A stretch of DNA of 64,000 nt. Source: Sphingobacteriaceae bacterium (GTDB lineage: Bacteria > Bacteroidota > Bacteroidia > UBA7662). Shown here piece by piece: positions 1-64,000 of this stretch. The stretch spans positions 14,610 through 78,609 of the forward strand of contig PNNG01000022.1 of assembly GCA_013824115.1 (NCBI GenBank). Direction: 5' to 3'. Both the position numbers and the translations under genes were made by a program. Numbering within the stretch: the first letter of the stretch is position 1; every line of letters starts with the position of its first letter. The notes under the pieces are model-generated. The model did no database searches. It saw nothing but the letters and a program-made list of their open reading frames with translations, and was not told the DNA's origin.

Positions 1-3000
1 TCCTAGGCTTTGATTGCTGGTGGTCCAGCCGGTATTGTTTGGATTGGTATTCACCCTGTAAATGGAAGCTGTTTGGCTTACGTTGGCTATGCCTGCACCA
101 CTCCAAACCGAGGCAGGAATATTGAGATTGGCAGGAAAAAGAAAGCCATTGGTGGCAACTGCTGTGAGATAACGCTGCGAGGCAACCGTGTCGAGTAAAG
201 TAATACCATTAAATCCTCCCGATTGCAGGTCGAAGATAAAAGGTGAAACGTAAAACACATTTCCAATATTTGGAGCAGGAGTGTTGCTCACAACAATGAA
301 AATTTGTGACAGTGGCGGCATGATGATGCTAGGAAGAGGGATATTCCAATTTTGACTGCCCGAAAAAAGTCGAATGACGATGCCATGGGTCATTAAACTG
401 TCTCTGCCTGTGTTGGTGATCTCATAAACATCGGCAATACTTGCGTTGGTGATGTTCAATCCAGCCGGTAGGCTGGCAACTGGCTGGAAACCACTACCAC
501 CGGGAAGGTGTAATACTTCGGTGAGTTGAATGGCAGAGCGGTCCCGGCCGGTACTTCTTGCACGCAATAGTACCGAGTCACCAGCATTTATAAAGGTGTC
601 GTTGCTGGCAATGACATTTAAACGGCGACCATGGAAGAAGGGTAATCTAATGGTGTCGCTTACATTATTGTTGAAATCGCGTGCCAACACCCGGAGCAAT
701 CCTGAACTTCTTTCATTGGCCAAATTGAGCGAATAAATGCCATCTAAATTATTGCCACTGGCTCTCTGCATTACCCGTTGCACCAACCCGTTGGAGCTTT
801 CAATAAAGAGCAAAACTTCTAAAACCCCACTGCCCGCAGCTGTATCTTGCGCCCGCACACTCAGCCAACGTTGACCATTGGCGCAGTCCAAATCATTGAA
901 ATTGGGGGCTAATTGAAGTTCGGAAAGTATCGGGCGCACAACATCGGTGGAATCATTACCACTGATACGGATGGTGAAGGTATCGGAGGATGCGCAAACT
1001 CCACTATTGGCTTGCAAGCTAATTTGGTAGGTGCCACCTGCCATAGGAGGCCTTGAAGCCTCACGCCCATTGCCCTGGAGAATTCCGCCCCACTGGTAAT
1101 GAATACTTGGTTTGCGGTTGCTCGACAGGTTGTTGAAACCGAGATTACCCGGATTGTTAACCCCAATGGCACGCCAATTGGTGACACAATTCATATCCAA
1201 ACCATCTAGCTTAAAACCTCCAACCGAGAATGTAAAAGGAATAGGATTTCCTGTCCAGGTGCCTGGAACAATGTTTACCACTGAATTAAAAAATCGCTGG
1301 AAATAGATAGCATCTACTACGCGGCTTCGGTCGGGCGTTATCAGCATGATACCATTGTTTTCGCCAAAGAGGTTTGATGTCATATTTGCATAGGTAAAAT
1401 AGTGATTGTTTACCTGTGCTGAGTTTGTAGCACCTTCCGTAATCAAAATAACCGCTCCGGGTGGAACGAGGTAAGGAGTAGGGAAAAGCATGGTGTCGTT
1501 GGCCTGAATGCGCAGGCGGTATCCCGATAAATCCAAAGTGTCGCTACCGTAGTTGGTCAATTCGAGGTAGGCGTTGTTTTGGCTATTGGCATGTGGGGGG
1601 AAAACGGTTGTAAAGCCGGTAGCTGCTCTTTGGTAGCCAAATTCAGAAATGGCAATGGTGATAATCCCAGGTATGTGGGCCTTTGCCCGTATGCCGTGTT
1701 GTGTGCTAACTACCGAATTGGCTGAAATGCTGGCAATAAGCGCATAGTTGTGGTAATAGGCCCACTGGTTGGAGTATTGAACGTTACCTGCACTGTCGCT
1801 TGCTATAAGACTGGCCATGGCATAACGCAAATTGGTATCAACAGGTACCATTGCCGTCCATGTGCCTAGCTGCTGATTCCCTGAACTTAATGCTAATGGA
1901 ATTCTTAGTGCAGCCAATCCATTCCACAGTGATAATTCCACGCGCGAAACACCGCTACCTGTATCGGCTACCTGAACACTGAATTGCCTTGTTTGTCCCA
2001 GACATGCAAAAGCACTGGTGTCGAATTGTACTTGTGATATCACGGGTGGCAAAGCATCAACGCTAAAACTGCTTTGCACTTGGTAAGCACCAATGTCGGC
2101 TGGTGAACGCAAAACGTTGTTTAAATCTAAAGTTGCAATACCCGGCAAGGTAAGTGGGATGGCATTTGATTTTACATGACTGGCTGCCCTGGCACCAGGC
2201 ATGGCAGCACTTGGTACCAATACATCCAAATTCCCGGCTAATTCAAATGATACTCGTTCTTGCTGCCGGCCGGGTATGGCCATTTTGTTTCGCCAATTAT
2301 TCAACCCACGAATGGCGATAGTATCTTGCTCCCAATAATAAGGGAAGGTTCTGGCTGAATCAAGCAGGTACAAATTGTGCCCTATGGTGGTGCTGTCGAA
2401 AATTTGATTGGTGCGGTTGGTGTACAAGAATAGCCCACCTTTAAATCGCTGTGGGTTGCCTTTTAAATCGAAGCCAAACACATTGTTTTGGATGATTAAT
2501 TCCTTCATAGGCTGCATTGCAAAGCCGTAAAACCTATTGGAGCAATTTCCAAAATAACTGCCACTTACTAAGACAGTGTTATGAAGAAATTGTACCCATT
2601 CTCTTTGAACAGAGTTGAGGTTTAAGGTTTGAATCAGATACCACTCTTTCACGGAAGCGCCTGTTGAATCGGTTCTGTTCACAGGCAATCGTAGCTTTTC
2701 GATGAGATTCCCTACCATGATGAGACTATCGAAAGTAGATTCAAGACGTACAATAGATGCTCTTCTTACGGTAGTACGATTGGCATCAGAAAATAGGGCT
2801 TCGTAACCGATATTGCTAAATACGTTATTCAGTACTTGCGTTTTCCTTACTGCATTTCTCACCGTAATCATGGAGAAATTAAAGCGGCTATTCAAAAAGG
2901 TGACGTTTCGAAACGTATTGCGTTGAATAACAACATCCCAGGTCTGATTTAATGAAACTAATTCATTCACCGCTGTAGTGGTAATAGTACTGTCTCCGAA

Positions 3001-6000
3001 AGTATTACCATCTATCCACCCGTTTCGGATGTTAGTGAACCTGATAGCAATACTGTAATTAAGGAATTCACAACCCGAAATAATAAGCTGTTGGGTGTAT
3101 GATGTAGCTTGTATACCCACCAGGGTATTGCTGGGGTGCAATGCCACAAAACGAACCTGTGATATGAAAATATTAGGATTCTGCATGAAGTTTTGTAAGC
3201 TTATGGCACCACTTCCTGCGCTTCCGTTTTGTTCCCAGGTCAATGATCCATTGCCTTGAATATCTCGTCCAATGATTCTTAAATGACCTGCAGTTTGCAC
3301 CTGAAACATCCATTTGTTGGCCGTTTGATCGCGAATGATAACGTGCTTCCCTAAATCAGGGCGGATGGTTATGGATAAAGATGTATCCACCATGGTGTAG
3401 TTCAACAATTGCAGTCCAGCAGCACTGATATCATACACACTATCAGTAAGTAAGAGGGTGACAGATCGCCGAATGGTATTTTGCGAAAGAGCCGTCATGG
3501 CATCATACAAATTGGAGATTTCACCTAGACTTCCAACCCGAATGGTGCTTCCCAAAATATTGCTGGCCACAAAGCTTAAGGGTTGGGCAGGGGGTACACT
3601 GATACTTCCACCTTCGGGGTAAGTCAACCAATTTCCGCCAGGCAAACGATAGGCATAGTAATATTCGATGCGTGCCGGACCCACCAAAGTACTATCCAAC
3701 AAACCATATACTAAGTTCAGCCGGTAGCGGTTGTTTCCGATAAAAAGTGACGGAACGCTGGCCCATTGTGTTTGATTTACGCCCTTGTAAAACAATCTGA
3801 TTTCGGCGGTATCGCCGGCCTGCGCAGGCAAGTATTGAACGATGGCAGTTCTTTGCGATGTGGCCACCGTATCTGACAAAGCACGCGCCAAGAAAAGGGG
3901 ACGGGTGATGTTAACAGCTTCATAGGCACCCAAATCAGAGGCGGGCAACTGTCGCTGCCGACCGGTAATATCAGTGCTTACCGCACTACTTGTGTTCGAC
4001 CAGCGGCTGTTAAGAGGCTGGTTGATGCGGTAACCCTGCACACTATCGAGCTCAAAAGGCATGGTGAACGATTGAGCATCCCAATTAGAAAAGGCACCCA
4101 TGCCTGTTGGACCTTGAGGGTTCAATTGCACATAGGTGTTTTGCTCAGGAAGGCTATATAGGTTATGATTAACTTGAATTGAGTTAGGAAGCGATTCGGT
4201 GGCTACCATGAAAAATCTGCCGGCGGCAATAGGACCGAGGGGCTTCCATTGGAATAAATTGTTGACTACGCTGCAATTATTGTAGGAAGTTGGAAAGAAG
4301 GCGTTAAAATGAATGACTCCCCATGGGGTGGTGCCAGGCAAGCTGTCGTTGGTTAGCAGTACATTGTTGTGCTCAAATTGAATAGAGTTAGGCAGGTTAT
4401 TTGATGTGCTTACTCCTACAAACAACAAGGAACTGGGCTGTTGCAAATGCAGGCGCACGACGTTGTTGGCGAATAAATTAGGCAGGTTATTTGACGCCCT
4501 TGGAGAAGAAGTAATGCGCATACAATGACCGTTGGTCACCACGTTGAGCTGGTTGTTGGTTATGGTAAAACCAGGTGAAAAAAAGTGCACCATTTGGTCG
4601 AACCCACTTCCTCGTTGGCTGCTTTTAATCACTACATTGTTCCTAAACGTAAAATTGGTTACCCTCGAAAGGCTATAAATGCCTCCAACTTGCGCTGTTA
4701 TGCGCGACGAATCGATACGTATGTTTTGTGCCGAACCAGAAGTATTTCCATTGAAAGAAAAAGCATAAGCGCCACCTGTGATGTCGCATTGCACCATGCT
4801 TAAATCGCGTACATCGTTGGTGAAAATGTTGCCCTGGCTATCAAAAGGTTCATTGTATGGATTGGAGACTACCTCTGATTTACATCCTCGAATGTGCCAT
4901 TGACGGCAATTCAACAGATTGATTACACCCGTACTTCCGGATGCTTGAATACCTGCTCTCCGAAGGGTGAGATTACTTAATTGTACAAAATTGGCGTTAT
5001 TGGCACCCACAACCGGGCCAGCGGCGCTTATTATAATCACACTATCGGCCACGCCAGCTTTTGACCGGATGTGCAATTGTCGAAGGGTATCGAGCATGGC
5101 GTTTGCACTTAGAGAAATGCCAGCGTTGTAAATCCCATTTTCTATCTCCAACACCACATTTCCGTCTATCCCTGCTTGCTCAATGAAGTTTATGGCATCC
5201 TGTAGCTGCACAAAATCGCTGTTAGGATACCCTACGCTATATGTTCCCGCGGCCAAACGCGTTCGTAAAATGTGAAAAACACTATCATTTCCAGGGGAAG
5301 TATCCATTTGGCCATTGGGCATAGAAGTCCATACCCGCAAAGAATCACTGCTTCGCTGCTGGAGCGTAATAGAGTCTGCAAATTGATATTCGAAACTTTG
5401 TCCGGGAAGCACTGTGCCTGTCCATATCGCTGTCGCAGCTTGGCTACCAAACCGCCAGTCTACATTTAACTGTCGCAACGTATCGGCTGATAAATTGCGA
5501 ATCTGGATGCGGATGGGGTACTTGCCAGCGCCAAGTCTATTTTCTTGTGGCGATAACAGGTTCAGAAGTGCAACATTTGGTCCTGTGGGTACAAGCACAT
5601 CAAATCCCAGGTTCAGCTGCAGATTGTCGAGCGTACCCGTCGTAGCAGTAAGCTGATTGCTGAACAATCGTCTCCCCGTTTTGCTGGAAGATGTGGCATT
5701 AAAGGTATTGTTTGCACCCGTTGAGCTGATTTCTACCACCAAAGGCAAGGTGTGGTTGTATTGAAAGGGCAGGTCTAGGGGAATAAGCACGTACGAACCT
5801 ATTACGTTTGCTGGGCTAAAGCTGCGCTGGGCTTGGGGCAACAGTACAGCTTGCAAACTGTCGAAAAACTGATTGGAAGCAAAAGTGTGGCTGCTAGTCT
5901 GACCCATTTTGATAACGAGGTCGTTCACCGTGAGGTTTAAAATGCTTAGCCCTAATCCCCTAACGTAAAGGTGCGTAATGAACCCGCTTTGGGTATTGCC

Positions 6001-6177
6001 AACAAAATCGGTTGGTAAATAAATGGTTTGCATTTTGCGCACAGTGGTCCCCATACTCATGGGATGTTGCAAAATTTGAGTGCCAATAGGATTGGGGGTG
6101 ACCTGCTGCGCTTTCAAAACTGGATGCACCAACAAACCAATGCATAAAATAATGAAGTAAAATCTCCTTACCAACAT
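1..6177 (-). CDS. Giant secreted surface protein, N-terminal ~2059 codons (C-terminus beyond window start); beta-helix-like repeats plus two LTD-like segments
   Basis: Own translation. ATG at 6177 gives MLVRRFYFIILCIGLLVHPVLKAQQ (signal peptide). The frame is open to base 1; I spot-checked 6061-6177, 4801-4860 and 1-60. It is absent from the ORF track because no stop lies in the window, and no competing long ORF occurs between 1306 and 4585. LTD-like stretches: ISEFGY...AYLELTNYGSDTLDLSGYRL (about 1330-1660) and IQLTEVLHLPGG...VYEITNTGRDSL (about 250-535). Confidence 0.8.
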   Translation of the reverse strand, partial: MLVRRFYFIILCIGLLVHPVLKAQQVTPNPIGTQILQHPMSMGTTVRKMQTIYLPTDFVGNTQSGFITHLYVRGLGLSILNLTVNDLVIKMGQTSSHTFASNQFFDSLQAVLLPQAQRSFSPANVIGSYVLIPLDLPFQYNHTLPLVVEISSTGANNTFNATSSSKTGRRLFSNQLTATTGTLDNLQLNLGFDVLVPTGPNVALLNLLSPQENRLGAGKYPIRIQIRNLSADTLRQLNVDWRFGSQAATAIWTGTVLPGQSFEYQFADSITLQQRSSDSLRVWTSMPNGQMDTSPGNDSVFHILRTRLAAGTYSVGYPNSDFVQLQDAINFIEQAGIDGNVVLEIENGIYNAGISLSANAMLDTLRQLHIRSKAGVADSVIIISAAGPVVGANNANFVQLSNLTLRRAGIQASGSTGVINLLNCRQWHIRGCKSEVVSNPYNEPFDSQGNIFTNDVRDLSMVQCDITGGAYAFSFNGNTSGSAQNIRIDSSRITAQVGGIYSLSRVTNFTFRNNVVIKSSQRGSGFDQMVHFFSPGFTITNNQLNVVTNGHCMRITSSPRASNNLPNLFANNVVRLHLQQPSSLLFVGVSTSNNLPNSIQFEHNNVLLTNDSLPGTTPWGVIHFNAFFPTSYNNCSVVNNLFQWKPLGPIAAGRFFMVATESLPNSIQVNHNLYSLPEQNTYVQLNPQGPTGMGAFSNWDAQSFTMPFELDSVQGYRINQPLNSRWSNTSSAVSTDITGRQRQLPASDLGAYEAVNITRPLFLARALSDTVATSQRTAIVQYLPAQAGDTAEIRLFYKGVNQTQWASVPSLFIGNNRYRLNLVYGLLDSTLVGPARIEYYYAYRLPGGNWLTYPEGGSISVPPAQPLSFVASNILGSTIRVGSLGEISNLYDAMTALSQNTIRRSVTLLLTDSVYDISAAGLQLLNYTMVDTSLSITIRPDLGKHVIIRDQTANKWMFQVQTAGHLRIIGRDIQGNGSLTWEQNGSAGSGAISLQNFMQNPNIFISQVRFVALHPSNTLVGIQATSYTQQLIISGCEFLNYSIAIRFTNIRNGWIDGNTFGDSTITTTAVNELVSLNQTWDVVIQRNTFRNVTFLNSRFNFSMITVRNAVRKTQVLNNVFSNIGYEALFSDANRTTVRRASIVRLESTFDSLIMVGNLIEKLRLPVNRTDSTGASVKEWYLIQTLNLNSVQREWVQFLHNTVLVSGSYFGNCSNRFYGFAMQPMKELIIQNNVFGFDLKGNPQRFKGGLFLYTNRTNQIFDSTTIGHNLYLLDSARTFPYYWEQDTIAIRGLNNWRNKMAIPGRQQERVSFELAGNLDVLVPSAAMPGARAASHVKSNAIPLTLPGIATLDLNNVLRSPADIGAYQVQSSFSVDALPPVISQVQFDTSAFACLGQTRQFSVQVADTGSGVSRVELSLWNGLAALRIPLALSSGNQQLGTWTAMVPVDTNLRYAMASLIASDSAGNVQYSNQWAYYHNYALIASISANSVVSTQHGIRAKAHIPGIITIAISEFGYQRAATGFTTVFPPHANSQNNAYLELTNYGSDTLDLSGYRLRIQANDTMLFPTPYLVPPGAVILITEGATNSAQVNNHYFTYANMTSNLFGENNGIMLITPDRSRVVDAIYFQRFFNSVVNIVPGTWTGNPIPFTFSVGGFKLDGLDMNCVTNWRAIGVNNPGNLGFNNLSSNRKPSIHYQWGGILQGNGREASRPPMAGGTYQISLQANSGVCASSDTFTIRISGNDSTDVVRPILSELQLAPNFNDLDCANGQRWLSVRAQDTAAGSGVLEVLLFIESSNGLVQRVMQRASGNNLDGIYSLNLANERSSGLLRVLARDFNNNVSDTIRLPFFHGRRLNVIASNDTFINAGDSVLLRARSTGRDRSAIQLTEVLHLPGGSGFQPVASLPAGLNITNASIADVYEITNTGRDSLMTHGIVIRLFSGSQNWNIPLPSIIMPPLSQIFIVVSNTPAPNIGNVFYVSPFIFDLQSGGFNGITLLDTVASQRYLTAVATNGFLFPANLNIPASVWSGAGIANVSQTASIYRVNTNPNNTGWTTSNQSLG

Positions 6178-6299
6178 ACGATTAACTCAAAATCGAAAGA
6201 TAAATGGCAAATGTTAAACCGACAAGTCAAACAAACAATTTGTGCATTTATTTTTTGTGACCTTAAAGCAAGAAGCTGCAAGTAAAAAGATCACCCTGC

Positions 6300-7871
6300 T
6301 CACAAGGATGTTTGGAGCACCAAATCCGCCCCCTTTTCAGCTATCATTACCGTGGCAGCCTGGGTATTGCCGCTTACTATTTGCGGCATAATGCTGGCAT
6401 CTATAATGCGTACGCCTTTCAGGCCATGCACGCGTAATTGAGCGTCTACTACTGCATTTTCATCCTGGCCCATGCGGCAGCTGCCTACCGGGTGGTACAG
6501 CAGTTCCACCGTTTGTCGCAGGTAGTTTTCTATGTCGTGGTCGCTTTGCAAACGGTGTTGCGGCATAAAAAGCATTTGTCGGTACGGCTTAAAGGGCTCT
6601 GCTTCCATGATTTCCATGGCGCGTTTGAATCCTTCACGAAGGCTTACCAAATCTTCGGGCTGACTGAACACATGCGGGTCGATGACCGGAAGGTGTGGAT
6701 TGCGTGGATGCGCACGGACTGTTCCGCGTGATTTGGGTTGCAGCAAGATGGGGGCCAGCGACATGCCGTTGCCTTTGGGCGTGCTAAAACCATGGTCCAC
6801 AAAAAAGGCCGGGGCAAAGTGGAGTTGAATATCGGGGGCATCAAGGCCCTCGCGGGTACGGAGAAAGCCACCGCCTTCGGCCACATTCGAAGTAAATGGC
6901 CCGCGCCTACTGATCAGCCAACGGAGCAGGTTCCAAGGGGTATCGGCCCCATCGAGCGAAGCACCTTTGGGTACTCTGTAAATGAGGGGCACCACCGGAT
7001 GGTCGTGCAAATTGTAACCCACTCCGGGCAGTTCAAGCTGCACTTTTACCCCCAAACGTTCTAAACAGCCTATTTCGCCTATGCCGCTGCGGTTGAGTAG
7101 GAGGGGACTGTGATAAGCTCCGGCGGAAATAATCACCTCGCGTTGGGCACGGATGGTTTGCATTTTGCCGTGCAGCAGCACTTCCACGCCCACCACCTGA
7201 TGGCCTTTCAATACCAGACGTTCTACTTTGACCCCGGTTTTAATGGTCAAATTACTACGGCCCTGGGCAGGTAAAAGGTAGGCGTGCGCAGGCGAATGAC
7301 GGGCCCCTTGGTGTTGGTTTACCTGGTGAATACCCACGCCTTCGTCGGCAGCGCCATTCATGTCTTCGAGCATCGGTAGTTGGCAGGCTTGCCCTGCTTC
7401 GAGATAGCGGTAGGTAAGGGGATGGACTTCCTGCAGGTTGGCGATGTGCCAGGGTCCCGATTGGCTGTGGTAAGGTGCCTCCAGCTGGGCGTTGTTTTCG
7501 GCGCGCAGGAAGTACGGAAGCACCTCCTCATACGACCAGCCTTCATTGCCAGCAGCGGCCCAGCTATCAAAATCGCTGCGGTGACCGCGGATATAAATCA
7601 TGGCATTGATGCTGCCCGATCCGCCCAGGGTTTTGCCTCTAGGGGTAAACAGCCTGCGATCGAGTGCATGTTCCTGGGGTTCGGTATAAAAGCCATAATC
7701 GACTTTGCTTTTGAAAAGCTTCGGAAATGCGGCCGGAATGCGAATAAAGGGATGGCTATCAGCACCGCCTGCTTCCAGCAACAACACTTTTATATCTGTT
7801 GCCGCGCTTAGCCTGTTGGCCAACACACAACCTGCCGAACCGGCACCGATGATGATGTAGTCGAACTCCAT
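6300..7871 (-). CDS. GMC-family FAD oxidoreductase (choline-dehydrogenase-like)
   Basis: 523 aa. N-terminal FAD motif DYIIIGAGSAGCVLANRLS. GMC-type length and C-terminal HPVGSCRMG-type active-site region. Confidence 0.85.
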   Translation of the reverse strand: MEFDYIIIGAGSAGCVLANRLSAATDIKVLLLEAGGADSHPFIRIPAAFPKLFKSKVDYGFYTEPQEHALDRRLFTPRGKTLGGSGSINAMIYIRGHRSDFDSWAAAGNEGWSYEEVLPYFLRAENNAQLEAPYHSQSGPWHIANLQEVHPLTYRYLEAGQACQLPMLEDMNGAADEGVGIHQVNQHQGARHSPAHAYLLPAQGRSNLTIKTGVKVERLVLKGHQVVGVEVLLHGKMQTIRAQREVIISAGAYHSPLLLNRSGIGEIGCLERLGVKVQLELPGVGYNLHDHPVVPLIYRVPKGASLDGADTPWNLLRWLISRRGPFTSNVAEGGGFLRTREGLDAPDIQLHFAPAFFVDHGFSTPKGNGMSLAPILLQPKSRGTVRAHPRNPHLPVIDPHVFSQPEDLVSLREGFKRAMEIMEAEPFKPYRQMLFMPQHRLQSDHDIENYLRQTVELLYHPVGSCRMGQDENAVVDAQLRVHGLKGVRIIDASIMPQIVSGNTQAATVMIAEKGADLVLQTSL

Positions 7872-8053
7872 GGTTTGAATTTACGTGCTCTATTTGGCAA
7901 TTGCAAAAAAGTGCATGGAAGCGGTTAGCTCTTGAGAAACAGCACGAATTTCCTTGCGAAGTTGAAATGGAGATGCTGCTTTTGGCTGGTTTGGTTCACG
8001 CCTTTACTTTGCGCTTTTTGCCTAACTTTAGCTAACCAATATAAATCAAAACC

Positions 8054-8233
8054 ATGGCTAAACACAACGAAAGCGCTTCAGGTGGCGCATTTTACGGATT
8101 AGGTTTTATAGGAGCCGCTGTGTACTTCATTGGCAAATCAACGGGCTTTGTAGGCGGACTGCTCGGATTCCTCAAAGCTTTGGTGTGGCCGGCATTCTTA
8201 ATTTATGAAGCCTTGAAGGCTTTAAAGGTGTAG
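8054..8233 (+). CDS. Small hydrophobic membrane protein (59 aa)
   Basis: Found by eye, below the track cut-off. Sequence: MAKHNESASGGAFYGLGFIGAAVYFIGKSTGFVGGLLGFLKALVWPAFLIYEALKALKV. Two predicted TM segments. It fills an otherwise empty intergenic gap. Confidence 0.45.
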   Translation: MAKHNESASGGAFYGLGFIGAAVYFIGKSTGFVGGLLGFLKALVWPAFLIYEALKALKV

Positions 8234-8241
8234 CGCTTCAA

Positions 8242-8868
8242 TTACTCCATCAACCCCTTGCCCCGCAAAATAGCATCGGCGCTTTTGGCGATGCGGGCGG
8301 CTCGGGTGGTGCTTTGTTTGGCCTGACTGAAATGCAGCAAATAACCGCGCTGTCGCCCAGGGGTGAGGGCATAGAAAGCTCTTTCGAGCCCGGGCATATC
8401 CTGGAATGCAGCGACAAACTCTTCGGGTAGCTCCACCTTTACTGCTTGGCGTTCCACTTTTTTACCAGCTGCCGTATAAGCGATGGCCTGTTGCGCAAAA
8501 TCGAGAATGGCCTCGGTGGCGTCTACGATTTGGTCGATATGGGTGAAGCGTAGGAGGCGGTCGACCTGGCTGTTTTCACCTGCTTTTTGCAAGATGCCTG
8601 CCGGGTCGTTCAACAACGCACCATTCAAAAAGCTGATGCTAACGCTTTCTTTGAGCGCCCCAAAGAGCACCACGTTTTTGCCATTGAGGGTGTAGCAAGG
8701 AACGCCCCATTTCACTTCTTCGGTAAGCTCGGTCGATTGCATGATGGCACGCAACACCTCCAGTTCGGTGCGCCAGCGGTTGACTTTGCAGGCAGGACTG
8801 TCGAACAATTCGCAACGACCGCAGCCGCGCAGCAGGTAGGTATCAACGGTATCGGGGAGGCGACTCAT
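8242..8868 (-). CDS. YdeI/OmpD-associated family protein (DUF1801-like N-terminus)
   Basis: 208 aa. C-terminal FYALTPGRQRGYLLHFSQAKQSTTRAARI is typical of the YdeI family. Confidence 0.65.
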   Translation of the reverse strand: MSRLPDTVDTYLLRGCGRCELFDSPACKVNRWRTELEVLRAIMQSTELTEEVKWGVPCYTLNGKNVVLFGALKESVSISFLNGALLNDPAGILQKAGENSQVDRLLRFTHIDQIVDATEAILDFAQQAIAYTAAGKKVERQAVKVELPEEFVAAFQDMPGLERAFYALTPGRQRGYLLHFSQAKQSTTRAARIAKSADAILRGKGLME

Positions 8869-8877
8869 GATTCAAAG

Positions 8878-8941
8878 CTAAGGAAAATGCGAGGAGGGAA
8901 GAAGGAAGGGAGAAGCAGGAAGTGAGAGGGAGGGAAGAAGC
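8878..8941. repeat. Polypurine/polypyrimidine tract of about 60 nt
   Basis: aggaaaatgcgaggagggaagaaggaagggagaagcaggaagtgagagggagggaagaag is almost exclusively A/G on the plus strand. It lies immediately upstream (minus sense) of the 8868 start. Confidence 0.8.
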
Positions 8942-9032
8942 TAGTGTGGATGCTCAAAAATGGTAAAAGCAAGCGCGTCTTTGTTTCTAGTGCTACGGCT
9001 TACCCCTAATGCCGCAAAGCGAGATCTTCTTC

Positions 9033-9129
9033 CAGAGACGCAGTCTCATCACCAGCGCTTCAGCGCATTGCCAGAGGCGCAAGCCTCATTAACAGCGCGA
9101 AGCGCATCACCAAAGGCGAAGCCTCATCC
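9033..9129. repeat. 39-bp tandem repeat, about 2.5 copies, each unit with two short GC hairpins
   Basis: Unit 1 (9033-9071): cagagacgcagtctcatcaccagcgcttcagcgcattgc. Unit 2 (9072-9110): cagaggcgcaagcctcattaacagcgcgaagcgcatcac. Partial third unit: caaaggcgaagcctcatcc. Hairpins are of the types gagac-gca-gtctc and agcgc-ttc/gaa-gcgc. Confidence 0.8.
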
Positions 9130-9794
9130 TAAAATTTCTGTCGGTGCCCAAAAGTCACCACATAAGCCGTAGCCGGACGGGTAGTATTTAATGCCTTTTC
9201 CTCAAACAATCCAATTTCCCAACGGTGGCGCTTGTTTTGATCCCAAGCCAATGAACCACTGATACGCCGGTTTTGCACGCCATTCAAGGCAGGTGAGAGG
9301 GGTTGCCAATATTCGGCTCCCAGATTGGCCGTGAGTTTTTTGGGCAAATCGAAGTTCAAAGTCGCTTTGTGCCGCAAAAAATCGCTGTTGCGGGTGTCGG
9401 CATTGCCTAAGGCCAAGTCGGTAAATTGGTATTGGTAGCGCAGGCGGTAACTTAAGTCAATTTTTTTGTGCAGGCGCTGGCTGTATTTTACATCGGCGAA
9501 AAAGCGGTTGCGCACATCCCAAAAGTAGGTTTGGTTGCGCCACGAAAGCCGGTAGGCTGCGCTTAATTCAAGGCGCTTAACGGGACTGTAAGTAAGGCTT
9601 AAATCGGTCAAAAGTCGGTGAATTTGACTGTAATTCTGGTTGAGTCGCATTTCGGGCGACAATTCGGCTTCCCATTTTTTGTTGATTTTGTATTTGGCAG
9701 TATAGCCCAGCCATGCACCGGCATCGGGTACTTGGGCCGAAATTTTCAATGCAATGAGCAATAGCCAACCAAAAACAAACCAGCCTTTGCTCAT
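9129..9794 (-). CDS. DUF2490-like outer-membrane beta-barrel protein
   Basis: 221 aa with a signal peptide (WLLLIALKISAQ). Alternating beta-strand pattern rich in aromatic/Arg residues. 4-nt overlap with the upstream gene. Confidence 0.55.
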   Translation of the reverse strand: MSKGWFVFGWLLLIALKISAQVPDAGAWLGYTAKYKINKKWEAELSPEMRLNQNYSQIHRLLTDLSLTYSPVKRLELSAAYRLSWRNQTYFWDVRNRFFADVKYSQRLHKKIDLSYRLRYQYQFTDLALGNADTRNSDFLRHKATLNFDLPKKLTANLGAEYWQPLSPALNGVQNRRISGSLAWDQNKRHRWEIGLFEEKALNTTRPATAYVVTFGHRQKF

Positions 9795-10420
9795 CCTTCG
9801 TAATAAAAGATGCGCAATTGCGCCGAATCACGCACAAAATCGAGCTTTTGCACCTGCACCCGGTGGATGGGGAGGCCTGTTTTAGCTCTCAAATCTTCAA
9901 GTAATTCAGCCTCTCGATCCTTGGCTACCAAGGCAATTTGTTCGTAAAAAATCACCTTGCTCACCTCTTTTTTGTACAACCAGGTGCTTTCGAGTAAATA
10001 GGTGGTTACCAACAAAATAGCCGAAATGGCTATTTGTAATTGCCATCCGCCAGTGGCCACGGCCGATAAAACCCCAATGGCTATGCTCAAAAACAAATAG
10101 GTCATGTCTTTGATGGAAATGTCTTCGGTGCGGTAACGCAACATGCTGAATACGGCAAACAAGCCAAAGGCAGCTCCCATCGACAATTCGGCTCCATTTA
10201 AGGCATACGAAATGAGAAAAATGACCAGATTGAAGATGAAGAAGGTAAAAAACAGGTCGCGCGTTTTGTACACGCTGAAATAAACGCCACGAATCAACAG
10301 CCAAACCGTAACCAGATTGATGGCAAAACGGGCAAAAAAATTGGCCGAAAGGGCCTCGGTGATGGCAAAGGAGGTTGAATCGCTGGCAACAAGGTCAAGA
10401 AGCAGGGGAGGCATGGGCAA
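9791..10420 (-). CDS. DUF4956-family multi-pass membrane protein
   Basis: 209 aa, several TM helices. Contains AAFGLFAVFSMLRYRTEDISIKDMTYLF, a motif I associate with DUF4956. Overlaps the VTC gene by 26 nt. Confidence 0.6.
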   Translation of the reverse strand: MPMPPLLLDLVASDSTSFAITEALSANFFARFAINLVTVWLLIRGVYFSVYKTRDLFFTFFIFNLVIFLISYALNGAELSMGAAFGLFAVFSMLRYRTEDISIKDMTYLFLSIAIGVLSAVATGGWQLQIAISAILLVTTYLLESTWLYKKEVSKVIFYEQIALVAKDREAELLEDLRAKTGLPIHRVQVQKLDFVRDSAQLRIFYYEG

Positions 10421-11147
10421 TGGCTAATAATTTGGTAATGGTAGGTTTAAAGTGATTTTGTTTGAGCCCGGGATGGAGCAGCGCCATACCCAAGCAGTAT
10501 TTGCTCACCGATCGGGCACCCCAATGTCGCTGCCGCAGGGCTTCCCACATGGGCGAACTTTGGTGCTTGCCTTGTTTGATTTCCACAATGGCCAAGCCGG
10601 GTAAATCGTAACGTCTTCCTTCCGATTCAAACCACAAAGCGGTATCGAGGGTCACACGTTCGTATTGGTAATGGTGCACCAGGGTAATGCGTTCGTAGCC
10701 TACCCGCAAACTGTGCTCGAGTTCGCTAAACCGATAGGGCGAATGTGTTGCAATGAGATCGGCTACTGCTGCACTGGCAGCTTCACTTCTGTGCCCGCTT
10801 AAGCGCATTTTTTTACTCTTTCCCTCGGCATACCGTGCTTTTACCTCCCAAAAAGCCACATCGCTTAGGGTGTAATGCCGGTGTCGTATCTTGAAGCGGC
10901 GGGTGCGACCGCCATGGTGCGATAAATAGCTGTTCAAATCGGCTGTGTCGAAATAGTCGGTTTGGTAGGGATTCACCTGTGAGCCATTCACCTCTAAAAC
11001 GCGATAAAAGGGCGCCACTACCTCCAAAAGCGTGTTGAGTTGCGAAGTATGCACCGCCAATTTGCGGTCGATGCGCTGCAACAGCTCATTGCCTCCCAAC
11101 TCATGCAGGTAAATAGGCTGATATAGGTCTTGCAGCAGGGCTGTCAT
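10395..11147 (-). CDS. VTC-domain (triphosphate-tunnel, polyphosphate-polymerase-type) protein
   Basis: 250 aa. RIDRKLAV followed by YQTDYFDTADLNSYLSHHGGRTRRFKIRHRHY...FWEVKARYAEGKSKKMR matches the pattern of bacterial VTC/CYTH-like domains. Confidence 0.65.
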   Translation of the reverse strand: MTALLQDLYQPIYLHELGGNELLQRIDRKLAVHTSQLNTLLEVVAPFYRVLEVNGSQVNPYQTDYFDTADLNSYLSHHGGRTRRFKIRHRHYTLSDVAFWEVKARYAEGKSKKMRLSGHRSEAASAAVADLIATHSPYRFSELEHSLRVGYERITLVHHYQYERVTLDTALWFESEGRRYDLPGLAIVEIKQGKHQSSPMWEALRQRHWGARSVSKYCLGMALLHPGLKQNHFKPTITKLLAIAHASPAS

Positions 11148-11542
11148 TTGCGAATCACCAAAGTGTCGAGGGTGAGAATTTGCCGCTTTTCGGTGATTTC
11201 GAAAGTGAGTTTCACGGGTTCGCGGGTATTGGTATTGCCAGGGGTTGCCAAACGGTCGGAATAAGCGTACAAGGTATACTTGCCTGGATAGAGGTACTGA
11301 AAACGGTAGGTGCCGTCAAAATGGGTCTCCACATCTTCGCCAAAAGTGGGCTCATCGCCAAAAACCAAAAAAATATCTTCGCGCATGGCCGGATATACGC
11401 TATTGATGTTGGTGAAGGTCGAGTTCCAATCCTCTACCATCACCACACCAGTAACCGTGGCCATGCCGCCTAAACCAGGCTCAGGAGTGCATCCAGCCAA
11501 AACAAACGTCAATGTCGTAAATATGCAAAACAGTATTCTCAT
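11144..11542 (-). CDS. Small lipoprotein, carboxypeptidase-regulatory-like fold
   Basis: 132 aa. Lipobox LAGC. GTYRFQYLYPGKYTLYA resembles CarboxypepD_reg-type domains. Overlaps both neighbours by 4 nt. Confidence 0.5.
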   Translation of the reverse strand: MRILFCIFTTLTFVLAGCTPEPGLGGMATVTGVVMVEDWNSTFTNINSVYPAMREDIFLVFGDEPTFGEDVETHFDGTYRFQYLYPGKYTLYAYSDRLATPGNTNTREPVKLTFEITEKRQILTLDTLVIRK

Positions 11543-13902
11543 TGTTTAACGAAGCGTTTGAATTGAATAAGGCCGTTTTGCTGGGTTTGAACCAAATAAA
11601 TGCCGGCGGGCAACGATTGCACGTCGAGTGGATGTGTGCCTGCAGTAGTTTCGCTGTAAAGCAATTTGCCTTGCAAATCGTAGAGTTTGAATTCGTAACT
11701 GCTTTCAGTGTCACCTGTGCGGATGTTCAACCAATCGCGGGTAGGATTGGGATACAGCAACAAAGCAGCAGGTTTGGCTTTTTCGGCTACTGAGGTAGCA
11801 AAATTGTTGTTGGCTGCAAAGGTGGGCAGGCGGAATTGAAAACTGCCTGTTCCATTCGGAATGCGTGCCCAGGCGGTATCCTGGCGCTGCGCACCAAAAG
11901 TCAATTGATCCAACACATTTTCGAGTGAGTCGCTTAAAACCAGCGATTCACCTAAGGACGAGAGCTTGAATGAAGCATGTAAATTGCCTTGTGCAGTACT
12001 GTCGTCGGCCCACACGATGAGGTAGCCACCCGATGGCAAAATCAAACCACTGGGGAAACGCCATTTGGTTTTGTTGTTAAGGTTATCACTGAGGTACCAG
12101 CCGCTCATGTTTTTAGGCTGGGGACCGTTGTTGTAAAATTCCACCCAATCGTCACGCTCGTTGAACTCATCGCGCGCACCATTGCCGTTGGCGGCTACAA
12201 ATTCGTTGATTACAACCCCGTCTATGGTGGCACTACTTTCCACTACATAGGTGAAAACATCGTGTTCAGCACCCTCAGGCAGGTAACTGGCCGATCGGGC
12301 TGCATTGTTGGCAATGGCCTCTATGTAAAATCTTACCCGGGTGTAAGCCGAAAATCCGGGAATATCGGCTCCATAAACTCCATCGCCAGCCAAACTGTCG
12401 TTGTGGGCACCATCGTCGAACATAGGAACCCGGCTAAACACCCCGGTGATTTGGTTGCTGTAATACAGGTAGAGCTGCTGCATGGCCACCGCACTTCCCA
12501 TTTTTACACGCACTTGCATAGGCTCACCAGGCAGTGGTGCACCCCAGGACTGTTGCTGCTGGTTGAAAATATCCAGCTGCTGAATTACCGGAGCTTGTTG
12601 GGCTACCTCGGCATTGGCCAGCAAATAGTTACGCCTGTTGGTAATAAAGGTTTTGAGTGCAGGTACCCCCGAAGTGTATTGGGTGGTGGTATACAGCTTC
12701 TTGGTGTCGGCTGCAACCAAGCTCGCAATTTGTGCGTTGATGCTGTCGATCAATGGAAAAGCGTAAGTGGGCGTAAATCGATCGTTCAGAATGGTACGGT
12801 AGTGTGCCAAATAGCGCTGACGCCATTCGGGAATGTTGAGCAGCTTATTGAGCAAGGGATAATTGGCGTTGGTCACGTTCTTAAAGGGTGTCCAGCTGGT
12901 GCTGGTAGCCGCGCTGGTAAGAAAAGTGCTGTTGCCATCGTACTCAAATGGAAAAGTACGGCCACTTTCTGGCTCGTAATAAATCATGTAGTCCATTTTG
13001 CCTTTCATCACATAGCTGTCGTCGTCGGCAAAAATGTTCTCGGTGGCCAAAAGCCACAGGGCCCGGTCAACATCAATGTATTTGAGCAGGGTATCGCGAT
13101 TAGCAGCACTGGCCAAACTCAGTTGGTGACATGCCGTGACAAGCTTGCTCCAAGGGTAGTCAATATCGCTCGATTTGAGGCTGTAGTAGGGCTTGTAGCT
13201 GTTGGTATCGGCACCACGATAGTTCATCCCCGCAGTACCATCGCCCCAACCTCCGCCAACACCACTGCCGGTTTCGGGATTGGCACGAAACCGAGCGCCA
13301 TCGTTACTCAAAAACCACTGCTCTAGGAAAACCTTGTCGAGATGCTGCACATTGGGGTAAATTCCCCACGACTGGTCGTTGATTACCAACTTGATAAAGT
13401 TGCCCTTGCCAATGGGGATGTAGCGATTGGCCATGCGGTTGTAAAGTACTTCACGCATAAAAGTGGCGTCTTGATGCGCATTGTTAAATTTGAGATTGCG
13501 GTATCCCAAGAGCGTTTGCGTACTGTCTTTCCAATCGATTTCGATGGCAAACGATTTTTTTTGGGAAGTGCTGATGCCCGTATACGAGGTATTTCCCCTA
13601 AATCGCACGCCTACACTGTCGTAAGCAATCCCTTCGTAAGTGAGTCTCGCAGGGATATTGGTTTCGGAGGCATAGTTGGCCTGCATCAGCGACCAATAAT
13701 TGGTTTGCGGAAATTGCAAACTCACCGTTTTTATATTGGTGGGATTGTAAAAGCCTGTATCGTCCTTTCCACCTTGGTACATCGTACGGCCATCATATGA
13801 AAAGTAATAGCTGGATGGAAGCTGTTGGGCTTGTACGATTTGGGTGGCCAAAAGACCTAAAATGCTCACCAATAGGGGGCGGAGGGTAAAAAAATTCTTC
13901 AT
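11539..13902 (-). CDS. CotH-family protein (atypical kinase fold) with LTD and T9SS C-terminal sorting domain
   Basis: 787 aa with a signal peptide. CotH-like core (…DDDSYVMKGKMDYMIYYEPESGRTFPFEYDGNSTF). LTD (VVINEFVAANGNGARDEFNERDDWVEFYNNGPQPKNMSGWYLSD). CTD (LLLYPNPTRDWLNI…GIYLVQTQQNGLIQFKRFVKQ). Confidence 0.8.
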   Translation of the reverse strand: MKNFFTLRPLLVSILGLLATQIVQAQQLPSSYYFSYDGRTMYQGGKDDTGFYNPTNIKTVSLQFPQTNYWSLMQANYASETNIPARLTYEGIAYDSVGVRFRGNTSYTGISTSQKKSFAIEIDWKDSTQTLLGYRNLKFNNAHQDATFMREVLYNRMANRYIPIGKGNFIKLVINDQSWGIYPNVQHLDKVFLEQWFLSNDGARFRANPETGSGVGGGWGDGTAGMNYRGADTNSYKPYYSLKSSDIDYPWSKLVTACHQLSLASAANRDTLLKYIDVDRALWLLATENIFADDDSYVMKGKMDYMIYYEPESGRTFPFEYDGNSTFLTSAATSTSWTPFKNVTNANYPLLNKLLNIPEWRQRYLAHYRTILNDRFTPTYAFPLIDSINAQIASLVAADTKKLYTTTQYTSGVPALKTFITNRRNYLLANAEVAQQAPVIQQLDIFNQQQQSWGAPLPGEPMQVRVKMGSAVAMQQLYLYYSNQITGVFSRVPMFDDGAHNDSLAGDGVYGADIPGFSAYTRVRFYIEAIANNAARSASYLPEGAEHDVFTYVVESSATIDGVVINEFVAANGNGARDEFNERDDWVEFYNNGPQPKNMSGWYLSDNLNNKTKWRFPSGLILPSGGYLIVWADDSTAQGNLHASFKLSSLGESLVLSDSLENVLDQLTFGAQRQDTAWARIPNGTGSFQFRLPTFAANNNFATSVAEKAKPAALLLYPNPTRDWLNIRTGDTESSYEFKLYDLQGKLLYSETTAGTHPLDVQSLPAGIYLVQTQQNGLIQFKRFVKQ

Positions 13903-13973
13903 TCGAGGCGCTAAAGTCGTTCCGACTGCTAGTGTGAAATTAAGTTTAATTTAATATGAAAAAAACGCAAAGT

Positions 13974-16265
13974 TTACGGAAGGCGCACCCAACGAACCAC
14001 TTCGCGTTGCTGCTTTCCTTGCAAAACCAGTAAATAATGGCCAGATGAGAGCATTTCGGGAAGTTGAGTGGCGCTTTGCTGCGCATCTAAAAGCAGACTA
14101 AAAACTTCACGCCCCTGGGCATCGTAAGCATGCAAGCTTTCAAAACTACCCAAGGGATAGCTAAGCAGGCTGCTTCCGTTGCTCGGATTGGGGTAAACCC
14201 TGCAACTTCCTTTAGATAAACTGCGGCTGGAGGTGGCAAAACCATTGGCCATGCGCGGTGTAGGCTGACCAAAAAGCGTCCAAATCGACCCGCCATCGCC
14301 GCTCCGTCCGTAGGAAACGTCTTCTAATTGGGCACCAAAACTCACGCTGTCGAGCAAGATCGACTGCCCGCCCTGCCATCGGTAAACGCCCACATATTCT
14401 CCTTCTTTGGCCAAGCCAAAGTTGGTGTGTCGTGGTCCACGCGCAGTAAAACTGCTGGCCCAAACCAAATAGTGCCCGTATGGAGCAATGGTGTCGTTGG
14501 GGAAGGTCCACTTGGCCGGATTGCTTGGATTGTCGGTGAGGGTATGGCCATTGAGGAAATACGGTGCATCACTGTGGTTATACAATTCAATCCAATCGCT
14601 GGCTACATTGGCTTCGTCGCGAATGCCACGACTGTTGTCGGCCAGCAATTCATTAATGAACAGCGGACCTCCTTCATTGAGTTGTACCACCAAGGGATTA
14701 CAGGGGCGGAGGCGCTGCTGTTGTGATGCATCGCGCGCCAAAACCTGCACGCCCAAAGCTGCCGATTGGGTGGTAAGGGGCAACCAAGTGCCGTACCATC
14801 CATCGCCTGCTGCGCCGTCGTTGTGCAAGCCATCGTCGTACAAAGCGGTTTGGTTTTGCACGCCATTGAGGGTATAAACTACATGGGCTTGCACCCCGGC
14901 CATCGATTCGTCTTCAATGCGCACCAACACATGCGGTTGTTGACCCACGCGCAACTGGGTAATCCGCGGACGGTGCACTATGGGGGCTACATTCAAATTG
15001 GCGGGAAGGGCTTGCAGGTTGTTTTGACTGCGTTGTTGGAGAAAAGGAAAAATGCCTTTTTTCACGTGTTGAATGGCGTTGGTATGGGTGAACGACTGCT
15101 CAAATTGGCTGTTGGTGAATCCATACGCCATCGATTTGAACGGGTCGGCCAGCGCCGATGGGGTGATGCGGAGCCGCAAATTGTCGGTGGCCGATATAAA
15201 AGCAGGTGTTTGTACGTACTGACTCACCTTGCGGAGGTAAAAATTAAACATGGCCCGGGTTTCGGCATTGGCCATCATTTTTTCATACAAGGGGCGAGGC
15301 TGGTTGGGCTTGAATTGATAGGGCGAAATGGTGGCCCAATCGATGCCCATCCAATCGATGCCCAAGGTATTGTCGGTATCGTAGGGGATGTACTCGAAAC
15401 GTTTGTCACGCTGGTTGTTGTAGAGGTAAAAGTTGTTTTTATTGTAGTAACCATCCCAATGGCCGGCTGTAATGTCGATGGCCAGGTTGAGCAAGTAATC
15501 TTCTACATTCAGCAAGGTATCGAGCGCGCAATGGATCTGGTTGGCTGGCGTTTGGTGCAGCACCCGGATGAATTGGGCCAAATCGCTGTAGTTATCGGCC
15601 GGGGTATTGGTTTTGAGCTCGTAAGGGCGCCTGCCGTTTGACATGAATTTATAGGCATTCGGGTCGTTGGAAATGAATACCAAATCGGCCGGAAACAAAC
15701 ATTTGTACAAATTTCCGTGCTGGTTCCCGTAGCGGGTTTGCACAAAATCTTCGTTTACCACCTCCACATTCATGTACAAACCGCGGTATTGGCCATTGAT
15801 GTAAAGTTCGGTATGACCAATGCGTGAGGCCACGGTATTGAGTCCACGAGCTATATCGGCATACACCTTATTTCGCGAAATGCTCAAATCGTTGTAGCCA
15901 CTTATCAGGTTGAAGTCCTTGTATCCTTCATAACGCTGGCCCTGCACAAAGGTATTCACCGAAATGCGGAAGGATTTTTTAGCGGCACTTCGTGAAAAAT
16001 TGCCCCGCAAACGAATGCCAACGAGCGCAATAGAGTCACGACGCGGACCTCGAATAAATACCATAGAGGCCGGGTATTCGTGTTCGGTATACCAATTGGC
16101 TTGTGCCAACATGTGGTTGAGGCTATCGGGACTCATAAACACATTGATGCGGCTTACCGACAAATCGTCGTAAACAAATCCAGCGGCTGGAAAGCTCGAT
16201 TGGGACAGGCCGAAAAAGGGCAAAAGGGAAAAAAGGAAAGCAAAAAAGCGGACGCGCATCTCCAA
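13974..16265 (-). CDS. CotH-family protein (atypical kinase fold) with LTD and T9SS C-terminal sorting domain
   Basis: 763 aa with a signal peptide. CotH-like GHWDGYYNKNNFYLYNNQRDKRFEYIPYDTDNTLG. LTD (LFINELLADNSRGIRDEANVASDWIELYNHSDAPYFLNGHTLTD). CTD (CRVYPNPSNGSSLL…GHYLLVLQGKQQREVVRWVRLP). Confidence 0.8.
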   Translation of the reverse strand: MEMRVRFFAFLFSLLPFFGLSQSSFPAAGFVYDDLSVSRINVFMSPDSLNHMLAQANWYTEHEYPASMVFIRGPRRDSIALVGIRLRGNFSRSAAKKSFRISVNTFVQGQRYEGYKDFNLISGYNDLSISRNKVYADIARGLNTVASRIGHTELYINGQYRGLYMNVEVVNEDFVQTRYGNQHGNLYKCLFPADLVFISNDPNAYKFMSNGRRPYELKTNTPADNYSDLAQFIRVLHQTPANQIHCALDTLLNVEDYLLNLAIDITAGHWDGYYNKNNFYLYNNQRDKRFEYIPYDTDNTLGIDWMGIDWATISPYQFKPNQPRPLYEKMMANAETRAMFNFYLRKVSQYVQTPAFISATDNLRLRITPSALADPFKSMAYGFTNSQFEQSFTHTNAIQHVKKGIFPFLQQRSQNNLQALPANLNVAPIVHRPRITQLRVGQQPHVLVRIEDESMAGVQAHVVYTLNGVQNQTALYDDGLHNDGAAGDGWYGTWLPLTTQSAALGVQVLARDASQQQRLRPCNPLVVQLNEGGPLFINELLADNSRGIRDEANVASDWIELYNHSDAPYFLNGHTLTDNPSNPAKWTFPNDTIAPYGHYLVWASSFTARGPRHTNFGLAKEGEYVGVYRWQGGQSILLDSVSFGAQLEDVSYGRSGDGGSIWTLFGQPTPRMANGFATSSRSLSKGSCRVYPNPSNGSSLLSYPLGSFESLHAYDAQGREVFSLLLDAQQSATQLPEMLSSGHYLLVLQGKQQREVVRWVRLP

Positions 16266-16683
16266 ATTTAGTAAATCACGGTCAATGGATTGACATGAGA
16301 TCTATAATTTGATTGGTTTGTCGGAAAGTGAAACTCCCCATGTGGTTACCATAGAACGCGGAAAACGCCGATTGAGCCGATTTTTGCGGATCTAATGCTG
16401 CCTCTATAAAGGGTAACCTTTTATCATCAAACCAGGAATACACAGTTGCTGATGATTTTTGCCGCTTTAGTCAAAAATCGCCTAACATCCGTGCGAATCC
16501 GCTAAATCAGCTTCATTGGCGTTCCGACTTTACCGCACTACCTAACTCATTGTTAATGAACAAGTCTATCATCCAAATGGCGTAGTCCCCAGCTTGCTTA
16601 ATATTTCAAACTCTGCCTAATTGAATGCTGATATACAACGAAGAGAGTGCTTCAACTCCAACTTCTAACGCTTAGCAACACCA

Positions 16684-18240
16684 TTACTTTTGAATAAGCA
16701 GCCGGTGTTGACTTTCTTGCTGATTTTGATAGGTGATTTTTACAAAATACAGCCCGTTGCTTAATCCCTGTAATTCGAGTTTGAAGCCATCGGCATTGGG
16801 ATGCTGGACCATCATTTTGGCTCCTTTGGAATTGAAAACAGTGAAGGTTGCCATAGGCACATTACTCTTTATTGAAACGAAGTCTTGAGCAGGCTGAGGG
16901 TACAGGATGGTTTGAAGATCGCCTCGTGATTCAACGGAAGTGGTGTTGCCAATTTGAATCGCTTTTTGCACACTATTAACGCACCCGTTGGGCGCGATAC
17001 TAGTAATGCTAACTCGCCCAATGCTATCATTTCCCCAACTGACTAGAGCCGAATCATTATTGGAGTTTACAATAGTGCCTCCTAGAACCATCCATGTGTT
17101 GGTACTTGCTTGAGCAAATTGTTCTGCCCTGTAAATTTCGGATGAATTTCTTGCTACAAAGGCAGCACCTTCAATTTGTCCTGTTGTTTGAATAGGAGTA
17201 ACATTGATATTGTATTGTTTGATGGTATCGCATGCATTTAAGCCAGGAATGGTATCAAAAACCGTGGTATCACTTGCGAAAAAGCGTCCATCTGGCAAGG
17301 TAACCAAACCGCAGCCCGAAAAAGACTGTGTAACGTACAAGTTACAAATGGCATTCGCGGTTACCAAAACAGGCAAAGAAATACGCGATTCTCCTACTTT
17401 ATTTCCTTGCCTGAACTCTTCAGCAAGAACCGATATCCAGACATTTTGTTGCTGTGAGGGTGTGAAACGTATCAAGCCTGTTGCTGGTTGAATGCTGGTT
17501 GAACCCGCCACAGCAAAAAACGGATTAGATCCCGTTAATGGCGCATTGTAGTTGCTTGTTGTGGTGAGGCTGTTTTTGTTTGATACTAAAGAATATACCA
17601 CGCTGTCACCATCACTTTCTGGGCCAAACAATCGAAACCCAACGGGATTGTTCACGCAGAACACAGGCATTTGGCTGATATTGAATTGAGGACTACTGTT
17701 GCCAGCCATTGAATTGTGTGTTAAATGAGCCTGTAAGAATATATCTGAGTTTGTACCTGAAGTATTTATATTGTCAACAGTCACAATGCAACAAAGTCCG
17801 TTCACGGCAGCATTACCTCCATAAGTCATCCTCCAATTGTCACAGTTTGATGAAGCTACGTTTGGCAGCGTGATGGTATCAAGCCAAGTATAGTTAACGA
17901 AGCCAAATCTACCAACAGTTCCACCACAGTTTGCTGAAACTATACCGCAGCGGAATCCGATGGTATCCAAAGAATAATGTGGCAGTGCAGCGGCAAAACT
18001 CTGATTGCATGTGTTAGCAATCAAAATGTTTACGGGATTAAGGACTAAAAAGGGGCTGCTATTTGACGAAGCCTCACAACTTCTAACCAACTGAAGTTTT
18101 ACGATATATTGACGGCCACCAATATGACTATACGTAAGTGTCCCCCCTGCAATGTGATTGGCTTGTGCAGTAAATGCAGAAATGATCAAAGCTAAAAAGC
18201 TCAAAACGCTTAATGCCTTTTGGATGGCAGACTGTTTCAT
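16684..18240 (-). CDS. Secreted Cys-rich protein with T9SS C-terminal sorting domain
   Basis: The track ORF starts at 18291. I prefer the ATG at 18240 (MKQSAIQKALSVLSFLALIISAFTAQA signal peptide). C-terminal ILYPQPAQDFVSIKSN…GLYFVKITYQNQQESQHRLLIQK. Confidence 0.65.
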   Translation of the reverse strand: MKQSAIQKALSVLSFLALIISAFTAQANHIAGGTLTYSHIGGRQYIVKLQLVRSCEASSNSSPFLVLNPVNILIANTCNQSFAAALPHYSLDTIGFRCGIVSANCGGTVGRFGFVNYTWLDTITLPNVASSNCDNWRMTYGGNAAVNGLCCIVTVDNINTSGTNSDIFLQAHLTHNSMAGNSSPQFNISQMPVFCVNNPVGFRLFGPESDGDSVVYSLVSNKNSLTTTSNYNAPLTGSNPFFAVAGSTSIQPATGLIRFTPSQQQNVWISVLAEEFRQGNKVGESRISLPVLVTANAICNLYVTQSFSGCGLVTLPDGRFFASDTTVFDTIPGLNACDTIKQYNINVTPIQTTGQIEGAAFVARNSSEIYRAEQFAQASTNTWMVLGGTIVNSNNDSALVSWGNDSIGRVSITSIAPNGCVNSVQKAIQIGNTTSVESRGDLQTILYPQPAQDFVSIKSNVPMATFTVFNSKGAKMMVQHPNADGFKLELQGLSNGLYFVKITYQNQQESQHRLLIQK

Positions 18241-18336
18241 GAGGTTAGTTTGTTCAGATATAACAAATATCCAATACTTGAAACATTTCATTCATTTTTC
18301 TTCCTGCAAACGTGCATTCGATGATAGAATGCAAGG

Positions 18337-21246
18337 CTAATCAAGCACCCACTCATCCACAAAAATATACGCGGGCTCACCTGCACTCAAATGCCAGGCA
18401 GGCAAAGGTCCCAAAGGTTCAGCCACCACACGCAAAGCTTTGAAGCTTTTTGCTTCTTTCAACTGCAGCAAAAGGGTTTGGGTTTGCACGGTATAATCGT
18501 CAGCTGGAACGCTGTTGTTCACCGTGCCCAGCAATTCGAAACGTTTGCCGTCGGTAGAACCGTAAAAGCTTACCCGGATGGGATACACAATCCAAGCACG
18601 GGTGTCTTGCAGGCAACGCAGGCCGAGTTGCGATACCCGAGTAGGCTGATCGAACTGCAGTTCGGCTTTCAAGGGCTGTCCAAAAAAACCCAACCAATCG
18701 CCCTTACGCCAGTTTTCGCTGCCGAGCAAGCCATCTATCAGGCTCGAAGCCCCGCTGGCACCATACTGGGGATGGGTAGGGGTGTTGAGCTGCACTTGGC
18801 GGTCGGTAGGCAAAACGTAATAAGCAGCGCTGATTTCGGCGCTGGCCTGTTTGCCGGCCAAATCGAAAGCCTGGGCGCGTACCAAACTGCTTTGTTTGAG
18901 TTCTATGGACTGGTTTTGCCAATTTTGCTGCAGTAGCGAAGCGGTACTGTCGGTACTCGCAATTACCAACACATTGGAATCCGTGGGGTGGAAGGCCCGT
19001 ACGGTCTGACTGCCTTTGAACACCCGGCCCCCTGCTTCAATCACCGGATTTACCACCAGGCGGTTTTCGGCGGCGTTGGGCCAAGCAGCAGCTGGCAGCG
19101 AAGTGCTGGCGTTGGTAGTGAGGGTGTACTGCCATTCACCACCTTGCAACAACTCGGCATACGACCAGCGTGTGAGATCTTTTTTCGCTTTGCCATTGGC
19201 GGTGAGCGCAACGGCGTAGATACTTCCTTTGGTGACCTTGCTGTTGATTTGCAGCGATTTACCGTTTTCAAATTTGATGCGTATTTGCTGCAAATGCGGC
19301 GCAAAACTCACAAAATGCGGATCTCCGGGCGCCACCTGGTACAAACCCATGCTGCTGAGCACGTACCAAGCACTCATTTGCCCGCAATCTTCGTTGCCAA
19401 TGAGGCCATCGGGGGCGTTGGTGTAAAAATGGCGGAGAATGCTGTCGACCAACACCTGGGTTTTGGCAGGCTTGTTCAAGGCCAGGTACAAAAAGGCCAT
19501 GTGGTGACTGGGCTCGTTGCCATGAGCATACTGACCAATCAAGCCGGTGATATCGGCCTGCTGCCTGCCGGTGGTGGCCGTGGGTGCAGCAAAAAGGGCA
19601 TCGAGCTGTTTTTCGAAGGCGGCAGGACCGCCATGCATCGCCATCAAGCCAGCCACATCGTGCGGCACAAAAAAGGCATATTGCCAGGCGTTTCCTTCTG
19701 TAAAGTGGTTATTCACCTCAAACGGATCGAAGGGCGACAACCAACCGCCATTTTGTTTGGGACGGAAAAAGCCAGTGGAAGGGTCAAAGAGGTTTTTCCA
19801 GTATTGCGCACGGGTATAGAAGTCGGCGGCCAGCTCGGTATCGCCCAGTTTTTCGGCCATGCGGGCAATGCACCAGTCGTCGTAAGCGTATTCAAGCTGT
19901 TTTGATACGTTTTCGTGCTCATCGTCGGCAGTGATCTGCCGGTTTTGCTGGTAGGCCGCCAAGCCCAGGTGTTGCAGCCGGGCGCTGTGCACCATGGCAG
20001 GCAGCAGCTCGCGGGCAGGCAGGCTGTCGATGTTCTTCAGCACGGCATCGGCAATCACACTCACGCTGTGGTAGCCAATCATGCAGTCGGTTTCGTTGCC
20101 GGCCAACTCCCAAACGGGTAACCGACCGCCTTGCTCGTACATCTTCAAAAAGGTGCGCAGGAAGTCGCGGGTGCGATTTTGGTCAATCAGCGTAAGCAGC
20201 GGGTGGTTGGCCCTAAAGGTATCCCACAACGAAAAAATGCTGTAGTGCTGGTAGCCCACTGCCGTGTGAATGCGGTTGTTCATGCCGCGGTAGCGACCAT
20301 CTACATCGCTCACCACATTGGGTTGCAGCTGCACATGGTAGAGGGCGGTGTAGAAATTCACCAGCTTGGTGGTATCGGGGTCGCTGACTTCAATCTTGGC
20401 CAGGGCCTGCTGCCACTGGGCTTTGGCTTCGCGCCGCACCCGGTCGAAATCCCAGTGTGGCACCTCTGCCTTCAGGTTTTTTTCGGCCCCGGCGGCATCG
20501 GTGAACGAAAGGCCTGTTTTAATGAGCAATGGTTTGCCTTTGGGCAGGCTGAAAGCCAGACTGATTTGTTTTCCGTCGGGACTCATGCGATGGATGAAGG
20601 GCGACGAGAACTGCATAAACGCATACACATGCTGCTCGGTAGCCCAGGCCTTGCTCACGCGGCGAATGCGCAAAGTCGTGTGGTTTACTACTTCAATGGC
20701 ATGATCGAGCAGCTCGTCGCGGTGGGTTTGGTCAATGACCACAAAAGCGCGCTGATCGGGGAAATGGTAGCGCTGCATGCCCACGCGGGTGCTGCTGGTT
20801 AGCTCCACACGAATGCCATTTTGCAGCTTCACTTGGTAATAGCCGGGGCTGGCCTTTTCGTCGGCATGTTTAAAGGCGGTACGGTAGGCAATGGGCTTAA
20901 ACATACCGCTTGCCAAAACGGGCATGGTATGGATGTCGCCATAATCGCTCACCCCCGTGCCGCTCAAATGGGTGTGGCTGAAACCGTATATGAGGCTGTC
21001 GCTGTAATGGTAGCCGCTGCAACCATCCCAACTGCCATCAATGCGCGTATCGGGCGACAACTGCACCAAACCAAAAGGCACCGTAGCCCCCGGGTAAGTG
21101 TGGCCATGACCGCCAGTGCCTATGAAGGGATTAACGTAGCGGGTGAAGTCGGGGGTTTGGGCAAAAGCAGGTGCAAAGGTTGAAGCAGCCACCAACAGTA
21201 AAACAAGCTGCCGCCAAGGCGCCGACACAAAGCGAATGTGATTCAT
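18337..21246 (-). CDS. GH92 alpha-mannosidase with C-terminal discoidin (F5/8 type C)-like domain
   Basis: NPFIGTGGHGHTYPGATVPFGLVQLSPDT is the classic GH92 N-terminus. Start moved to the ATG at 21246 (MNHIRFVSAPWRQLVLLLVAASTFAPAFAQ). The track start at 21354 adds a non-signal extension. Confidence 0.85.
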   Translation of the reverse strand: MNHIRFVSAPWRQLVLLLVAASTFAPAFAQTPDFTRYVNPFIGTGGHGHTYPGATVPFGLVQLSPDTRIDGSWDGCSGYHYSDSLIYGFSHTHLSGTGVSDYGDIHTMPVLASGMFKPIAYRTAFKHADEKASPGYYQVKLQNGIRVELTSSTRVGMQRYHFPDQRAFVVIDQTHRDELLDHAIEVVNHTTLRIRRVSKAWATEQHVYAFMQFSSPFIHRMSPDGKQISLAFSLPKGKPLLIKTGLSFTDAAGAEKNLKAEVPHWDFDRVRREAKAQWQQALAKIEVSDPDTTKLVNFYTALYHVQLQPNVVSDVDGRYRGMNNRIHTAVGYQHYSIFSLWDTFRANHPLLTLIDQNRTRDFLRTFLKMYEQGGRLPVWELAGNETDCMIGYHSVSVIADAVLKNIDSLPARELLPAMVHSARLQHLGLAAYQQNRQITADDEHENVSKQLEYAYDDWCIARMAEKLGDTELAADFYTRAQYWKNLFDPSTGFFRPKQNGGWLSPFDPFEVNNHFTEGNAWQYAFFVPHDVAGLMAMHGGPAAFEKQLDALFAAPTATTGRQQADITGLIGQYAHGNEPSHHMAFLYLALNKPAKTQVLVDSILRHFYTNAPDGLIGNEDCGQMSAWYVLSSMGLYQVAPGDPHFVSFAPHLQQIRIKFENGKSLQINSKVTKGSIYAVALTANGKAKKDLTRWSYAELLQGGEWQYTLTTNASTSLPAAAWPNAAENRLVVNPVIEAGGRVFKGSQTVRAFHPTDSNVLVIASTDSTASLLQQNWQNQSIELKQSSLVRAQAFDLAGKQASAEISAAYYVLPTDRQVQLNTPTHPQYGASGASSLIDGLLGSENWRKGDWLGFFGQPLKAELQFDQPTRVSQLGLRCLQDTRAWIVYPIRVSFYGSTDGKRFELLGTVNNSVPADDYTVQTQTLLLQLKEAKSFKALRVVAEPLGPLPAWHLSAGEPAYIFVDEWVLD

Positions 21247-21376
21247 AACAGGGTAGGGCAAAGGAGGTGGTAAAATACGTGATTTGCTGAGTTTTTTGCT
21301 CTGGCCCAAACAGGTCAATAAGGTGTAAAGTGTTTTTTCTTTTGTATGATGCATTTAATGCTTAGCATTGTCGCTT

Positions 21377-22033
21377 ATGTTTTTGAATAGATTTTCTCTT
21401 CTGGTTTTTTGCATGCTGTGCCCCCTGTTTTTAAATGCGCAAAAGGCCAAGGTAAGCGTGGTTTTTGCAACAGGAGTGTACCGGACCGTTCCTATTGTGT
21501 ATGCCGATGCCTTCAGCACCAACGAGGTACTGTCGTTGGCCAGGCCAGCAGCTGGTTTTGGGGTAGGTGCACAGTTACCGGTTTCAAAACTGAAGCGAAA
21601 TTGGCAATTGGGTGTGTCGGGACAAGCCACTTTTGGGTATATGCTGGGGCATGAGCAATTTCAGCATTTCCCCATCAGCAGCTTTAAATTTACCCGGCAT
21701 GTGGTGCAAGCGCCCGTGATACTCACTTTCAACAAACCGCTGTTCAAGAAAAAAGGAATGGCCTCCAAACATACTTTGGTGTTGGGTGCAGGTTTTCATG
21801 CCATTTATCACATTCGTCCCCTTGGTTTTGATCGGAGGCGCAAATCGCTACAAGAAGGAAATAACTTATTGGTCATGCCCGCTGCGCAGTTGGGCTACCG
21901 CTTGCGTTTGAACAGCGGTAGGTTGATTGAATTGAGCCTTTTCCAATCACTCGGCTCCGAAACCTTTGCCGACCGCCGCATCAACCGTTCGGGCAGCTCA
22001 CTCGCGTTTTCGGTGTATTTGAATGATAAGTAG
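21377..22033 (+). CDS. Hypothetical outer-membrane beta-barrel-like protein
   Basis: ATG at 21377 gives MFLNRFSLLVFCMLCPLFLNAQ (signal peptide). The track start at 21368 is TTG. Alternating strand pattern. Confidence 0.5.
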   Translation: MFLNRFSLLVFCMLCPLFLNAQKAKVSVVFATGVYRTVPIVYADAFSTNEVLSLARPAAGFGVGAQLPVSKLKRNWQLGVSGQATFGYMLGHEQFQHFPISSFKFTRHVVQAPVILTFNKPLFKKKGMASKHTLVLGAGFHAIYHIRPLGFDRRRKSLQEGNNLLVMPAAQLGYRLRLNSGRLIELSLFQSLGSETFADRRINRSGSSLAFSVYLNDK

Positions 22034-22287
22034 AGGGTTAAGTCAGGGGCAACCTAACAATGACCACTGGCTTTTGCCACGGTTCGATTCTTTTTTCAAG
22101 GGTTGCGTCTAAACTCTGTACTTTGGGTGCTGACGATAGCTCATGTGCAGTGGCCATCAATGCGCCAAATTCCCGCTCTGATAAAAGTACCACGGCTGGT
22201 TGCAATGCCCCGGCACCTTTGTGCCAACTACCCCGGTGGCGCCGTGAATGCTTATTGGCGGCATTCGGCTTGATTGGAGGGTAATCT

Positions 22288-22734
22288 TTACTGATTTGCC
22301 TCTACTTTGAATTGTTTCGGGTCTACTATAGGCAGCACCGCGCCATGTAAAAAAGTGCCTTTGAAGGCTGAAAACATGACCCCACGGGTAGTGGAAATAG
22401 ATATGCTGTTTAGGGTCACTGCCAATTCTTGTGGCAAGGTGTAAACGCCATCGGCACCTTTCAAAAGCAATTGTTCAAAATTGGCTATTTCAAAAATGCA
22501 ACTCACCGACAACGAACCCAATGGAATGGTTTGGTCTTCGTTGTGAATTTCTACATGTACTACGTCGTAAACTCTTTTTTGTACAGGTTCAATCCTTATT
22601 TCAATGTGGATGTTGAAATTGAAGCTGCTTACATTTTTCGAGGCAGGAGGAGGAAGATGTAACGCACTTTGAAGCAGTTCAATAGCCCTGAGTTGCATCT
22701 CTACATTCAGTTGTTTTGCTTGAATTTTAGCCAT
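22288..22734 (-). CDS. SecB-like chaperone candidate (third gene of a TAC-like module)
   Basis: 148 aa. By-eye alignment to recalled E. coli SecB: [29 protein letters not shown] vs [42 protein letters not shown] vs [45 protein letters not shown] vs [29 protein letters not shown]. Starts 1 nt after the antitoxin stop. Confidence 0.45.
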   Translation of the reverse strand: [148 protein letters not shown]

Positions 22735-22735
22735 A

Positions 22736-23191
22736 TTATGCTCGATAGTATGTTGGGTAGTAATTGATCCGTGAGTTAATTACAAGTGCATATCCGTTTG
22801 AAAAAGAACCACTATCTCCATAGGGAGTGTTCAATATAATCATGGGAGGTTCAGCAACAGCACTTATTGACAATGCCTGTGTGGCCGCGACTTGCTTCTG
22901 CCGACCAAACAAATCTGCCAATTCAACGCCTAAAGCAAATGCAATTTCAGTCAGCACATCCATGGTTAAATTTTGGGTGCCGCTGCACCATTTGGTCACT
23001 TCCGAAGGCTGTTTGCCCACAGCTTCAGCCAACTGTTTTTTCTTCCAGCCTTTCGCTTCCATCAAATCTTCGATGCGCGCCGCCAGTTCCATTTTGGCTT
23101 GGGTTTGTGCCATTTCCAAAGGAGTGATTTCAGCCATGAGCTCATCGAGGAGCGCGCTGTTGTGTTTTTTGGCTTGGGGTTGATTACTCAT
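22736..23191 (-). CDS. XRE-family HTH antitoxin candidate with a C-terminal extension of about 55 aa
   Basis: 151 aa. HTH region KKKQLAEAVGKQPSEVTKWCSGTQNLTMDVLTEIAFALGVELADLF. Tail ends in the aromatic, aggregation-prone YALVINSRINYYPTYYRA. 8-nt overlap with the upstream gene. Confidence 0.65.
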   Translation of the reverse strand: MSNQPQAKKHNSALLDELMAEITPLEMAQTQAKMELAARIEDLMEAKGWKKKQLAEAVGKQPSEVTKWCSGTQNLTMDVLTEIAFALGVELADLFGRQKQVAATQALSISAVAEPPMIILNTPYGDSGSFSNGYALVINSRINYYPTYYRA

Positions 23192-23693
23192 CTTCGTGTT
23201 TTTTTAGGTTTCCTTCTAAGCTTGTTCCGTCTTTTGACCACTTCAATTCACCTGACTTCAATTGTTCGAAAATTTCGATCGCGTAACTTTTAATTCTCTC
23301 TACCTCTTCGGCCAATTTTTCGTTGTCTTGCCATTTGATTACGGTTTTCGGTTTATGTCCACCGCCTCCAAGGATAATGGCAACATTGGAAAACCGAATA
23401 CAGTACAATCTTAAGTTCTTGGCTTCGTCGTCGTACAACGCACAAATACAGTTTCCATATCTATTGACAAAGTCTCGGTTCCCTTCATTTTTGAAAAAAA
23501 TCTCTCTTGCTCCAGTAGTATGGCCAATAACCCTTAAGCGCGCCGCTATTTCTTTAATTTCAACAGGGAAGGTCTGCTTATGTTCAACCACGAATTGTTC
23601 GAATAACGTTGCTGGTTCACCCTCTGGAAGAATCGAGTAAACTTTTGCTGCGTTGCCGCTAAACGTCTTTAATTCAACAATTTCGTAGTTCAC
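23184..23693 (-). CDS. Toxin candidate, distant Gp49/HigB (RelE-superfamily)-like motif arrangement
   Basis: 169 aa with a GTG start. NLRLYCIRFSNVAIILGGGGHKPKTVIKWQDNEKLAEEVERIKSY resembles the yRifyxx…ivLLxgfxKKtqktP…A core of Gp49-like toxins. Lies upstream of an HTH gene, as in HigBA. Confidence 0.4.
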   Translation of the reverse strand: MNYEIVELKTFSGNAAKVYSILPEGEPATLFEQFVVEHKQTFPVEIKEIAARLRVIGHTTGAREIFFKNEGNRDFVNRYGNCICALYDDEAKNLRLYCIRFSNVAIILGGGGHKPKTVIKWQDNEKLAEEVERIKSYAIEIFEQLKSGELKWSKDGTSLEGNLKKHEDE

Positions 23694-23730
23694 TGCATTA
23701 ACTCAGCTAATGGGTCAACGAATATAAAGT

Positions 23731-23738
23731 CAAATGTA
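23731..23738 (-). promoter_or_regulatory. Candidate Bacteroidota -7 promoter box (TACATTTG on the minus strand) for the three-gene island
   Basis: Plus-strand caaatgta equals minus-strand TACATTTG and fits TAnnTTTG. It sits 38-45 nt upstream of the GTG at 23693, in an AT-rich spacer. Confidence 0.3.
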
Positions 23739-23813
23739 TTTTACTTATAGGCAAAATTGGAATGCAAAAATACGAATTATAACCAAAATACAATCCCATT
23801 TGGTCAAATGAAA

Positions 23814-23829
23814 TTTACTTAAAAGTAAA
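23814..23829. promoter_or_regulatory. Perfect palindrome TTTACTT-AA-AAGTAAA, candidate operator
   Basis: 7-bp inverted arms seen directly, about 120 nt upstream of the island's first gene. Confidence 0.25.
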
Positions 23830-23865
23830 ATAGTTTAGCTTGTAAAGCTGACCAAGCCGTTTCCA

Positions 23866-26313
23866 TCAGCGTCCCAACACCCTCATATGCCACCACTTCC
23901 CGCTCCCCAACTCCCCCTTCACCACCACCTTCCTCCTCGGTCTTACATCCAAAAAATTGAAATCCAGGGGCGTTTCGGCATCCAGATACAGCTGGCTTAC
24001 CGCTCGGCGGGTGCGAACGGTTAGTTGGTCGCCTTGTTGAACGACACGCACCTTGGCGGCCGGCCAGTGCAACTCCTTGGGCGACAGGGGCGATAAAAAG
24101 CGGCCCGTAGGCGCGCCTTGCACTTGTACAAACAATACGGCCTTGCCGCTTTGCAGTTGTTTTTGCCAGCGATTAGGTAGGGGCAGGGCAGCGGTATGCC
24201 TGCCCGCCGCAAGCCGAATATTGAATCGCCTTCCGCCTTTGCGTAACCAACCGCCGGGTTTCCAAAGTTCGACCAGCAGGGTGGCCGTACTGTCGGTGGG
24301 CAAGTCGCCCAAAACGAGTACTTCAAGTCCGTATGAACTGCTGTGCAACACCGGTAAAATGGGCGCGTACAAATGCTGCAGGGCGTAATAACCGGCTTTG
24401 GGCCGACCGTAATAATCTACCACACTCCACGAAATGCCCGGCCAGGCATCGTTGAACTGCCAGGGCAGGGTTCCCATGCATTTTTCTTGCTGGCGGTGGG
24501 CTTCAATGGCTATTTGCAGGGCGCGGACTTGCAACAACTGGGTGGCATAGGCGTAAGCAGCCAGGCTATCGAACTTCCCGAAATCGCGCTCCAGGTAGGT
24601 GTTCAGGGTCTCAAAGCCGGTGGGGTGCTTTTGCTTGGTACGCAAGGCCTGACTTTGCAGGCCGGGACGATCTTCTCCCGTCATCTGCTGCAAACTGCGC
24701 CAAACGGGCAAGGCCTGCATGCCGTATTCCGATACAAAACGGCCGGTTTTTCGGCGGTATGTTTCGAGCGAATCACGTCCCCACCATACGCCCCAATAAT
24801 GCACATCGCCTTCCTGGTATGCCCGTTCGCGTCCCCAACCGTTGAGGGGCGACGAGTGGGAATAGGAGCGGTCGGGGTCGTATTGCCGCACCAAAGCCAG
24901 CAGCTCACGCTGAAACAGCTGTTGGTAGGCTTGTAATACAGCCAGACTGTCAGCAGGCGAGTGTCCGAGCTGTTTTTGCCAGCCCCAATTGAACCAGCCT
25001 TCGTAGTTTTCGTTATTGCCGCACCACAGGGCCAGGCTGGTGTAAGGGCGCAAACGCAATAACTGTTCGGTGGCTTCGCGCCGCACCGAGGCCACAAAAG
25101 CCGAATCGCCGGGGTACATGGCGCAGGCAAAGGCAAAATCTTGCCATACGAGCAAACCCAGCTGGTCGGCGCTTTCCATCAAAGCATCGCTGGCATAATC
25201 GCCTCCGCCCCAAACGCGGATGAGGTTCATGTGCGCCTTTTGTGCCAGCTGCAGCAGGTTGGAGTCGGGGAGGGCTAGGCTATCGTTAACCAAACGTGAA
25301 CGGGGAATGTAGTTGATGCCTTTGATAAAGAGGGGACGGTTATTCACCAGAATATAAAACGAGCGCCCAAAGTCGTCGGCTTCTTGCACCAGCTCTACCG
25401 TGCGGATACCCACCTTGTTTTCATATCGCTGCACCACCACATCGCCTTGTAGCAAATAGGCTTCCAAGCGGTGCAAAAAGGCTTCGCCCGAACCATTGGG
25501 CCACCAAAGTTTGGGGTGGGGGATGTATAAATCGACTTCGAGCAAGCTGTCGGTCGGTTCCAGATCGATGGCCTTGGTCACATAGCGTTGGCCATCGCCC
25601 AGCAACAACACCAATTGTCCGCCCGGCTGCGCCCCGTGCACCACCGTACTCACCCTCAACACGGCCACTGTATCCTCTAGCCGCATGGTACGGAAATGCC
25701 AGTGCTTGAGTTCGGTCTGCTGCTTCGTTTCCACCAGGCGCACTTCGCCGGTGATGCCACCAGCCAGCAACTTCGGGCCCCAGTCCCAACCAAAATGCCA
25801 GGCGGGCTTGCGCACAAAAACACGGTGGCTTTCGGGCAAGGCTTGTGGATATTGGCTGCGCAGCGAATCGTTGGTGGCTTGGATGGGCCGAATTTCAACT
25901 TGCAGCAAATTGCTTCCTGCACGGGTTGCTTTGCTGAGCAAAAATTGGTGGCTGTGGAAGGCGTTGCCCGTTCGGCCGAGCAATTGTCCGTTGAGGTAGA
26001 TGCGAGCGTCGGTGTCGATGCGATCGAAATGCAGGGCCAGCCCGCTATCGGCTAACTGATCGGCCGTCAGTTCAAAGCGGGAGTGGTACCACCACGACAG
26101 GGTGTCGGCCCATTGCCAGCGGGCTTCCAAGGCGGGATGGGTGTAGGGCGGTAGTTTGCCTGCCAGGGTGAGGCTTTCGTAGATGGTGCCGGGTACTTGG
26201 CCGTTGAAGGTATCGGGTAGGGAAGGACTGCTGAGCTGCCAATCCTTGATAATGGTTTGGGCGTCGGTTGTTTGGAACAAACCGAAGAGGAGGCAGCAGA
26301 GCAGGAGCTTCAT
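23866..26313 (-). CDS. GH2 beta-mannosidase
   Basis: 815 aa with a signal peptide (MKLLLCCLLFGLFQTTDAQ). GH2 beta-mannosidase-like regions (…NMIRVWGGGDYASD…, …WCGNNENYEGW…, …VSEYGMQALP…). Confidence 0.8.
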   Translation of the reverse strand: MKLLLCCLLFGLFQTTDAQTIIKDWQLSSPSLPDTFNGQVPGTIYESLTLAGKLPPYTHPALEARWQWADTLSWWYHSRFELTADQLADSGLALHFDRIDTDARIYLNGQLLGRTGNAFHSHQFLLSKATRAGSNLLQVEIRPIQATNDSLRSQYPQALPESHRVFVRKPAWHFGWDWGPKLLAGGITGEVRLVETKQQTELKHWHFRTMRLEDTVAVLRVSTVVHGAQPGGQLVLLLGDGQRYVTKAIDLEPTDSLLEVDLYIPHPKLWWPNGSGEAFLHRLEAYLLQGDVVVQRYENKVGIRTVELVQEADDFGRSFYILVNNRPLFIKGINYIPRSRLVNDSLALPDSNLLQLAQKAHMNLIRVWGGGDYASDALMESADQLGLLVWQDFAFACAMYPGDSAFVASVRREATEQLLRLRPYTSLALWCGNNENYEGWFNWGWQKQLGHSPADSLAVLQAYQQLFQRELLALVRQYDPDRSYSHSSPLNGWGRERAYQEGDVHYWGVWWGRDSLETYRRKTGRFVSEYGMQALPVWRSLQQMTGEDRPGLQSQALRTKQKHPTGFETLNTYLERDFGKFDSLAAYAYATQLLQVRALQIAIEAHRQQEKCMGTLPWQFNDAWPGISWSVVDYYGRPKAGYYALQHLYAPILPVLHSSSYGLEVLVLGDLPTDSTATLLVELWKPGGWLRKGGRRFNIRLAAGRHTAALPLPNRWQKQLQSGKAVLFVQVQGAPTGRFLSPLSPKELHWPAAKVRVVQQGDQLTVRTRRAVSQLYLDAETPLDFNFLDVRPRRKVVVKGELGSGKWWHMRVLGR

Positions 26314-26442
26314 TGGGCTAAAATACGGGAATTTTTACCGCAGAGACACGGAGGAGTTATTGGAGCATGAATGGCCGATTGCAGTGATTGAACCATTCGC
26401 ATCACGGAATAGCTCCCATTTGGTGCATGCAAAGGCTGCACG

Positions 26443-27485
26443 CAGGCCGCGCGTTTCGACTACGCTCAACGACCGGCAGAGGCTTTTGCCTAGGCCGCTA
26501 AAGCGGCTTGGCCGGAGAACGCGGAGGGTTGCTGCAGGAATTAAACCCCACGGATGGCAGGGGTTTGCAAGGCGGAGGGAGGGTGTATTTGATGCTGCTG
26601 ACCGAGCAGTTTGGAGTTTTATGGATGATCATTTCTTTAACGGCTCATAAAAGCCCCAGGGTGGCGGCATGTGTGTAGCACCAGGGTGCCCCCCAAATTT
26701 CAAAGAGCCCTGGAGGGGCGCCATGTGGGACCCTAACCAGGATGCATGTTGGGTTGTCCAAGATTTTTTAAATCCACCGACATCATTTGATCGCACATCG
26801 CACCCCTCCGGGGTGCAAAAAGGTAGGGTGTGTTTGCGGTTCTACACACATGTCGCCCCTCTGGGGCTCAGCGGCTAGGTTTTGTTTGAATGACACACAT
26901 GCCGCCCCTCCGGGGCTCAGCGGCTAGGTTTTGTTTGGTCACTAGCAGGCCGCGCGTTTCGACTACGCTCAACGACCGGCGGAGGTTTTTGGCCCACGCC
27001 GCAAAAGCGGCTTGGCCAGAGAACGCGGAGGGTTGTGGCGGGAATTTAACCCCACGGATGGCTGGGGTTTGCAACGCGGTGGGAGGATGTAATTGATTTT
27101 GCTTATCGAGCAGCGTGGTGTTTTTGGTCATTTCTTTAACGGCACGCAAATAGCCCCAGGGGGGCGGCATGTGCGTAGCATCAAGGTGCCCCCAAATTTC
27201 AAAGCGCCCTGGAGGGGCGCCATGTGGGACCCTAACCAGGATGCATGTTGGGTTGGTCAAGATTTTTTAAATCCACCGACATCATTTGATCGCACATCGC
27301 ACCCCGCTGGGGTGCAAAAAGGTAGGGTGTGTTTGCGGTGCTACGCAGATTCCACCCCTCCGGGGTTCAGCGGCTAAGTTTTGTTTAGATTACGCACATG
27401 TCGCCCTTCCAGGGCTCAGCGGCTAGGTTTTGTTTGGTCACTAGCAGGCCGCGCGTTTCGACTACGCTCAAGGACCGGCGGAGGC
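26443..27485. repeat. Tandem ~500-bp repeat: 2 full units (26443-26945, 26946-27444) plus the first ~40 bp of a third
   Basis: Unit starts caggccgcgcgtttcgactacgctcaa at 26443, 26946 and 27445 (periods 503 and 499). Copies are highly similar by eye, with substitutions and small indels. Each unit ends in two 49-bp subrepeats (cacacatgYcgcccctccggggctcagcggctaggttttgtttgaatga). Confidence 0.9.
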
Positions 27486-27592
27486 TATTCTGTCAGCATC
27501 CAAAGAAGTCCGCGGAGCTAAAAGCTTTGGTTTTGCTTGCCCCTGGCTGTGGAGGGATAAAAAAACATTTCGTACCTTTCGAAAAAAGCGCC

Positions 27593-27775
27593 ATGCTTAA
27601 TAAAGATTCCGTCATCAAAACTGTTCAGACTTTTCCGGATAAATTTTCGGTGGATGAATTGGTCGATAAAATGATACTGCTCGACAAGATTGAGAAGGGG
27701 ATTCAACAAGCCGAAAACAACGAGGTCGTTAGCGAAGAAGAGTTTGATAAAAAACTCGACGAATGGCTAAAATAG
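27593..27775 (+). CDS. Type II antitoxin candidate (60 aa)
   Basis: ATG at 27593: MLNKDSVIKTVQTFPDKFSVDELVDKMILLDKIEKGIQQAENNEVVSEEEFDKKLDEWLK. Overlaps the toxin gene by 13 nt. The longer track ORF (27398) starts inside repeat sequence. Confidence 0.6.
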   Translation: MLNKDSVIKTVQTFPDKFSVDELVDKMILLDKIEKGIQQAENNEVVSEEEFDKKLDEWLK

Positions 27776-28062
27776 TTTGGACAGACCAAGCAACCGTCGA
27801 AATTCGCGACATACTGGATTACATATCCAAAGATTCTCGTCGCTACGCGATAAGTCAAATCAGAAGAATTCAGGGGGCGACCAAAATCTTAAAGAGCAAA
27901 CCACTTGCAGGGCGAACGGTTCCTGAATTAGGTGACCAAACCATCAGAGAACTCATAGAGGGTAATTACAGAATTGTTTATCGGGTTAAAGATGTGGAGC
28001 TGATTGAGATTTTGACTGTTCATCATACAGCCCGTGATTTTCAATCACGTTTGTTCGGATAA
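27763..28062 (+). CDS. ParE/RelE-family type II toxin
   Basis: 99 aa. WTDQATVEIRDILDYISKDS…IRELIEGNYRIVYRVKDVELIEILTVHHTARDF matches the ParE/RelE pattern. Confidence 0.75.
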   Translation: MAKIVWTDQATVEIRDILDYISKDSRRYAISQIRRIQGATKILKSKPLAGRTVPELGDQTIRELIEGNYRIVYRVKDVELIEILTVHHTARDFQSRLFG

Positions 28063-28070
28063 TTCGTAAA

Positions 28071-28262
28071 AGCATCGAATTTTTTGATCGCTCATCGCCC
28101 TCCAGGGTGCGAAAAGGGTGGGGTGTGTTTGCGGTTCTACACACATGTCGCCCCTCCGGGGCTCAGCGGCTAGGTTTTGTTTGAATGACACACATGCCGC
28201 CCCTCCGGGGCTCAGCGGCTAGGTTTTGTTTGAATGACACACATGTCGCCCTCCGGGGCTTA
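28071..28262. repeat. 3' portion of a third ~500-bp repeat unit, including about 2.5 copies of the 49-bp subrepeat
   Basis: 28071-28140 aligns with unit positions around 26780-26845 (…tttgatcgc.catcgc.ccctcc.ggGtgc.aaaaGGt.gggtgtgtttgcggttctac). Subrepeats start at 28140, 28189 and 28238. The last one runs into the dnaG stop. Confidence 0.85.
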
Positions 28263-30176
28263 GTGACTAATGTGCGTCCCCAGCTTTTGGGCGAGGGTGC
28301 GGTGCACTTCTTTCAGCGCCACAAATTCTTCCAAATCGGCTTGCGCACTTTCTTCGTTTTCAGGATGCTTGAGCCTTTCCATGGTTTGATTCATCAGCGA
28401 AATGACTTTTTTCAAATTCAGCCGATCAACCGCACTGCTTACATCCTGGTGTATCATGCTTGCCCTACTGGGGGTGAGAATGTCGTGCCGCTTTTCCCAA
28501 TTTTCACTTACCGAATAGTCGATACTGTAAATGTGTAAAGCCAAGGCAGCGAGACTTTTATCGGGATGATTAAACAAATCGTTTCGGTCGGCAATGCGCT
28601 GTTCTTCTTTCCAGCTTTTTTCAAAAATCCGGAAAATGCTTTCCATCGGAGCATTATCCCAGCTCAATTCGTCGAGCGTATTCACTACAAAATCAATCAC
28701 CAAAACATCGTCGGTATAGGGCTCTTGGGCGTAATGCAATAAAATGCGAATGATATCGGCTTCTTGCGGCTCGTCGTTGAGTACGGGCGACTGGGGTTCG
28801 GCTGGCAAAGCTACCGAGGGCATGGCTTCTATCGACTCCCGCTCACTCGGCCGCACTCTTTTCATGCGATTGAGGTGGTGCTGTTGTACAGCTTGTATGA
28901 ATAGTTGCTCAGTGATGTCGAGCATTGCTGCCGTACTACTGCTGTAAGTGGCCCGCACAATGGGGTCGCCAATGAAGCTTACCGTTTCGGCCATGTCGTG
29001 GATGACCTCGGCCCGTTTCATGGGGTCGCCAGCGGCTTCGGTGAGCAGCAGGTTTACTTTAAAGCGCACAAAATCTACCGTTTGCTCGGCCAGGTAGTCG
29101 CGGAAAGCGGGTCCGCCCAATTGCCTGCTGTATGAATCGGGGTCCTCTCCCTCGGGCAGTGGCACTACCGATACCTGCAGGTTGTTTTCGAGCAGGATGT
29201 TGATGCCGCGCAACGAAGCCTTGATGCCGGCAGCATCGCCATCGTAAATCACCGTTACCTTTTTGCTGAAGCGATGGATCAATCGGGCCTGTTCATGGGT
29301 GAGTGAGGTGCCCGAACTGGCGGCTACGTTCTCAATGCCGGCCTGGTGCAAACCAATTACATCGGTATAGCCTTCTACCAGGTAGCAGTTTTCGTTTTTC
29401 TGAATGGCCTTCTTGGCCTGGAACAAGCCATACAGCGTTTCGCTCTTTTTGTACAGGAGCGTTTCGGGCGAGTTGAGGTACTTGGCCTCTTTTTTATCGT
29501 TTTTAAGGATGCGCCCGCCAAAACCGATGACCTTGCCGCTGAGGTTGTAAAACGGAAAAATCACCCGACCCCGGAAACGGTCCATGATCTTGTCGCTCTG
29601 GGTGTGGATGCTCAAGCCCGAGGCTTCTAATTCTGCCTGACTAAAATCACTGGTGAGCGCCATCCGGCTCAGCGCATCGAAACTGTCGGGCGAGTAGCCC
29701 AAACCAAATTTTTCGATGCTTTCGTCGGTGATGCCACGCTCTTTGAAATAACTGAGGCCTATGGCCTTGCCGTCGTCGGTTTCGGTGAGCTGCAGGTGAA
29801 AATATTGCTGGGCAAAGGCATGCAAGGCATACTGCCGGTCGCGCTCGCTGAGCTCTTGTTTGTGCTGCTCGCTGAGCTCGCGGGTTTCTTCCTCCACCTC
29901 CAGGTTGTAACGCTGCGCCAGCTGACGGATGGCATCTGGATAGGTGAGGTGCTCGTGCTCCATCAAGAAGCCCACCGAATTGCCCGAGGCACCACAGCCG
30001 AAACATTTGTAGATGCCCTTGGCAGGGGTGACGGTGAAGCTGGGCGATTTTTCGTTGTGGAACGGACACAGCCCAATGTAATTGCCGCCCCGTTTTTTCA
30101 AAGTCACGAAATCGCCCACCACCTCCTCAATGCGGGCGGTGTCCATCACACGGTCGATGGTGCTGCGGCTGATCAT
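28260..30176 (-). CDS. dnaG: DNA primase
   Basis: 638 aa. Zinc-ribbon CPFHNEKSPSFTVTPAKGIYKCFGCGASG. Toprim region EGYTDVIGLHQAGIENVAASSGTSLT. Confidence 0.95.
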   Translation of the reverse strand: MISRSTIDRVMDTARIEEVVGDFVTLKKRGGNYIGLCPFHNEKSPSFTVTPAKGIYKCFGCGASGNSVGFLMEHEHLTYPDAIRQLAQRYNLEVEEETRELSEQHKQELSERDRQYALHAFAQQYFHLQLTETDDGKAIGLSYFKERGITDESIEKFGLGYSPDSFDALSRMALTSDFSQAELEASGLSIHTQSDKIMDRFRGRVIFPFYNLSGKVIGFGGRILKNDKKEAKYLNSPETLLYKKSETLYGLFQAKKAIQKNENCYLVEGYTDVIGLHQAGIENVAASSGTSLTHEQARLIHRFSKKVTVIYDGDAAGIKASLRGINILLENNLQVSVVPLPEGEDPDSYSRQLGGPAFRDYLAEQTVDFVRFKVNLLLTEAAGDPMKRAEVIHDMAETVSFIGDPIVRATYSSSTAAMLDITEQLFIQAVQQHHLNRMKRVRPSERESIEAMPSVALPAEPQSPVLNDEPQEADIIRILLHYAQEPYTDDVLVIDFVVNTLDELSWDNAPMESIFRIFEKSWKEEQRIADRNDLFNHPDKSLAALALHIYSIDYSVSENWEKRHDILTPSRASMIHQDVSSAVDRLNLKKVISLMNQTMERLKHPENEESAQADLEEFVALKEVHRTLAQKLGTHISH

Positions 30177-30486
30177 GGTCGTTTTTAGAGGTGAAAAAAG
30201 GGGGCACTGGCCCCCTAAATCGGAGCGTGAAGTTAAGGCCTATGGTGCGATTTTAAAAATGATTAAGCGCTGCGCAACGCGATGGACCGCGGATGACGCT
30301 GATTAGGCGGATATGCGCTGATTTTGAGCACTGCTCTTCAACATGCTATGGCCGTTAACAAGGCTAAATCTGTGATAATCCGTTCAATCCGTGTGTTCCG
30401 TGTTCTATGCTTCGGGCTCGGTTTGATGAGGTCATAATCAGAGCTGAATAGTTAACTTCGCAGCAGCAATTTTGAACCTCCACCAT

Positions 30487-31632
30487 ATGAAATTCGGAAC
30501 CAAGGCCATCCATGCCGGCGTGCATGCCGATCCCACTACCGGGGCCATCATGACACCTATTTACCAAACCTCTACCTATGTGCAGGAATCGCCGGGCAAC
30601 CACAAGGGTTATGCCTATGCCCGCGGTAAAAACCCTACACGCACCCAGTTGGAGGCCAACATCGCTGCGCTTGAAAATGCAGCACACGGACTTTGTTTCT
30701 CAAGCGGCATGGGCGCAACCGATGCTGTTATAAAATTGTTGCAACCGGGTGATGAGGTGATTACAGGCGACGACATCTATGGCGGCACCTACCGCATGTT
30801 CACCAAAATTTACGAGCCTTTCGGCATCAAGTTTCACTTCATCAATTTGTACGATGCCGAAAACGTACGTCAATACCTCAATGATAAAACCAAGCTCATC
30901 TGGGCCGAAACGCCTACCAACCCCACGATGAAGATTGTTGACATTGCTGCCATTGCCGCCATTGCCAAGCAGGCCGGGGTGATGTTTGCCGTCGATAATA
31001 CCTTCGCTTCACCTTACCTGCAAAACCCGCTCGATTTGGGGGCCGACCTGGTGATGCATTCAGTAACCAAATTCCTGGGTGGACACAGCGATGTGGTCAT
31101 GGGGGCGCTTTGCACCAACGATTCGGCCTTGCACGAGCGTTTGGCCTTTATCTTGAACAGCTGTGGCGCCAATCCTGGTCCGCAAGACTGCTTCTTGGTA
31201 CTCCGCGGCATCAAAACCTTGCACCTGCGCATGCGCGCCCATTGCGAAAACGGCAAGGCTGTAGCCGAGTACCTGCGCAACCACCCCAAAGTGGGCAAGG
31301 TAAATTGGCCGGGCTTTACCGACCACCCGGGTCACGATATCGCCAAGAAACAAATGCGCGATTTCGGCGGAATGATATCTTTTACGCTTGCTAACGACGA
31401 TTTTGATTCGGCCATGAAGCTGGCTTCATCCATGCAGGTATTTTCATTGGCTGAATCATTGGGTGGGGTAGAGTCGCTCATTGGCCACCCTGCCAGCATG
31501 ACCCACGCCAGCATCCCGCGTGAACGCCGTTTGGCTGCTGGTGTGGAAGATGGCTTGTTGCGATTGAGTGTAGGGGTGGAAGATGTTGAAGATCTCATTG
31601 CCGACCTGGAGCAAGCCCTTACACAAATCTGA
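30487..31632 (+). CDS. PLP-dependent trans-sulfuration enzyme (cystathionine gamma-lyase/beta-lyase/gamma-synthase family)
   Basis: MKFGTKAIHAG start at 30487. PLP-lysine motif HSVTKFLGGHSDVVMG. Cys/Met-metabolism family length. Confidence 0.85.
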   Translation: MKFGTKAIHAGVHADPTTGAIMTPIYQTSTYVQESPGNHKGYAYARGKNPTRTQLEANIAALENAAHGLCFSSGMGATDAVIKLLQPGDEVITGDDIYGGTYRMFTKIYEPFGIKFHFINLYDAENVRQYLNDKTKLIWAETPTNPTMKIVDIAAIAAIAKQAGVMFAVDNTFASPYLQNPLDLGADLVMHSVTKFLGGHSDVVMGALCTNDSALHERLAFILNSCGANPGPQDCFLVLRGIKTLHLRMRAHCENGKAVAEYLRNHPKVGKVNWPGFTDHPGHDIAKKQMRDFGGMISFTLANDDFDSAMKLASSMQVFSLAESLGGVESLIGHPASMTHASIPRERRLAAGVEDGLLRLSVGVEDVEDLIADLEQALTQI

Positions 31633-31654
31633 TCACATAGCACTTAAATAGTAA

Positions 31655-31688
31655 AAGGCCGTTCACATCAGTGAATCGGCCTTTTGTG
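31655..31688 (+). terminator. Rho-independent terminator candidate
   Basis: aaggccgttcac-atca-gtgaatcggcctttt: stem with one bulge, followed by a T-run. Lies 20 nt after the stop. Confidence 0.6.
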
Positions 31689-31820
31689 CCTACATAGGTT
31701 TAGTTCTGTCAAGAAACTTGTTGGTGATTCAAAGGTCGTATTTGCTTTGAAAGCGCTTGGGTACTTTACATGAGCATTGAGTGCGGCCCCATAAACATGG
31801 GCTACCACTACACGAAAGCT

Positions 31821-32558
31821 TTAAAGCTTATAATTTTCGAAGCGAGCCATAAAACCATGTTTCTTTTCGCTTGATATGGCAAAGGTTTCACCATCGTTCA
31901 TCACCACGGTGCCGCCATCTTGCTTTAATATTTTATTGATTTGTTGCAAGTTGATGATGTGACTTCGGTGGATGCGCATGAAATCGCCCCATTGCTCCAG
32001 TTTTTCATATTCCAATAACTTTTTGGTAACGGTAAGGCGCTGCCCGTCGGTAAGGTGAATATGGGTGTAAGAGCCATCCGCACGGAGGTACATGATCTGC
32101 TCGAGGCGGACAAAAAGCAAACCATCGCCGAGCTGCAAGCCAATGCGCTTTTCACCATTTCCTTGGGTATTTTGCTGCAGGGCCTCCAATTGGGGTGCAG
32201 AAGTAGGTTGTATCTTTTCTAAGGCCCGTTCAATTTGCTCCTTGCGAACAGGTTTGAGTAAATAATCAATCGCCGACATCTCAAAGGCCTGCAGAGCGTA
32301 TTCGCTGTAGGCCGTTACAAACACAATTTTGAAGTTTATTTTGTCTGCATCGAAAAAATTCACCAATTCAAGCCCCGAATAGCCAGGCATTTCTATGTCG
32401 AGAAATACCAAATCAGGCTGTAGTTGATTGATTTTGCGTACGGCCTCAGGCAAATCGCGCGCCTCATCGGCAATGGTGATTTGAGGGAAATGGGTTTCCA
32501 GAACACCTCTCAATGCCATACGGGCATTGGCTTCATCGTCAACCAGTAACACTTTCAT
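31821..32558 (-). CDS. LytTR-family two-component response regulator
   Basis: 245 aa. Receiver domain (MKVLLVDDE…DLVFLDIEMPG) plus a LytTR-type C-terminus (…FMRIHRSHIINLQQI…). Confidence 0.9.
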   Translation of the reverse strand: MKVLLVDDEANARMALRGVLETHFPQITIADEARDLPEAVRKINQLQPDLVFLDIEMPGYSGLELVNFFDADKINFKIVFVTAYSEYALQAFEMSAIDYLLKPVRKEQIERALEKIQPTSAPQLEALQQNTQGNGEKRIGLQLGDGLLFVRLEQIMYLRADGSYTHIHLTDGQRLTVTKKLLEYEKLEQWGDFMRIHRSHIINLQQINKILKQDGGTVVMNDGETFAISSEKKHGFMARFENYKL

Positions 32559-32561
32559 AGA

Positions 32562-35468
32562 TCAATTATATTTAAAGGGTAAGCGTATGATAACCACGGT
32601 GCCTGTAGCCTGCATCTGGTCGTTTTTTTTATCTAAAATTTCAACCTCTACAGGCTCAGAGAGCAGTTGATTCAAAATTTGGAGTCGACTTTGCAGCGAC
32701 TGGGTTGCAAAAGAACGGTGACTTTTAGCACGCTTTTCTGCCAATACCGCCGATTGTTTCCTGCCTATACCATTGTCTTCAATGCTGATGATGATTCTAT
32801 TCACCGATGCATGCATGCTAAAGTCTACGGTAAGGCGTTTTGGGCCGTTTTTATGTAACAACCCGTGTTTGATGGCATTTTCAACATAGGGCTGAATAAG
32901 CATGGAGGGGACCAATGGATTTTCGCGCCGGGTTGCATCGTCTATGCGTACATCAAACGAAAAGTCCGATTCGAACCTGCCCGCTTCCAATTGGAGGTAC
33001 AAATGCAGGGCACTTATTTCTTCGCTTATTTCATGCCATTGCTTATCGCTGAAATTGAGCGTAAGTCGCATGAGATCCGAAAACTTACTGAGATAATCGG
33101 CAGCTTCCTCTTTTTTATTGGCATAAATCAACCCCTGGATAGAATTGAGTACGTTGTACAAAAAATGAGGGTTCATTTGCGCTTTCATGGCAGTTAGCTT
33201 CGATGACGCCAATGCTTCCTCCAAAAGTTTGTTTTTAGTTTTACGTTTGTTGTAACTCCTGCTTAACAAGGCCGTTGCTGCCACTAAACAAAAGGCCATC
33301 AAAGCAATAAACCACCACCTTTGCCAAATAGGATAAGCCACCTCAAATTGCCAATAGAACGACTCAGAATACTTGTCATTGGCCATAAGCCGCAATTCCA
33401 ACTCATGCTTGCCCGATGGCAAGCCATACAGATTCAAACTTTGTACACCTGCAGGGAGGGTCGACCAACTTACATCTCCTTCGCCTAAGCGATATTGTGC
33501 GTATACGAGTCCTTCGCTTTGAAAATGGATAGGCAGATAATCGATTCGCAAATTTTTAAAAGCTACCGGCAACACCTTATCGTCGATTGACCATTTTTTT
33601 CCGTTCACCTGCAAGCTTTTGATGCGTAACAAAGGTGCTCGCCGCTCTATATTCGGATTAATGGGCAATTGGAGAATGCCTTGATCGGTGGCCAATAATA
33701 ACTTTTCATTGAGCGCAAGTATGTCATATAGATAAACTTCCGCTATGCCTAAGATTTCGCGATATCCATCAAATCGGTTGGTTTGGGGACGAAAACAATC
33801 CAAGCCCTTGTCGGTAGATACCCAAATAACACCATCGCTACTTCCGACGATTTTTTTGATAAAATTACCGGATAAACCAGGGTAATTGGCCTTTTCAGGC
33901 TTGCTTGTACTTCCCTTGAAAAGCCAAATGCCATCATTTAATGTACCCAACCATACGGTGTTGTCGGGCGCTGCGTACATTTCGTTAACGACGAGACTGC
34001 GCCCATTGGGTGCTGTAATTTCAAACTCATCACCCAATACCGAGTAAGCCATCAGCTTATCGGTAAATGCAACCAAATAAATTCCTCTAAAGCTATCATA
34101 AAGCACTTTACGGGCCCGCTGCCTTCGTATGTTTAGTTCTTGCTTGCCTTGCTTGATGTAGCGTTCCTTTTTCTGGCCAAGGGGCATCGACCACAATTGT
34201 TCACCCGCCATAGTAACGTGCTCGCCGGCTGCAAAAAGGTAATTGCCCAACCGATCACGGGCCAAACTTCTTCCTAGAAATTGTTTGTGAATAAGGTTGC
34301 CTTTCAAATCTGCAATGCCATGTGTGAAGTAAAGCAATCCCGTTTGTTCGTCGAAATCGAGAAACTGAATTTGATCGTATGACTTGCCTGTTATAGTGCC
34401 TTTAGATGCTCCACTGGCAGAAAAAGTTAATATCGACCCCATATTGGTGCCTGCTAAAAATCCACCATCGGGGCCTTTGGCAAGCGCAGTAACACGCTCT
34501 TCGCTTTGTAAAGGGGAGATGAGCCGCTGATTAGCGGCGTAGGGTAACAAATAAATACCATGATCGAGGGTACTCACCCAATGGTTGCCCCTCGAGTCCG
34601 TAGTAAAGTCGGATATTCTTTTGTTGGCTAAAAAACTGCGTTCAAAAATTTGCGGAGTTCTTTGGTGCTCGTATACTCCATTGTTGGTGCACCAAAACAA
34701 CTTGTTTTGCCAAACCCGAATAAAATTGCTGTGCACATACGCGGGCAATTTGCCTAACCGATTGATTGATTTGAGCTTTGGATTGATTTCCAGTGCATCT
34801 TCTTCATAGGTGCCTCGGTAGGCCAAATAGAAAATGCCCGAATTCCCAGTTATCTCAGTGTTGAAAGGGGGCATGGCGATTTCCATCTCCAACGAAAAGC
34901 CAGGCAAGCTGTAAATTCGTGTGCTGCCATTGATAGCCAAGGCTAAATATGATTGACTTATCTTGAAATCAATGATATTGCTGGAGTCCTCTAAATTTTT
35001 AGAGAGTATTTCATGCTTTTTTGTTCTAAGTGAGTATCGAATAAGAAATTGCCTGGTGGCCAAGTACAAGGTCGAATCTACCACCTGATAATTCACCAAG
35101 AGCCCTTTCTTCAAAAATGCAGGCAAAATCGATAATTCTCTCAGCGTATCCTTTTCGAGGTAAAACAAACGATTCGAAAAGTCTTTACACCAAATGGTTT
35201 GATTGCTTTCACTGATGTAAGAAATGGAGGTGGGTTGGCCTTCAAAAGCGATTCTGTCGAAACGAATGCCATTAAAGCGATACAATCCATTGGCAGTCCC
35301 CAAATACAATAACTGGTCAGTCCCACCCAAAAGGTCATATACCTGTACGTTCGGCAAGCCGTCACGTTGCCCGTAATGCTTCATATAGGGTTCTTTGGCC
35401 CCTAGCTTACTGACAAGGATGGATAATACGATCGTAAAAAGTAAAAAACGCACCTTGCGAAAATACAC
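32562..35468 (-). CDS. Sensor histidine kinase with large periplasmic beta-propeller/Y_Y_Y-type region and LytS-type kinase core
   Basis: 968 aa. Repeated propeller-like segments, one TM helix (WWFIALMAFCLVAATALL), then MNPHFLYNVLNSIQ (His_kinase motif) and an ATPase region. Confidence 0.85.
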   Translation of the reverse strand: MYFRKVRFLLFTIVLSILVSKLGAKEPYMKHYGQRDGLPNVQVYDLLGGTDQLLYLGTANGLYRFNGIRFDRIAFEGQPTSISYISESNQTIWCKDFSNRLFYLEKDTLRELSILPAFLKKGLLVNYQVVDSTLYLATRQFLIRYSLRTKKHEILSKNLEDSSNIIDFKISQSYLALAINGSTRIYSLPGFSLEMEIAMPPFNTEITGNSGIFYLAYRGTYEEDALEINPKLKSINRLGKLPAYVHSNFIRVWQNKLFWCTNNGVYEHQRTPQIFERSFLANKRISDFTTDSRGNHWVSTLDHGIYLLPYAANQRLISPLQSEERVTALAKGPDGGFLAGTNMGSILTFSASGASKGTITGKSYDQIQFLDFDEQTGLLYFTHGIADLKGNLIHKQFLGRSLARDRLGNYLFAAGEHVTMAGEQLWSMPLGQKKERYIKQGKQELNIRRQRARKVLYDSFRGIYLVAFTDKLMAYSVLGDEFEITAPNGRSLVVNEMYAAPDNTVWLGTLNDGIWLFKGSTSKPEKANYPGLSGNFIKKIVGSSDGVIWVSTDKGLDCFRPQTNRFDGYREILGIAEVYLYDILALNEKLLLATDQGILQLPINPNIERRAPLLRIKSLQVNGKKWSIDDKVLPVAFKNLRIDYLPIHFQSEGLVYAQYRLGEGDVSWSTLPAGVQSLNLYGLPSGKHELELRLMANDKYSESFYWQFEVAYPIWQRWWFIALMAFCLVAATALLSRSYNKRKTKNKLLEEALASSKLTAMKAQMNPHFLYNVLNSIQGLIYANKKEEAADYLSKFSDLMRLTLNFSDKQWHEISEEISALHLYLQLEAGRFESDFSFDVRIDDATRRENPLVPSMLIQPYVENAIKHGLLHKNGPKRLTVDFSMHASVNRIIISIEDNGIGRKQSAVLAEKRAKSHRSFATQSLQSRLQILNQLLSEPVEVEILDKKNDQMQATGTVVIIRLPFKYN

Positions 35469-35544
35469 ATACGGCCAGTTACCATAAGTGTAATTTCACG
35501 GGTGCGCCAAAATTCTTTGTAGATACTACAGCGGCAGGGTTCAA

Positions 35545-35727
35545 TCAGCGACAAACACCGGGGGTGTAAACCGTAATGCCTGCACATTCTGCCTGACATG
35601 CATTAGAGTAGGTCTTCCCATCGGAGCCGCAAACCGGATTGTAATCGGTGGTACAAATGCAGTCCTTTTCTTGCTTGCAAGAAGAGAGACTGAACAGGCT
35701 GAAAAAAAGAAAGATGGCTATTTTCAT
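35545..35727 (-). CDS. Kazal-type serine-protease-inhibitor-domain lipoprotein (60 aa)
   Basis: Lipobox LSSC, then six Cys. Contains the Kazal core DYNPVCGSDGKTYSNACQAEC. Confidence 0.7.
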   Translation of the reverse strand: MKIAIFLFFSLFSLSSCKQEKDCICTTDYNPVCGSDGKTYSNACQAECAGITVYTPGVCR

Positions 35728-35812
35728 GGCAATCGGTTTTTACCCGCAAATGACGAAAGAGGAAGATAAAAAATTGTGCGTTTTGCCGGGTATTTCGCTT
35801 TTTTGTCGCCTT

Positions 35813-36598
35813 ATGCCAAAAGCCAGTCTGCAAAGCCAACTCGATGCCTATGTGCAACAATACAACCAGCCTGAATTTATCGCTGCCGATCCCATTGTAG
35901 TACCGCACGCATTTACCCAAAAGCAGGATGTGGAAATTGCAGGCTTGTTTGCTGCTATTTTTGCTTGGGGACAGCGCACCACCATCATCGCAAAGAGTCG
36001 GGAGTTGATGGAACGCATGGACAACCGACCTCACGAATTTGTGTTGCACCACAGTGAAAACGACCTGCGTGCGCTTACCGGTTTTCAGCACCGTACCTTC
36101 AATGATACTGATTTACTCTACCTCCTTGCCTTTTTGCAGGCGCATTACCAGGAGCATAACAGTCTGGAAGCGGCTTTTTTACCGCCATCGACTGCATTTG
36201 TGAGCATGGAGCAGTGTTTGATGCATTTCCACGAGCAGGTTTTTTGTTTCGACTGGGCACCGCAACGCACCCGCAAGCACATTGCCACCCCGGCCAGGCA
36301 TTCAGCCTGCAAGCGACTGAACATGTACTTGCGTTGGATGGTACGCAAGGATGGAGCTGGGGTCGATTTTGGACTGTGGAATCGATTACCCACTTCCGGA
36401 CTCATCATGCCGCTCGATGTGCATGTACAACGGGTGGCACGCAAGCTGGGCTTGTTGCAGCGCGAACAGGCCGATTGGCAGGCGGCTATTGAACTTACCA
36501 ATGCTTTGCGTGCATTCGATGCGCATGATCCCGTGAAATATGATTTTGCCCTGTTTGGCATGGGACTAGAGGTTCGAAGGGGCGCATTATGGACTTAA
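35813..36598 (+). CDS. TIGR02757/DUF2400-family protein
   Basis: ATG at 35813 (MPKASLQSQLDAYV…). DPIVVPHAF…EIAGLFAAIFAWGQR is typical of this family. The track start at 35648 overlaps the Kazal gene and is rejected. Confidence 0.6.
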   Translation: MPKASLQSQLDAYVQQYNQPEFIAADPIVVPHAFTQKQDVEIAGLFAAIFAWGQRTTIIAKSRELMERMDNRPHEFVLHHSENDLRALTGFQHRTFNDTDLLYLLAFLQAHYQEHNSLEAAFLPPSTAFVSMEQCLMHFHEQVFCFDWAPQRTRKHIATPARHSACKRLNMYLRWMVRKDGAGVDFGLWNRLPTSGLIMPLDVHVQRVARKLGLLQREQADWQAAIELTNALRAFDAHDPVKYDFALFGMGLEVRRGALWT

Positions 36599-36644
36599 AT
36601 ACGAAGTCCGTTTGCCGATTTAAAAACATCTCTTAAATTTCGGC

Positions 36645-37580
36645 ATGGATAACTGCCTCAATTGCAATCACCCACTTCAGCCTAATGATCATTTTTGCAG
36701 CAATTGCGGCCAAAAAGCCAAAACCAGCAGGTTGCCATTTTGGTCGGGCCTTTCTGATTTTTTTATCAATGCTTTTTCTTTTGATTCAAAGGTTTTTGTC
36801 TCTTTACGCGAATTATTGCTGAAGCCAGGCCTCATTACCCAGCAGTACAATGCAGGCATGCAAGCCCGTTTTGTGGTGCCACTGCGCATGTACCTGACCA
36901 TTTCCTTGGTTTTCTTTTTGGTAGAGGCCTTTGTTGAAAAAATGAATGAAAAGGAGCCTTGGGAGGTTTACGGCACAGAAGAGAAGTCTGAATCTCCCTT
37001 CGAAGTGGAAGAGGTAGATTCAACCGATAGCCCTATGACCTTGAATTTAGGAGGAGGCAACTATTCGGGATGGGGCGAATGGATCAGAAAACATCCTGGC
37101 ATGTCACCAGAATTGGCACTAGACAGCCTTGGGAAGCCGGTTACTTTTTGGAACAAATTCATGTATTCGCAGATTTATAAGATTGCACGTTTCGAAAGGC
37201 AAGAGTTTAACGACTACTTAGCATCAAAAACACAACTGCTCATTTTCTTGTTTTTGCCGCTTATCGCCTTGGTGCTCAAATGGGTTTACATCCGCCATGA
37301 TATTTACTATTTCGAGCACTTGGTATTCGCACTGCACATCCAATCGGTCTTTTTTATCTTACTGACGGTGCAAACCATTTTCGATTTTGCGGCAGGAACA
37401 GATACGCTGCTATTGGTGTTCGGAGCTTTTGCCCTGTATTTGCTTTTGGCTATGAAACGTGTTTACGACCAAAATTGGCCTAAAACCGCAATGAAGTTTT
37501 TCGTTACCAACTGCTTGGCCTTGGCTACCTTGGGTACATTTGGAGGCATGTTGTTCATCGTTCTGTTTATGTTGTTTTAA
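36645..37580 (+). CDS. DUF3667-like membrane protein with N-terminal zinc ribbon
   Basis: MDNCLNCNHPLQPNDHFCSNCGQKA, followed by several TM helices. Confidence 0.55.
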   Translation: MDNCLNCNHPLQPNDHFCSNCGQKAKTSRLPFWSGLSDFFINAFSFDSKVFVSLRELLLKPGLITQQYNAGMQARFVVPLRMYLTISLVFFLVEAFVEKMNEKEPWEVYGTEEKSESPFEVEEVDSTDSPMTLNLGGGNYSGWGEWIRKHPGMSPELALDSLGKPVTFWNKFMYSQIYKIARFERQEFNDYLASKTQLLIFLFLPLIALVLKWVYIRHDIYYFEHLVFALHIQSVFFILLTVQTIFDFAAGTDTLLLVFGAFALYLLLAMKRVYDQNWPKTAMKFFVTNCLALATLGTFGGMLFIVLFMLF

Positions 37581-38173
37581 CGTCTCCATTGCCTTTTTTG
37601 CAGTACGCTTACAACTTCCTGCAATGAAGTTTCTTTGCCGGCAAGCAATACCAAAAGGTGATACAGTAAGTCGGCAGCTTCCTCGTGCAATTTGTTTAAA
37701 TCGTCATTTTTAGCGGCAATTACCGTCTCTACACCTTCTTCACCCACTTTCTGCGCCATGCGGTCGATTCCCGAGGCCAACAGCTGGTTGGTATAGGAGC
37801 CTACTACAGGCTGTTTTTTGCGTGTTTGAATGAGCTCGTGAAGCTGTTCGAGGAAATGGAAGGGCGTTTCCCTTTCGCCAAAGCAACTGCTGCTGCCCGT
37901 GTGACAGGTGGGGCCTACCGGCTTCACCCTGAATAGCAGGGCATCGGCATCGCAATCGGTACGCCAGCTCAGCAACTCCAAAAAGTTGCCAGAACTTTCG
38001 CCTTTTACCCACAGGCGGTTTTTACTGCGACTAAAAAAACAAATGCGTTTATCGCGCAGGCTTTGCTCAAAGGCTTCGGCATTCATGTAGCCGAGCATGA
38101 GCACACGACCCGTTTGGTCGTCTTGTATGATGGCAGGCAAAAGGCCCTGGCTGAAGTTAGGGGAGGAGGTCAT
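37577..38173 (-). CDS. hisIE: Bifunctional phosphoribosyl-AMP cyclohydrolase / phosphoribosyl-ATP pyrophosphatase
   Basis: 198 aa. LPAIIQDDQTGRVLMLGYMN…CHTGSSSCFG plus a C-terminal HisE helix region. Last gene of the his operon. Confidence 0.9.
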   Translation of the reverse strand: MTSSPNFSQGLLPAIIQDDQTGRVLMLGYMNAEAFEQSLRDKRICFFSRSKNRLWVKGESSGNFLELLSWRTDCDADALLFRVKPVGPTCHTGSSSCFGERETPFHFLEQLHELIQTRKKQPVVGSYTNQLLASGIDRMAQKVGEEGVETVIAAKNDDLNKLHEEAADLLYHLLVLLAGKETSLQEVVSVLQKRQWRR

Positions 38174-38925
38174 AAGCGGATGGGGATATTTTGGTCTTGG
38201 AGGTACAATTTGAGGTCGGCGATGGGTATTTCTCCGAAGTGAAACACGCTGGCAGCCAGTGCTGCATCGGCATGTGCTTCGTTGAATACTTGAGCAAAGT
38301 GAGCCATGCTTCCGGCACCGCCGCTGGCAATTACGGGTACGGGCAATTGGGTAGCGAATTGTCGGGTAAGGGTTAGTTCAAAGCCGTCTTTGGTGCCATC
38401 GGCATCCATGCTGGTGAGCAGTATTTCGCCGGCGCCACGGGCAACGCCTTCCAGGCCCCAGTCGAAGGCATCACGGCCGGTAGCCAGTTGTCCTCCTTGC
38501 AGGTACACTTCGTAGCCTGTGTGGTTTTTGCGGGCATCTATGGCCAGCACCACGCACTGACTGCCGAAGCGCTTGGCAGCGGCCTCTAAAAGCTCGGGCT
38601 GGCGAAAAGCGGCACTGTTGAGGCTTACTTTGTCGGCACCGGCCTCCAAAAGTGCTTCAATGGTTTGCAAATTACCAATGCCGCCGCCCACGGTAAAAGG
38701 GATGGTTAGCACCTGTGCAACAGCTTCTACCAAGGGCAGGAGCGTGCTGCGCTGTTCGGCCGTGGCACTGATGTCGAGCAATACCAATTCATCGGCGCCA
38801 GCCTCGGCATAATGCGCAGCCAAGGCTACCGGATCGCCGGCATCGCGCAGTGCTTCAAAACGTACGCCCTTTACAGTACGCCCGTTTTTGATGTCTAAAC
38901 AGGGGATGATGCGTTTAGCCAGCAT
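38170..38925 (-). CDS. hisF: Imidazole glycerol phosphate synthase cyclase subunit
   Basis: Start trimmed to the ATG at 38925 (MLAKRIIPCLDIKNGRTVKG). The track start at 39135 lies inside hisA. Confidence 0.9.
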   Translation of the reverse strand: MLAKRIIPCLDIKNGRTVKGVRFEALRDAGDPVALAAHYAEAGADELVLLDISATAEQRSTLLPLVEAVAQVLTIPFTVGGGIGNLQTIEALLEAGADKVSLNSAAFRQPELLEAAAKRFGSQCVVLAIDARKNHTGYEVYLQGGQLATGRDAFDWGLEGVARGAGEILLTSMDADGTKDGFELTLTRQFATQLPVPVIASGGAGSMAHFAQVFNEAHADAALAASVFHFGEIPIADLKLYLQDQNIPIRL

Positions 38926-39655
38926 AAGTTCCTTTTTGTAACAATTCAATCCAGCGCATGCGGGGCACCACATCTTCGTACAAAGCCTTGCCAATGATGG
39001 CGCCGTAGCAACCGACGTCGGCCAGGGCTTGCACATCGCCCGGACCACGTACTCCGCCGCTGGCAATGATGCGCAGCTGCGGAAAAGCAGTGCACAAATC
39101 GGCATAGAGCTCGGTTGCCGGTCCGCGCATGGCACCGTCGCGACTCACTTCGGTCACAAAAACCTCCTGCAGGCCTCGCTCTGCCCAGTATTCTAGAAAG
39201 CCCGAAAGGCCGATTTCGCTTTGGGCGGTCCAGGCGCGACTTACCAACATGCCATTACGCACATCGGCCGCCAGCAACAGCCGGGCAGGTCCACGCAATT
39301 GCAAAAAGGCTTCTACCAAGGCTGGCTGTTCTAAGGCCAAACTGCCCACTGTAACTTGCTGTGCGCCGGCCGAAAGTACGCTTTCCATAGCTTCAAGGCT
39401 ACGTACGCCACCGCCAAAATCGATTTGCATTTGGGTGTGCGAAGCCAGTTTTTCGAGTACAGCCAATTGTTTCAAGCTACCTGCTTTGGCACCATCTAAA
39501 TCAACCAAATGCAGGCGTTTAAATCCCATTTGTTCAAGTTTTAGTGCAACTTGAAGTGGATCGCTCGAATAGGTGGTTTTTTGGTTGAAGTCGCCCTGAT
39601 GTAAGCGCACTACTTGGCCTCCGATGAGGTCGATGGCGGGTATAGGAACAATCAT
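38915..39655 (-). CDS. hisA: ProFAR isomerase
   Basis: Start trimmed to the ATG at 39655 (MIVPIPAIDLIGGQVVRLHQGDF). Confidence 0.9.
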   Translation of the reverse strand: MIVPIPAIDLIGGQVVRLHQGDFNQKTTYSSDPLQVALKLEQMGFKRLHLVDLDGAKAGSLKQLAVLEKLASHTQMQIDFGGGVRSLEAMESVLSAGAQQVTVGSLALEQPALVEAFLQLRGPARLLLAADVRNGMLVSRAWTAQSEIGLSGFLEYWAERGLQEVFVTEVSRDGAMRGPATELYADLCTAFPQLRIIASGGVRGPGDVQALADVGCYGAIIGKALYEDVVPRMRWIELLQKGTYAG

Positions 39656-40236
39656 AAGTTGAGGAAATTTTGGAGCAAGCGGCTGCCTTGTGGACCGCTT
39701 CGCTCGGGGTGAAATTGAACAGCATAAAAGTTGCCTGAGGCGAGGGCGCTGCTGTAGGCAAAGCCGTATTCGGTACGGGCGATGGTATAAGCATCTTCGG
39801 GCAGGTAGTAGCCGTGTACGTGGTACATCCATACCGAAGAGGGTAGTCCATCGAAAAGTGGGTGCCCGTTGTGCTGTACTTGGTTCCAGCCCATTTGAGG
39901 GACCTTACCTACGGCATCGGGAAAGCGCTTCACTTTGCCATTAAGGATGCCTAAACAGGCTGTTTCGCCTTCTTCCGAAGAAGCCGCCAGCAATTGCATG
40001 CCCAGACAGATGCCCAAAACGGGCTGTTTTAGCCCTTTGAGTACCGCATCGAGTCCGATATCGCTGAGGTGAGCCATGGCCGCACCAGCAGCGCCTACAC
40101 CAGGAAATATCACCTTATCGGCCGACTGAAGCTCACTGGGAGAAGCCGTGAGTTGCGCCTGCACGCCCAGCCTTTCGAGCGCCAGCAGCACCGAGCGCAC
40201 ATTGCCGGCATTGTATTTCACTACAGCGACTTTCAT
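39652..40236 (-). CDS. hisH: Imidazole glycerol phosphate synthase glutamine amidotransferase subunit
   Basis: 194 aa. GICLGMQLL catalytic Cys motif and FHPE. Confidence 0.9.
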   Translation of the reverse strand: MKVAVVKYNAGNVRSVLLALERLGVQAQLTASPSELQSADKVIFPGVGAAGAAMAHLSDIGLDAVLKGLKQPVLGICLGMQLLAASSEEGETACLGILNGKVKRFPDAVGKVPQMGWNQVQHNGHPLFDGLPSSVWMYHVHGYYLPEDAYTIARTEYGFAYSSALASGNFYAVQFHPERSGPQGSRLLQNFLNL

Positions 40237-41360
40237 AGGGTGCCTTTGGTGGATGGGAGTTCGTCGGGACGACTGCTAAAGTCGGTCGCCTGTCGCAAGC
40301 AACGTGCAAAGGCCTTGAAGCAACTTTCGAGCAAGTGGTGGTCGTTGTTTCCTGTGGCGCTGAGTTGCAGGTTGCAGGCAGCGGCATCAGAAAACGATCT
40401 GAAGAAGTGTTCTGCCATTTGTGTCGGGAAAATACCTAGCATGCTTTGCTCGAATTTCACTTGCCATTGCAATGCAGGCCGGCCACCAAAGTCGATGCTG
40501 GCTTGTACCAAAGCCTCATCCATGGGCAGCACAAAAGCGTATCGGTTGATGCCCGTTTTTTTGCCCAAGGCGCGCTTAAATGCCTCACCCAGGGCCAAGC
40601 CCACATCTTCCACACTGTGGTGGGCGTCGATTTCTAGATCGCCTTGGCAGCTTATTTCGAGGTCGTAGCCTCCGTGCCTGCTCAATTGTTCCAGCATATG
40701 GTCGAAAAAGGGGATGCCGGTGTTGAGCCGACTAAAACCTTGTCCATCGAGATTCAGTGCCACCCGGATGTTGGTTTCTCGGGTCTTGCGGATGACTTCA
40801 ACACGACGAGGCAAGGAGCGGAGGTAGCGGTAGATGTCGGGCCAGCGGTTGCTTACTAAATCGGCCTGCAAAGGTGCAGGTACCAACTTCTTTTCTTGCT
40901 CGAACCAAATGGCTTTACATCCCAAATTTTGAGCGAGTTGTAAATCGGTTAATCGGTCGCCAATTACAAAGCTGTTGGCCAAATCGTAGCCCTGCAGGTA
41001 CGACTGCAACATGCCTGTGCCGGGTTTGCGCATGATGAGGTGATGGGGCAAGGCCCAGTCGATATCGGCTTCAAAATGCGGGTCGATATGCACAGCAACA
41101 AAGCGGATGCCCTCGCCGGCCAGGCTGCGGATAAGCAAATCCTGCAGCGCGTTGAAAACTTCCAGGGGATAGCTTGCTTTGCCCAGGCCGTCCTGGTTGC
41201 TCACCATCACCAATTCGTAATCGAGTTCGCGGGCAATGCGGCCCAATCCTTCGAAAAGGCCGGGAACGAATTGGAATTTGTCGAGGCTGTCGACCTGGAA
41301 AGTATCGGCTGGTTCGTGCAAAAGCACCCCGTCGCGGTCAATAAACAGTACTTTTTTCAT
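40233..41360 (-). CDS. hisB: Bifunctional histidinol-phosphatase / imidazoleglycerol-phosphate dehydratase
   Basis: 375 aa. HAD-type N-terminus (LFIDRDGVL) plus an IGPD C-terminus (HHSVEDVGLALG, NDHHLLES). Confidence 0.9.
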   Translation of the reverse strand: MKKVLFIDRDGVLLHEPADTFQVDSLDKFQFVPGLFEGLGRIARELDYELVMVSNQDGLGKASYPLEVFNALQDLLIRSLAGEGIRFVAVHIDPHFEADIDWALPHHLIMRKPGTGMLQSYLQGYDLANSFVIGDRLTDLQLAQNLGCKAIWFEQEKKLVPAPLQADLVSNRWPDIYRYLRSLPRRVEVIRKTRETNIRVALNLDGQGFSRLNTGIPFFDHMLEQLSRHGGYDLEISCQGDLEIDAHHSVEDVGLALGEAFKRALGKKTGINRYAFVLPMDEALVQASIDFGGRPALQWQVKFEQSMLGIFPTQMAEHFFRSFSDAAACNLQLSATGNNDHHLLESCFKAFARCLRQATDFSSRPDELPSTKGTL

Positions 41361-42403
41361 GATAGGGATTGAAGGGTGGCTAACAAACGGTTGTTTTCCT
41401 CGGGTGTGCCTACAGTCATACGCAGGCAGCCTTCGAGTTGGGGAACACGGGACCGATCACGTACAATGATGCCATTCGATAAAAGTTTCTGATAGGTACC
41501 ATTTGCGTCGGCAAAGCGCACCAGCAAAAAATTGGCCTGACTGGGAAACACCTGTTCGACTTGAGGCAGGCTTTGCAGGACTTCGGCCAAGCGGTTACGT
41601 TCGTTTACGAGCTGTCGGGTTTGTTCGGCAAAACGATTTGCTGCATTTAGCGCGTCCAAAGCCAATTGCTGACTGGGTGTTGCCAGGTTGTAAGGCGCTT
41701 TGATGCGTTGCAGTAGCTCCACAATGCGGGGGTGGGCAAAGGCCATCCCCAGTCGCAGTCCGGCTTGTCCCCAGGCCTTCGAAAGGGTCTGCAGCACCAC
41801 CAGCTTGGGGTAACGGGCCAAAAGGGGCGCCACAGAGGCTTCAGGACCTGCAAAATCGATGTAGGCTTCGTCTACCACTACCAAGCCCGGGAAAGCGTTT
41901 AGAAGTGCCTCCAAACGGCCGTTTTCAACCAGGTTGCCGGTGGGATTGTTGGGCGAACACAAAAACAGCAGTTTGCTGGATGCACTGGCAGTTTTGAGAA
42001 TGGCCTCCACATGGGGCTGGAAACCGGCCATCAGTGGAATTTCCTTAACCCGCAGGTTCTGTATGGCTGCCGAAATGGCGTAAACGCCGTAGGTAGGCGG
42101 ACAAAGCAGCACCTCGTCCTTGCCGGGTCGGCCCACCAAGCGGCACAGCAGGTCAATGGCTTCGTCAGATCCTTGCCCCGTAAACACCTGTTCAGGTCTC
42201 AAATTTTTTATTTCTGCCAATTTGTTTCTGAGAGTAACCTGCAGTGGATCGGGGTAGCGGTTGTAAGTGTTTTCGGGAAAGGGGTTTTCGTTGGCATCCA
42301 AAAATACCTCGGCCCGGCCGCCAAATTCGTGGCGTGCGGTGGCATAGGGCTGCAGTTCAAGCAAGTGAGGCTGCACCAACTGGTCAATCAACAAGCGGCT
42401 CAT
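41357..42403 (-). CDS. hisC: Histidinol-phosphate aminotransferase
   Basis: 348 aa. Class-II aminotransferase pattern with LSKAWGQAGLRLG (PLP Lys). Confidence 0.9.
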   Translation of the reverse strand: MSRLLIDQLVQPHLLELQPYATARHEFGGRAEVFLDANENPFPENTYNRYPDPLQVTLRNKLAEIKNLRPEQVFTGQGSDEAIDLLCRLVGRPGKDEVLLCPPTYGVYAISAAIQNLRVKEIPLMAGFQPHVEAILKTASASSKLLFLCSPNNPTGNLVENGRLEALLNAFPGLVVVDEAYIDFAGPEASVAPLLARYPKLVVLQTLSKAWGQAGLRLGMAFAHPRIVELLQRIKAPYNLATPSQQLALDALNAANRFAEQTRQLVNERNRLAEVLQSLPQVEQVFPSQANFLLVRFADANGTYQKLLSNGIIVRDRSRVPQLEGCLRMTVGTPEENNRLLATLQSLS

Positions 42404-43686
42404 GAGATCACCTCCAGTTTTTGACGACGCAAGGCCATCGCTAATCGGTGGGCATCGAGTTGCTCGGCGGCAGCCATGCTTTCAACCACGGGGGCCAATT
42501 GCCGAACGCCTTCAGCCGAAAGCTCCTGGAAGGTGATTTTTTTCACAAAACTGTCGAGCGATACTCCGCTATACGCCCTCGCAAAGCCGTTGGTGGGCAA
42601 GGTGTGGTTGGTGCCAGAGGCATAATCGCCGGCACTTTCGCAACTCCAGGGGCCTAGGAAAACCGAGCCAGCATTCACCACCTGCTCAGCAAGTTCACTC
42701 GCGTTGGCGCAGTTGAGGATGAGGTGTTCGGGAGCGTAGGCATTGAGCAGTTCCATGGCCTCGGTTTCGCTGGCCACCAAAACAGCGCGGCTGTTGGCGA
42801 TGGCAGCCGATGCCAAATCACAGCGGGGCAGAGAAGCCAGCTGTTGGGTCAGCGCTTGGTCGGTGGCTTCCAGCAAATCGGCAGAAGTGCTTATTAGCAA
42901 TACCTGCGAATCGCTGCCGTGCTCGGCCTGACTCAATAGGTCGGCAGCTACCAAGGCGGGGTCGGCTGCAGCATCGGCAAAAACCGCCACCTCCGAGGGA
43001 CCGGCCGGCATATCGATGGCAATGCCTTGCGCAGCAACCGACATTTTGGCAGCAGTAACATATTGGTTACCTGGTCCAAATAATTTGTCAACGCGGGTAA
43101 TACTTGAAGTGCCGTATGCCATTGCTCCAATGGCCTGAGCCCCTCCCAAAGCATATACTTCGCTGATGCCGCACAAGGAAGCAGCGTACAAAATGGCGGG
43201 GTGCAGGCGGCCTTGGGCGTCGGGCGGACTGCACAAAACCACTTCTTTGCATCCGGCCAGTTTGGCGGGAATGCCTAGCATCAGCACGGTTGAAAAAAGC
43301 GGAGCTGTACCGCCCGGAATGTACAAGCCCACCCGCTGTATGGCTACCGATTTTCGCCAGCAACGCACGCCTGGCATGGTTTCAATAACCGCTTCTTGGT
43401 GCCTTTGAGAAGCGTGGAAACGCTCAATATTCGCCGCCGCCTGCTGCATGGCCTTTTTAAATGGCTCCTCGAGGCCGCTGCCAGCCGAATTAATTTCTGC
43501 AGCGGTGAGCCGGCGCGGAGCCTGTCCATCGAAGCGCAGGGCGAATCGCTCTAGGGCGGCATCGCCTTCTTCGCGCACGGCATCGAGCAATTGCTGCACC
43601 TTGTTCTGCAGGTCGCGCTGATCGTATACAGGCCTTTGAATTATTTCTGACCAAATGTTTCTGGAAGGAAGTGAATAGGTCTTCAT
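42400..43686 (-). CDS. hisD: Histidinol dehydrogenase
   Basis: 428 aa. …SQAEHGSDSQ… and …GDYASGTNHTLPT… motifs. Confidence 0.92.
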   Translation of the reverse strand: MKTYSLPSRNIWSEIIQRPVYDQRDLQNKVQQLLDAVREEGDAALERFALRFDGQAPRRLTAAEINSAGSGLEEPFKKAMQQAAANIERFHASQRHQEAVIETMPGVRCWRKSVAIQRVGLYIPGGTAPLFSTVLMLGIPAKLAGCKEVVLCSPPDAQGRLHPAILYAASLCGISEVYALGGAQAIGAMAYGTSSITRVDKLFGPGNQYVTAAKMSVAAQGIAIDMPAGPSEVAVFADAAADPALVAADLLSQAEHGSDSQVLLISTSADLLEATDQALTQQLASLPRCDLASAAIANSRAVLVASETEAMELLNAYAPEHLILNCANASELAEQVVNAGSVFLGPWSCESAGDYASGTNHTLPTNGFARAYSGVSLDSFVKKITFQELSAEGVRQLAPVVESMAAAEQLDAHRLAMALRRQKLEVIS

Positions 43687-44540
43687 GCAATCATTTTTTC
43701 AATGGGGACTACCAAAATGCCTTCTGCACCTGCTTCTTTGAGCTTTTCGATGACCTCCCAAAACTGGTTTTCTTCGATTACCGAGTGCAGGCTGCTCCAG
43801 CCGGGCAGGGCCAATGGCAAAACGGTGGGGCTTTTGATGCCTGGCAGTAAGCCAATGATATCGTCCAATTTGTCGTTGGGAGCGTTGAGCAGGATGTATT
43901 TGTTGCGGTTGGCTTGCTGAACGGCCTCAATGCGAAAAAGCAAACGCTGAAGCAAAGCCTTTTTTTCGGCGCTTAATTGTGGAGGTCGAGCAAGTACGGC
44001 CTCGCTTTGCAGCACGGTTTCTACCTCACGCAGTCCGTTGGTGAGCAGGGTAGAGCCGGTGTTCACCAGGTCGCAAATGGCATCGGCCAATCCAATGCCG
44101 GGTGCAATTTCAACCGAGCCACTAATCTCGTGTATTTCGGCATCTACGTGCTTTTCGCGCAAAAATTCCCGAAGTAAACCAGGGTAAGAAGTCGCTATCC
44201 GTTTGCCCCTCAACGACGCCAATGAAAGGTATGCTTCATTTTTGGGCACCGCCAGCGCCAAACGACATTGACCAAATCCGAGTTTGGCAGCAACAGTGAG
44301 GGGAAGTTGCTTTTCGTACAGCACATTTTCGCCCACCATGCCTAAATCGGCCACGCCGTCGGCCACGTATTGGGGAATGTCGTCGTCGCGCAGGAAGTAC
44401 AATTCCAAGGGGAAATTAAGGGCTTCGGTTCGCAGTTTGCCTGCTCCGTTGCTGAAACGGATGCCGCAGGCTTTGAGCAGGCCGAGGCTTTCGTCGCTCA
44501 GTCGGCCCGATTTCTGAATCGCTATTTTTAGGTTTTCCAT
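43683..44540 (-). CDS. hisG: ATP phosphoribosyltransferase (long form)
   Basis: 285 aa. MENLKIAIQKSGRL…, DLVNTGSTL motif. First gene of the operon. Confidence 0.9.
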   Translation of the reverse strand: MENLKIAIQKSGRLSDESLGLLKACGIRFSNGAGKLRTEALNFPLELYFLRDDDIPQYVADGVADLGMVGENVLYEKQLPLTVAAKLGFGQCRLALAVPKNEAYLSLASLRGKRIATSYPGLLREFLREKHVDAEIHEISGSVEIAPGIGLADAICDLVNTGSTLLTNGLREVETVLQSEAVLARPPQLSAEKKALLQRLLFRIEAVQQANRNKYILLNAPNDKLDDIIGLLPGIKSPTVLPLALPGWSSLHSVIEENQFWEVIEKLKEAGAEGILVVPIEKMIA

Positions 44541-44552
44541 GGTTGAAAGGGG

Positions 44553-44594
44553 TAAAAAACAAAAAGGGCTTGCCGGAAATCCGACAAGCCCTCA
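44553..44594 (-). terminator. Attenuator terminator between the leader peptide and hisG
   Basis: Minus strand: GGGCTTGTCGG-ATTT-CCGGCAAGCCC (11 bp, one G-U), followed by TTTTTGTTTTTT. Ends about 13 nt before the hisG ATG. Confidence 0.7.
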
Positions 44595-44612
44595 GGTATG
44601 TGTGCGCTGCGC

Positions 44613-44690
44613 TTAGCCCTGTACACAAATCACCCGTGCTGCCGGAGGCAGGTGCAGATGATGGTGCCAATGGATAAGGTTGCGAAACAT
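44613..44690 (-). CDS. His-rich leader peptide (25 aa), MFRNLIHWHHHLHLPPAARVICVQG
   Basis: Own translation of the minus strand: ATG TTT CGC AAC CTT ATC CAT TGG CAC CAT CAT CTG CAC … TAA. Five His codons fall within seven positions. Lies 73 nt upstream of hisG. Confidence 0.6.
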   Translation of the reverse strand: MFRNLIHWHHHLHLPPAARVICVQG

Positions 44691-44803
44691 TGCTGGTGCA
44701 AATAAAAGTGGGTGAGGGCAGGCTTCCAAATGTTTGTGATCCTTTTGTGAAATATTTTTTTTGCTATGTGTTTGGAATTTGTGTGTGTGATGTATTTTTG
44801 GGA

Positions 44804-45439
44804 ATGAAAAAACTTATGCACTTATTGTTTGGAGTGCTGGGCTTTATTTCACTTGAAAATGAAGTCTCCGCACAAAGTCAATCCAACTCCATGGTCATTA
44901 AAATGGACAAGGAGAGCAAAATTGCACAAGTGGTTTTTTACAATCAGGCAGATACATTGAAAGGAAAACTACAGCTATTGAAAACCGAAAATGGTAAAAT
45001 CGTCAAGTATGTTATCAAAAAGGGGCCTTTAAGAACCATTAGCCTAACGGAAGCTCAACTTGCTCAAATCAAAGTTCATCGGGTATACAAGCGTTGGGCA
45101 TTTCCAGTTACGGTTGAATATCCCGATGGCCAAACAGGAACCAGTTGGCCAACCTACCTTGAAGGAAATGATTTATTGCTGGGTGTGATGAGTGAGAAAG
45201 TGACAGAAGCAATGGATGAAGAAACAGCTGCCACTTTTGAATTGCAAACCTATTGTTGGAAATACAAGGGCGAAAGTGTAGCCATTGATGAAGATTTTTT
45301 GGCCCAAAATCTAAGCCGTTGGGAAAACGATTTGGGCATAAAGCTAGGGCTGGTACCTACCGACGCCTTTAATCGGGAGAAATTGATTGCGCTGACACGC
45401 ACCATTGAGCCGCATTTGGCCAAGTGGCCGGGTTGGTAG
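44804..45439 (+). CDS. Hypothetical secreted protein (low-GC gene)
   Basis: ATG at 44804 (MKKLMHLLFGVLGFISLENEVSAQ signal peptide). A TATTTTTG box lies at 44793-44800. The track start at 44690 is rejected. Confidence 0.55.
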   Translation: MKKLMHLLFGVLGFISLENEVSAQSQSNSMVIKMDKESKIAQVVFYNQADTLKGKLQLLKTENGKIVKYVIKKGPLRTISLTEAQLAQIKVHRVYKRWAFPVTVEYPDGQTGTSWPTYLEGNDLLLGVMSEKVTEAMDEETAATFELQTYCWKYKGESVAIDEDFLAQNLSRWENDLGIKLGLVPTDAFNREKLIALTRTIEPHLAKWPGW

Positions 45440-45440
45440 C

Positions 45441-46733
45441 TTATTGTTTGTACTTCTTTAGTACCAAAGCATACCCCTGGAATTTGAATGCCGTGGGAAT
45501 GCCCGAAGTAGGGTGAGTATACCAAATAGCACCTTCGGCATATCGGTCCTTTTGTTTAAGTAGCTTTTTGAAACTTTCAGCGGAAACGGGTACTCTGATA
45601 GGATATTTGCCTGGACCCTTGATGTTTCTGCCCTGTCCGTTGGTGGCCACATTCAAACGCTCGCCATTCAACTCCAATTCGCGCACAAAATATTGCTGTC
45701 CACTCAACGATTGCAATACAAATTCGGCATACCCATCGTTGCTTTCTTCAAAATAGTGCAAAATCACAGTGCCCAACAAGCGCATACTCACTTTGTTTCC
45801 AGGTAATTGAAGGACGATGGCTCTGCTGCTCCCATCGGGTAAAAGGACCTTCATTTCGCTGCTGTAGCTGCTCGACAGTGCGCAATCCGATTCATCGTAG
45901 GCCAATCGGAAGCCGCCTTCGTCTTCGCGCAGTAGCTTCCAGCGAATGCAGCTGCTGTCGGGCAAAAGCAATTTACTGCCCAACAAATGCCGGTCACCAG
46001 CCATTACCAGCACATCAGCTGTGGTAGGGGTGATGTTTACGGCCTGCAAATGCACCTGGTTGAGCAGGCGCAGGTATTGGCCCAGCAGGCTATCGGCTTT
46101 GGCGCGCCGGTAGTCGCGCAACCGCACTGGCAAGCTGCTCAACCGTTCCATTTGAAAGGCAATCATTTCAAAGTCGGAGGGTTTGTCTACGTAATAGGTA
46201 GCTGTTTCGAGGAGGTCGCTTAGCCTGCGGTCATACGCATAAAAGTGGTTACTTATGGATTGCGTCAGGCTGTTGTGCCAATGCATTTGCAGCGCTACGA
46301 AGTAATAGTTCCTTCCTTCTTTGTTGCTCCTTCGATACTCGAAGTATCGGTTTCTAATCAAATGACTGTCAATTGGTAATCCCAATATTTGAATGCCTCT
46401 CCAGCCTGCTGCTTCTGCAGTATCGAGGAGGTATTGTCGGAAGTGCGCTTGCAGCTCGGCATCGCTAAGTAGGCTGTCGTTCATGCGTACCTTGTGCATA
46501 TGCAGAACGTGCTCAATGATTTGCGCCCGGGTGTGATAGTAGGCCTCGCGCAAGGCTTCTGCAGTATCGCTTCCGGTACCATAAGCGGTAAGGGTTTGAG
46601 GTAGCGTTGTACGCAAATAGTAGGGCCGAATGCCCGAAGTACGCAGCACCTTATCGGTTTGCGGAGTACAAGCCACGCCCAGCAACAAGCCAAGCCAAGC
46701 CCAAAGAATCCAACGGATGTGTACAGGCGCCAT
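45441..46733 (-). CDS. Hypothetical lipoprotein (430 aa)
   Basis: LLLGVAC lipobox. No family recognised. Convergent with 44804-45439, with a 1-nt gap. Confidence 0.6.
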   Translation of the reverse strand: MAPVHIRWILWAWLGLLLGVACTPQTDKVLRTSGIRPYYLRTTLPQTLTAYGTGSDTAEALREAYYHTRAQIIEHVLHMHKVRMNDSLLSDAELQAHFRQYLLDTAEAAGWRGIQILGLPIDSHLIRNRYFEYRRSNKEGRNYYFVALQMHWHNSLTQSISNHFYAYDRRLSDLLETATYYVDKPSDFEMIAFQMERLSSLPVRLRDYRRAKADSLLGQYLRLLNQVHLQAVNITPTTADVLVMAGDRHLLGSKLLLPDSSCIRWKLLREDEGGFRLAYDESDCALSSSYSSEMKVLLPDGSSRAIVLQLPGNKVSMRLLGTVILHYFEESNDGYAEFVLQSLSGQQYFVRELELNGERLNVATNGQGRNIKGPGKYPIRVPVSAESFKKLLKQKDRYAEGAIWYTHPTSGIPTAFKFQGYALVLKKYKQ

Positions 46734-46854
46734 TGGGCGACGAAACTAAGGGAAAAGCTGATTTTAAACCTGACTTAATATCCACAAAGCACCACAAACC
46801 ATCGATTTTTCCATCTCCCCACCGTTTCAGCCCCATTTCCTGTAATTTTGCGCC

Positions 46855-47874
46855 ATGATTTACCAAAACGACCTCATTCTGCGGGCCGCACGTGGCGAAA
46901 GAACCGAAAGAACCCCCGTTTGGATGATGCGCCAGGCAGGCCGCATACTCAAAGAATACCGCGAAGTGCGGGCACAAGCGGGCAGTTTTAAAAACCTGGT
47001 CGAAAATCCTGCGCTGGCTGCCGAAGTCACCATCCAGCCGGTTGATTTGCTGGGCGTAGATGCCGCCATCATCTTTTCCGACATCTTGGTAGTACCCGAT
47101 GCCATGGGCTGTCGGTATGAAATGGAAGAAGCACGTGGACCGGTATTTCCACAAACCATTCGCAATACAGCCGATTTACGCTTGTTGCATGTGGCAGATC
47201 CTTCAGAATTGCAATACGTAACCGATGCCATCAGCCTCACGGTAAAGCAATTGGACGGTCGTGTTCCGGTAATTGGATTTGCCGGTGCCCCTTTTACCAT
47301 CTTTGCTTACATGACCGAAGGCAAGGGCAGCAAAACCTTTAGTATCGCTAAGAAACTTTTATATACCGACCCTGCTTTCAGCCACCGTTTGCTCGATTTA
47401 ATTACCGAAAGCACCATCGCCTACCTCAAGGCACAAATCGCAGCCGGGGCTGCCATGCTACAGCTTTTCGACAGTTGGGCGGGTATTTTGAGTCCCGACC
47501 AGTATGGCGAATTCAGCGGTCGCTACATCCACCGCATCTGTGAAGCCATTACCGAAGTGCCCGTGACCGTTTTCGCCAAGGGCGCTTGGTTTGCCATCGA
47601 AGATTTTGCGAAGTATCCATGTCGTACCATCGGGCTCGACTGGAATACCGACCCACGCTGGGCGCGCCAAGTGGTGGGACCGAACAAAACCCTTCAAGGC
47701 AACCTCGATCCCTGCCAACTGTACGCCACTCCCGAGCAAGTAGCTGAAGCCACCCGCAGCATGTTGCAGGCATTCGCTGGTGGTCCGCACATTGCCAACC
47801 TCGGCCACGGTGTTTACCCCGATACCCCGGTGGAAAGCGTAAAGGCCTTTATCAACACCGTTAAACAGGCGTAA
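46855..47874 (+). CDS. hemE: Uroporphyrinogen decarboxylase
   Basis: 339 aa. [10 protein letters not shown] signature. TAATTTTG box at 46843-46850. Confidence 0.92.
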
Positions 47875-47895
47875 CCAGTCCTGCAGCAGAAGCAC

Positions 47896-48312
47896 ATGGA
47901 ATGGCAATGGACCCAACTCGATGAGGCCTCAGCACTGGCGGAGCAGTTGCTAGTAGCTGCCGGCGACCGTAAAGTGTGGTGTTTCGAAGGCAATATGGGT
48001 GCTGGCAAAACCACCCTTATTGCCGCGCTGTGCAAAGCTTTGGGCGTAGAACATGCTATTAGCTCGCCTACTTACGGCCTGGTGCATGAATATGAAGGCA
48101 GAGATGGCCTGCGTATTTGCCATTTCGATTTTTACCGCATTCAATCTGAACAAGAAGCTTTCGAAATGGGCGCCGAAGATTATTTCTTCAGTGGCGATTT
48201 CTGCTTTATTGAATGGCCCGAGCGCATCCCCAATTTATTGCCGCCTCAGGTTTTCAGGCTTAATATTGATATATTCGAACAATCAACCCGCATCATCCGT
48301 ATTTTGCCATGA
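47896..48312 (+). CDS. tsaE: tRNA t6A37 biosynthesis ATPase TsaE (YjeE)
   Basis: 138 aa. Walker A GNMGAGKTTLI; SPTYGLVHEY. Confidence 0.85.
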   Translation: MEWQWTQLDEASALAEQLLVAAGDRKVWCFEGNMGAGKTTLIAALCKALGVEHAISSPTYGLVHEYEGRDGLRICHFDFYRIQSEQEAFEMGAEDYFFSGDFCFIEWPERIPNLLPPQVFRLNIDIFEQSTRIIRILP

Positions 48313-49526
48313 GTACCCAACCCTTGGCTGGCTTCAGTTCGAAGTACAGTCCCACCACACTCGAAGCGCCCATCCGCATCTCGCGTAAAAGTACCCAATT
48401 GGTTATAGGTGTGCCCCGTGAGCGTGGCTACCAGGAAAACCGGGTATCGCTTACGCCACAGGCGGTGATGCAACTGGTAGGCATGGGCCACGAGGTCATT
48501 GTGGAAAGTAAAGCCGGTGTGGCCAGCTTTTTCAGCGATCAGGCCTATTCAGAAGCCGGCGCCCGCATTGTGTACGAAGCCGAAGAGTTATACAAAGCGC
48601 ATGTGATTGTAAAAGTGGGGCCCATTCCCGCCGAAGAGGTGAAATATTTGAGTCCGGGTAAGGTCGTATTCAGCGCCATCCACCTGCCCACCATGCAGGA
48701 AGATTACCTCAAGGCCTTGCTCGACAAAAAAATCATTGGCATTGCCTACGAATACCTGCGCGACAAAAGCGATAGCCTGCCCATTGTGCGTTCGATGAGC
48801 GAAATTGCAGGCAGTTCGGCTATCCTCATTGCGGCAGAATACATGAGCAACCAATTCCAGGGCAACGGCAAGTTGTTGGGCGGCGTATCAGGTATTCCAC
48901 CCAGTAAGGTGGTGATTTTGGGTGCCGGCACAGTTGGGGAGTTTGCTGCGCGCACCGCCCTCGGTTTAGGCAGCGATGTGCGTATTTTCGACAACAGCAT
49001 TTCGCGCCTCAAGCGATTGCAGAACAACTTGGGTCAACGTGTATTTACCTCGGTGATTCAACCCGAGATTTTGGGTGAAGAGCTGCGTTCGGCCGATGTA
49101 GCTGTGGGTGCCATGCATGCCGAAAAAGGCCGTGCACCCATGGTGGTGAGCGAAGAAATGGTGCAGCGCATGAAGCCCGGATCGGTAATCATAGATGTAA
49201 GCATCGACCAAGGGGGTTGTTTTGAAACTTCTGAAGTCACCAACCACACCAAACCCGTTTTTAAGAAGTACGACGTGATTCATTATTGTGTGCCCAACAT
49301 CCCTTCGCGGGTATCGCAAACAGCTTCGGTTTCTTTGAGTAACGTTTTGGCTAATCTGCTGTTAGACGCAGGTGAACACGGTGGGATAGAGAGTTACCTC
49401 TGGCTCGAAAAAGGGCTGCGCGCCGGTATTTACTGCTACAACGGACAGCTTACCAATAAATACCTCAGCGAAAAATTCAATATTCCGTTTACCAATTTGG
49501 AGCTCATTGCTTCTGCCCGTATGTGA
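48309..49526 (+). CDS. Alanine dehydrogenase/PNT-family NAD-binding protein
   Basis: 405 aa. AlaDH/PNT N-domain (IGVPRERGYQENRVSLTP) and Rossmann motif VVILGAGTVG. Confidence 0.75.
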   Translation: MSTQPLAGFSSKYSPTTLEAPIRISRKSTQLVIGVPRERGYQENRVSLTPQAVMQLVGMGHEVIVESKAGVASFFSDQAYSEAGARIVYEAEELYKAHVIVKVGPIPAEEVKYLSPGKVVFSAIHLPTMQEDYLKALLDKKIIGIAYEYLRDKSDSLPIVRSMSEIAGSSAILIAAEYMSNQFQGNGKLLGGVSGIPPSKVVILGAGTVGEFAARTALGLGSDVRIFDNSISRLKRLQNNLGQRVFTSVIQPEILGEELRSADVAVGAMHAEKGRAPMVVSEEMVQRMKPGSVIIDVSIDQGGCFETSEVTNHTKPVFKKYDVIHYCVPNIPSRVSQTASVSLSNVLANLLLDAGEHGGIESYLWLEKGLRAGIYCYNGQLTNKYLSEKFNIPFTNLELIASARM

Positions 49527-49812
49527 AGATGTTGCGGTCAGCTTGAGTACATCATCCTCCGCTAGAAGTGCAGGGTATGCCTCAGCAAATGGGTAGATAG
49601 CCCCAAGCCTCTAAGGTTGCAGTTTGCTATACTGCATTGAGTCGCTTTAGCATAAGCTATTGCCAAATAGCGCTTAGAAGTTTACGGTTATTCTCGTTTT
49701 CCGTTCGTCGAAGGTTCTAAGGGTGTTTTAGGCGCATCGCAATCGGTTTTTTTTCATTGGCAGTCTCCCAAAATTGCCCTATCATTATGCTTTCATTAAG
49801 GCATTGTAAAGC

Positions 49813-50694
49813 ATGACACCGAGGGGAAAACTCATTGTGATTGGAGGCGCCGTTGATACGGGCAGTTTTACCGAAAAAAACTATAAAAAAGACGATAGCA
49901 ACCTCAACTTCTTTGAGGAAGGCATTCTGAAACGCATACTCACAGAATCGGCCAAAGGCAAAGAGTCACGCATCGAAATCATTCCTACTGCCTCGCAAAT
50001 GCCAGTGGAAGTGGGCAACGAATATGTAAAAGCATTCTCTTACCTCGATGCACACAATACGGGCGTATTGTTTATCAGCACCCGCGACGAGGCCAACGAT
50101 TCAGCCATTATCGAGCGATTGGCCAACGCCGACGTGGTTGTTTTTACGGGTGGTGATCAATTGCGGCTGACGTCTATTTTGGGAGGCACGGAGTTTCATC
50201 ACTTGCTATTAAAAAAATACCGTGAAACCGATTTCCTGCTGGCTGGTACCTCAGCTGGAGCAGCAGCCTGCTCTAACAATATGATTTACCAAGGCTCAGC
50301 ATCGGAGGCCTTGTTAAAAGGTGAGGTGAAAATCACCAGTGGCTTGGGACTCATCAACGATGTGATTATCGATACCCACTTCGTGCAGCGTGGTCGCATT
50401 GGGCGTTTGTTTCAGGCGGTGGTGAGCAATCCCATGGCTTTAGGCATTGGTTTGGGTGAAGACACCGGTTTGTTGATCAAAAATGGGGGAGAGATGATTG
50501 CGGTAGGCTCGGGCTTGGTGATTTTGGTCGATGGTCGACATGTGCGCGACACCAACATTACCGATGTACCTTTGGGCGCGCCTATTTCCATCAGCAACTT
50601 GGTGGTGCACGTGATGAGCAAAGGAGATTATTTCGATGTAGTAACCCGACAATTGACCATTCACAAAGAGCCGCAATTGGCCGAAAAGGAATAA
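49813..50694 (+). CDS. cphE: Cyanophycinase (peptidase S51)
   Basis: 293 aa. KLIVIGGA…, VVVFTGGDQLRL, nucleophile motif AGTSAGAAA. Length fits cyanophycinase rather than dipeptidase E. Confidence 0.7.
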   Translation: MTPRGKLIVIGGAVDTGSFTEKNYKKDDSNLNFFEEGILKRILTESAKGKESRIEIIPTASQMPVEVGNEYVKAFSYLDAHNTGVLFISTRDEANDSAIIERLANADVVVFTGGDQLRLTSILGGTEFHHLLLKKYRETDFLLAGTSAGAAACSNNMIYQGSASEALLKGEVKITSGLGLINDVIIDTHFVQRGRIGRLFQAVVSNPMALGIGLGEDTGLLIKNGGEMIAVGSGLVILVDGRHVRDTNITDVPLGAPISISNLVVHVMSKGDYFDVVTRQLTIHKEPQLAEKE

Positions 50695-50700
50695 AAATGA

Positions 50701-50726
50701 GGAGGACCACCCGGTCCTCCTTTTTT
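50701..50726. terminator. Bidirectional terminator hairpin between the convergent cphE and Fic genes
   Basis: ggaggacc-accc-ggtcctcc followed by tttttt, and preceded by an A-rich run. Confidence 0.7.
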
Positions 50727-51792
50727 ATTCGCCACTTAGTTCAAGGTGTTCTTGAAGGGAAGTGCGTACTGACTCAAGTACCAGTTTGTAGAAAGGCACC
50801 TTGCTGTTTTCGGTACGAACCGCTTCCAGGGCTTGGTAATAGGCCATCCGGCTGTTGAGATCACCTTTGAGATTGGCAAGGGTATAGCCGTTTTGGAGCA
50901 GAATGAGGTTCATTACCAAGCGCGAAGTTCGGCCATTTCCGTCGATGAAAGGGTGAATGCTCACCAACCGCTCGTGCATTTCTGCTGCAAGAAGTACGGG
51001 ATGAAGTTGCTTGCGAAGAACGGCATATTGCTCAAAGTACCCATCCATGAGGGCTTCAAGGCGCCATGGTTCCGGTGGTATGTGGCTGCTGCCACTGATG
51101 CGCACCGGCACCCGCCTGTAAATGCCCGCATTTTCTCTGTCTATGTTTCTGAGGATGAGCCCGTGCAATTGAAGCAACACATAGCGGTTCAAAGGCGTCT
51201 TTTGCTGAACCAGTTCTTCCAGCAAAACGATGGCCTCGGCATGATTAATGGCTTCAAGGTGCTCGCGCATGCTTTTGCCACCTATGGTTACCCCTTGACT
51301 TACCACTAGGAATGTTTCTTGGAGCGTAAGCGTATTTCCTTCGATGCGGTTACTTTCATAGGTGTATGACGTATGGAAATGCTCCTGCATACGTTGAAGC
51401 TGCATGGCATTCAGGGGCTTTTTTGCTTGCCAACGCAATTGCATGGCGGTTACTTCTTCCAACAAGGGCGTGAGTATTTCATGCCCGTTAGGGGGCAGGA
51501 CAGGTTCTTTTTTGGCAGTTTGATAAATGACTTCAACGTCAGACACAATGTTACTCAAATCATCATCCTCAGATAAAAGGTCATGGATCTGTTGGGCGAG
51601 CCATTTGTTTCTCAAGCTTTTGTAATCTAGCGAAAGTACGCTGGCAAGCTCACTAAGGTGATTTTCGGAGGGTAGCCGTAAACCGTTTTCATATTTGCTA
51701 AGCAAGGAAACATCAATAGCAGTCAGACCCGAAAGTGCTCTCAAGCTCAAATGCTGTTTAACCCTTTCATTTTTTAATTGCTCGTTTAACAT
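50725..51792 (-). CDS. Fic-family protein (AMPylase-type) with N-terminal XRE HTH and an intramolecular inhibitory motif
   Basis: 355 aa. Fic motif HPFIDGNGRTSRL. SNRIEG fits the (S/T)xxxE(G/N) inhibitory helix. N-terminal HTH LSLRALSGLTAIDVSLLSKYENG. Confidence 0.85.
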   Translation of the reverse strand: MLNEQLKNERVKQHLSLRALSGLTAIDVSLLSKYENGLRLPSENHLSELASVLSLDYKSLRNKWLAQQIHDLLSEDDDLSNIVSDVEVIYQTAKKEPVLPPNGHEILTPLLEEVTAMQLRWQAKKPLNAMQLQRMQEHFHTSYTYESNRIEGNTLTLQETFLVVSQGVTIGGKSMREHLEAINHAEAIVLLEELVQQKTPLNRYVLLQLHGLILRNIDRENAGIYRRVPVRISGSSHIPPEPWRLEALMDGYFEQYAVLRKQLHPVLLAAEMHERLVSIHPFIDGNGRTSRLVMNLILLQNGYTLANLKGDLNSRMAYYQALEAVRTENSKVPFYKLVLESVRTSLQEHLELSGE

Positions 51793-51796
51793 ATTT

Positions 51797-51822
51797 CCTC
51801 CTTATTTGACAAATATAGTCAA
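51797..51822 (-). promoter_or_regulatory. Fic 5' region: perfect AAGGAGG Shine-Dalgarno core, TATATTTG -7-like box and TTGAC-N7-GTCAA palindrome
   Basis: Minus strand reads TTGACTATATTTGTCAAATAAGGAGGAAATATG. The SD core is at 51797-51803, 4 nt from the ATG. The palindrome at 51806-51822 contains the box at 51810-51817. Confidence 0.4.
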
Positions 51823-51899
51823 CAAATGTACAAAAATAGTCCAATTAATTTTCATCCAATCATTCACTTTATTTTTGAACTTCGCGCTAAATGTAAATC

Positions 51900-52748
51900 A
51901 TGGTCCAGCCCAAACTTATCATCCACGGAGGATTTTTCAGTGAGTCAAATACCGATGCTGCCACCAAACTGGCCAAGCAAGAAAGCATGAAGCGCATTGT
52001 TTCACTGGCACATGCGTTTTTGCTTAAGCACTCGGCCTTGGATACAGTAGTTTATGCTTGTGAGCTGTTAGAGAATGATCCCTTGTTCAATGCAGGTACA
52101 GGTTCGCAAATTCAAAGCGACGGCAGCGTACGTATGAGCGCGAGTATCATGGATGGTGTAACACGTAAGTTCAGCGGTGTTATCAATATCCAGGATGTGA
52201 AGAATCCGATTCGCGTGGCCGAACAACTGATGGCATATGATGATCGTGTACTGGGTGGTGAGGGAGCAACGGCTTTCGCACGCAATCAGGGTTTCGAGCA
52301 CTTTGATGTGCGCATTCCACAGCGCATTAAAGAATGGGAGATCAAGGCAGCTTCACAAGGTAAAGGAACTGTGGGTTGTGTGGCCTTGGATGCCGCAGGA
52401 AAGCTAGCTGCAGCTACCAGCACAGGTGGCAAAGGTTTTGAAATGGTGGGACGAATCAGTGATTCCGCTACGGTTGCTGGTAATTTTGCAAATGCACACG
52501 TAGGTATCAGTTGTACTGGAGTGGGTGAAGACATCGTGAGCGCCTCCTTGGCTGCTGCCATTGGTATCAGGGTCACAGATGGTATGCCACTTGATCAGGC
52601 CTATAAGAGGAGCTTTGCTGAGTTGGCAGCCTACGATGGATTTGCAGGAGCAATTGCCCTGACAGCTGGGGGAGAATGGTACCACCTCGATAGTCACCCG
52701 AGTATGGTTTATGCTTTCACGGATGGCATTTTCTTGGATATCTTTTAG
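51900..52748 (+). CDS. iaaA: Isoaspartyl peptidase / L-asparaginase (Ntn hydrolase)
   Basis: 282 aa. Autocleavage/nucleophile motif GTVGCVALD; NAGTGS; TSTGG. TATTTTTG box at 51870-51877. Confidence 0.8.
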   Translation: MVQPKLIIHGGFFSESNTDAATKLAKQESMKRIVSLAHAFLLKHSALDTVVYACELLENDPLFNAGTGSQIQSDGSVRMSASIMDGVTRKFSGVINIQDVKNPIRVAEQLMAYDDRVLGGEGATAFARNQGFEHFDVRIPQRIKEWEIKAASQGKGTVGCVALDAAGKLAAATSTGGKGFEMVGRISDSATVAGNFANAHVGISCTGVGEDIVSASLAAAIGIRVTDGMPLDQAYKRSFAELAAYDGFAGAIALTAGGEWYHLDSHPSMVYAFTDGIFLDIF

Positions 52749-52850
52749 ATAAAGACTCATTAGTTTTTTCATTTGAGTCATTTTGATTATTTATTTTGCA
52801 GGATATTTAGACATATATATCTTTATATCCGAAAACCAATCACAAACGCC

Positions 52851-53438
52851 ATGACACATCTACGCAAACTCCAAAAAGTACTGCTTTTCCTAGTCCTGGG
52901 TTCCTTGGTGCTCTCTTGGATGGGGGTGATGCGGTTTAGTAATCGCTCGCACCAAATGACCATTGCCGGTACATCTAATCTGCACGATTGGACCACCAAT
53001 GTAGAAGACATCACCTTAATTGCTGAAATGGAATTGGTGAACGGTTATGTAAGCACTGTTGGTACCGTTACCATGTCGGCCAAAGTAAATAGTATCAAAA
53101 GCGATAAAGGAAGTGTGATGGATAACAAAACCAAAGAAGCTTTAAAGGGCGATAAACACCCTAACATTATCTACAAATTGCGTCAGGTAGAAATTGCTCA
53201 GCTCAAAGACAAGATTTCTAAATTAAGTACCGAAGGCACCCTCAGCATAGCCGGCGTAACCAAGCCTGTAAAAATGGATGTGTTTGCACGTCAATTGCCT
53301 AGTGGAGAAGTAGAAGTTTGGGGCGCCAATGCCATCAGCATGAAAGATTACGGAATGCAGGCACCAACCGCATTGATGGGAACCATAAAAACCGGTGACG
53401 CCGTAACTGTGCGCTACAGTGTCATCTTGAAAAAATAA
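52851..53438 (+). CDS. YceI-family periplasmic protein
   Basis: ATG at 52851 (MTHLRKLQKVLLFLVLGSLVLSW). IAGTSNLHDWT is a YceI-like motif. Confidence 0.65.
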   Translation: MTHLRKLQKVLLFLVLGSLVLSWMGVMRFSNRSHQMTIAGTSNLHDWTTNVEDITLIAEMELVNGYVSTVGTVTMSAKVNSIKSDKGSVMDNKTKEALKGDKHPNIIYKLRQVEIAQLKDKISKLSTEGTLSIAGVTKPVKMDVFARQLPSGEVEVWGANAISMKDYGMQAPTALMGTIKTGDAVTVRYSVILKK

Positions 53439-53465
53439 CCACAAACCACCCTTAAAAAACATCCA

Positions 53466-54794
53466 ATGAAAAAGCAAATTACCTGGTTGGGCCTGGCCCT
53501 CCTCGCCCTCACTGCACAACCTGCAGCAGCGCAACAAGCCGAAATGCAGTACTTCAGGCATTACGACCAACGCGGTCTACACATGTTTGAAACGCCTAAA
53601 CAAGATTCAGTTGAATACAAAGGACTGGCAGTTCGCGTTGGCGGACACTTCAGCCAGACTTTTCAGGCCATCGGCCATGAAAACAATGCAAACATGATTC
53701 TTAACACCGCAACACCTCCGCAAAACATCAATGAGCTAAAAAGAATCACTCCCGGCTTCAACTTGGCCACTGCTAACCTAAACATCGATGCCCAGTTGGC
53801 TGATGGTATTCGCCTGAACCTGGTAACCTACCTCTCATCACGTCACCACTCTGAAACTTGGGTAAAGGCCGGCTTCATTCAATTCGATAAACTGACTTTC
53901 CTGAAATCAGCAGCCATCGACAACGCCATGCAGTACCTCACCATCCGTGCAGGTCAGATGCAAATCAACTACGGTGACGCACAATTTCGCCGCTCCGACA
54001 ACGGTAACGGCATGTACCAGCCATTCGTAGGCAACGTGATTTTAGACGCATTTGATACCCAAATTGGTACCGAGATCATTTTCCAGAACAAAGGCTGGTT
54101 GGGTGTTGTAGGGATCACTTCAGGTGAAAACAAAGGCGTGATTACTCCTGGCCCACAAGTACCTACCGACCCCAACAAAAATCTGTCTCCAGCATTTTTG
54201 GTGAAAGCCGGTTACGATAAGCAAATGAATGAAGATCTTCGCTTGCGCTTGACTGGTTCAATGTACCACACTGCAAGCTCTGGCCGTAACTACCTTTATG
54301 ATGGCGACCGCGCAGGTTCACGTTACTACCTTGTAATGGAGAATGTGAATGCAACTGCTGCAAGCCCTCACTACTCTGGCCATTTTATTCCTGGCTTCAA
54401 CGACAATGTGACTGCCATCATGATTAACCCCTTCGTGAAGTGGAAAGGCCTTGAGTTCTTCGGTATCTACGAAACTGCCAGTGGTCGTTCTCATGCAGAA
54501 CTTGCCGACCGTGGTGTACAACAAATCTCAGGTGAAGTAATCTACCGCTTCGGACGCAACGAAAGCATCTTCGTAGGTGGTCGTTACAACCAAGTATCTG
54601 GTCAGTTGGCCGGTGCCGGAACTCCCGAGGTAAGTATGGACCGTGTACAATTGGGTGCCGGTTGGTTCATGACCCCCAACATTTTGTTGAAAGGTGAATT
54701 CATCAACCAGAATTACAACAATTATCCTGCAGCAAACCGCTTTGCTGAAGGCAAATTCAATGGATTTATGATCGAAGCCGCAGTAGGTTTCTGA
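53466..54794 (+). CDS. Outer-membrane porin-like beta-barrel protein
   Basis: 442 aa with a signal peptide (LALLALTAQPAAAQQ). Alternating strand pattern; C-terminal …MIEAAVGF. Confidence 0.55.
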   Translation: MKKQITWLGLALLALTAQPAAAQQAEMQYFRHYDQRGLHMFETPKQDSVEYKGLAVRVGGHFSQTFQAIGHENNANMILNTATPPQNINELKRITPGFNLATANLNIDAQLADGIRLNLVTYLSSRHHSETWVKAGFIQFDKLTFLKSAAIDNAMQYLTIRAGQMQINYGDAQFRRSDNGNGMYQPFVGNVILDAFDTQIGTEIIFQNKGWLGVVGITSGENKGVITPGPQVPTDPNKNLSPAFLVKAGYDKQMNEDLRLRLTGSMYHTASSGRNYLYDGDRAGSRYYLVMENVNATAASPHYSGHFIPGFNDNVTAIMINPFVKWKGLEFFGIYETASGRSHAELADRGVQQISGEVIYRFGRNESIFVGGRYNQVSGQLAGAGTPEVSMDRVQLGAGWFMTPNILLKGEFINQNYNNYPAANRFAEGKFNGFMIEAAVGF

Positions 54795-54817
54795 GAATTT
54801 TCATAGCAATAGGTTGG

Positions 54818-54848
54818 AGGCCGCGTCGTGAGACGCGGCCTTTTTTTC
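54818..54848 (+). terminator. Rho-independent terminator
   Basis: aggccgcgtc-gtga-gacgcggcct followed by ttttttt. Confidence 0.8.
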
Positions 54849-54860
54849 GTTTATTTGCGC

Positions 54861-55421
54861 ATGCCCTTTCACTATTTTTTGGTTTATAAGCCTTATGGAG
54901 TCTTGAGTCAGTTTACTACCCCCATGGAAGGGAAAGTAGGTTTGGGTAGCCTGTACGATTTTCCCAGAGACGTTTATCCGGTGGGACGATTGGATGAAGA
55001 CAGCGAAGGCTTGTTGCTTCTCACCAATGATCCCAAAGCCAATGGCTGGTTATTGGGACAAGGCATAGAGAAGGAATATTGGGTGCAGGTTGAAGGTTGT
55101 CCAGCCGACAACGACCTGCAGCCCTTGCGCCTAGGCCTAACCATCAAACATAAAAAAGAAGCATACCGCACCTTGCCTGCTCAAGCCAGCCTTTTTGAAG
55201 TGGCGCCCGTTGTGCCCGACAGACATCCACCGATTCGTTTTAGGGCAAATATTCCCACCACTTGGCTCAAGATCATCCTTCGCGAGGGCAAAAATCGACA
55301 GGTGCGCAAAATGACCGCTGCCATTGGATTTCCTACTTTGCGCCTCATTCGTGTACGTTTTGGCATGCACAACCTGGGCCAAATGCAACCTGGCGAGGTA
55401 AAGGAGCTGTCGTCTTTCTAA
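54861..55421 (+). CDS. Pseudouridine synthase (RsuA/RluE family)
   Basis: ATG at 54861 (MPFHYFLVYKPYGVLSQF). Catalytic GRLDEDSEGLLLLTND. The track start lies inside the terminator. Confidence 0.8.
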   Translation: MPFHYFLVYKPYGVLSQFTTPMEGKVGLGSLYDFPRDVYPVGRLDEDSEGLLLLTNDPKANGWLLGQGIEKEYWVQVEGCPADNDLQPLRLGLTIKHKKEAYRTLPAQASLFEVAPVVPDRHPPIRFRANIPTTWLKIILREGKNRQVRKMTAAIGFPTLRLIRVRFGMHNLGQMQPGEVKELSSF

Positions 55422-55427
55422 TAAAAA

Positions 55428-55445
55428 AGCGACCCGAAGGTCGCT
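55428..55445. terminator. Short bidirectional hairpin between convergent genes
   Basis: aaaaa-agcgacc-cgaa-ggtcgct-tt. Confidence 0.5.
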
Positions 55446-55468
55446 TTACGCAGTCGCTTTACCGATCA

Positions 55469-56452
55469 TTATTTTTTGATATACATCACTTCTTTCACTG
55501 CCTTCACCACCTTCTCCACTGAAGGAAGGTAGGCTTGTACCAATGGAAGTGCATAAGGCATGGGCACATCGGCGCCATTTACGCGAAGAACAGGTGCATC
55601 GAGGTAATCGAAGGCATCTTTTTGTACGCGGAAAGCAATTTCCGAAGATACAGAAGCAAAAGGCCAGCTTTCATCAATTACCACCAAACGGTTGGTCTTT
55701 TTTACACTGTTGATGATGGTGGCGGTGTCGAGTGGACGGATGGTACGCAAATCGATCACCTCGGCAGAAATGCCTTCTTGGGCCAAAGCCTCAGCCGAAG
55801 CTAGGGCAACCTTCATCATTTTGTTGTACGACACGAGGGTAACATCGGTTCCGGCACGCTTTACATCGGCTACGCCAATGGGAATGAGGTATTCGCCTTC
55901 AGGTACTTCGCCTTTGTCGCCATACATCTGCTCCGATTCCATGAAAATCACCGGGTCGTTGTCGCGGATGGCCGATTTTAACAAGCCCTTGGCGTCATAG
56001 GGATTTGATGGAGATACTACTTTCAAACCAGGTACATTCGCATACCAGCTTTCGAATACCTGCGAGTGTTGGGCACCTAAGGTACCTGCCGAACCCGATG
56101 GGCCACGGAATACGATGGGGACGTTGAACTGACCGCCAGACATGCTCAACATCTTGGCTGCAGCATTTACTACCTGATCGATGGCGACCAACGAAAAGTT
56201 GAAGGTCATGAACTCAATCACCGGACGCAAGCCATTCATGGCAGCACCCACACCGATACCGGCAAAACCCAGCTCGGCAATAGGGGTGTCGATTACGCGG
56301 CGATCGCCGAACTCGTCGAGCATGCCCTGACTTACCTTGTAGGCACCATTGTATTGGGCTACTTCTTCACCCATCAAAAACACGCGATCGTCTCTACGCA
56401 TTTCTTCCTGCATGGCTTCACGCAGGGCTTCGCGCATTTGAATTTCTCTCAT
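55469..56452 (-). CDS. pdhB: Pyruvate (2-oxoacid) dehydrogenase E1 beta subunit
   Basis: 327 aa. [13 protein letters not shown]…[26 protein letters not shown]… is typical of E1-beta. Confidence 0.85.
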
Positions 56453-56684
56453 GTATGTTTATTTAACGTAGGTCGTTTTTTCCGACTGCAATGATAGGCA
56501 TAAAAGCGTTATGGGCGAAATAGGCGGCCTAAAAATGGGCTTGTTCTGGTTCGATTTTAGAGATTTCGAACTGGAAGCACGGTAATCGCTGTTCGAATTA
56601 GTCAGGTCGTAATTGCCAAGACATTTTCCGATGGCTGTACACCGACAAACGATCAAAGTGGCTTCCGCTAATTGATTGTTGAAA

Positions 56685-57779
56685 TTAGTCGAGTTCAATG
56701 GTGTCGAGGTACCAATCAGAACCTTCATGACGCAACAAGGTGACACGATTCAAATTTTCAATTCTTCCGTCTAAATGATATACAAACCGACCTGCCATTT
56801 TAAATGCATCAGGAATCGGACTCATTTTTTTGGTCAGGATATTGATCATTTTAAAATCGACGATTTTGGTCTCGTCCTCATTCAAACGAACACCCATTAC
56901 GCACAGTTCACCATTCATTTTCATCGGGACTGAGTAGATGCCATATAGCGAATCGCTGATGAAAAGAGGCTTCAACGTATTTAAATCGATTATTTCGAGT
57001 CCGGTTGAGTACAAATGTATTGGCTTGGAAAAACCCAATGAGCTGTCTTCTATGGTACAAGTCCACCGCACCGTGCTAATGCTCAAATTGAAGACATTAG
57101 AGAGTTTCTGATTGTAGGCAATTTCAGGCCGTATGGTCATGCTATCGTCTTTCAGAAAATGCAGATAAGGTAATGCACTTAATTCATCATTGTAGTTCAG
57201 TTCTAAAATGGGGCCATTCGGAAAAAGAGGATGGCTACTGGCGTACCGCAAGTGAGCGTAGCTGTCCTTGGGGTCAAAGTGTAGCGCCTTTAATTTTACA
57301 GGATCGCCTTGAGGTGAAAGTTAAATCAGAAACCATTGTAAAAGCGGCATGCGGTAGTCACTCACTAAGTATTCCACCGCAAAGGTGCCCACGAGATGAA
57401 TGGCACCATCGTGATAGATGAAGTTTCGGAGCTGGTAATATATTTCGTCCCATTGAATATTAGTGTAAGTGCTGTCAAGTTGTTCTTTTACCTGGCTGCG
57501 AGCGACTAAATCTTTGAACTGCGATTTTAAATCGACAACATAGAGTGCTTCAGGGTTTGTTCCACTGAAAATATAACGGTCGTTTTTGGAGAGGGTATAA
57601 TAGGTGTCTCGGTATTTGCTAATATTTGAGAAATTCGAAATCGCATCTCTTCCGGTTGAAAGTTTGACGGATTGTATGGACTTTTGAGCTTTTAACATAT
57701 GTGGCACTATTACCAAAAGGAAGAGCAACAGGCGTATTTTCAAGAACGGTAGCGTTTTAAAGCGATGTATTTGGTGCAT
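56685..57779 (-). pseudogene. Single ~364-codon low-GC secreted-protein gene interrupted by one in-frame TAA (57321-57323)
   Basis: Track ORFs 57321-57779 and 56685-57251 share a frame (57779 and 57251 are both 2 mod 3). The 69 nt between them read LSPQGDPVKLKALHFDPKDSYAH with no stop. The downstream half has only a TTG as a possible start. Confidence 0.6.
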
Positions 57780-57885
57780 TTACAGTACATTTAAAGGTAT
57801 TGCCTTTTTTTTACTTATAGTTAAAACACATATGAAATAAATAAAATATTACTAATTACCCAAGTCGTGATAAAAAATTCCAGGA

Positions 57886-58158
57886 TTATTTCTTCCCCTT
57901 CGGCTGCAGCGGTCTGATTTCCACATCTACCGTAGGGAAGTTGGGCGGGCTTTGCAACAGCTGGAGCAGGAGGGTGGCCACATCGTCGGGTTGGAGCATG
58001 TTGGGGCTGATGTTCATGCCTTTAACCGCATCAAAAAAGTTGTTGGCTACCGAGCCGGGATAAACGCAGCTCACCTTGATGCCGTCTTCACGCAACTCAG
58101 CATACAACGAATGGCCGATGCCGCGCACCGCAAATTTGGTAGCTGAATAGCTGCTGCC
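57886..58158 (-). pseudogene. 3' fragment (about 88 codons) of an SDR gene, diverged duplicate of 59101-59376
   Basis: Encodes GSSYSATKFAVRGIGHSLYAELREDGIKVSCVYPGSVANNFFDAVKGMNISPNMLQPDDVATLLLQLLQSPPNFPTVDVEIRPLQPKGKK. This parallels residues from GSGYSATKF onward of the full SDR. It has no N-terminal Rossmann half. Confidence 0.8.
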
Positions 58159-58167
58159 TAGTAACAG

Positions 58168-59010
58168 TTAGAGGCTATATCTCAGACCAATGTCGACAAA
58201 GGCTGTGCTGAATCTTTCATAATACCGAAACGAAAATGGAGCATAGGCCACCATGCCCCAACCCATCGAAAGACTGCTGTTCATCTGTAAATGCTCGGTG
58301 AGTTCGCGCTCGTAGGTGATGGGGATTAAAAAGCTGAGATAGCTGCCACGTCTGCTTTGAAAGCTAAATTGCCGTTCGCTGAAATAGAAAACGCTACGCT
58401 CTGGCAATACATCGTAATGATAATCGGTTGTGGTCACCAGAATTTCACGCTTTAAAAATTCAGTGCCTACACGTGCTGAAACCCCAATAAATAGCCCATT
58501 TTTTGATGCTACAGGAGAAATGCGTACTTGATAGCGTGTGACCAATTCAGCCAAATCAAAATTTTCTTCGTAGCTGTAAAAGTAATTGTTGAGCGTGGTG
58601 TCGGTATCAAACACCAAGCTGTTTACATTGGCATTGGTGTAATACGATTGCCTTCCAGGCATGCGCTGGTAACTCAAGCCGAGTTCGAATCGGCTCAAGG
58701 CTTTCCCCGCCGAGCTGCGTTGCTCCCAACCCGCCAGTAGCTGCAAGTTGTGGAACGCCAAAATACTTGGCCGGTTTTGCTGCAATTTTTGATGCGTACC
58801 ATAAGTTCCAAGGTAGTTGGGAAAGGGGGCATTAATCCGATTGCCTTTGTAGCGCAAAGCTTGGTTCAATGACAGTGGGTTGGCAAAGCTCAGGTGACCG
58901 AGGCCGGGACTAAAGCTCAATTGGATGGTGTTGGGCTTAGGGATGATTTGACCAAACAAGAAGGTAGGGCAAAGGGAAGTGCACAAAAGCAACAATTTTT
59001 TTAACATCAT
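58168..59010 (-). CDS. Hypothetical outer-membrane beta-barrel-like protein (280 aa)
   Basis: Signal peptide MMLKKLLLLCTSLCPTFLFGQ. Alternating strand pattern; C-terminal …VDIGLRYSL. Confidence 0.55.
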   Translation of the reverse strand: MMLKKLLLLCTSLCPTFLFGQIIPKPNTIQLSFSPGLGHLSFANPLSLNQALRYKGNRINAPFPNYLGTYGTHQKLQQNRPSILAFHNLQLLAGWEQRSSAGKALSRFELGLSYQRMPGRQSYYTNANVNSLVFDTDTTLNNYFYSYEENFDLAELVTRYQVRISPVASKNGLFIGVSARVGTEFLKREILVTTTDYHYDVLPERSVFYFSERQFSFQSRRGSYLSFLIPITYERELTEHLQMNSSLSMGWGMVAYAPFSFRYYERFSTAFVDIGLRYSL

Positions 59011-59100
59011 ACAGGATTAAGGCTTTGTTTCGACTTGAAACAAAAGACTTAACGCAGGTCTCGATAAAAAAGTACTTGCTGATTTAAAATGACTTTTCCC

Positions 59101-59799
59101 TCAATTTTTTTTCCCTTTTGGCTGCAGCGGTCTGATTTCTACATCTACCGTAAGGAAATTGGGCGGGCTTTGCAACAGTTGGAGCAGGAGGGTAGCCACA
59201 TCGTCGGGTTGGAGCATGTTCGGACTGATGTTGATGCCTTCTACCGTATCGAAAAAGTTGGTGGCTACCGAGCCGGGATATACGCAGCTTACCTTGATGC
59301 CGTCTTCACGCAACTCTGCATACAAAGAATGACTGATGCCGCGCACGGCAAATTTGGTAGCTGAGTAGCCACTGCCTTGCACTATGCCGTTCAAACCGGC
59401 AATGGAGCTGATGTTGATGATGTGTCCGCGCTGTTTGGCTTTCATAAAGGGTACCACTTCCCGGGTGCAATACATCAGGCCATGCACATTGGTGTTGAAC
59501 ATGTCGTGCCACTTGTCGAGCTCCAATTCTTCTACTTTGCCAAAATGTCCAAAGCCAGCATTGTTAATTAAGCCGTAAATATGCTCGCCTAAGCGACTGC
59601 GCGTTTGCTGCACAGCCGAGGCCACCTGCCGGTGATCAGAAACATCGCATTTGAAAAAATGGAAGTTGATATCGCTGAATGCTGGCTGGGTGCGCCCCCA
59701 ACCGGCAACGGTATAGCCTTTTTCGCAAAGCACTTTAGATATGGCCAGGCCAATACCTTTGCTTACGCCGGTTACGATGATGATGTCGTTTTGTTGCAT
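59101..59799 (-). CDS. Short-chain dehydrogenase/reductase (SDR)
   Basis: ATG at 59799 (MQQNDIIIVTGVSKGIGLAI, TGxxxGIG motif). NNAG, and catalytic YSATK. Confidence 0.85.
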   Translation of the reverse strand: MQQNDIIIVTGVSKGIGLAISKVLCEKGYTVAGWGRTQPAFSDINFHFFKCDVSDHRQVASAVQQTRSRLGEHIYGLINNAGFGHFGKVEELELDKWHDMFNTNVHGLMYCTREVVPFMKAKQRGHIINISSIAGLNGIVQGSGYSATKFAVRGISHSLYAELREDGIKVSCVYPGSVATNFFDTVEGINISPNMLQPDDVATLLLQLLQSPPNFLTVDVEIRPLQPKGKKN

Positions 59800-59858
59800 G
59801 GGCGAATTTATTAAAAGAACAATGCTTCCGTCGAAATGTTGAAAAGCACCTAAAACAA

Positions 59859-59888
59859 CAAGCCCCATCGCGAAAGTGACGGGGCTTG
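59859..59888 (-). terminator. Terminator hairpin downstream of the giant gene
   Basis: caagcccc-N14-ggggcttg. On the minus strand it is followed by ttgttgtttta. Confidence 0.5.
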
Positions 59889-59904
59889 TTGGAGAGGGTC
59901 GGTT

Positions 59905-62900
59905 TTATCGTGCTACTACAAAGCGCAACTGGCTGAATTGACCTTGGCCATTTTGAATGCGCAAGTAATAAATGCCGTTGGCTAACGGTTGCACATCGAG
60001 TATGGCTTGCGCACCGCTGCCTTCCTGATGCTGCAAATGCCCGAGTATTCTACCAGCAGCGTCCATCAACCGAATGCTGTAGTTTTGTGTAGCATCGGTA
60101 AGTGCAATGTTCAAATGGCTGTTGGCAGGGTTGGGATAAATGCTCACGCCCAACGCATTCCATTCCTTCACCGAAGTGGTGTTTGAAATCTGCACGCCAC
60201 TTACACAGCGCCTATTATTGGTAGTATCTACATCGTTGGTGGTATTCACTGTAAAGCAAACTTCATAGGTACCCGAATTGGGGTTCCAATTGTTCAAGCT
60301 TACTTCCAGGCTGTCGTTAGCGGCAATGCTCTGTGTAAAGTTTTGGATTCCCAAAGAGCTGCCATTCACGGTCGTATTGACGCTAAATCCATTGGCCGCA
60401 GCCGTGCCTTGGTTGCGTATCCAAATGCGCGGGGTGATGGGAGCAGTGATATTGCTTGTGTCTGTTACGGGTTGCATGATCCTTGAAACCAATAGGTCGG
60501 GGAACGGCGTGCTGCTTACGTTAACAACCACCGTATCGCGCAGTACGCAATTGCCAAAGTTAAATTCAACGCGGTAGGTTGTAGTGGCTGTGGGACTAAC
60601 GTTCCTCGTTAAGCCAGTGCCCAAAGCAGTGGCTCCGGTAAACCAATTGATTTGCGCTGCATTGGCTGTGAGGCTCAACGACGGATTGATGTACCCAAAA
60701 CCAGTAGTGTCGGTGGTAGAATACAAACCCCAAGCTGCAGCACCATTGGCGTTTGCATTTACCCTGCGAATGCCTGTTACGCTGCTGCTGTTGATTCTGC
60801 CCGTCCAAGCATTTGCCGGCAAATTCAAATCAGGGGGAAGAATGGAGTCGTTGGTCATAAAGATGTCGATGAGCGCATTGCTTGTGGTATCGATAAGCAC
60901 CGCACCATTGCGATTGGTACTGGTAAGTACGTTGTTGTTGGTGCCCCCCATGTAAAAGACCTGGTTTACAAAATCCTGTGCGCCGGTGCCGGGTAAAATC
61001 ACGGCTACTCTGCCAGGGGCAACACGTGCACCCACAGGGAAATTCAAGGTCCAACGGGTGGTGGCACCAAATAGCACCATGCGTAAGCCCGACAAATCAA
61101 CGGTATCTGTGCCAAAATTGCGCAATTCAATCATATCGTCGGCATTGTTGGGCACACCTGTTGGCCAAGTGGCTTGGATATTGGCTGCAGGCGATTTAAA
61201 GTGCATGAACTCAGTAAAGCGCAAAGTGTTTTGGCCATTGAGTTGTACGTTCGCTGTTAAGGTGGCTTGTTGCCCCAAAGTGATGGTTTGGTCGTTGCCT
61301 AAGGAGATGTTTCCTGCACGGTTTTCAAACGATAAGGTATCGCTGCTCCAGCTGCCATTGGCATCCTGAACCACTACGGCGTAACGTACCACGCGGTTTA
61401 CGGCCTGTGCGGGAATGGTGGCTGTCCACATACCCTGACTTCCACGCGTCATGCCAATGCTGCTGAATGGTTGTCCATACGCGCCAACACGTAAATTCAC
61501 TTGGTTCACGGCAGCTACGGTGTCGATGGTTACACTGATATTTTGCGGACCAGGCGCACAAAGGGCGGGCACTGCAGTTAGGTTGCTAAAGCGCACTTCT
61601 GTGGGTACAAACAATCTCAACGAATCGATGGCATTGGCATTGGGGGTTGAATTGGCAGTGTTAAAGCGCACGCTCGATTGGAAGGTGATGAGCAAGGTAT
61701 CTGAACCTCCCAAAAAGCCATCCAACCGGTACAACAAGGGCAGGGTAGTGCTGCTCGATGCGGCACTTACCGGACGAATAGTGGGCGAAATACCACCCAC
61801 TGCAGTAATTTGCTGTCCGTTAACCAGCACCCTGAAATTGTTGTTGGCCACTGCCGTATTGAAAAGTTGACGCAGATTGAAGGCCAGGTTGAGGCGGGTT
61901 AATCCGGCCACATTTACATACAAGCTGGCCTCGCTCAAATTAGCTGGATTGATCGACCACCAATTGGTAACCGTTGGTGCTGTCCATGGGTTGCCGCTGC
62001 CACTGCCCATCATGACCAAGCTGCTACTGCCATTTACAGGCAAATTGTTGATAGCATTTCCTTGAATCAATACTTGGGCACTGTCGCCTCTGCTTATACA
62101 AAAATCCATGGGCACAGTAGCTGCTTCAAAATCCTGACTGTAAGGTACTTGTGCAATGGTTGCTTGGAAGTTGGTAACCACCCTGCGCAAAGTGTCGTTG
62201 CTGGAATTGAGGTCGCCTGTGCCTTTGGCAATCACCAGCAGCGTATCGGTGCCATTGGTAAAGCTACCCGACTGGCGGAAAGTGTAATTCAAAATGGTGC
62301 CCGATGTAATGCCTGTGAAAAGGGTATCGCGTTGGGTAGCCTGACTGTTGATGCGGTAGGATAAAACTACGGTATCGATGTCGCTGTTTCCAATGTTTGT
62401 CAATCGTACTTGAATGGGAATTTGCAAGCTCGAAACACAGCCATCATTCAAATTTGACAAGATTTGAACCAAGGCCAAATCGTTTTGCGGTGGCGTAAAT
62501 TCAATGGCACCCATGTCGGGAATGTTTCCGCGAAGGGCTCCGGTAAAGTCGGTGGTTACAAATGGAATGGCCAAACCCGCTTGGTCGAGTACTGCCGATC
62601 GTGGGCTAAAGTTTGCCTGGTTGATGTTTGCAAATAGGGGATTGCCATTCAAACTCAAGCTGTCGTACTGAGGATACACCGCCCTCCAAGCCGGGATACT
62701 GGCATAACCCGTCGTGCCAAAGTGCAAAATATTGGCTATGCCTGTGGTTGAAGCCGTATAGTAGTTGTTGTAGTTGATTTGCACACTCGTGGTATCGCGC
62801 TCGAGGTACAACACCTGTTTTTCTCCCGAGCCTTGCTTGTTCACCACCAGGTTGTTGTTCAAAATGCGCACATTTTGATTCAATGCCTGCAAATAAACGG

Positions 62901-64000
62901 CACGGGCACTTCCAGTGGCTAAGGTGTCGTTTAAGAAAATGGTGTTAAAGAGTACATCCGTGAAATTGGTTGCATTCAGCAAAATGCCATTTTGGTTGCC
63001 TGTAGTGCTGAAGCCGTAAATGAGATTGTTTACAATGTAATTCCTTTTTGTAGTCGTTCCCGGAGTTGAAATGCGTACACCAAAGCTGGCAGCTGTGCGT
63101 GCGGTAGCCGAATTATGGCTGCTGTGAATGCGGTTGTTCCGAATCATCACGCCTTCAGCACCGGCTTCGAGGTTGATGCCTTGGAAAGTAGTTACACCCG
63201 TTCTCAGGGCACGGTTAACATCGTTGTTTTCAATCAGGGCTGAATCTACTTGCACCAAGAAAATGCCATTTTGGTAGAAATCACGTACCACATTGCGGCC
63301 AATATAAAGGTTCCGACTTTTTGCACTGGCATTGCCCACCACCCTGATTCCACTGTTGCCTCCAATTACTTCGTTTGAATCTATAAACAAAGCTTGTGCA
63401 GTGGTGGCAGTAAAGGCCGATGGACTGGCCGAAACAAAAATGCCGTTGGTTTGGGTAGTAGTGGTGGTGGTAACGGCACTTAAATCAATGCGGTTGCCAA
63501 TAATACGCACGCTGTCGGCCCCATTCAAATGGATGCCAAAACCAAAGTTGGCCGCCGTAGAAACAAGGTTGAAATTGCGAATGGTCAAATGGTCGGTGTT
63601 CTCAAGGTAAATGAGTGCACGATCACCGGTTACCGCTTCAAAGCGAAGGGTATCGCCTTGTCCGTTGAGCTCCAATGTGTTTACCGCACTCAGACCAGGG
63701 ACATTAATCAGTCGGATGGTACCTGCCGTATGCACATTGTTGGCGAAATCCATTTGGAAGGTCACGGGTCCCGAAATGCCTGCACAATTCAAGTAGTTGA
63801 CCCAGCTTTGTACATTGGGGAAGGTGCTTGAAGCACTGCCTACGGTATAAGTACCTGGTGCAATGGCTATACAATTTGATCTGGTAATGGTATCGTTCGA
63901 TGCATCGGCATCAGCCAAACCGTTCGGATTGGCTACCCAAGCCCTAAATTGCAAATTGGTAAAAGTCTGACTGGGCACCACCAAGGCCGTAGTAAAGGTG
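59905..64000 (-). CDS. Giant secreted surface protein, C-terminal ~1365 codons (N-terminus beyond window end); beta-helix-like repeats, LTD-like segment, T9SS C-terminal sorting domain
   Basis: The track M at 63984 is a TTG, and the frame stays open to 63999 (TFTTAL VVPSQ…). LTD-like LRFTEFMHFK…DDMIELRNFGTDTVDLSGLRMVLFG (about 60950-61230). CTD VSIYPNPANSHLNIAL…GIYYLRIQNGQGQFSQLRFVVAR (59908-60180). Confidence 0.85.
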   Translation of the reverse strand, partial: TFTTALVVPSQTFTNLQFRAWVANPNGLADADASNDTITRSNCIAIAPGTYTVGSASSTFPNVQSWVNYLNCAGISGPVTFQMDFANNVHTAGTIRLINVPGLSAVNTLELNGQGDTLRFEAVTGDRALIYLENTDHLTIRNFNLVSTAANFGFGIHLNGADSVRIIGNRIDLSAVTTTTTTQTNGIFVSASPSAFTATTAQALFIDSNEVIGGNSGIRVVGNASAKSRNLYIGRNVVRDFYQNGIFLVQVDSALIENNDVNRALRTGVTTFQGINLEAGAEGVMIRNNRIHSSHNSATARTAASFGVRISTPGTTTKRNYIVNNLIYGFSTTGNQNGILLNATNFTDVLFNTIFLNDTLATGSARAVYLQALNQNVRILNNNLVVNKQGSGEKQVLYLERDTTSVQINYNNYYTASTTGIANILHFGTTGYASIPAWRAVYPQYDSLSLNGNPLFANINQANFSPRSAVLDQAGLAIPFVTTDFTGALRGNIPDMGAIEFTPPQNDLALVQILSNLNDGCVSSLQIPIQVRLTNIGNSDIDTVVLSYRINSQATQRDTLFTGITSGTILNYTFRQSGSFTNGTDTLLVIAKGTGDLNSSNDTLRRVVTNFQATIAQVPYSQDFEAATVPMDFCISRGDSAQVLIQGNAINNLPVNGSSSLVMMGSGSGNPWTAPTVTNWWSINPANLSEASLYVNVAGLTRLNLAFNLRQLFNTAVANNNFRVLVNGQQITAVGGISPTIRPVSAASSSTTLPLLYRLDGFLGGSDTLLITFQSSVRFNTANSTPNANAIDSLRLFVPTEVRFSNLTAVPALCAPGPQNISVTIDTVAAVNQVNLRVGAYGQPFSSIGMTRGSQGMWTATIPAQAVNRVVRYAVVVQDANGSWSSDTLSFENRAGNISLGNDQTITLGQQATLTANVQLNGQNTLRFTEFMHFKSPAANIQATWPTGVPNNADDMIELRNFGTDTVDLSGLRMVLFGATTRWTLNFPVGARVAPGRVAVILPGTGAQDFVNQVFYMGGTNNNVLTSTNRNGAVLIDTTSNALIDIFMTNDSILPPDLNLPANAWTGRINSSSVTGIRRVNANANGAAAWGLYSTTDTTGFGYINPSLSLTANAAQINWFTGATALGTGLTRNVSPTATTTYRVEFNFGNCVLRDTVVVNVSSTPFPDLLVSRIMQPVTDTSNITAPITPRIWIRNQGTAAANGFSVNTTVNGSSLGIQNFTQSIAANDSLEVSLNNWNPNSGTYEVCFTVNTTNDVDTTNNRRCVSGVQISNTTSVKEWNALGVSIYPNPANSHLNIALTDATQNYSIRLMDAAGRILGHLQHQEGSGAQAILDVQPLANGIYYLRIQNGQGQFSQLRFVVAR

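Follow-up and report, generated by a model that had tools for sequence, protein, structure and literature searches.

A Conserved Bacteroidota Gene Cluster That Joins a Vtc4-Type Tunnel Enzyme to DUF4956, DUF2490, and CotH Proteins: A Putative Envelope Polyphosphate Module

Six genes on the minus strand of the window, the whole 64,000-nucleotide stretch of DNA analyzed here, are tentatively read as a conserved Bacteroidota envelope module centered on a Vtc4-type polymerase, by which polyphosphate may reach the envelope or the cell surface, where CotH proteins would act. The cluster suggests that its carriers synthesize polyphosphate and transport it into the envelope or across it. The CotH–VTC–DUF4956 triad is already known; what is new is a diderm version that is independent of pel genes and whose function is putative.

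Results

Rereading the open reading frame (ORF) positions from the sequence locates six co-directional ORFs, running from 16265 down to 9129, exactly where the first-pass annotation had placed them. The junctions are also as it had described, with a 71-bp gap followed by overlaps of 4, 4, 26, and 4 nt:

13974..16265, minus strand: CotH-A, secreted CotH-family kinase-fold protein, 763 aa, or 761 aa with the ATG at 16259
13903..13973, minus strand: AT-rich spacer of 71 bp that separates the two CotH genes
11539..13902, minus strand: CotH-B, second secreted CotH paralogue, 787 aa
11144..11542, minus strand: small lipoprotein, 132 aa, with a 4-nt overlap with CotH-B and with VTC
10395..11147, minus strand: VTC-domain protein, cytoplasmic, 250 aa
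9791..10420, minus strand: DUF4956 inner-membrane protein, 209 aa, with a 20–26 nt overlap with the VTC gene
9129..9794, minus strand: DUF2490 outer-membrane beta-barrel, 221 aa, with a 4-nt overlap with DUF4956

The genome is that of a Bacteroidota bacterium from soil or freshwater. For CotH-A, the ATG at 16259 is the more likely start, so that the protein begins MRVRFF...; for DUF4956, it is the ATG at 10414, which is favored because it matches the start of a 92%-identical homologue; the overlap with the VTC gene is then 20 nt. A consensus scan of the spacer between the CotH genes detected no terminator-like hairpin. Pfam and NCBIfam profiles were run on the six products to assign families, and every domain call made earlier was recovered. 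Signal peptides, as read from the translations, are present in CotH-A, CotH-B, and the DUF2490 protein and absent from the VTC protein. The topology first proposed, in which the tunnel enzyme is cytoplasmic, its partner crosses the inner membrane several times, the barrel lies in the outer membrane, and the kinases are exported, is borne out. Outside the cluster, the window contains no further member of the five families, which, together with the recurrence of the arrangement in many species, argues that it did not arise by chance.

The eukaryotic VTC catalytic domain makes polyphosphate and is physically coupled to a membrane channel that translocates the polymer. The VTC protein of the window matches PF09359 (5e-23) over profile positions 2–235 of 235. 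Its AlphaFold model (pLDDT 91.3) is closest to yeast Vtc4, and the top 13 PDB matches in Foldseek are all yeast Vtc4, Vtc3, or Vtc2, with E values of 3e-13 to 3e-10 and TM-scores of 0.60–0.67. In an alignment of 21 sequences, 26 columns are invariant; most are basic or acidic residues that alternate along strands, the pattern expected of residues lining a tunnel. R25, R84, K86, R88, R90, E101, K103, K113, R115, R153, E189, K191, and S215-K216 are invariant, and K29 and R164 are conserved in at least 90% of the alignment. Y151, R153, and R164 align to Y359, R361, and R373 of Vtc4; beyond these, most catalytic equivalences rest on motif order, including that of S215-K216 with S457-K458. In Vtc2 and Vtc3, which are inactive, Ile or Leu replaces the lysine of the latter pair (bioRxiv 10.1101/2023.01.27.525886). 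The tunnel-enzyme assignment made earlier is upheld, with the tunnel residues conserved, and from the sequence and the predicted model we infer that the protein is probably a triphosphate-tunnel enzyme of the type of Vtc4, a polyphosphate polymerase, that stands alone. The literature searched contained no experimental work on bacterial VTC-domain proteins.

The window enzyme resembles the yeast VTC complex (Vtc4/Vtc3/Vtc1) in its triphosphate-tunnel fold (E 3e-13, TM-score ~0.65), its Pfam VTC domain, its conserved basic tunnel residues, metal-binding Glu, and active-type Ser-Lys, and its tie to a membrane protein. Unlike the yeast enzyme, it has neither an SPX sensor domain nor a fused three-helix transmembrane domain and stands alone at 250 aa. 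The membrane part comes as a protein of its own, DUF4956, which is not related to its yeast counterpart and consists of five helices and a small alpha/beta domain at the C-terminus. The window cluster also belongs to a diderm envelope and adds an outer-membrane barrel and a lipoprotein.

DUF4956 is identified by a strong Pfam match (2e-50). The model (pLDDT 75) has five predicted transmembrane (TM) helices followed by a C-terminal beta-alpha-beta-beta domain; no fold match in the PDB was obtained at E ≤ 1e-3, and residues ~150–209 give only weak ACT-domain-like fold matches. ACT domains are ligand-binding regulatory modules. In the aligned sample, DUF4956 homologues are 52–92% identical to the window protein; VTC homologues, except for the two closest, are 28–41% identical to theirs. 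The aligned DUF4956 proteins have an invariant core, GAAFGLFAVF...RYRTExxSxKD, invariant R31 and R44 within the first TM helix, and a basic cytoplasmic loop. The parallel first drawn with the eukaryotic VTC channel does not extend to homology, as DUF4956 is unrelated to that channel domain; because it also has no solved relative, a channel role for it rests on context.

The barrel, previously called DUF2490-like, is a true family member, scoring 74.5 bits against a cut-off of 29.8 (Pfam, 1e-20), and ends in Phe. Its conserved positions include 13 basic and 2 acidic residues. Against the PDB, the DUF2490 profile best matches the acidic-sugar channel NanC, at a marginal E of 0.004, followed by OmpG (0.03) and KdgM (0.1); of 28 members, 3 also touch the Pfam KdgM family. 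DUF2490 is similar to the KdgM/NanC acidic-solute channels in size (~215–220 aa) and in its mainly basic conserved residues but constitutes its own Pfam family. A 2026 preprint describes a network of buried salt bridges in many DUF2490 barrels; this network could block the lumen instead of lining a pore. The 132-aa lipoprotein has the lipobox LAGC, and 29 homologues all keep Cys18 and a GxGG motif. Weak CarboxypepD_reg or fn3_3 matches are returned by 23–24 of these 29, and the family profile matches the transthyretin-like repeats of NOMO2 at 8e-9, which points to a beta-sandwich of the transthyretin or carboxypeptidase-regulatory-like type.

CotH proteins have an atypical protein-kinase fold. 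CotH-A comprises a signal peptide, a CotH domain (residues 84–394; 3e-50), a choice-of-anchor X domain (475–499), an LTD (532–633; 7e-12), and a T9SS type A sorting domain (690–760). CotH-B has the same order, with CotH at 99–427 (4e-41), choice-of-anchor X at 492–515, LTD at 558–669 (8e-18), and T9SS sorting at 716–787. The sorting domain is strong in CotH-B (52 bits to TIGR04183, 46 bits to Pfam); that of CotH-A scores 28.6 against a TIGR04183 cut-off of 23 and falls under Pfam's cut-off. CotH-A retains the catalytic Asp (HWDG), Asn (NNF), and metal-binding Asp (PYD). In a multiple alignment, CotH-B retains the Lys (KKSF), catalytic Asp (DDDS), and metal-binding Asp (EYD), and its catalytic-loop Asn is replaced by Asp (MDY). 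Three other loci (L001, L022, and L005) show this pattern too, and CotH-B belongs to a variant class defined by the replacement. The catalytic residues of B. subtilis CotH are D228 and D251 (PMC7821199).

Both proteins share the atypical kinase fold family of Bacillus CotH (PDB 5JD9/5JDA), with E values of 4e-19, for CotH-A against the B. cereus structure 5JD9, and 2e-7; the Lys, catalytic Asp, and metal-binding Asp are conserved. Bacillus CotH acts in the mother cell, where ATP is available, whereas the window CotHs are bound for the cell surface, have roughly double the length, carry extra domains, and, in CotH-B, have the Asn-to-Asp change. The host is also non-spore-forming.

Conservation of the neighborhood was assessed in 80 species-level loci, almost all from Bacteroidota, of which 45 have full flanks; CotH was scored as linked when within 10 kb of the locus. 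DUF4956 lies directly downstream of VTC, on the same strand, in all 80 loci, each from a different species. DUF2490 is present in 66 (39 of the 45 with full flanks), mostly immediately after DUF4956, and a lipoprotein homologue in 50. CotH is linked in 31 of the 80 (20 of the 45). In 30 of these 31 loci, the nearest CotH gene shares the strand of the cluster; its median distance is ~1 kb, and several gene orders occur. Export signals, in T9SS-CTD or lipoprotein forms, are found in 36 of 37 cluster-linked CotHs, which keep their catalytic residues.

These counts confirm across Bacteroidota that the genes are conserved together. The coupling to CotH that was first claimed is frequent but not obligatory; in one relative, L022, the CotH pair is divergently transcribed. 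The core is therefore best described as VTC–DUF4956–DUF2490, with CotH as a frequent accessory. In one VTC locus, the enzyme is paired with a secreted CotH-like protein and DUF4956 is absent. No VTC–DUF4956 fusion occurs among the 150 best VTC matches or the 120 best DUF4956 matches. Two loci on contigs labelled Chloroflexota (L072 and L079) contain VTC–DUF4956, with CotH in L079, and have neither DUF2490 nor the lipoprotein. Both are likewise missing from the published Gram-positive cassettes, which fits outer-membrane-specific parts. The recurrent neighbor families checked are two-component regulators, a sulfate permease, T9SS PorU/PorV/PorP, and housekeeping genes; pel genes are not among them.

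Discussion

The first-pass annotation knew of no experimentally assigned function for this gene combination. The combination itself is not new: CotH, a "polyphosphate polymerase", and DUF4956 were reported as accessories to pel operons in Gram-positive bacteria (Whitfield et al., bioRxiv 10.1101/768473). Deletion of the triad in Streptococcus intermedius (SIR_1592-1594) left Pel and aggregation unaffected, and the triad was not found outside pel operons in that Streptococcus study (bioRxiv 10.1101/2024.04.20.589940). Common to the pel cassette and the window cluster are an exported CotH that retains catalytic residues, a VTC-like enzyme in the cytoplasm, and a protein that crosses the membrane several times and has an ACT-like C-terminus. 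The window cluster differs in that it stands alone without pel genes, adds the DUF2490 barrel and the lipoprotein, has no DUF4832 hydrolase, and carries duplicated CotHs with LTD, choice-of-anchor X, and T9SS sorting domains. By analogy, the co-encoding of a polymerase on the cytoplasmic side, an inner-membrane partner, a periplasmic lipoprotein, and an outer-membrane barrel may be likened to synthase-dependent secretion of Pel, alginate, PNAG, and cellulose, although the parts share no homology, the putative polymer is inorganic, the barrel is a small one of 221 aa, and the Pfam matches of the six products include no TPR scaffold or c-di-GMP receptor family.

The earlier interpretation is partly supported: it stands as to domains, topology, co-conservation, and tunnel residues, and needs amending as to CotH coupling and novelty. 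In the mechanism that we propose, the cytoplasmic VTC enzyme would take the gamma-phosphate of ATP and extend polyphosphate through its tunnel, as its fold and residues suggest. DUF4956, its obligate, translationally coupled partner, would receive the chain at the inner membrane and pass it to the periplasm; this step is drawn from the strict gene coupling, the arginines of the first TM helix, the basic cytoplasmic loop, and the analogy with the synthase-channel of yeast VTC. The DUF2490 barrel and the beta-sandwich lipoprotein may then handle the polymer at the outer membrane, given their co-conservation, the conserved basic positions of the barrel, and its marginal similarity to NanC and KdgM. 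Least certain is the final step, in which surface CotHs, delivered by T9SS or, in other species, as lipoproteins, might act on or with exported polyphosphate, or on surface targets. Export of any polymer by the cluster is conjectural, as is the use of exported polymer by CotH as a phosphoryl donor. Several observations weigh against the mechanism: VTC–DUF4956 fusions are missing from the best matches, one VTC locus has no DUF4956, more than half of the loci have no CotH within 10 kb, the salt-bridge network could close the DUF2490 barrel, the likeness to NanC is marginal, and the S. intermedius deletion mutants had no Pel or aggregation phenotype.

Polyphosphate might instead remain in the cytoplasm or at the inner membrane face, with DUF4956 as an anchor or regulator that senses a ligand through its ACT-like C-terminus, and with DUF2490, the lipoprotein, and CotH serving an associated but distinct purpose, for example the uptake of phosphate or polyanions or the phosphorylation of surface targets from another donor. 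The S. intermedius authors favored cytoplasmic polyphosphate, bacteria tolerate it there (PPK1; PMC10657179), and DUF2490 could be an uptake porin, as NanC and KdgM are. We consider this arrangement unlikely, as it leaves unexplained the co-conservation of barrel and lipoprotein and their translational coupling with a cytoplasmic enzyme, a conservation of DUF4956 far above that of VTC, and the invariant arginines. Somewhat less probable still is that CotH phosphorylates exopolysaccharide or T9SS cargo as a matrix accessory, as the pel-linked Gram-positive cassettes may do, while VTC–DUF4956 supplies or regulates the phosphate economy without polymer export. The same triad does lie within pel operons of Streptococcus, Clostridia, and Bifidobacterium, the LTD and anchor domains of both window CotHs are typical of surface proteins, and several related loci have tandem T9SS Kelch-repeat proteins or adjoining porU/porV/porP. 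However, no glycosyltransferase, pel, or other polysaccharide synthesis genes were found in the window flanks or the recurrent neighbors checked, Pel was unchanged by triad deletion, most loci have the core without a nearby CotH, and an extracellular kinase would still require a phosphoryl donor outside the cell.

The VTC protein could also be a non-polymerase that hydrolyzes tripolyphosphate or NTPs or cyclizes NTPs, like most bacterial triphosphate-tunnel enzymes, with DUF4956 as an ion or small-molecule transporter under its regulation. The next-best structural matches of the model are indeed CYTH/TTM triphosphatases and class IV cyclases (E 1e-8 to 1e-5), and CDD assigns a Streptococcus DUF4956 homologue to the MgtC family. 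This is improbable given that all 13 top matches are VTC subunits, ~5 orders of magnitude ahead of the CYTH enzymes, that the Pfam VTC match runs end to end, that the Vtc4-type Ser-Lys motif is invariant, and that none of 26 DUF4956 proteins matches Pfam MgtC even at E ≤ 10. A fortuitous juxtaposition of unrelated genes, to which the absence of CotH within 10 kb in more than half of the loci and the divergent pair in L022 might point, is effectively refuted by the neighborhood analysis. The adjacency of VTC and DUF4956 without exception, the frequencies of DUF2490 and the lipoprotein, and the strand and proximity of CotH across several gene orders all argue against it, as do the recurrence of the triad in Firmicutes and Actinobacteria and the 4–26 nt overlaps between the window genes.

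Organization of the gene cluster

Profile searches with the six products recovered every family named in the first-pass annotation (CotH, LTD, T9SS, VTC, DUF4956, and DUF2490), and the minus-strand open reading frames lie where it had placed them, with a 71-bp gap followed by overlaps of 4, 4, 26, and 4 nt:

13974-16265, minus strand: CotH-A
11539-13902, minus strand: CotH-B
11144-11542, minus strand: lipoprotein
10395-11147, minus strand: VTC protein
9791-10420, minus strand: DUF4956 membrane protein
9129-9794, minus strand: DUF2490 protein

The probable start of CotH-A is the ATG at 16259, and that of DUF4956 is the ATG at 10414, which gives a 20-nt overlap with the VTC gene. The VTC protein matches NCBI C0424_05960 at 100% identity, and the genome is a Sphingobacteriaceae-labelled metagenome-assembled genome. 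No second copy of any cluster family is present in the window.

From the gene coordinates, the arrangement would fit a single transcript (co-directional genes, overlaps of 4-26 nt, and one 71-bp gap). Scans for sigma-70 promoter and terminator consensus sequences gave counts at or below shuffled expectation; Bacteroidota promoters fall outside the consensus scanned. In a related locus from a metagenome-assembled genome labelled Chitinophaga pinensis (L022:4667-9995), both CotH genes lie on the other strand and are transcribed divergently from the lipoprotein-VTC-DUF4956-DUF2490 unit, which indicates that the two halves of the cluster can be separate transcription units. The Bacteroidota −7 promoter motif is TAnnTTTG. 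A match, TAAATTTG, occurs at 16263-16270 and ends 3 nt before the probable CotH-A ATG; it may be a chance match, because it is too near the start codon for a normal leader.

On the same strand, 418 bp upstream of CotH-A, a gene at 16684-18291 encodes a 535-aa protein whose sole recognizable domain is a T9SS sorting domain. None of the 80 related loci described below has a relative of this protein nearby, and it was rejected as a member of the module. Farther upstream, a GH92 alpha-mannosidase-family gene (18337-21354) and a GH2-family gene (23866-26313) are seemingly unrelated to the cluster; the same was concluded for the flanking GH92, DUF1801/YdeI, and GMC oxidoreductase genes.

Conservation across related loci

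Conservation was examined in one genome per GTDB species, using a 12-sequence subset of the VTC alignment as the seed, which yielded 410 confirmed VTC relatives (at least 410 species-level genomes). The best 80 of these 410 loci, almost all from Bacteroidota and spanning several orders, were analyzed; 45 have full flanks. Neighbors were called by tblastn and home-built profiles. The CotH counts used domain envelopes only, at a model coverage of at least 60%, later at least 50%, with the LTD-CotH class added as a seed. The 107 matches of a first iterative CotH profile were discarded after a Pfam check revealed that it had drifted to T9SS sorting-domain proteins in general, Kelch-repeat proteins among them.

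Table. Genes accompanying VTC in the best 80 of 410 loci
DUF4956, directly after VTC on the same strand: 80 of 80 loci; 45 of 45 with full flanks
DUF2490: 66 of 80 loci; 39 of 45 with full flanks
Lipoprotein: 50 of 80 loci; 31 of 45 with full flanks
CotH domain: 31 of 80 loci; 20 of 45 with full flanks

VTC and DUF4956 therefore form the invariant core, which DUF2490 and the lipoprotein usually accompany; CotH often joins it as an accessory. Co-conservation of VTC, DUF4956, and CotH had been proposed as a check on the first-pass annotation; in these 80 loci it is complete for VTC and DUF4956 but only partial for CotH, which is missing nearby in over half of them. Where CotH is present, the nearest copy is on the same strand in 30 of 31 loci, at a median distance of ~1 kb. 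CotH can precede the lipoprotein, follow DUF2490, lie at a distance of 5-6 kb in a rearranged cluster, or be divergent, as in L022. That the linkage survives rearrangement favors functional coupling over inherited synteny alone. A formal P value is not given because the 80 loci are phylogenetically non-independent. Chance juxtaposition of the cluster genes is excluded, and the six-gene unit is almost certainly a real module. The cultured bacterium Emticicia oligotrophica DSM 17448 has the order CotH–157 aa–VTC–DUF4956–DUF2490–DUF2490.

In 41 of the 80 loci, a gene for an extra secreted protein of 142-210 aa separates the lipoprotein gene from VTC, lying directly upstream of VTC and in the same orientation (for example, L002:840-1421, L003:4036-4509, and L010:9497-9970, plus 38 other loci). 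It is Lys/Glu-rich, with YD/MORN-like beta-hairpin repeats and no Pfam family. The window cluster does not encode it; there, the lipoprotein gene overlaps VTC directly.

The VTC protein

The VTC product is 250 aa long and consists of the VTC domain only. It matches PF09359 with 82.2 bits (cutoff 23; 5e-23) over profile positions 2-235 of 235. PDB sequence searches with the protein or its profile gave only a weak Vtc2 match (E 0.17), and fold comparison was used instead. The best 13 PDB matches of the AlphaFold model (pLDDT 91) in Foldseek are all yeast Vtc4, Vtc3, or Vtc2 (E 3e-13 to 3e-10), followed by CYTH triphosphatases and class IV cyclases at E ~1e-8 and weaker. In a 21-sequence alignment, 26 columns are invariant, mostly basic and acidic residues alternating along strands, the pattern expected of a tunnel lining. 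Residues Y151, R153, and R164 correspond to the triphosphate-binding Y359, R361, and R373 of Vtc4, as placed through the weak Vtc2 alignment and Vtc4 numbering; R153 is invariant, and the other two are kept in most sequences. The full-length profile match, the proximity of the fold to Vtc4, and these equivalents bear out the earlier assignment of a tunnel-fold VTC domain.

Further catalytic residues of Vtc4 are K200, R264, R266, K281, E426 (Mn2+), and S457-K458, and the Lys of this Ser-Lys pair separates active Vtc4 from inactive Vtc2 and Vtc3 (bioRxiv 10.1101/2023.01.27.525886). The invariant or near-invariant K29, R88, R90, K103, E189, and S215-K216 of the window family follow the order and spacing of that list, a mapping by motif order rather than by residue-level alignment. 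On its conserved residues and modeled fold, VTC is probably an active polyphosphate (polyP) polymerase. A rival reading is that it is a tunnel enzyme other than a polymerase; the CYTH triphosphatases and class IV cyclases are its nearest matches after the yeast VTC proteins, and the Lys of the candidate Ser-Lys equivalent would be the feature that marks active Vtc4.

At 50% identity, the family comprises ~11,400 clusters. The 150 best members all stand alone and are 239-329 aa long (about 250 aa), and no fusion of VTC with DUF4956 or CotH occurs among these 150 representatives or the 120 best DUF4956 matches. No work on any bacterial VTC-domain protein turned up in our literature search.

The membrane protein and outer-membrane components

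DUF4956 matches PF16316 with 171.3 bits (cutoff 30.6; 2e-50). In the aligned sample, its homologues are 52-92% identical to the window protein, versus 28-41% for VTC in all but the two closest homologues. In the model (pLDDT 75), an amphipathic helix at the N-terminus precedes five TM helices and a beta-alpha-beta-beta domain at the C-terminus. No PDB structure is significantly similar to it; the only matches are weak ACT-domain-like ones for the C-terminus. Invariant R31 and R44 lie within the first TM helix, and the positive-inside rule places an invariant RYRTExxSxKD loop on the cytoplasmic side. CDD placed a Streptococcus homologue in the MgtC family (bioRxiv 10.1101/2024.04.20.589940). 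This assignment was not supported: none of 26 DUF4956 proteins has an MgtC match at E<=10, and no significant PDB fold match was obtained.

DUF2490 matches PF10677 with 74.5 bits (cutoff 29.8; 1e-20), and its translation has a signal peptide and a terminal Phe; the family has also been read as an outer-membrane barrel (bioRxiv 10.64898/2026.07.29.741452). Basic residues are conserved at 13 positions and acidic residues at two. The best, marginal match of its profile to the PDB is NanC, an acidic-sugar channel (E 0.004), followed by KdgM (E 0.1), and 3 of 28 members match Pfam KdgM (best E 0.003). A buried charge network reported in many DUF2490 models (bioRxiv 10.64898/2026.07.29.741452) could mean that the barrel is plugged. 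In Bacteroides thetaiotaomicron, adjacent DUF4956 and DUF2490 genes (BT3498-99) appear in a transcriptome table without comment.

The 132-aa product matched no family in the first profile searches. It belongs to a conserved lipoprotein family with an invariant Cys and a GxGG motif, and has a transthyretin/carboxypeptidase-regulatory-like beta-sandwich. DUF2490 and the lipoprotein are both missing from two Chloroflexota-labelled contigs (L072 and L079) and from published Gram-positive cassettes (bioRxiv 10.1101/768473), which fits outer-membrane-specific roles in this small sample.

The CotH proteins

Both large proteins carry CotH, LTD, a choice-of-anchor X motif, and a T9SS type A sorting domain. 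PF08757 scores are 171.9 bits for CotH-A and 141.9 bits for CotH-B (cutoff 23.8). As in T9SS type A cargo, each has an N-terminal signal peptide and a C-terminal sorting domain (TIGR04183, cutoff 23: CotH-B, 52.3 bits; CotH-A, 28.6 bits); CotH-A falls below the Pfam T9SS cutoff (18.8 vs 27). Aligned to 5JD9 and 34 CotH domains, CotH-A keeps KKSF, HWDG, and PYD, and CotH-B keeps KKSF, DDDS, and EYD, with Asp replacing the catalytic-loop Asn. The catalytic and metal-binding Asp of B. subtilis CotH are D228 and D251 (PMC7821199). By alignment, both window proteins retain the nucleotide-binding Lys, the catalytic Asp, and the metal-binding Asp and are putative kinases.

CotH-B belongs to a subclass with Asp for the catalytic-loop Asn (MDY) and EYD instead of WD/PYD at the metal site (window 11539-13902, L001:7246-9609, L022:7017-9383, and L005:14783-17122). 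In the window, L001, and L022, its partner is a canonical paralogue of the CotH-A type.

An export signal is found at the start of 36 of 37 cluster-linked CotHs, which fall into two classes. Class 1 proteins have 744-788 aa, and in nine of them a profile made from the two window sorting domains matched a C-terminal T9SS sorting domain. Class 2 proteins are lipoprotein forms of ~460-540 aa with acidic residues after the Cys. Given these T9SS and lipoprotein forms, CotH appears to reach the cell surface by two different routes. In a second architecture, shorter CotHs of 456-471 aa follow DUF2490 and have a lipoprotein signal with Asp/Glu within a few residues after the Cys, similar to the Bacteroidota surface-lipoprotein export signal (L034:12110-13480, L042:11608-13002, L076:12115-13509, L080:6497-7876, L032:6984-8399, and L040:12165-13580).

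Proposed mechanism and alternatives

A polymerase-type cytoplasmic enzyme is encoded beside a highly conserved multi-pass membrane protein in all 80 loci and is translationally coupled to it in the window. In diderm Bacteroidota, the VTC–DUF4956 pair is usually accompanied by an outer-membrane barrel and a lipoprotein, and in many cases by kinase-fold proteins directed to the surface. In our proposal, VTC would polymerize phosphate from ATP, DUF4956 would carry the polyP chain across the inner membrane, DUF2490 and the lipoprotein would act at the outer membrane, and CotH would act at the cell surface on or with the polymer. The yeast complex translocates polyP by a channel lined with rings of Lys and Arg (bioRxiv 10.1101/2023.01.27.525886). 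The window system would work like this eukaryotic synthase-translocase, but it is not a member of that group: a profile search of the window VTC found neither an SPX domain nor a fused C-terminal three-helix membrane domain. Synthase-dependent exopolysaccharide secretion has a similar layout, by analogy only.

The steps differ in how likely we consider them. Translocation of polyP by DUF4956 is a realistic possibility that falls a little short of even, and its putative passage through DUF2490 is doubtful. Use of polyP by CotH would be an improbable step, one that would explain phosphorylation outside the cell without extracellular ATP. Bacterial polyP is attributed to PPK1 and PPK2 (PMC10657179). 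The complete scheme, a third bacterial route in which a Vtc4-type polymerase feeds an export path of DUF4956, lipoprotein, and DUF2490 and surface CotH uses the exported polyP as phosphoryl donor or substrate, is unlikely to hold in every part.

The evidence against the proposal includes the lack of a nearby CotH at more than half of the loci, one VTC gene that occurs with a secreted CotH-like protein and without DUF4956, the possibly plugged DUF2490 barrel, and the S. intermedius deletions described next. The polyP system could instead be cytoplasmic or membrane-tethered and regulated by DUF4956. The authors of the S. intermedius study favor polyP that stays cytoplasmic; in that organism, deletion of all three homologues left Pel and aggregation unaffected, as judged from phenotypes in rich medium (bioRxiv 10.1101/2024.04.20.589940). 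A further rival reading is a surface-modification module. The envelope-spanning phosphoanhydride system suggested from sequence alone is reasonable but only partly supported: its domains and the co-conservation of its core hold, whereas the CotH link is frequent but not universal.

Relation to known systems

Earlier work described the CotH–'polyphosphate polymerase'–DUF4956 triad among the accessory genes that pel operons carry in Gram-positive bacteria (bioRxiv 10.1101/768473). The S. intermedius triad was described with AlphaFold models, and its authors could not find the triad outside pel operons (bioRxiv 10.1101/2024.04.20.589940). In our literature search, no publication dealt with the Bacteroidota form, its occurrence independently of pel, the added DUF2490 and lipoprotein, CotH export by two routes, or an export hypothesis; nor did any address extracellular polyP in Bacteroidetes or the use of polyP by CotH. 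With the triad already in print and the Bacteroidota form, added parts, and export hypothesis not found there, the window cluster is a variant of a reported but uncharacterized cassette.

Even if export is wrong, the CotH–VTC–DUF4956 triad is an autonomous module rather than a pel accessory. Should the module make and export polyP, bacteria would have their own equivalent of the eukaryotic synthase-channel, built with an unrelated membrane component. Such a module would supply polyanion to the envelope or the extracellular space, which matters for biofilm matrix, metal binding, and Bacteroidota phosphorus cycling, and would offer a rationale for the many secreted CotHs without a known role outside spores, including those of pel operons. 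The system is widespread and directly testable, with the cluster in cultured E. oligotrophica and BT3498-99 in B. thetaiotaomicron.

Other genes near the cluster

At L083:10001-11838 (also L084), the gene directly after VTC encodes a secreted protein of 348 aa that resembles CotH (signal peptide and PYDFD motif; Pfam CotH 5e-7). DUF4956 was not called in the locus (10 kb upstream and ~4 kb downstream), an exception to the otherwise strict pairing.

Tandem arrays of 2-5 open reading frames lie downstream of VTC–DUF4956 at L010:11882-18973, L018:11873-17770, L039:5462-7876, and L064:3955-10192. Two checked in L010 encode Kelch-repeat proteins with T9SS sorting domains; such arrays might be substrates or merely co-located T9SS cargo. 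At ~13 loci, the cluster adjoins the core T9SS genes porV, PorU-like C25 peptidase, and porP/sprF, mostly convergently (for example, L002:3395-4633, 4686-8639, and 8877-9830, with about 12 further loci each). This adjacency may be lineage-specific synteny or a T9SS link.

Two-component regulators also recur near the cluster and may regulate it. They include a LytTR response regulator adjoining CotH in Emticicia, a LytS-type histidine kinase, and hybrid Reg_prop/Y_Y_Y sensors (L081:6203-6952, L004:9020-10048, and L006:3812-7210).

Follow-up and report, generated by a model that had tools for sequence, protein, structure and literature searches.

We consider it likely that three small minus-strand genes in the window (the whole 64-kb stretch of DNA that was analyzed) form a self-contained, horizontally mobile toxin–antitoxin–chaperone (TAC) cassette of the HigBA plus SecB-like type. 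By analogy with characterized systems, the cassette would be a divergent member of the TAC kind in Bacteroidota, and probably a defensive one. TAC modules of this design have been described before, in tuberculosis bacteria and in E. coli; the Bacteroidota family is both widespread and very divergent. It is also already catalogued as a candidate, PADLOC PDC-M64. A sequence-only reading had proposed a divergent TAC-like module at this locus, and that proposal is now supported by predicted folds, conserved gene order, toxin-only decay, gene fusions, a conserved operator, and defense genes next to some relatives.

The open reading frames agree with the earlier description of three coupled minus-strand genes (Table 1). 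The end of gene 1 overlaps the start of gene 2 by 8 nt, and a 1-nt gap separates the gene 2 stop from the gene 3 start. The neighbors of the cassette, GH92 (18337–21354) and GH2 (23866–26313), are glycoside hydrolases rather than parts of a defense island. A 221-aa ORF beside the cassette had been described as a barrel-protein gene; the ORF has no Pfam match. The GC content of the cassette block (0.38–0.45) lies below that of both GH genes (0.55–0.58), and to this extent the earlier description of an AT-richer block stands. Composition alone cannot mark the cassette as an island, however, because the window as a whole spans GC values of 0.42–0.58 and includes several kilobases as AT-rich as the cassette; base composition was dropped as proof of insertion for this reason. 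The sole pair of flanking direct repeats (19 nt, 79%, at 22160 and 23887) was treated as chance.

Table 1. Features of the cassette and its leader, in window coordinates
Feature	Position	Strand	Description
Gene 1, putative toxin	23184..23693	-	169 aa ORF, GTG start
Gene 2, XRE-family HTH putative antitoxin/autorepressor	22736..23191	-	151 aa ORF
HTH domain of gene 2, residues 39–99	22895..23077	-	Pfam coordinates converted to window
Gene 2 C-terminal tail, residues 100–151, candidate ChAD segment	22739..22894	-	beyond HTH domain
Gene 3, predicted SecB-fold chaperone-like protein	22288..22734	-	148 aa ORF
Leader / promoter-operator region	23694..23865	-	172 nt, GH2 stop to gene 1 start
Operator O1	23814..23829	.	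perfect palindrome TTTACTT-nn-AAGTAAA, 136 nt upstream of gene 1
Operator O2	23739..23756	.	imperfect copy TTTTGCCTATAAGTAAAA, 74 nt from O1
29-nt direct repeat	23729–23757 and 23803–23831		contains O2 / O1; inverted repeat also detected at O2
Candidate Bacteroidota-type -7 box TATTTTTG	23765..23772	-	consensus match and positional homology
Second TAnnTTTG match TACATTTG	23731..23738	-	consensus match; just downstream of O2

The SecB likeness of gene 3 is real for its predicted fold only, and not for its sequence. Searches of Pfam, in which SecB (PF02556) did not appear even at E ≤ 1, and of NCBIfam returned nothing for gene 3, and a profile of 55 gene 3 sequences gave no relevant match among PDB sequences. 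Alignment of the gene 3 profile with E. coli SecB reached an hhalign probability of 0.13, and with these null profile searches it contradicts the earlier claim that the two proteins align block for block. The AF2 model of gene 3 (pLDDT 84.7) comprises four strands and a long helix. Its top Foldseek match in the PDB is 5mtw, in which the M. tuberculosis TAC chaperone Rv1957 is bound to the chaperone-addiction (ChAD) tail peptide of the antitoxin (E = 7.5e-5); the SecB structures 1ozb, 1fx3, and 1qyn come next, with TM scores of 0.5–0.64. All 17 PDB matches at E ≤ 0.001 are SecB or Rv1957, which bears out the SecB fold that had been anticipated for 22288–22734. Some sources give cassette proteins unrelated automatic names, e.g., Csm5. 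Bacteroidetes contributed 9 of the 3813 SecBs in one survey (PMC4361572).

For gene 1, as for gene 3, the structural model is more informative than family searches. No family match was found in Pfam (E ≤ 1) or NCBIfam, and profiles built from two gene 1 alignments retrieved nothing relevant from PDB sequences; the PDB profile searches with the gene 1 and gene 3 alignments yielded a single match, BH1328, at E = 0.51. Gene 1, gene 3, and three relatives gave nothing against PHROGs. When 76 diverse gene 1 relatives were scanned individually against Pfam, one matched Gp49 (PF05973; E = 0.0035), which we discount as evidence because the noise around it is equally weak. The AF2 model of gene 1 (pLDDT 92.1) has the topology b1-a1-a2-(a)-b2-b3-b4-long a3, and its best Foldseek match in the PDB is S. 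pneumoniae HigB (6af4/6af3), with a weak E-value of 0.02 and a probability of 0.98. The best six PDB matches are all this one HigB (Gp49-like) toxin; further matches include Cami1, Mtb HigB1 (7nbu_Y), HigB2, and ParE. TM scores are 0.5–0.6 by target length and 0.35–0.45 by query length. A search of the model against viral models was uninformative, with unnamed small proteins as top matches.

From its model, gene 1 is predicted to fold like RelE/ParE-superfamily toxins of the Gp49/HigB type and to carry a long helix toward its C-terminus. The model leans, weakly, toward the RelE/Gp49 fold expected for 23184–23693; the Gp49/HigB resemblance noted earlier from the arrangement of the protein is confined to predicted fold and topology and does not extend to sequence. 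HigB(TAC), with the catalytic residues R68, R77, K95, Q98, and K99, has been described as having a long helix at its C-terminus and a b4-a3 loop of basic character (PMC9098466). Gene 1 has conserved R95, K114, K116, and Q122 and a Lys/Gln-rich, basic b4-a3 loop, and we infer, from likeness rather than an alignment, that these four residues may be the equivalents of the HigB(TAC) set. Gene 1 is also ∼45–50 aa longer than typical HigB toxins, judged by Foldseek target lengths; in the model, its C-terminal extension consists of a helix (residues 125–147) and a hairpin. The GTG start of gene 1 is kept in most orthologues.

Gene 2 is the one member of the cassette with clear family matches. Residues 39–99 match HTH_26 (1.9e-11) and HTH_3 (1.7e-10) in Pfam, and the 52 residues beyond this domain terminate in YALVINSRINYYPTYYRA, in good agreement with the earlier description of an XRE HTH protein with about 55 extra C-terminal residues. 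Across 57 orthologues, the N-terminal 35 residues and the HTH are conserved, and the tail is the least conserved section of the protein, with lengths of 28–74 aa and an aromatic content of 11% versus 6.3% in the body. Compared with its closest relative, the tail is 38% identical and the body 90%. A variable C-terminal extension on a body of a canonical antitoxin family is a hallmark of TAC antitoxins, and published descriptions of ChAD segments are likewise of variable, aromatic-enriched sequences (PMC5105189; bioRxiv 10.1101/2024.02.24.581848). By this analogy, the tail of gene 2 is a candidate ChAD-like chaperone-addiction segment. The chaperone-binding core may sit in residues ∼100–128, since some relatives with intact toxins (loci L021, L022, and L041) lack the aromatic stretch at the far end of the tail.

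The leader contains the perfect palindrome reported in the sequence-only reading, and a relaxed version of the palindrome has a single match in the 64-kb window, at O1. The density of TYACYnnnnRGTRA sites is 6.2 per kb in the leaders of orthologues and 0.008 per kb elsewhere, a ∼740-fold enrichment. At least one operator site is present in 45 of 53 orthologous leaders, with sites clustering at about -140 and -70; at the position of O2, orthologous leaders carry a perfect site at about -64. An HTH_3-type domain together with palindromic operators in its own promoter is the configuration associated with XRE/HigA autoregulation, and these sequence features suggest that gene 2 may regulate itself in this way. 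The promoter box proposed earlier, TACATTTG, is present, but TATTTTTG is the likelier -7 box because it lines up with the TAnnTTTG box found at about -80 in orthologues. Terminator and sigma-70 promoter scans of the window found sites no more often than in shuffled sequence, a null result that is expected, as Bacteroidota promoters fall outside the models of the scan.

Representative clusters of gene 1 number 989; 66 related loci were examined. The order toxin, antitoxin, chaperone is conserved in ∼60 Bacteroidota loci, most of which keep both junctions, and the same architecture and junctions recur in distant relatives, marine and plasmid-borne. A set of three closely spaced genes on one strand in this order is characteristic of TAC systems. 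Decay of the cassette is one-sided: among 58 evaluable loci, gene 1 alone is disrupted in 10, and gene 2 or gene 3 is disrupted with gene 1 intact in none (p = 3.8e-5, a value to be read in the light of the partly shared phylogeny of these loci, many of which come from MAGs). This pattern reads as a genetic signature of toxicity and lends indirect support to the assignment of gene 1 as the toxin.

The relatives also link gene 2 to gene 3. In 13 protein clusters (282–301 aa, with identities down to ∼30%), a single protein carries the domains of both gene 2 and gene 3, and the fusions examined have a gene 1-like gene upstream. These natural fusions, found in several lineages, join the gene 2 tail covalently to the gene 3 domain. 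Together with strict co-occurrence, they support a coupling of genes 2 and 3. No description of a two-gene form consisting of a toxin and a fused antitoxin–chaperone was found in the TAC literature searched. A different two-gene variant, toxin plus short HTH, may also exist, judging from the cassettes listed by Payne et al. (bioRxiv 10.1101/2024.01.29.577857). In a B. thetaiotaomicron plasmid module, the third gene is not matched by the gene 3 HMM, and its hhalign probability is 0.10.

Several observations indicate mobility, and some point to defense. The flanks of related loci are unrelated to each other, and copies of the cassette are found on plasmids. Searches of viral contigs and phage genomes returned no relatives. 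Among the recurrent neighbors of the relatives, type I RM subunits and further defense genes are the commonest; a TIR effector, the PDC-S02 nuclease, Fic, AbiEii, and cas9-cas1-cas2 also occur, and the closest relative adjoins cas9. At most of the 66 loci, no defense neighbor is recognizable. All three proteins match models of the PADLOC candidate: gene 1 matches PDC-M64B (8.5e-36), gene 2 the PDC-M64C/B HTH models (1.5e-19), and gene 3 PDC-M64C (6.9e-15). PDC-M64 is a phage defense candidate defined by the embedding of its genes in BREX, DISARM, or type I RM, and it originated from a two-gene and a three-gene cassette with a common first family (Payne et al., bioRxiv 10.1101/2024.01.29.577857). 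The TAC reading of PDC-M64 is an addition made here, since SecB is not mentioned for it in the text and supplements of Payne et al. that were examined.

Among characterized systems, the Mtb TAC (HigB1 Rv1955, HigA1 Rv1956, and Rv1957; PMC5105189, PMC6377645, PMC9098466) offers the closest comparison. Both operons run in the order toxin, XRE/HigA-type antitoxin, chaperone. The antitoxins are of similar size (149 aa in Mtb versus 151 aa for gene 2), with C-terminal extensions of ∼45–52 aa. The gene 1 model is Gp49-like in topology, long C-terminal helix included, and Rv1957 (5mtw) is the best structural match of the gene 3 model. In contrast, the toxins and the chaperones of the two systems have no detectable sequence similarity, gene 1 is ∼45 aa longer than the Mtb toxin, gene 3 is shorter than the Mtb chaperone (148 versus 181 aa), and the gene 2 tail contains no copy of the W-x-R-type motifs of Mtb HigA1. 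The present cassette also differs in its Bacteroidota host and Bacteroidota-type promoter.

E. coli NT1F31 HigBAC, together with CmdTAC and MqsRAC, has the tripartite T–A–C logic in common with the cassette, and phage defense has been shown experimentally for all three (bioRxiv 10.1101/2024.02.24.581848; PMC11618068; PMC9519451). Part of the present family resembles them in occurring in mobile or defense contexts. These systems are prophage-borne, with proven defense, whereas the viral contigs and phage genomes searched did not contain the present family, and CmdT is an ADP-ribosyltransferase, unlike gene 1. The S. pneumoniae HigBA operon (6af3/6af4), the source of gene 1's best structural match, is toxin-first with an XRE antitoxin, as here; it is bipartite and has no chaperone, and gene 1 has no match to its toxin family, PF05973. 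Housekeeping SecB (PF02556; 1qyn, 1fx3, 1ozb) and the predicted gene 3 fold share a four-stranded sheet and a long helix. Unlike housekeeping SecB, gene 3 always lies within a T–A–C cassette and is patchily distributed, with mobile behavior and no sequence similarity to SecB.

The cassette may work as follows. The operon would be transcribed from a Bacteroidota-type promoter within the 172-nt leader, and gene 2 dimers would repress it by binding the two operators, which lie 74 bp apart on either side of the -7 box. Gene 1, translated from its conserved but weak GTG start, would most likely cut mRNA on the ribosome; R95 and, in the b4-a3 loop, K114, K116, and Q122 are candidate catalytic residues. 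Gene 2 would neutralize gene 1 through its conserved N-terminal region and HTH body, and its tail of ∼52 residues, by analogy with published ChAD segments, would destabilize the antitoxin unless held by a chaperone, a role for which the predicted SecB-fold gene 3 is the candidate. The trigger may be a stop in expression or diversion of the chaperone, which in E. coli HigBAC, for example, is brought about by a structural protein of the phage. The antitoxin would then be degraded and the toxin would halt translation, with abortive infection or addiction to the cassette as the possible outcome.

The same T–A–C biochemistry might instead serve a purely selfish addiction module, which stabilizes itself or the DNA that carries it by post-segregational killing and takes no part in phage defense. 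The position of the window locus between GH92 and GH2 rather than among defense genes would suit such a module, as would the majority of the 66 loci that have no recognizable defense neighbor, the plasmid copies, the lack of relatives in viral contigs and phage genomes, and the frequent decay of the toxin, which is typical of chromosomal TA remnants. We nevertheless regard a purely selfish role as unlikely: type I RM subunits and other defense genes are the commonest recurrent neighbors, the closest relative abuts cas9, the family had come to notice independently through its location inside BREX, DISARM, or type I RM systems, and the TACs tested experimentally (HigBAC, CmdTAC, and MqsRAC) defend against phages.

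Two further alternatives concern the proteins themselves. The module could be tripartite with a toxin that is not a ribosome-dependent RNase and has some other activity, such as ParE-like gyrase poisoning or nucleic-acid binding, in which case the C-terminal extension might act as a sensor. We judge this distinctly improbable. The fold match of gene 1 is marginal and includes ParE toxins, the protein lies outside every RNase toxin family by sequence, and it exceeds typical HigB toxins by ∼45–50 aa; the best six PDB matches, however, are one HigB (Gp49-like) toxin, with Mtb HigB1 and Cami1 thereafter, the long a3 helix and Lys/Gln-rich b4-a3 loop are characteristic of Gp49-like RNases, and HigBA operons likewise place the toxin ahead of an XRE antitoxin. 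A still more remote alternative is an XRE-regulated operon of two nontoxic proteins that is not a toxin–antitoxin system at all, the SecB shape of gene 3 then being a generic alpha/beta resemblance. Gene 1-only decay (p = 3.8e-5), fusions of gene 2 to gene 3, movement of the cassette as a unit between unrelated flanks, and the defense contexts of part of the family all speak against such an operon. Moderate Foldseek TM scores (0.5–0.64) would be compatible with it, yet the significant matches of gene 3 are exclusively SecB structures; it could also draw on the lack of a curated family for genes 1 and 3 and on unrelated automatic names such as Csm5.

Returning to the preferred reading of a mobile TAC cassette, we can also entertain a wider proposal, one that is conceivable though on balance doubtful: that the family forms a large, Bacteroidota-wide, anti-phage branch of TAC systems in which the SecB-fold protein is an infection sensor, the toxin founds an extended branch of the RelE superfamily, and the chaperone is able to work in cis.

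Most work on TAC systems has concerned Actinobacteria and Proteobacteria, and with this family their range would come to include a phylum in which SecB is rare. The family would also illustrate that a toxin and a chaperone can diverge so far that sequence profiles no longer detect them, even as the architecture persists. At the window locus, the analysis offers better annotation for three genes otherwise called "hypothetical" or "HTH". If the TAC reading is true, the PADLOC candidate PDC-M64 gains a mechanistic reading, and the fused and unfused forms would represent a natural experiment on chaperone addiction in cis and how it is triggered.

The proposal that the three minus-strand genes form a divergent module of the toxin–antitoxin–chaperone (TAC) kind, with a HigBA-like toxin-first layout, is supported by predicted folds, conserved gene order, decay confined to gene 1 (the putative toxin), and natural fusions of gene 2 (the XRE antitoxin) with gene 3 (the chaperone-like protein). 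The ORF coordinates bear out the coupling seen in the sequence, with an 8-nt overlap between genes 1 and 2 and a 1-nt gap between genes 2 and 3. A GH2 gene flanks the cassette on the leader side, and a 221-aa ORF followed by a GH92 gene flanks it on the gene 3 side. That ORF, described earlier as a barrel-protein gene, is present, with no Pfam match to uphold its barrel identity. The Sphingobacteriaceae MAG contig lists genes 1 and 3 as hypothetical proteins.

Features of the cassette and its surroundings in the window
Feature	Position	Strand	Description
Gene 1	23184-23693	-	ORF, 169 aa, GTG start
Gene 1 start codon	23691-23693	-
Gene 2	22736-23191	-	ORF, 151 aa
Gene 3	22288-22734	-	ORF, 148 aa
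Leader	23694-23865	-	172 nt, begins right after GH2 stop
Perfect palindrome	23814-23829		TTTACTT-nn-AAGTAAA, in leader
Imperfect palindrome copy	23739-23756		part of 29-nt direct repeat, 74 nt apart
TATTTTTG	23765-23772		match to Bacteroidota -7 consensus TAnnTTTG
TACATTTG	23731-23738		match to Bacteroidota -7 consensus TAnnTTTG
19-nt direct repeat	22160-22178 / 23887-23905		79% identical copies
221-aa ORF	21368-22033	+	between gene 3 and GH92
Second toxin–antitoxin pair	27398-28062	+	125-aa ORF (27398-27775) and ParE_toxin protein (27763-28062)

We examined the fold of each outer gene product by structure prediction. Gene 3 falls in no family of Pfam or NCBIfam, even with the threshold relaxed to E ≤ 1; a 55-sequence profile of it finds no match in the PDB, and alignment of this profile to E. 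coli SecB by hhalign, with the SecB sequence confirmed beforehand against the PDB, gives a probability of 0.13; the block-for-block alignment with SecB claimed by eye is therefore without statistical support. At the level of the predicted monomer, the fold was the one that the sequence-only reading had expected. The AlphaFold2 model (pLDDT 84.7) has four strands followed by a long helix, and all 17 Foldseek matches in the PDB with E ≤ 0.001 are SecB proteins, with TM scores up to 0.64, giving good support to a SecB fold at the level of the model. The top match (E = 7.5e-5) is 5mtw, the M. tuberculosis TAC chaperone Rv1957 crystallized with the chaperone-addiction (ChAD) peptide of HigA1. A few database sources name gene 3 relatives "SecB".

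For gene 1, no family was found in Pfam, NCBIfam, or PHROGs, and of 76 diverse relatives a single one reaches Pfam Gp49 (E = 0.0035). The confident model of gene 1 (pLDDT 92.1) runs β1, α1, α2, a short helix, β2, β3, β4, a long helix (residues 125–147), and a small hairpin. The best PDB matches are six chains of the Gp49-type HigB of S. pneumoniae (E = 0.02–0.09, probability up to 0.98, TM 0.5–0.6 on target length), followed by Cami1, M. tuberculosis HigB1, V. cholerae HigB2, PfiT, ParE, and BrnT. The earlier Gp49/HigB-like assignment thus holds weakly for the model and finds no family at the sequence level; the signal for a RelE/Gp49-like fold is weak, if consistent. Gp49-like toxins, HigB(TAC) among them, are built of four strands and a long C-terminal helix, with the catalytic R/K/Q residues placed about the β4–α3 loop (PMC9098466). 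Gene 1 conserves R95 and a post-β4 loop, GGGG-H-K114-P-K116...Q122, ahead of its long helix. From this placement, R95, K114, K116, and Q122 may be equivalent to the HigB(TAC) catalytic residues. Gene 1 is a candidate RNase. One source names three gene 1 relatives (P0166, P0186, and P0196) "CRISPR/Cas system CSM-associated protein Csm5"; this name is unsupported by fold or family searches and looks like automatic misannotation. Because sequence-based membership fails both for gene 3 in PF02556 (SecB) and for gene 1 in PF05973 (Gp49), we class the cassette as TAC-like in its probable working and as structurally related, and place it outside both Pfam families.

Gene 2 proved to be the extended XRE protein described earlier, with an HTH at residues 39–99 (HTH_26, 1.9e-11; HTH_3, 1.7e-10) and 52 residues beyond it. 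Across 57 orthologues, this tail is 28–74 aa long, less charged and richer in aromatics than the body (11% versus 6.3%), and the least conserved region of the protein; its identity to the nearest relative is 38%, versus 90% for the body. These properties match published ChAD descriptions (PMC5105189; bioRxiv 10.1101/2024.02.24.581848), and the tail would accordingly make gene 2 unstable and bind gene 3. The better-conserved portion of the tail is a strand-like block at residues ~100–128, and the distal aromatic end is lacking in some relatives whose toxins are intact (L021, L022, L041), so the chaperone-binding core may differ from the aromatic stretch highlighted earlier.

The link between genes 2 and 3 is seen in natural fusions. 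In Ca. Opimibacter they form a single ORF in two diverged copies (L056:5289-6182, L058:5530-6420) lying in ~6-kb segments that are 95.7% identical, and the protein database holds 13 clusters of 282–301 aa with both antitoxin and SecB-fold domains (P0389–P0401), from independent sources and several divergent lineages with identities as low as ~30%. A gene 1-like ORF of 166–167 aa overlaps the start of the fusions examined (including loci L077–L080). As Rosetta-stone evidence, these fusions suggest a physical partnership between antitoxin and SecB-fold protein. The searchable TAC literature yielded no mention of natural antitoxin–chaperone fusions, describing engineered chimeras only.

Decay of the cassette is one-sided. 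All three genes are intact in 45 of 58 evaluable loci, gene 1 alone is truncated, frameshifted, or missing in 10, and in no locus is gene 2 or gene 3 damaged where gene 1 is intact (one-sided binomial p = 3.8e-5 on gene length share, with many loci from MAGs and not all independent). This is the footprint expected of a toxin whose neutralizers, gene 3 included, cannot be lost first. The copies with intact antitoxin and chaperone genes and a missing or broken toxin (L004, L005, L010, L016, L019, L023, L026, L031, L038, and L049) are equivalent to the "AC" systems of Sala et al. (PMC3581621). Most orthologues (L001–L049) have GTG or TTG as the gene 1 start codon and ATG for genes 2 and 3; the weak start may hold toxin translation low relative to the antitoxin.

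The leader carries the perfect palindrome noted earlier. Within 200 nt ahead of gene 1, the related motif TYACYnnnnRGTRA has a density of 6.2 per kb, versus 0.008 per kb elsewhere in the loci; 45 of 53 leaders have at least one site and 21 have two. In orthologous leaders, the sites cluster at ~-140 and ~-70, on either side of a TAnnTTTG box at ~-80, whose homologue in the window is, by position, TATTTTTG. This pattern looks like an autoregulated HigA-type operator.

Almost all members of the gene 1 and gene 3 families, which are both large, come from Bacteroidota, and an exhaustive profile search gives 989 representative clusters of gene 1 relatives. Across 66 genome loci the gene order is nearly universal, and the two junctions and the gene 1 GTG start recur in most; the layout is kept at only ~30% identity, including in marine loci and on a Hymenobacter megaplasmid. 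On the B. thetaiotaomicron plasmid NZ_CP103284 (L074:4307-4786), gene 1-like and gene 2-like ORFs (the antitoxin only 127 aa) precede a 159-aa protein missed by the gene 3 HMM (hhalign probability 0.10); it would be a third component of another kind, if not a chaperone that has diverged very far. Upstream there is a DUF4041 protein. A MAG labeled Brevundimonas vancanneytii (L046) shares its layout, near-identical antitoxins, and flanking genes with Sediminibacterium loci L044 and L045, which suggests that this alphaproteobacterial contig with a Bacteroidota-type cassette is mis-binned.

Flanks are not conserved, the commonest neighbor family occurring in only 6 loci, and the closest relative (78–81% protein identity) has only the coding region in common with the window; the cassette therefore moves as a unit. 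Its insertion at this site had been read from composition. The block is indeed AT-richer (GC 0.38–0.45 versus 0.55–0.58 in the two glycoside-hydrolase genes), but the window ranges over 0.42–0.58 and holds several equally AT-rich kilobases, so composition by itself is no proof of insertion. The cassette lies between the two copies of a direct repeat, which fall in the spacer that follows gene 3 and inside the 3′-terminal part of the GH2 gene; the repeat may have arisen by chance or be left over from the insertion. Another low-GC patch (0.415), ~3.5 kb away beyond the GH2 gene, holds a conventional toxin–antitoxin pair in which a 125-aa ORF with no Pfam match overlaps a 99-aa ParE_toxin protein (PF05016, E = 9.7e-15) by 13 nt.

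All three window proteins match the PADLOC models of PDC-M64, one of 145 untested phage defence candidates that were derived from their embedding within loci of BREX, DISARM, and type I RM systems ("guilt by embedding"; bioRxiv 10.1101/2024.01.29.577857). PDC-M64 is defined by one two-gene and one three-gene cassette sharing their first family (bioRxiv 10.1101/2024.01.29.577857), which answers at second hand whether the module occurs with and without gene 3. Recurrent neighbors include type I RM subunits (HsdM, HsdS, HsdR), a C5 methylase, a TIR effector, the PDC-S02/YhcG nuclease, Fic proteins, AbiEii, and cas9-cas1-cas2; in the closest relative, a type II CRISPR-Cas locus (L076:6844-12201) follows ~400 nt downstream of the module and encodes a 1374-aa Cas9 (HNH and RuvC domains), Cas1, and Cas2, in that order. 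Most loci, the window's included, have no defence-gene context, and searches of viral contigs and phage genomes turned up no relatives. Phage defence has been shown experimentally for E. coli HigBAC, CmdTAC, and MqsRAC (bioRxiv 10.1101/2024.02.24.581848; PMC11618068; PMC9519451), and the HigBAC chaperone is the sensor of a phage tail protein, a competitor of the ChAD (bioRxiv 10.1101/2024.02.24.581848). A phage-defence role is therefore likely for this family, and the cassette studied here may have such a role and trigger. The TAC kind and the listing of this family as candidate PDC-M64 were already known; our analysis adds a TAC reading of PDC-M64, its breadth in Bacteroidota, and its natural fused forms.

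Follow-up and report, generated by a model that had tools for sequence, protein, structure and literature searches.

A probable BIME-like mosaic of dispersed repeats with a toxin-antitoxin pair beside dnaG in a Sphingobacteriaceae genome, and a Y1 transposase gene flanked by the same hairpin motif

Between a GH2 glycosidase gene and dnaG in the window (the whole stretch of 64,000 nucleotides that was analysed) lies a repeat block of 1.9 kb. We conclude, with a probability of roughly 0.7, that this block is a BIME-like mosaic of the genome's own dispersed intergenic repeats, which was duplicated in tandem and was later given a horizontally acquired toxin-antitoxin (TA) cassette. Read in this manner the scaffold would be the product of ordinary repeat dynamics and no new machine. 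Two of its components are a GC-rich hairpin repeat, REP-1, and a repeat of ~180 nt, which we call A. REP and BIME repeats are known from E. coli and, together with domesticated transposases, are a textbook feature of Proteobacteria. Comparison of the sequences suggests that REP-1 belongs, as its cognate repeat, to a single-strand transposase of subclass 1.2, an IS200-like Y1 (HUH) enzyme which is encoded elsewhere in the genome.

The first-pass annotation had described tandem units of ~500 bp with nested 49-bp subrepeats and a motif in both orientations, and this description holds. An alignment of units 1 and 2 over about 500 bp gives 88% identity and confirms the CCCCCC/CCCCC indel that had been noted between them. 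TRF detected the 49-bp subrepeats at 26844-26937 (1.9 copies) and 28139-28260 (2.5 copies), and the pair in unit 2 is a diverged copy (87%). The tandem starts at 26443, 26946 and 27445 could be retained, but the repeated material begins earlier: a complete A element is present from 26334 to 26532, so the start of 'unit 1' falls in the middle of an element. The 5' end of this A copy is 21 nt from the GH2 start codon. The copy was aligned with 11 other copies from the genome, and its orthologue stands at the same site in the relative G002. The first ~90 bp of each unit correspond to the 3' half of A. The alignment also bears out that only the first ~40 bp (27445-27485) and the last ~190 bp (about 28071-28262) of the third unit remain, and these bracket a ParE-type TA pair. 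The A subtype in the head of unit 3 carries CTGTCGGCATCTRAAGAAG..CGCAGAG, as do copies on contigs C14, C17 and C3 of the same genome. At the other end, the last REP-1 copy of the unit 3 tail abuts the dnaG stop codon (28260-28262, minus strand). Table 1 lists the parts of the block.

Table 1. Parts of the repeat block, with positions in the window.
Feature	Position	Strand	Remarks
A element, complete, long subtype, with ~22-nt TTTCGACTACGCTCAACGAC insert	26334..26532	+	covariance model 84.3 bits, E = 2.9e-23, model positions 1-180
Tandem unit 1	26443..26945	+	A 3' half, small hairpin, inverted REP doublet, spacer, double-headed REP, forward REP doublet
Small hairpin CCCCACGGATGGCAGGGG	26546..26563	.	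variant CCCCCGGATGGCCGGGG stands ahead of several A copies at other places in the genome
Inverted REP-1 doublet, unit 1	26652..26731	-	hairpin then CATGTG..GTAG; 26652-26682 and 26705-26731
Double-headed REP, CACATC-GCACCCC-TCC-GGGGTGC-AAAAAGGTAGGG	26791..26835	.	resembles the REP variant adjoining the second Y1 gene (own-genome contig C4)
Forward REP-1 doublet, unit 1 (the two 49-bp subrepeats)	26838..26937	+	
Tandem unit 2	26946..27444	+	module order as in unit 1, 88% identical; A-model match to the A 3' half at 26954-27036
Unit 3 head	27445..27525	+	~40 nt match units 1 and 2, then the 3' end of the other A subtype with an internal deletion
Antitoxin candidate, 60 aa	27593..27775	+	no family match; G+C 0.385
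ParE/RelE-fold toxin, 99 aa	27763..28062	+	PF05016, 55.4 bits; G+C 0.42; 13-nt overlap with the antitoxin gene
Unit 3 tail	28071..28262	+	diverged double-headed REP, then three forward REP-1 copies

The GC hairpin motif of 23-26 nt is a REP-like sequence. It has the form GCTAC-N2-4-CAYATGYCGCCCC-loop-GGGGCT, and read on the other strand it consists of a 5-bp GC hairpin which is followed by GTAG about 9 nt later. In the block we located forward copies at about 26794, 26847, 26896, 27346, 27395, 28142, 28191 and 28238 and inverted copies at about 26652, 26706, 27152 and 27205. The 26-mer of the motif matched 6 times in the window compared to 0 matches expected from shuffles. Across the genome a loose search (within 5 mismatches of a 22-mer) returned 42 copies of REP-1, typically direct doublets 49-55 nt apart plus tandem arrays, and every copy that was inspected is intergenic. 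The exact pattern was matched 20 times in this genome, twice in G002 and at most once in each of 29 other relatives, and the reversed pattern, which served as a control, gave 0 matches. As in REP/BIME-RAYT systems, a short imperfect palindrome is thus found in many extragenic copies, and a GTAG-type tag stands beside it (GTAG/CTAC in the copies of this genome and in homologous loci throughout the phylum). The inverted pair 26652-26682 / 26838-26868 (31 nt, 87% complementary) encloses a core of 155 nt. Folding of 26640-26945 as single-stranded DNA gave nested hairpins with z = -5.2, and the inverted doublet and the forward doublet are together predicted to form a nested REPIN-like hairpin.

Three Y1 genes (PF01797) are present in the genome, and they are divergent (53-62% identical). 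Upstream of the gene on contig C40, AGCCCCnnnnGGGGYGACATCTGGGTAGC occurs three times in inverted orientation, and downstream of it GCTACCCATATGCCGCCCCTGACGGGGCT occurs four times in forward orientation. These repeats point toward the gene with their GTAG heads and the motif is identical in kind to that of the window, so that REPs stand in inverted orientation around a Y1 gene, the arrangement by which REP/BIME-RAYT systems are recognised. The first-pass annotation had regarded the units as unlikely to be coding and as possible non-autonomous elements, and the analysis supports this for their building blocks, which are non-coding, dispersed and probably non-autonomous. Among 31 genomes the C40-type gene is confined to this one (the next best match is 65% identical), and it co-occurs with REP-1, both being specific to this species among 30 relatives. 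The Y1 gene of G002 is bracketed by its own inverted hairpin-plus-ATAG repeats. No obvious flanking REPs were seen around the Y1 gene of G001 (65% identical), and a perfect hairpin-plus-GTAG was not found beside the Y1 genes of G001 and G003. At 71 loci from across the Bacteroidota the hairpin-then-GTAG pointed to the gene in 32 cases upstream, compared to 9 in the opposite orientation, and downstream the corresponding numbers were 33 and 22. The likeness to widespread Bacteroidota repeats that the first-pass annotation had noted holds for the motif, as hairpin-plus-GTAG sequences flank homologous Y1 genes across the phylum.

All three Y1 proteins carry the Y---Q--HH signature of subclass 1.2 (signature from PMC6006769). 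The C40 protein scored 82.7 bits against the IS200 equivalog NF033573 (cut-off 55). Against the model for REP-associated transposases, NF047646, it reached 32.5 bits, well short of the cut-off of 80; it thus falls outside the RAYT / TnpA-REP clade (class 2; NCBIfam NF047646) and is not a canonical RAYT. The nearest Y1 homologues were encoded in Chitinophagales and Saprospiraceae MAGs. In the one systematic survey found for the Bacteroidota, subclass 1.2 is listed as without REPs and terminal hairpins (Quentin et al. 2018, PMC6006769). Contrary to this listing, homologous Y1 genes across the Bacteroidota carry the same hairpin-GTAG design in their flanking sequences.

For the A element a covariance-model search found 43 copies in this genome, 41 in G001, 51 in G002 and 7 in G003, and none in other genera. 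Its characteristics are conserved CGCAGAG/CGGAG blocks, three doublets of these motifs and one covarying subterminal hairpin. RNAalifold supported this 3' hairpin (P4) only. Of the other hairpins proposed, P2 is 60% and P3 81% paired; both are weak and show little covariation. Folding of A was no better than that of shuffled sequence (mean z about -0.7 on both strands), and for both of these reasons we rejected A as a strongly folded RNA. Relative to its 5' and 3' neighbour genes A is orientation-neutral (5' and 3' neighbour on the same or the opposite strand as A: same/same 12, opposite/opposite 12, same/opposite 10 and opposite/same 5), and many copies start 10-30 nt past a stop codon.

About 40% of the informative A sites differ between two sister species, and the blocks in which A enters measure 250-320 nt and have imprecise edges. 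Ten comparisons of filled and empty sites gave duplications of 27-29 nt, of 16-20 nt and, weakly and in about four cases, of about 8 nt; four cases showed either no duplication or a short replacement. A consistent target-site duplication was discarded as a candidate, as no rule could be derived from values between zero and 29 nt, and the divergence of the intergenic DNA makes short target duplications at A unreliable. No transposase gene adjoins any A copy and no A copies were found beside the Y1 genes, which means that there is no evidence that the Y1 enzymes move A. DDE transposition generates fixed short duplications, and Y1 'peel-and-paste' leaves no duplication and precise ends. The pattern of A fits neither of them, and it could reflect an undescribed copy mechanism. 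We regard it as rather improbable that A is a new kind of non-autonomous element and, separately, that subclass 1.2 Y1 genes and hairpin-GTAG repeats form a phylum-wide REPIN-RAYT-like partnership of independent origin in the IS200 branch.

The toxin gene of the third unit matches Pfam PF05016 with E = 9.7e-15 and TIGR02385 with 27.2 bits, just below the cut-off, and its product shows the signature of the ParE/RelE fold family, as expected for a type II TA system. The antitoxin candidate matched no Pfam or NCBIfam family. The cassette is small and low in G+C, is situated beside the 3' end of an essential gene with direct repeats around it and is absent in the closest relative; the bracketing repeats are of the dispersed mobile type (A, REP) and not a duplicated gene end. 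The G+C content of the TA genes is 0.39-0.42 compared to 0.56 for the repeats. The relatives hold no orthologue of the pair, and their best toxin homologues (50% and 42% identical) are located at other loci and have neither A nor REP in their vicinity. The exact toxin sequence is not on record in public assemblies, and no donor locus of the TA segment was found. We consider recombination at the A and REP copies on either side to be the probable route by which the pair came in.

In the closest relative G002 the spacer has ~440 nt and contains A(+) at the orthologous place and A(-), with no REP and no TA pair. This locus, together with the TA homologues in relatives without such flanks, speaks against the earlier idea that elements of this type capture cassettes in general. 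The ancestral spacer may have been similar to that of G002, with A(+) and then a short spacer, and would subsequently have been invaded by REP-1. By analogy with TnpA(REP) and IS608, the Y1 enzyme may recognise the folded REP-1 hairpin on single-stranded DNA and cut near the tag, and such cutting could spread REP doublets into intergenic DNA, in this case up to the dnaG stop codon. The ~500-bp tandem units would then have arisen by unequal recombination or by slippage during replication. Finally, a low-G+C segment (27486 to about 28111, comprising A tail, TA pair and REP) may have replaced the interior of unit 3, with recombination taking place within flanking A and REP copies that would act as portable homology. 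The head of unit 3 changes A subtype after ~40 nt. In its tail, positions 28112-28232 are 97.5% identical to unit 1 and only 86% identical to unit 2; as the tail of unit 2 is only 86-87% identical to either of the others, gene conversion or a more complex history is required.

Several other explanations for the block were weighed. The ~500-bp unit had been proposed as a MITE-like, non-autonomous transposon, with the inverted motif pair as its boundaries and genes such as the TA cassette as possible cargo. The complementarity of that pair around its core, the strong fold of the region and the cargo-like TA pair between half-units are compatible with such an element. However, neither terminal inverted repeats nor many loci nor target-site duplications, the marks of a MITE, were found: the inverted pair is internal, the left end of the unit lies inside an A element and no target-site duplication was seen at the unit. 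The TA pair is located outside the inverted pair, and its homologues elsewhere lack these flanks. Only the modules recur, and no second full or near-full unit exists in the genome. We regard this reading as quite improbable and largely refuted. It is also unlikely that the units are structured ncRNAs, either as an array of sRNA genes or as 3'-UTR elements acting on the dnaG or TA transcripts. The pairing of P4 in A has been kept through compensatory changes, the many G.U pairs of its outer stem favour one strand, and the start of many A copies shortly behind stop codons would suit a role in transcripts; dnaG and the TA genes are convergent, and the REP hairpins could likewise stabilise their transcripts or act as terminators. 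Yet a search of 25500-29000 against Rfam at E <= 1 gave no family (a chance-level miRNA match with E = 0.24 only), A has no preferred orientation toward its neighbours, its mean folding score is near that of shuffled sequence on both strands and one hairpin only is supported. Moreover the A family is limited to one genus, with the high site polymorphism between two species described above.

Small cassettes separated by a repeated junction of ~235 bp are reminiscent of a site-specific cassette array, integron-like or of another kind; the junction of unit tail and unit head would then be an attC-type recombination site, and TA pairs are common integron cargo. Here, however, two of the three 'cassettes' consist of one and the same non-coding sequence, and two unrelated dispersed families, not one attC-like palindrome, make up the junction. 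The list of open reading frames contains no integrase gene within several kb and the G002 locus shows no such site, which leaves this explanation with very little probability. An assembly artefact, in which dispersed repeats were mis-assembled into tandem units, has to be considered for a draft MAG of 40 contigs and 85% completeness, several of whose contigs end inside A copies. But unit 2 is distinguished from unit 1 by indels and at 12% of positions, and the unique junctions that join the units occur twice, a pattern unlike that of collapsed or chimeric repeats; we think such an artefact highly improbable. We thus retain the mosaic of duplicated dispersed repeats with a later TA cassette.

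Taken together, the locus, the Y1 genes of this genome and the 71 loci from the phylum show that subclass 1.2 genes sit between inverted hairpin-GTAG repeats which also populate intergenic DNA. This link would account for a large class of GC hairpin repeats that appear as 'orphan' in Bacteroidota annotations, and for the spurious small ORFs to which they give rise, and the C40 Y1 protein and REP-1 are a predicted enzyme-substrate pair that can be tested. The block also illustrates how dispersed repeats may act as portable homology for local duplication and for the acquisition of small accessory cassettes beside essential genes.

Compared with type II ParDE/RelBE systems, the pair has the usual ParE-fold toxin of 99 aa preceded by a small overlapping candidate antitoxin gene, but this candidate matches no described family. 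The repeats themselves are closest to the REP/BIME/REPIN-RAYT systems of Enterobacteria and Pseudomonas. Common to both are GC-rich hairpins with a GTAG tag in tens of extragenic copies, often just behind stop codons, clusters in which the orientation alternates (BIME-like) and long hairpins folded from inverted pairs (REPIN-like). Both also have a low-copy Y1 HUH transposase gene between its own inverted repeats, more than one Y1 gene in a genome, with a separate repeat variant for each, and a co-occurrence of repeat family and gene at the species level. They differ in that the enzyme here belongs to subclass 1.2 of the IS200 branch (Quentin et al. 2018) and not to the class 2 RAYTs, that a direct doublet with a spacing of 49-55 nt is the basic form in which the repeat is dispersed and that the copy number is in the tens and not in the hundreds. 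In enterobacterial REPs, moreover, the GTAG is immediately 5' of the hairpin, whereas here it is about 9 nt 3' of it. With the IS200/IS605 elements (e.g. IS608) and their transposase-less derivatives, the PATEs, our system shares a Y1 HUH transposase of about 150 aa, subterminal hairpins with a putative cleavage site about 10 nt from the hairpin foot and an expected single-strand mechanism. Unlike in these elements, the flanking repeats are inverted and not on the same strand, and the gene is not multiplied as a unit, while the repeats spread without it.

The repeat scaffold in the 1.95-kb spacer between the GH2-family glycosidase gene and dnaG is real, and it is a BIME-like repeat mosaic that was duplicated and then came to hold an acquired toxin-antitoxin (TA) cassette. 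The first-pass annotation had described tandem units of ~500 bp, and we found units 1 and 2 to be 88% identical, with unit 3 retaining just ~40 nt at its start and ~190 nt at its end. The 49-bp subrepeats were recovered by TRF, the frame-shifting indel in a C run is present, and the forward and inverted copies of the 23-26-nt GC-rich hairpin motif (REP-1) lie at the positions previously assigned to them. The hairpin-motif 26-mer has 6 matches in the window vs 0 expected.

Features of the GH2-dnaG region (window positions)
Feature	Positions	Strand	Remark
GH2-family glycosidase gene	23866-26313	minus	Pfam GH2 domains
Full-length element A	26334-26532		21 nt from GH2 start codon
Unit 1	26443-26945		tandem, ~500 bp
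Unit 2	26946-27444		tandem, ~500 bp
Antitoxin candidate	27593-27775		60 aa, no family match
ParE-type toxin	27763-28062		ParE_toxin family
dnaG	28260-30176	minus	ORF list

The 500-bp unit is not itself an element: a BLAST comparison of the units with all 40 contigs of the draft genome (2.84 Mb) returned no second copy. Partial matches were of two kinds only: the first ~45-85 nt at about a dozen loci, and the hairpin regions at other loci. Extending the former identified the unit head as the 3' half of a dispersed ~180-nt element, here called A. As a complete A copy lies at this locus, unit 1 starts mid-element.

By sequence and placement, the hairpin motif is a REP-like repeat associated with a Y1 transposase. 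There are three Y1 transposase genes (PF01797, Y1_Tnp) in the genome. Three AGCCCC-nnnn-GGGGYGACATCTGGGTAGC copies lie upstream of the gene on contig C40 and four reverse-complement copies, GCTACCCATATGCCGCCCC-TGAC-GGGGCT, downstream, with the GTAG heads pointing toward the gene. The motif in the window, GCTAC/TCTAC-ACACATGYCGCCCC-TCC-GGGGCT, is a member of this family. The remaining two Y1 genes each have their own repeat variants, and the double-headed REP copy at 26791-26835 is similar to the variant on contig C4. REP-1 occurs in ~42 copies genome-wide, usually as direct doublets with a spacing of 49-55 nt, which is exactly the 49-bp subrepeat, and also in higher-order tandem arrays. The array at C20:20940-21464 holds ten copies in a single orientation, repeating at a composite period of ~112-123 nt, and smaller periodic clusters occur at C8:40560-40960 and C24:19680-20080; such higher-order tandem amplification thus seems typical of the family and not peculiar to the dnaG locus. 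Folded as single-stranded DNA, the inverted and forward doublets of unit 1 form a nested hairpin (z = -5.2) that is REPIN/BIME-like.

We detected at least 36 full A copies in the genome with nhmmer. The covariance model found 43, with 41, 51 and 7 in the relatives G001, G002 (the closest) and G003, and none in G004 or in other genera of the family and order. Several contig ends fall within A copies (C5:6-184, C8:16-141 and C25:11-110), so the draft assembly breaks at A and 43 is an underestimate of the true copy number. The conserved blocks are AACCGCAGAGGCGCAGAGG (5'), CGAGGnAnCGGAGCC (middle) and CCGGAGGCCGCAGAG (3'). A subterminal hairpin, P4, is the sole structure with covariation support: its outer stem is 86% paired and its inner stem 92%, and in each stem both partners have changed at 4 pairs. 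RNAalifold on 37 A copies from four genomes likewise recovered P4 only, with 7/9 pairs compensatory. No A copy was found adjoining a Y1 gene.

The A subfamilies carry nested mini-insertions, among them a ~22-nt module, TTTCGACTWCGCTCAAYGAC(C). About 13 A copies, that of the window (26462-26485) among them, carry it within a loop, and the orthologous G002 copy lacks it. The module also stands alone in a small array in both orientations (C32:24376-25048), and looks like a separate mini-repeat inserting into, or converted between, A copies. A small hairpin, CCCC(C/A)CGGATGGC(C/A)GGGG, is found inside the window units (26546-26563) and directly upstream of certain A copies on contigs C17, C7 and C15; a second tiny hairpin (CCYTAGACCCCGACC..GGGG) lies between both CGCAGAG repeats in two A copies (C39:8806 and C7:49658). 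In G001 and G002 convergent, tail-to-tail dimers are frequent, their 3' ends about 8 nt apart or overlapping (for example G001 C1:63547-63888 and C23:5252-5602; G002 C6:166854-167133), and produce large imperfect palindromes. Head-to-tail arrays also occur (G002:C11:43068/43304/43540). Another A copy of the genome (C3:115060-115256) has a PIN-domain-like ORF on one side and a Fic/DOC-like ORF on the other (region C3:113480-116459), and A may be over-represented near accessory genes.

We compared 23 A sites of the genome with G002: nine were filled in both species and six were empty in G002, and the reverse comparison gave further sites empty in our genome. The insert blocks measure 250-320 nt with variable extra sequence, and the target duplications are not consistent in length, ranging from zero to 29 nt. 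The filled and empty sites argue that A is a young dispersed repeat, active or recently active.

In G002 the GH2 gene still lies beside dnaG (85% protein identity for DnaG, 78% DNA identity for GH2), with a spacer of only ~440 nt. This contains the orthologous A(+) and a second A(-) directly after the dnaG stop; REP-1, the tandem units and the TA pair are all absent from it, and hence the REP cluster, its duplication and the TA pair are lineage-specific additions. No orthologue of the TA pair was found in the relatives, and its G+C content is 0.39-0.42 vs 0.56 for the repeats. At the left junction, the first ~40 nt past the unit-2/unit-3 boundary match units 1 and 2, followed by the 3' end of another A subtype. 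At the right junction unit-tail homology restarts in a diverged REP, and from 28112 the tail is 97.5% identical to that of unit 1. The tails of units 1 and 2 share 87%, so the duplication history was not simple serial. In the simplest reading, recombination inside an A copy at one end and inside a REP at the opposite end would have introduced positions 27486 to about 28111. Within the last toxin codons (28033-28049) is a 7-bp hairpin, CGTGATTTTCAATCACG, with TTTGTT after it, which could be the terminator of a TA operon convergent with dnaG. Just 5' of the antitoxin start, TTTCGTACCTTTCGAAA (27556-27592) forms an imperfect palindrome beside a TAnnTTTG-like box, plausibly a promoter and operator for autoregulation.

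The first-pass annotation had proposed mobile or recombinogenic elements that capture cassettes, or a structured ncRNA array. Mobility or recombination holds for the modules, as REP-1 and A are dispersed, and not for the whole unit, which has no second genomic copy. A cassette-capturing unit fails for the same reason and because the G002 locus has neither REP-1 nor the TA pair. The ncRNA array does not hold either: A matches no Rfam family, its orientation is neutral with respect to the adjoining genes, and on neither strand does the whole element fold better than shuffled sequence.

The exact REP-1 pattern has 20 matches in the genome, 2 in G002 and at most 1 in any of 29 others (reversed-pattern control: 0). 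Among the relatives compared, the C40-type Y1 gene occurs in our genome only; the Y1 gene of G002 lies between inverted hairpin-plus-ATAG repeats of its own. In the species-representative collection, 454 relatives of the protein family come from Bacteroidota, Ignavibacteria and Balneolaceae. At 71 loci having both flanks we searched for a 5-bp hairpin with GTAG 3-14 nt later. It pointed at the gene in 32 upstream flanks vs 9 in the opposite orientation, and in 33 downstream flanks vs 22, a typical sequence being GTCCC-GTTA-GGGAC-nnAATATYGGTAGA. The Y1 proteins score as IS200 equivalog, fall under the cut-off of the REP-associated transposase model, and carry the Y---Q--HH signature of subclass 1.2 (Quentin et al. 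2018, PMC6006769). Two points go beyond the ordinary, the second being the unexplained A family. The first is that, as the flank survey argues, Bacteroidota hairpin-GTAG repeats are linked to subclass 1.2 Y1 genes. Quentin et al. 2018 (PMC6006769) describe this subclass as low-copy, found in Cyanobacteria and Bacteroidetes, generally lacking terminal hairpins and 'REP: no', and the link runs counter to the 'no REP' part of that account.
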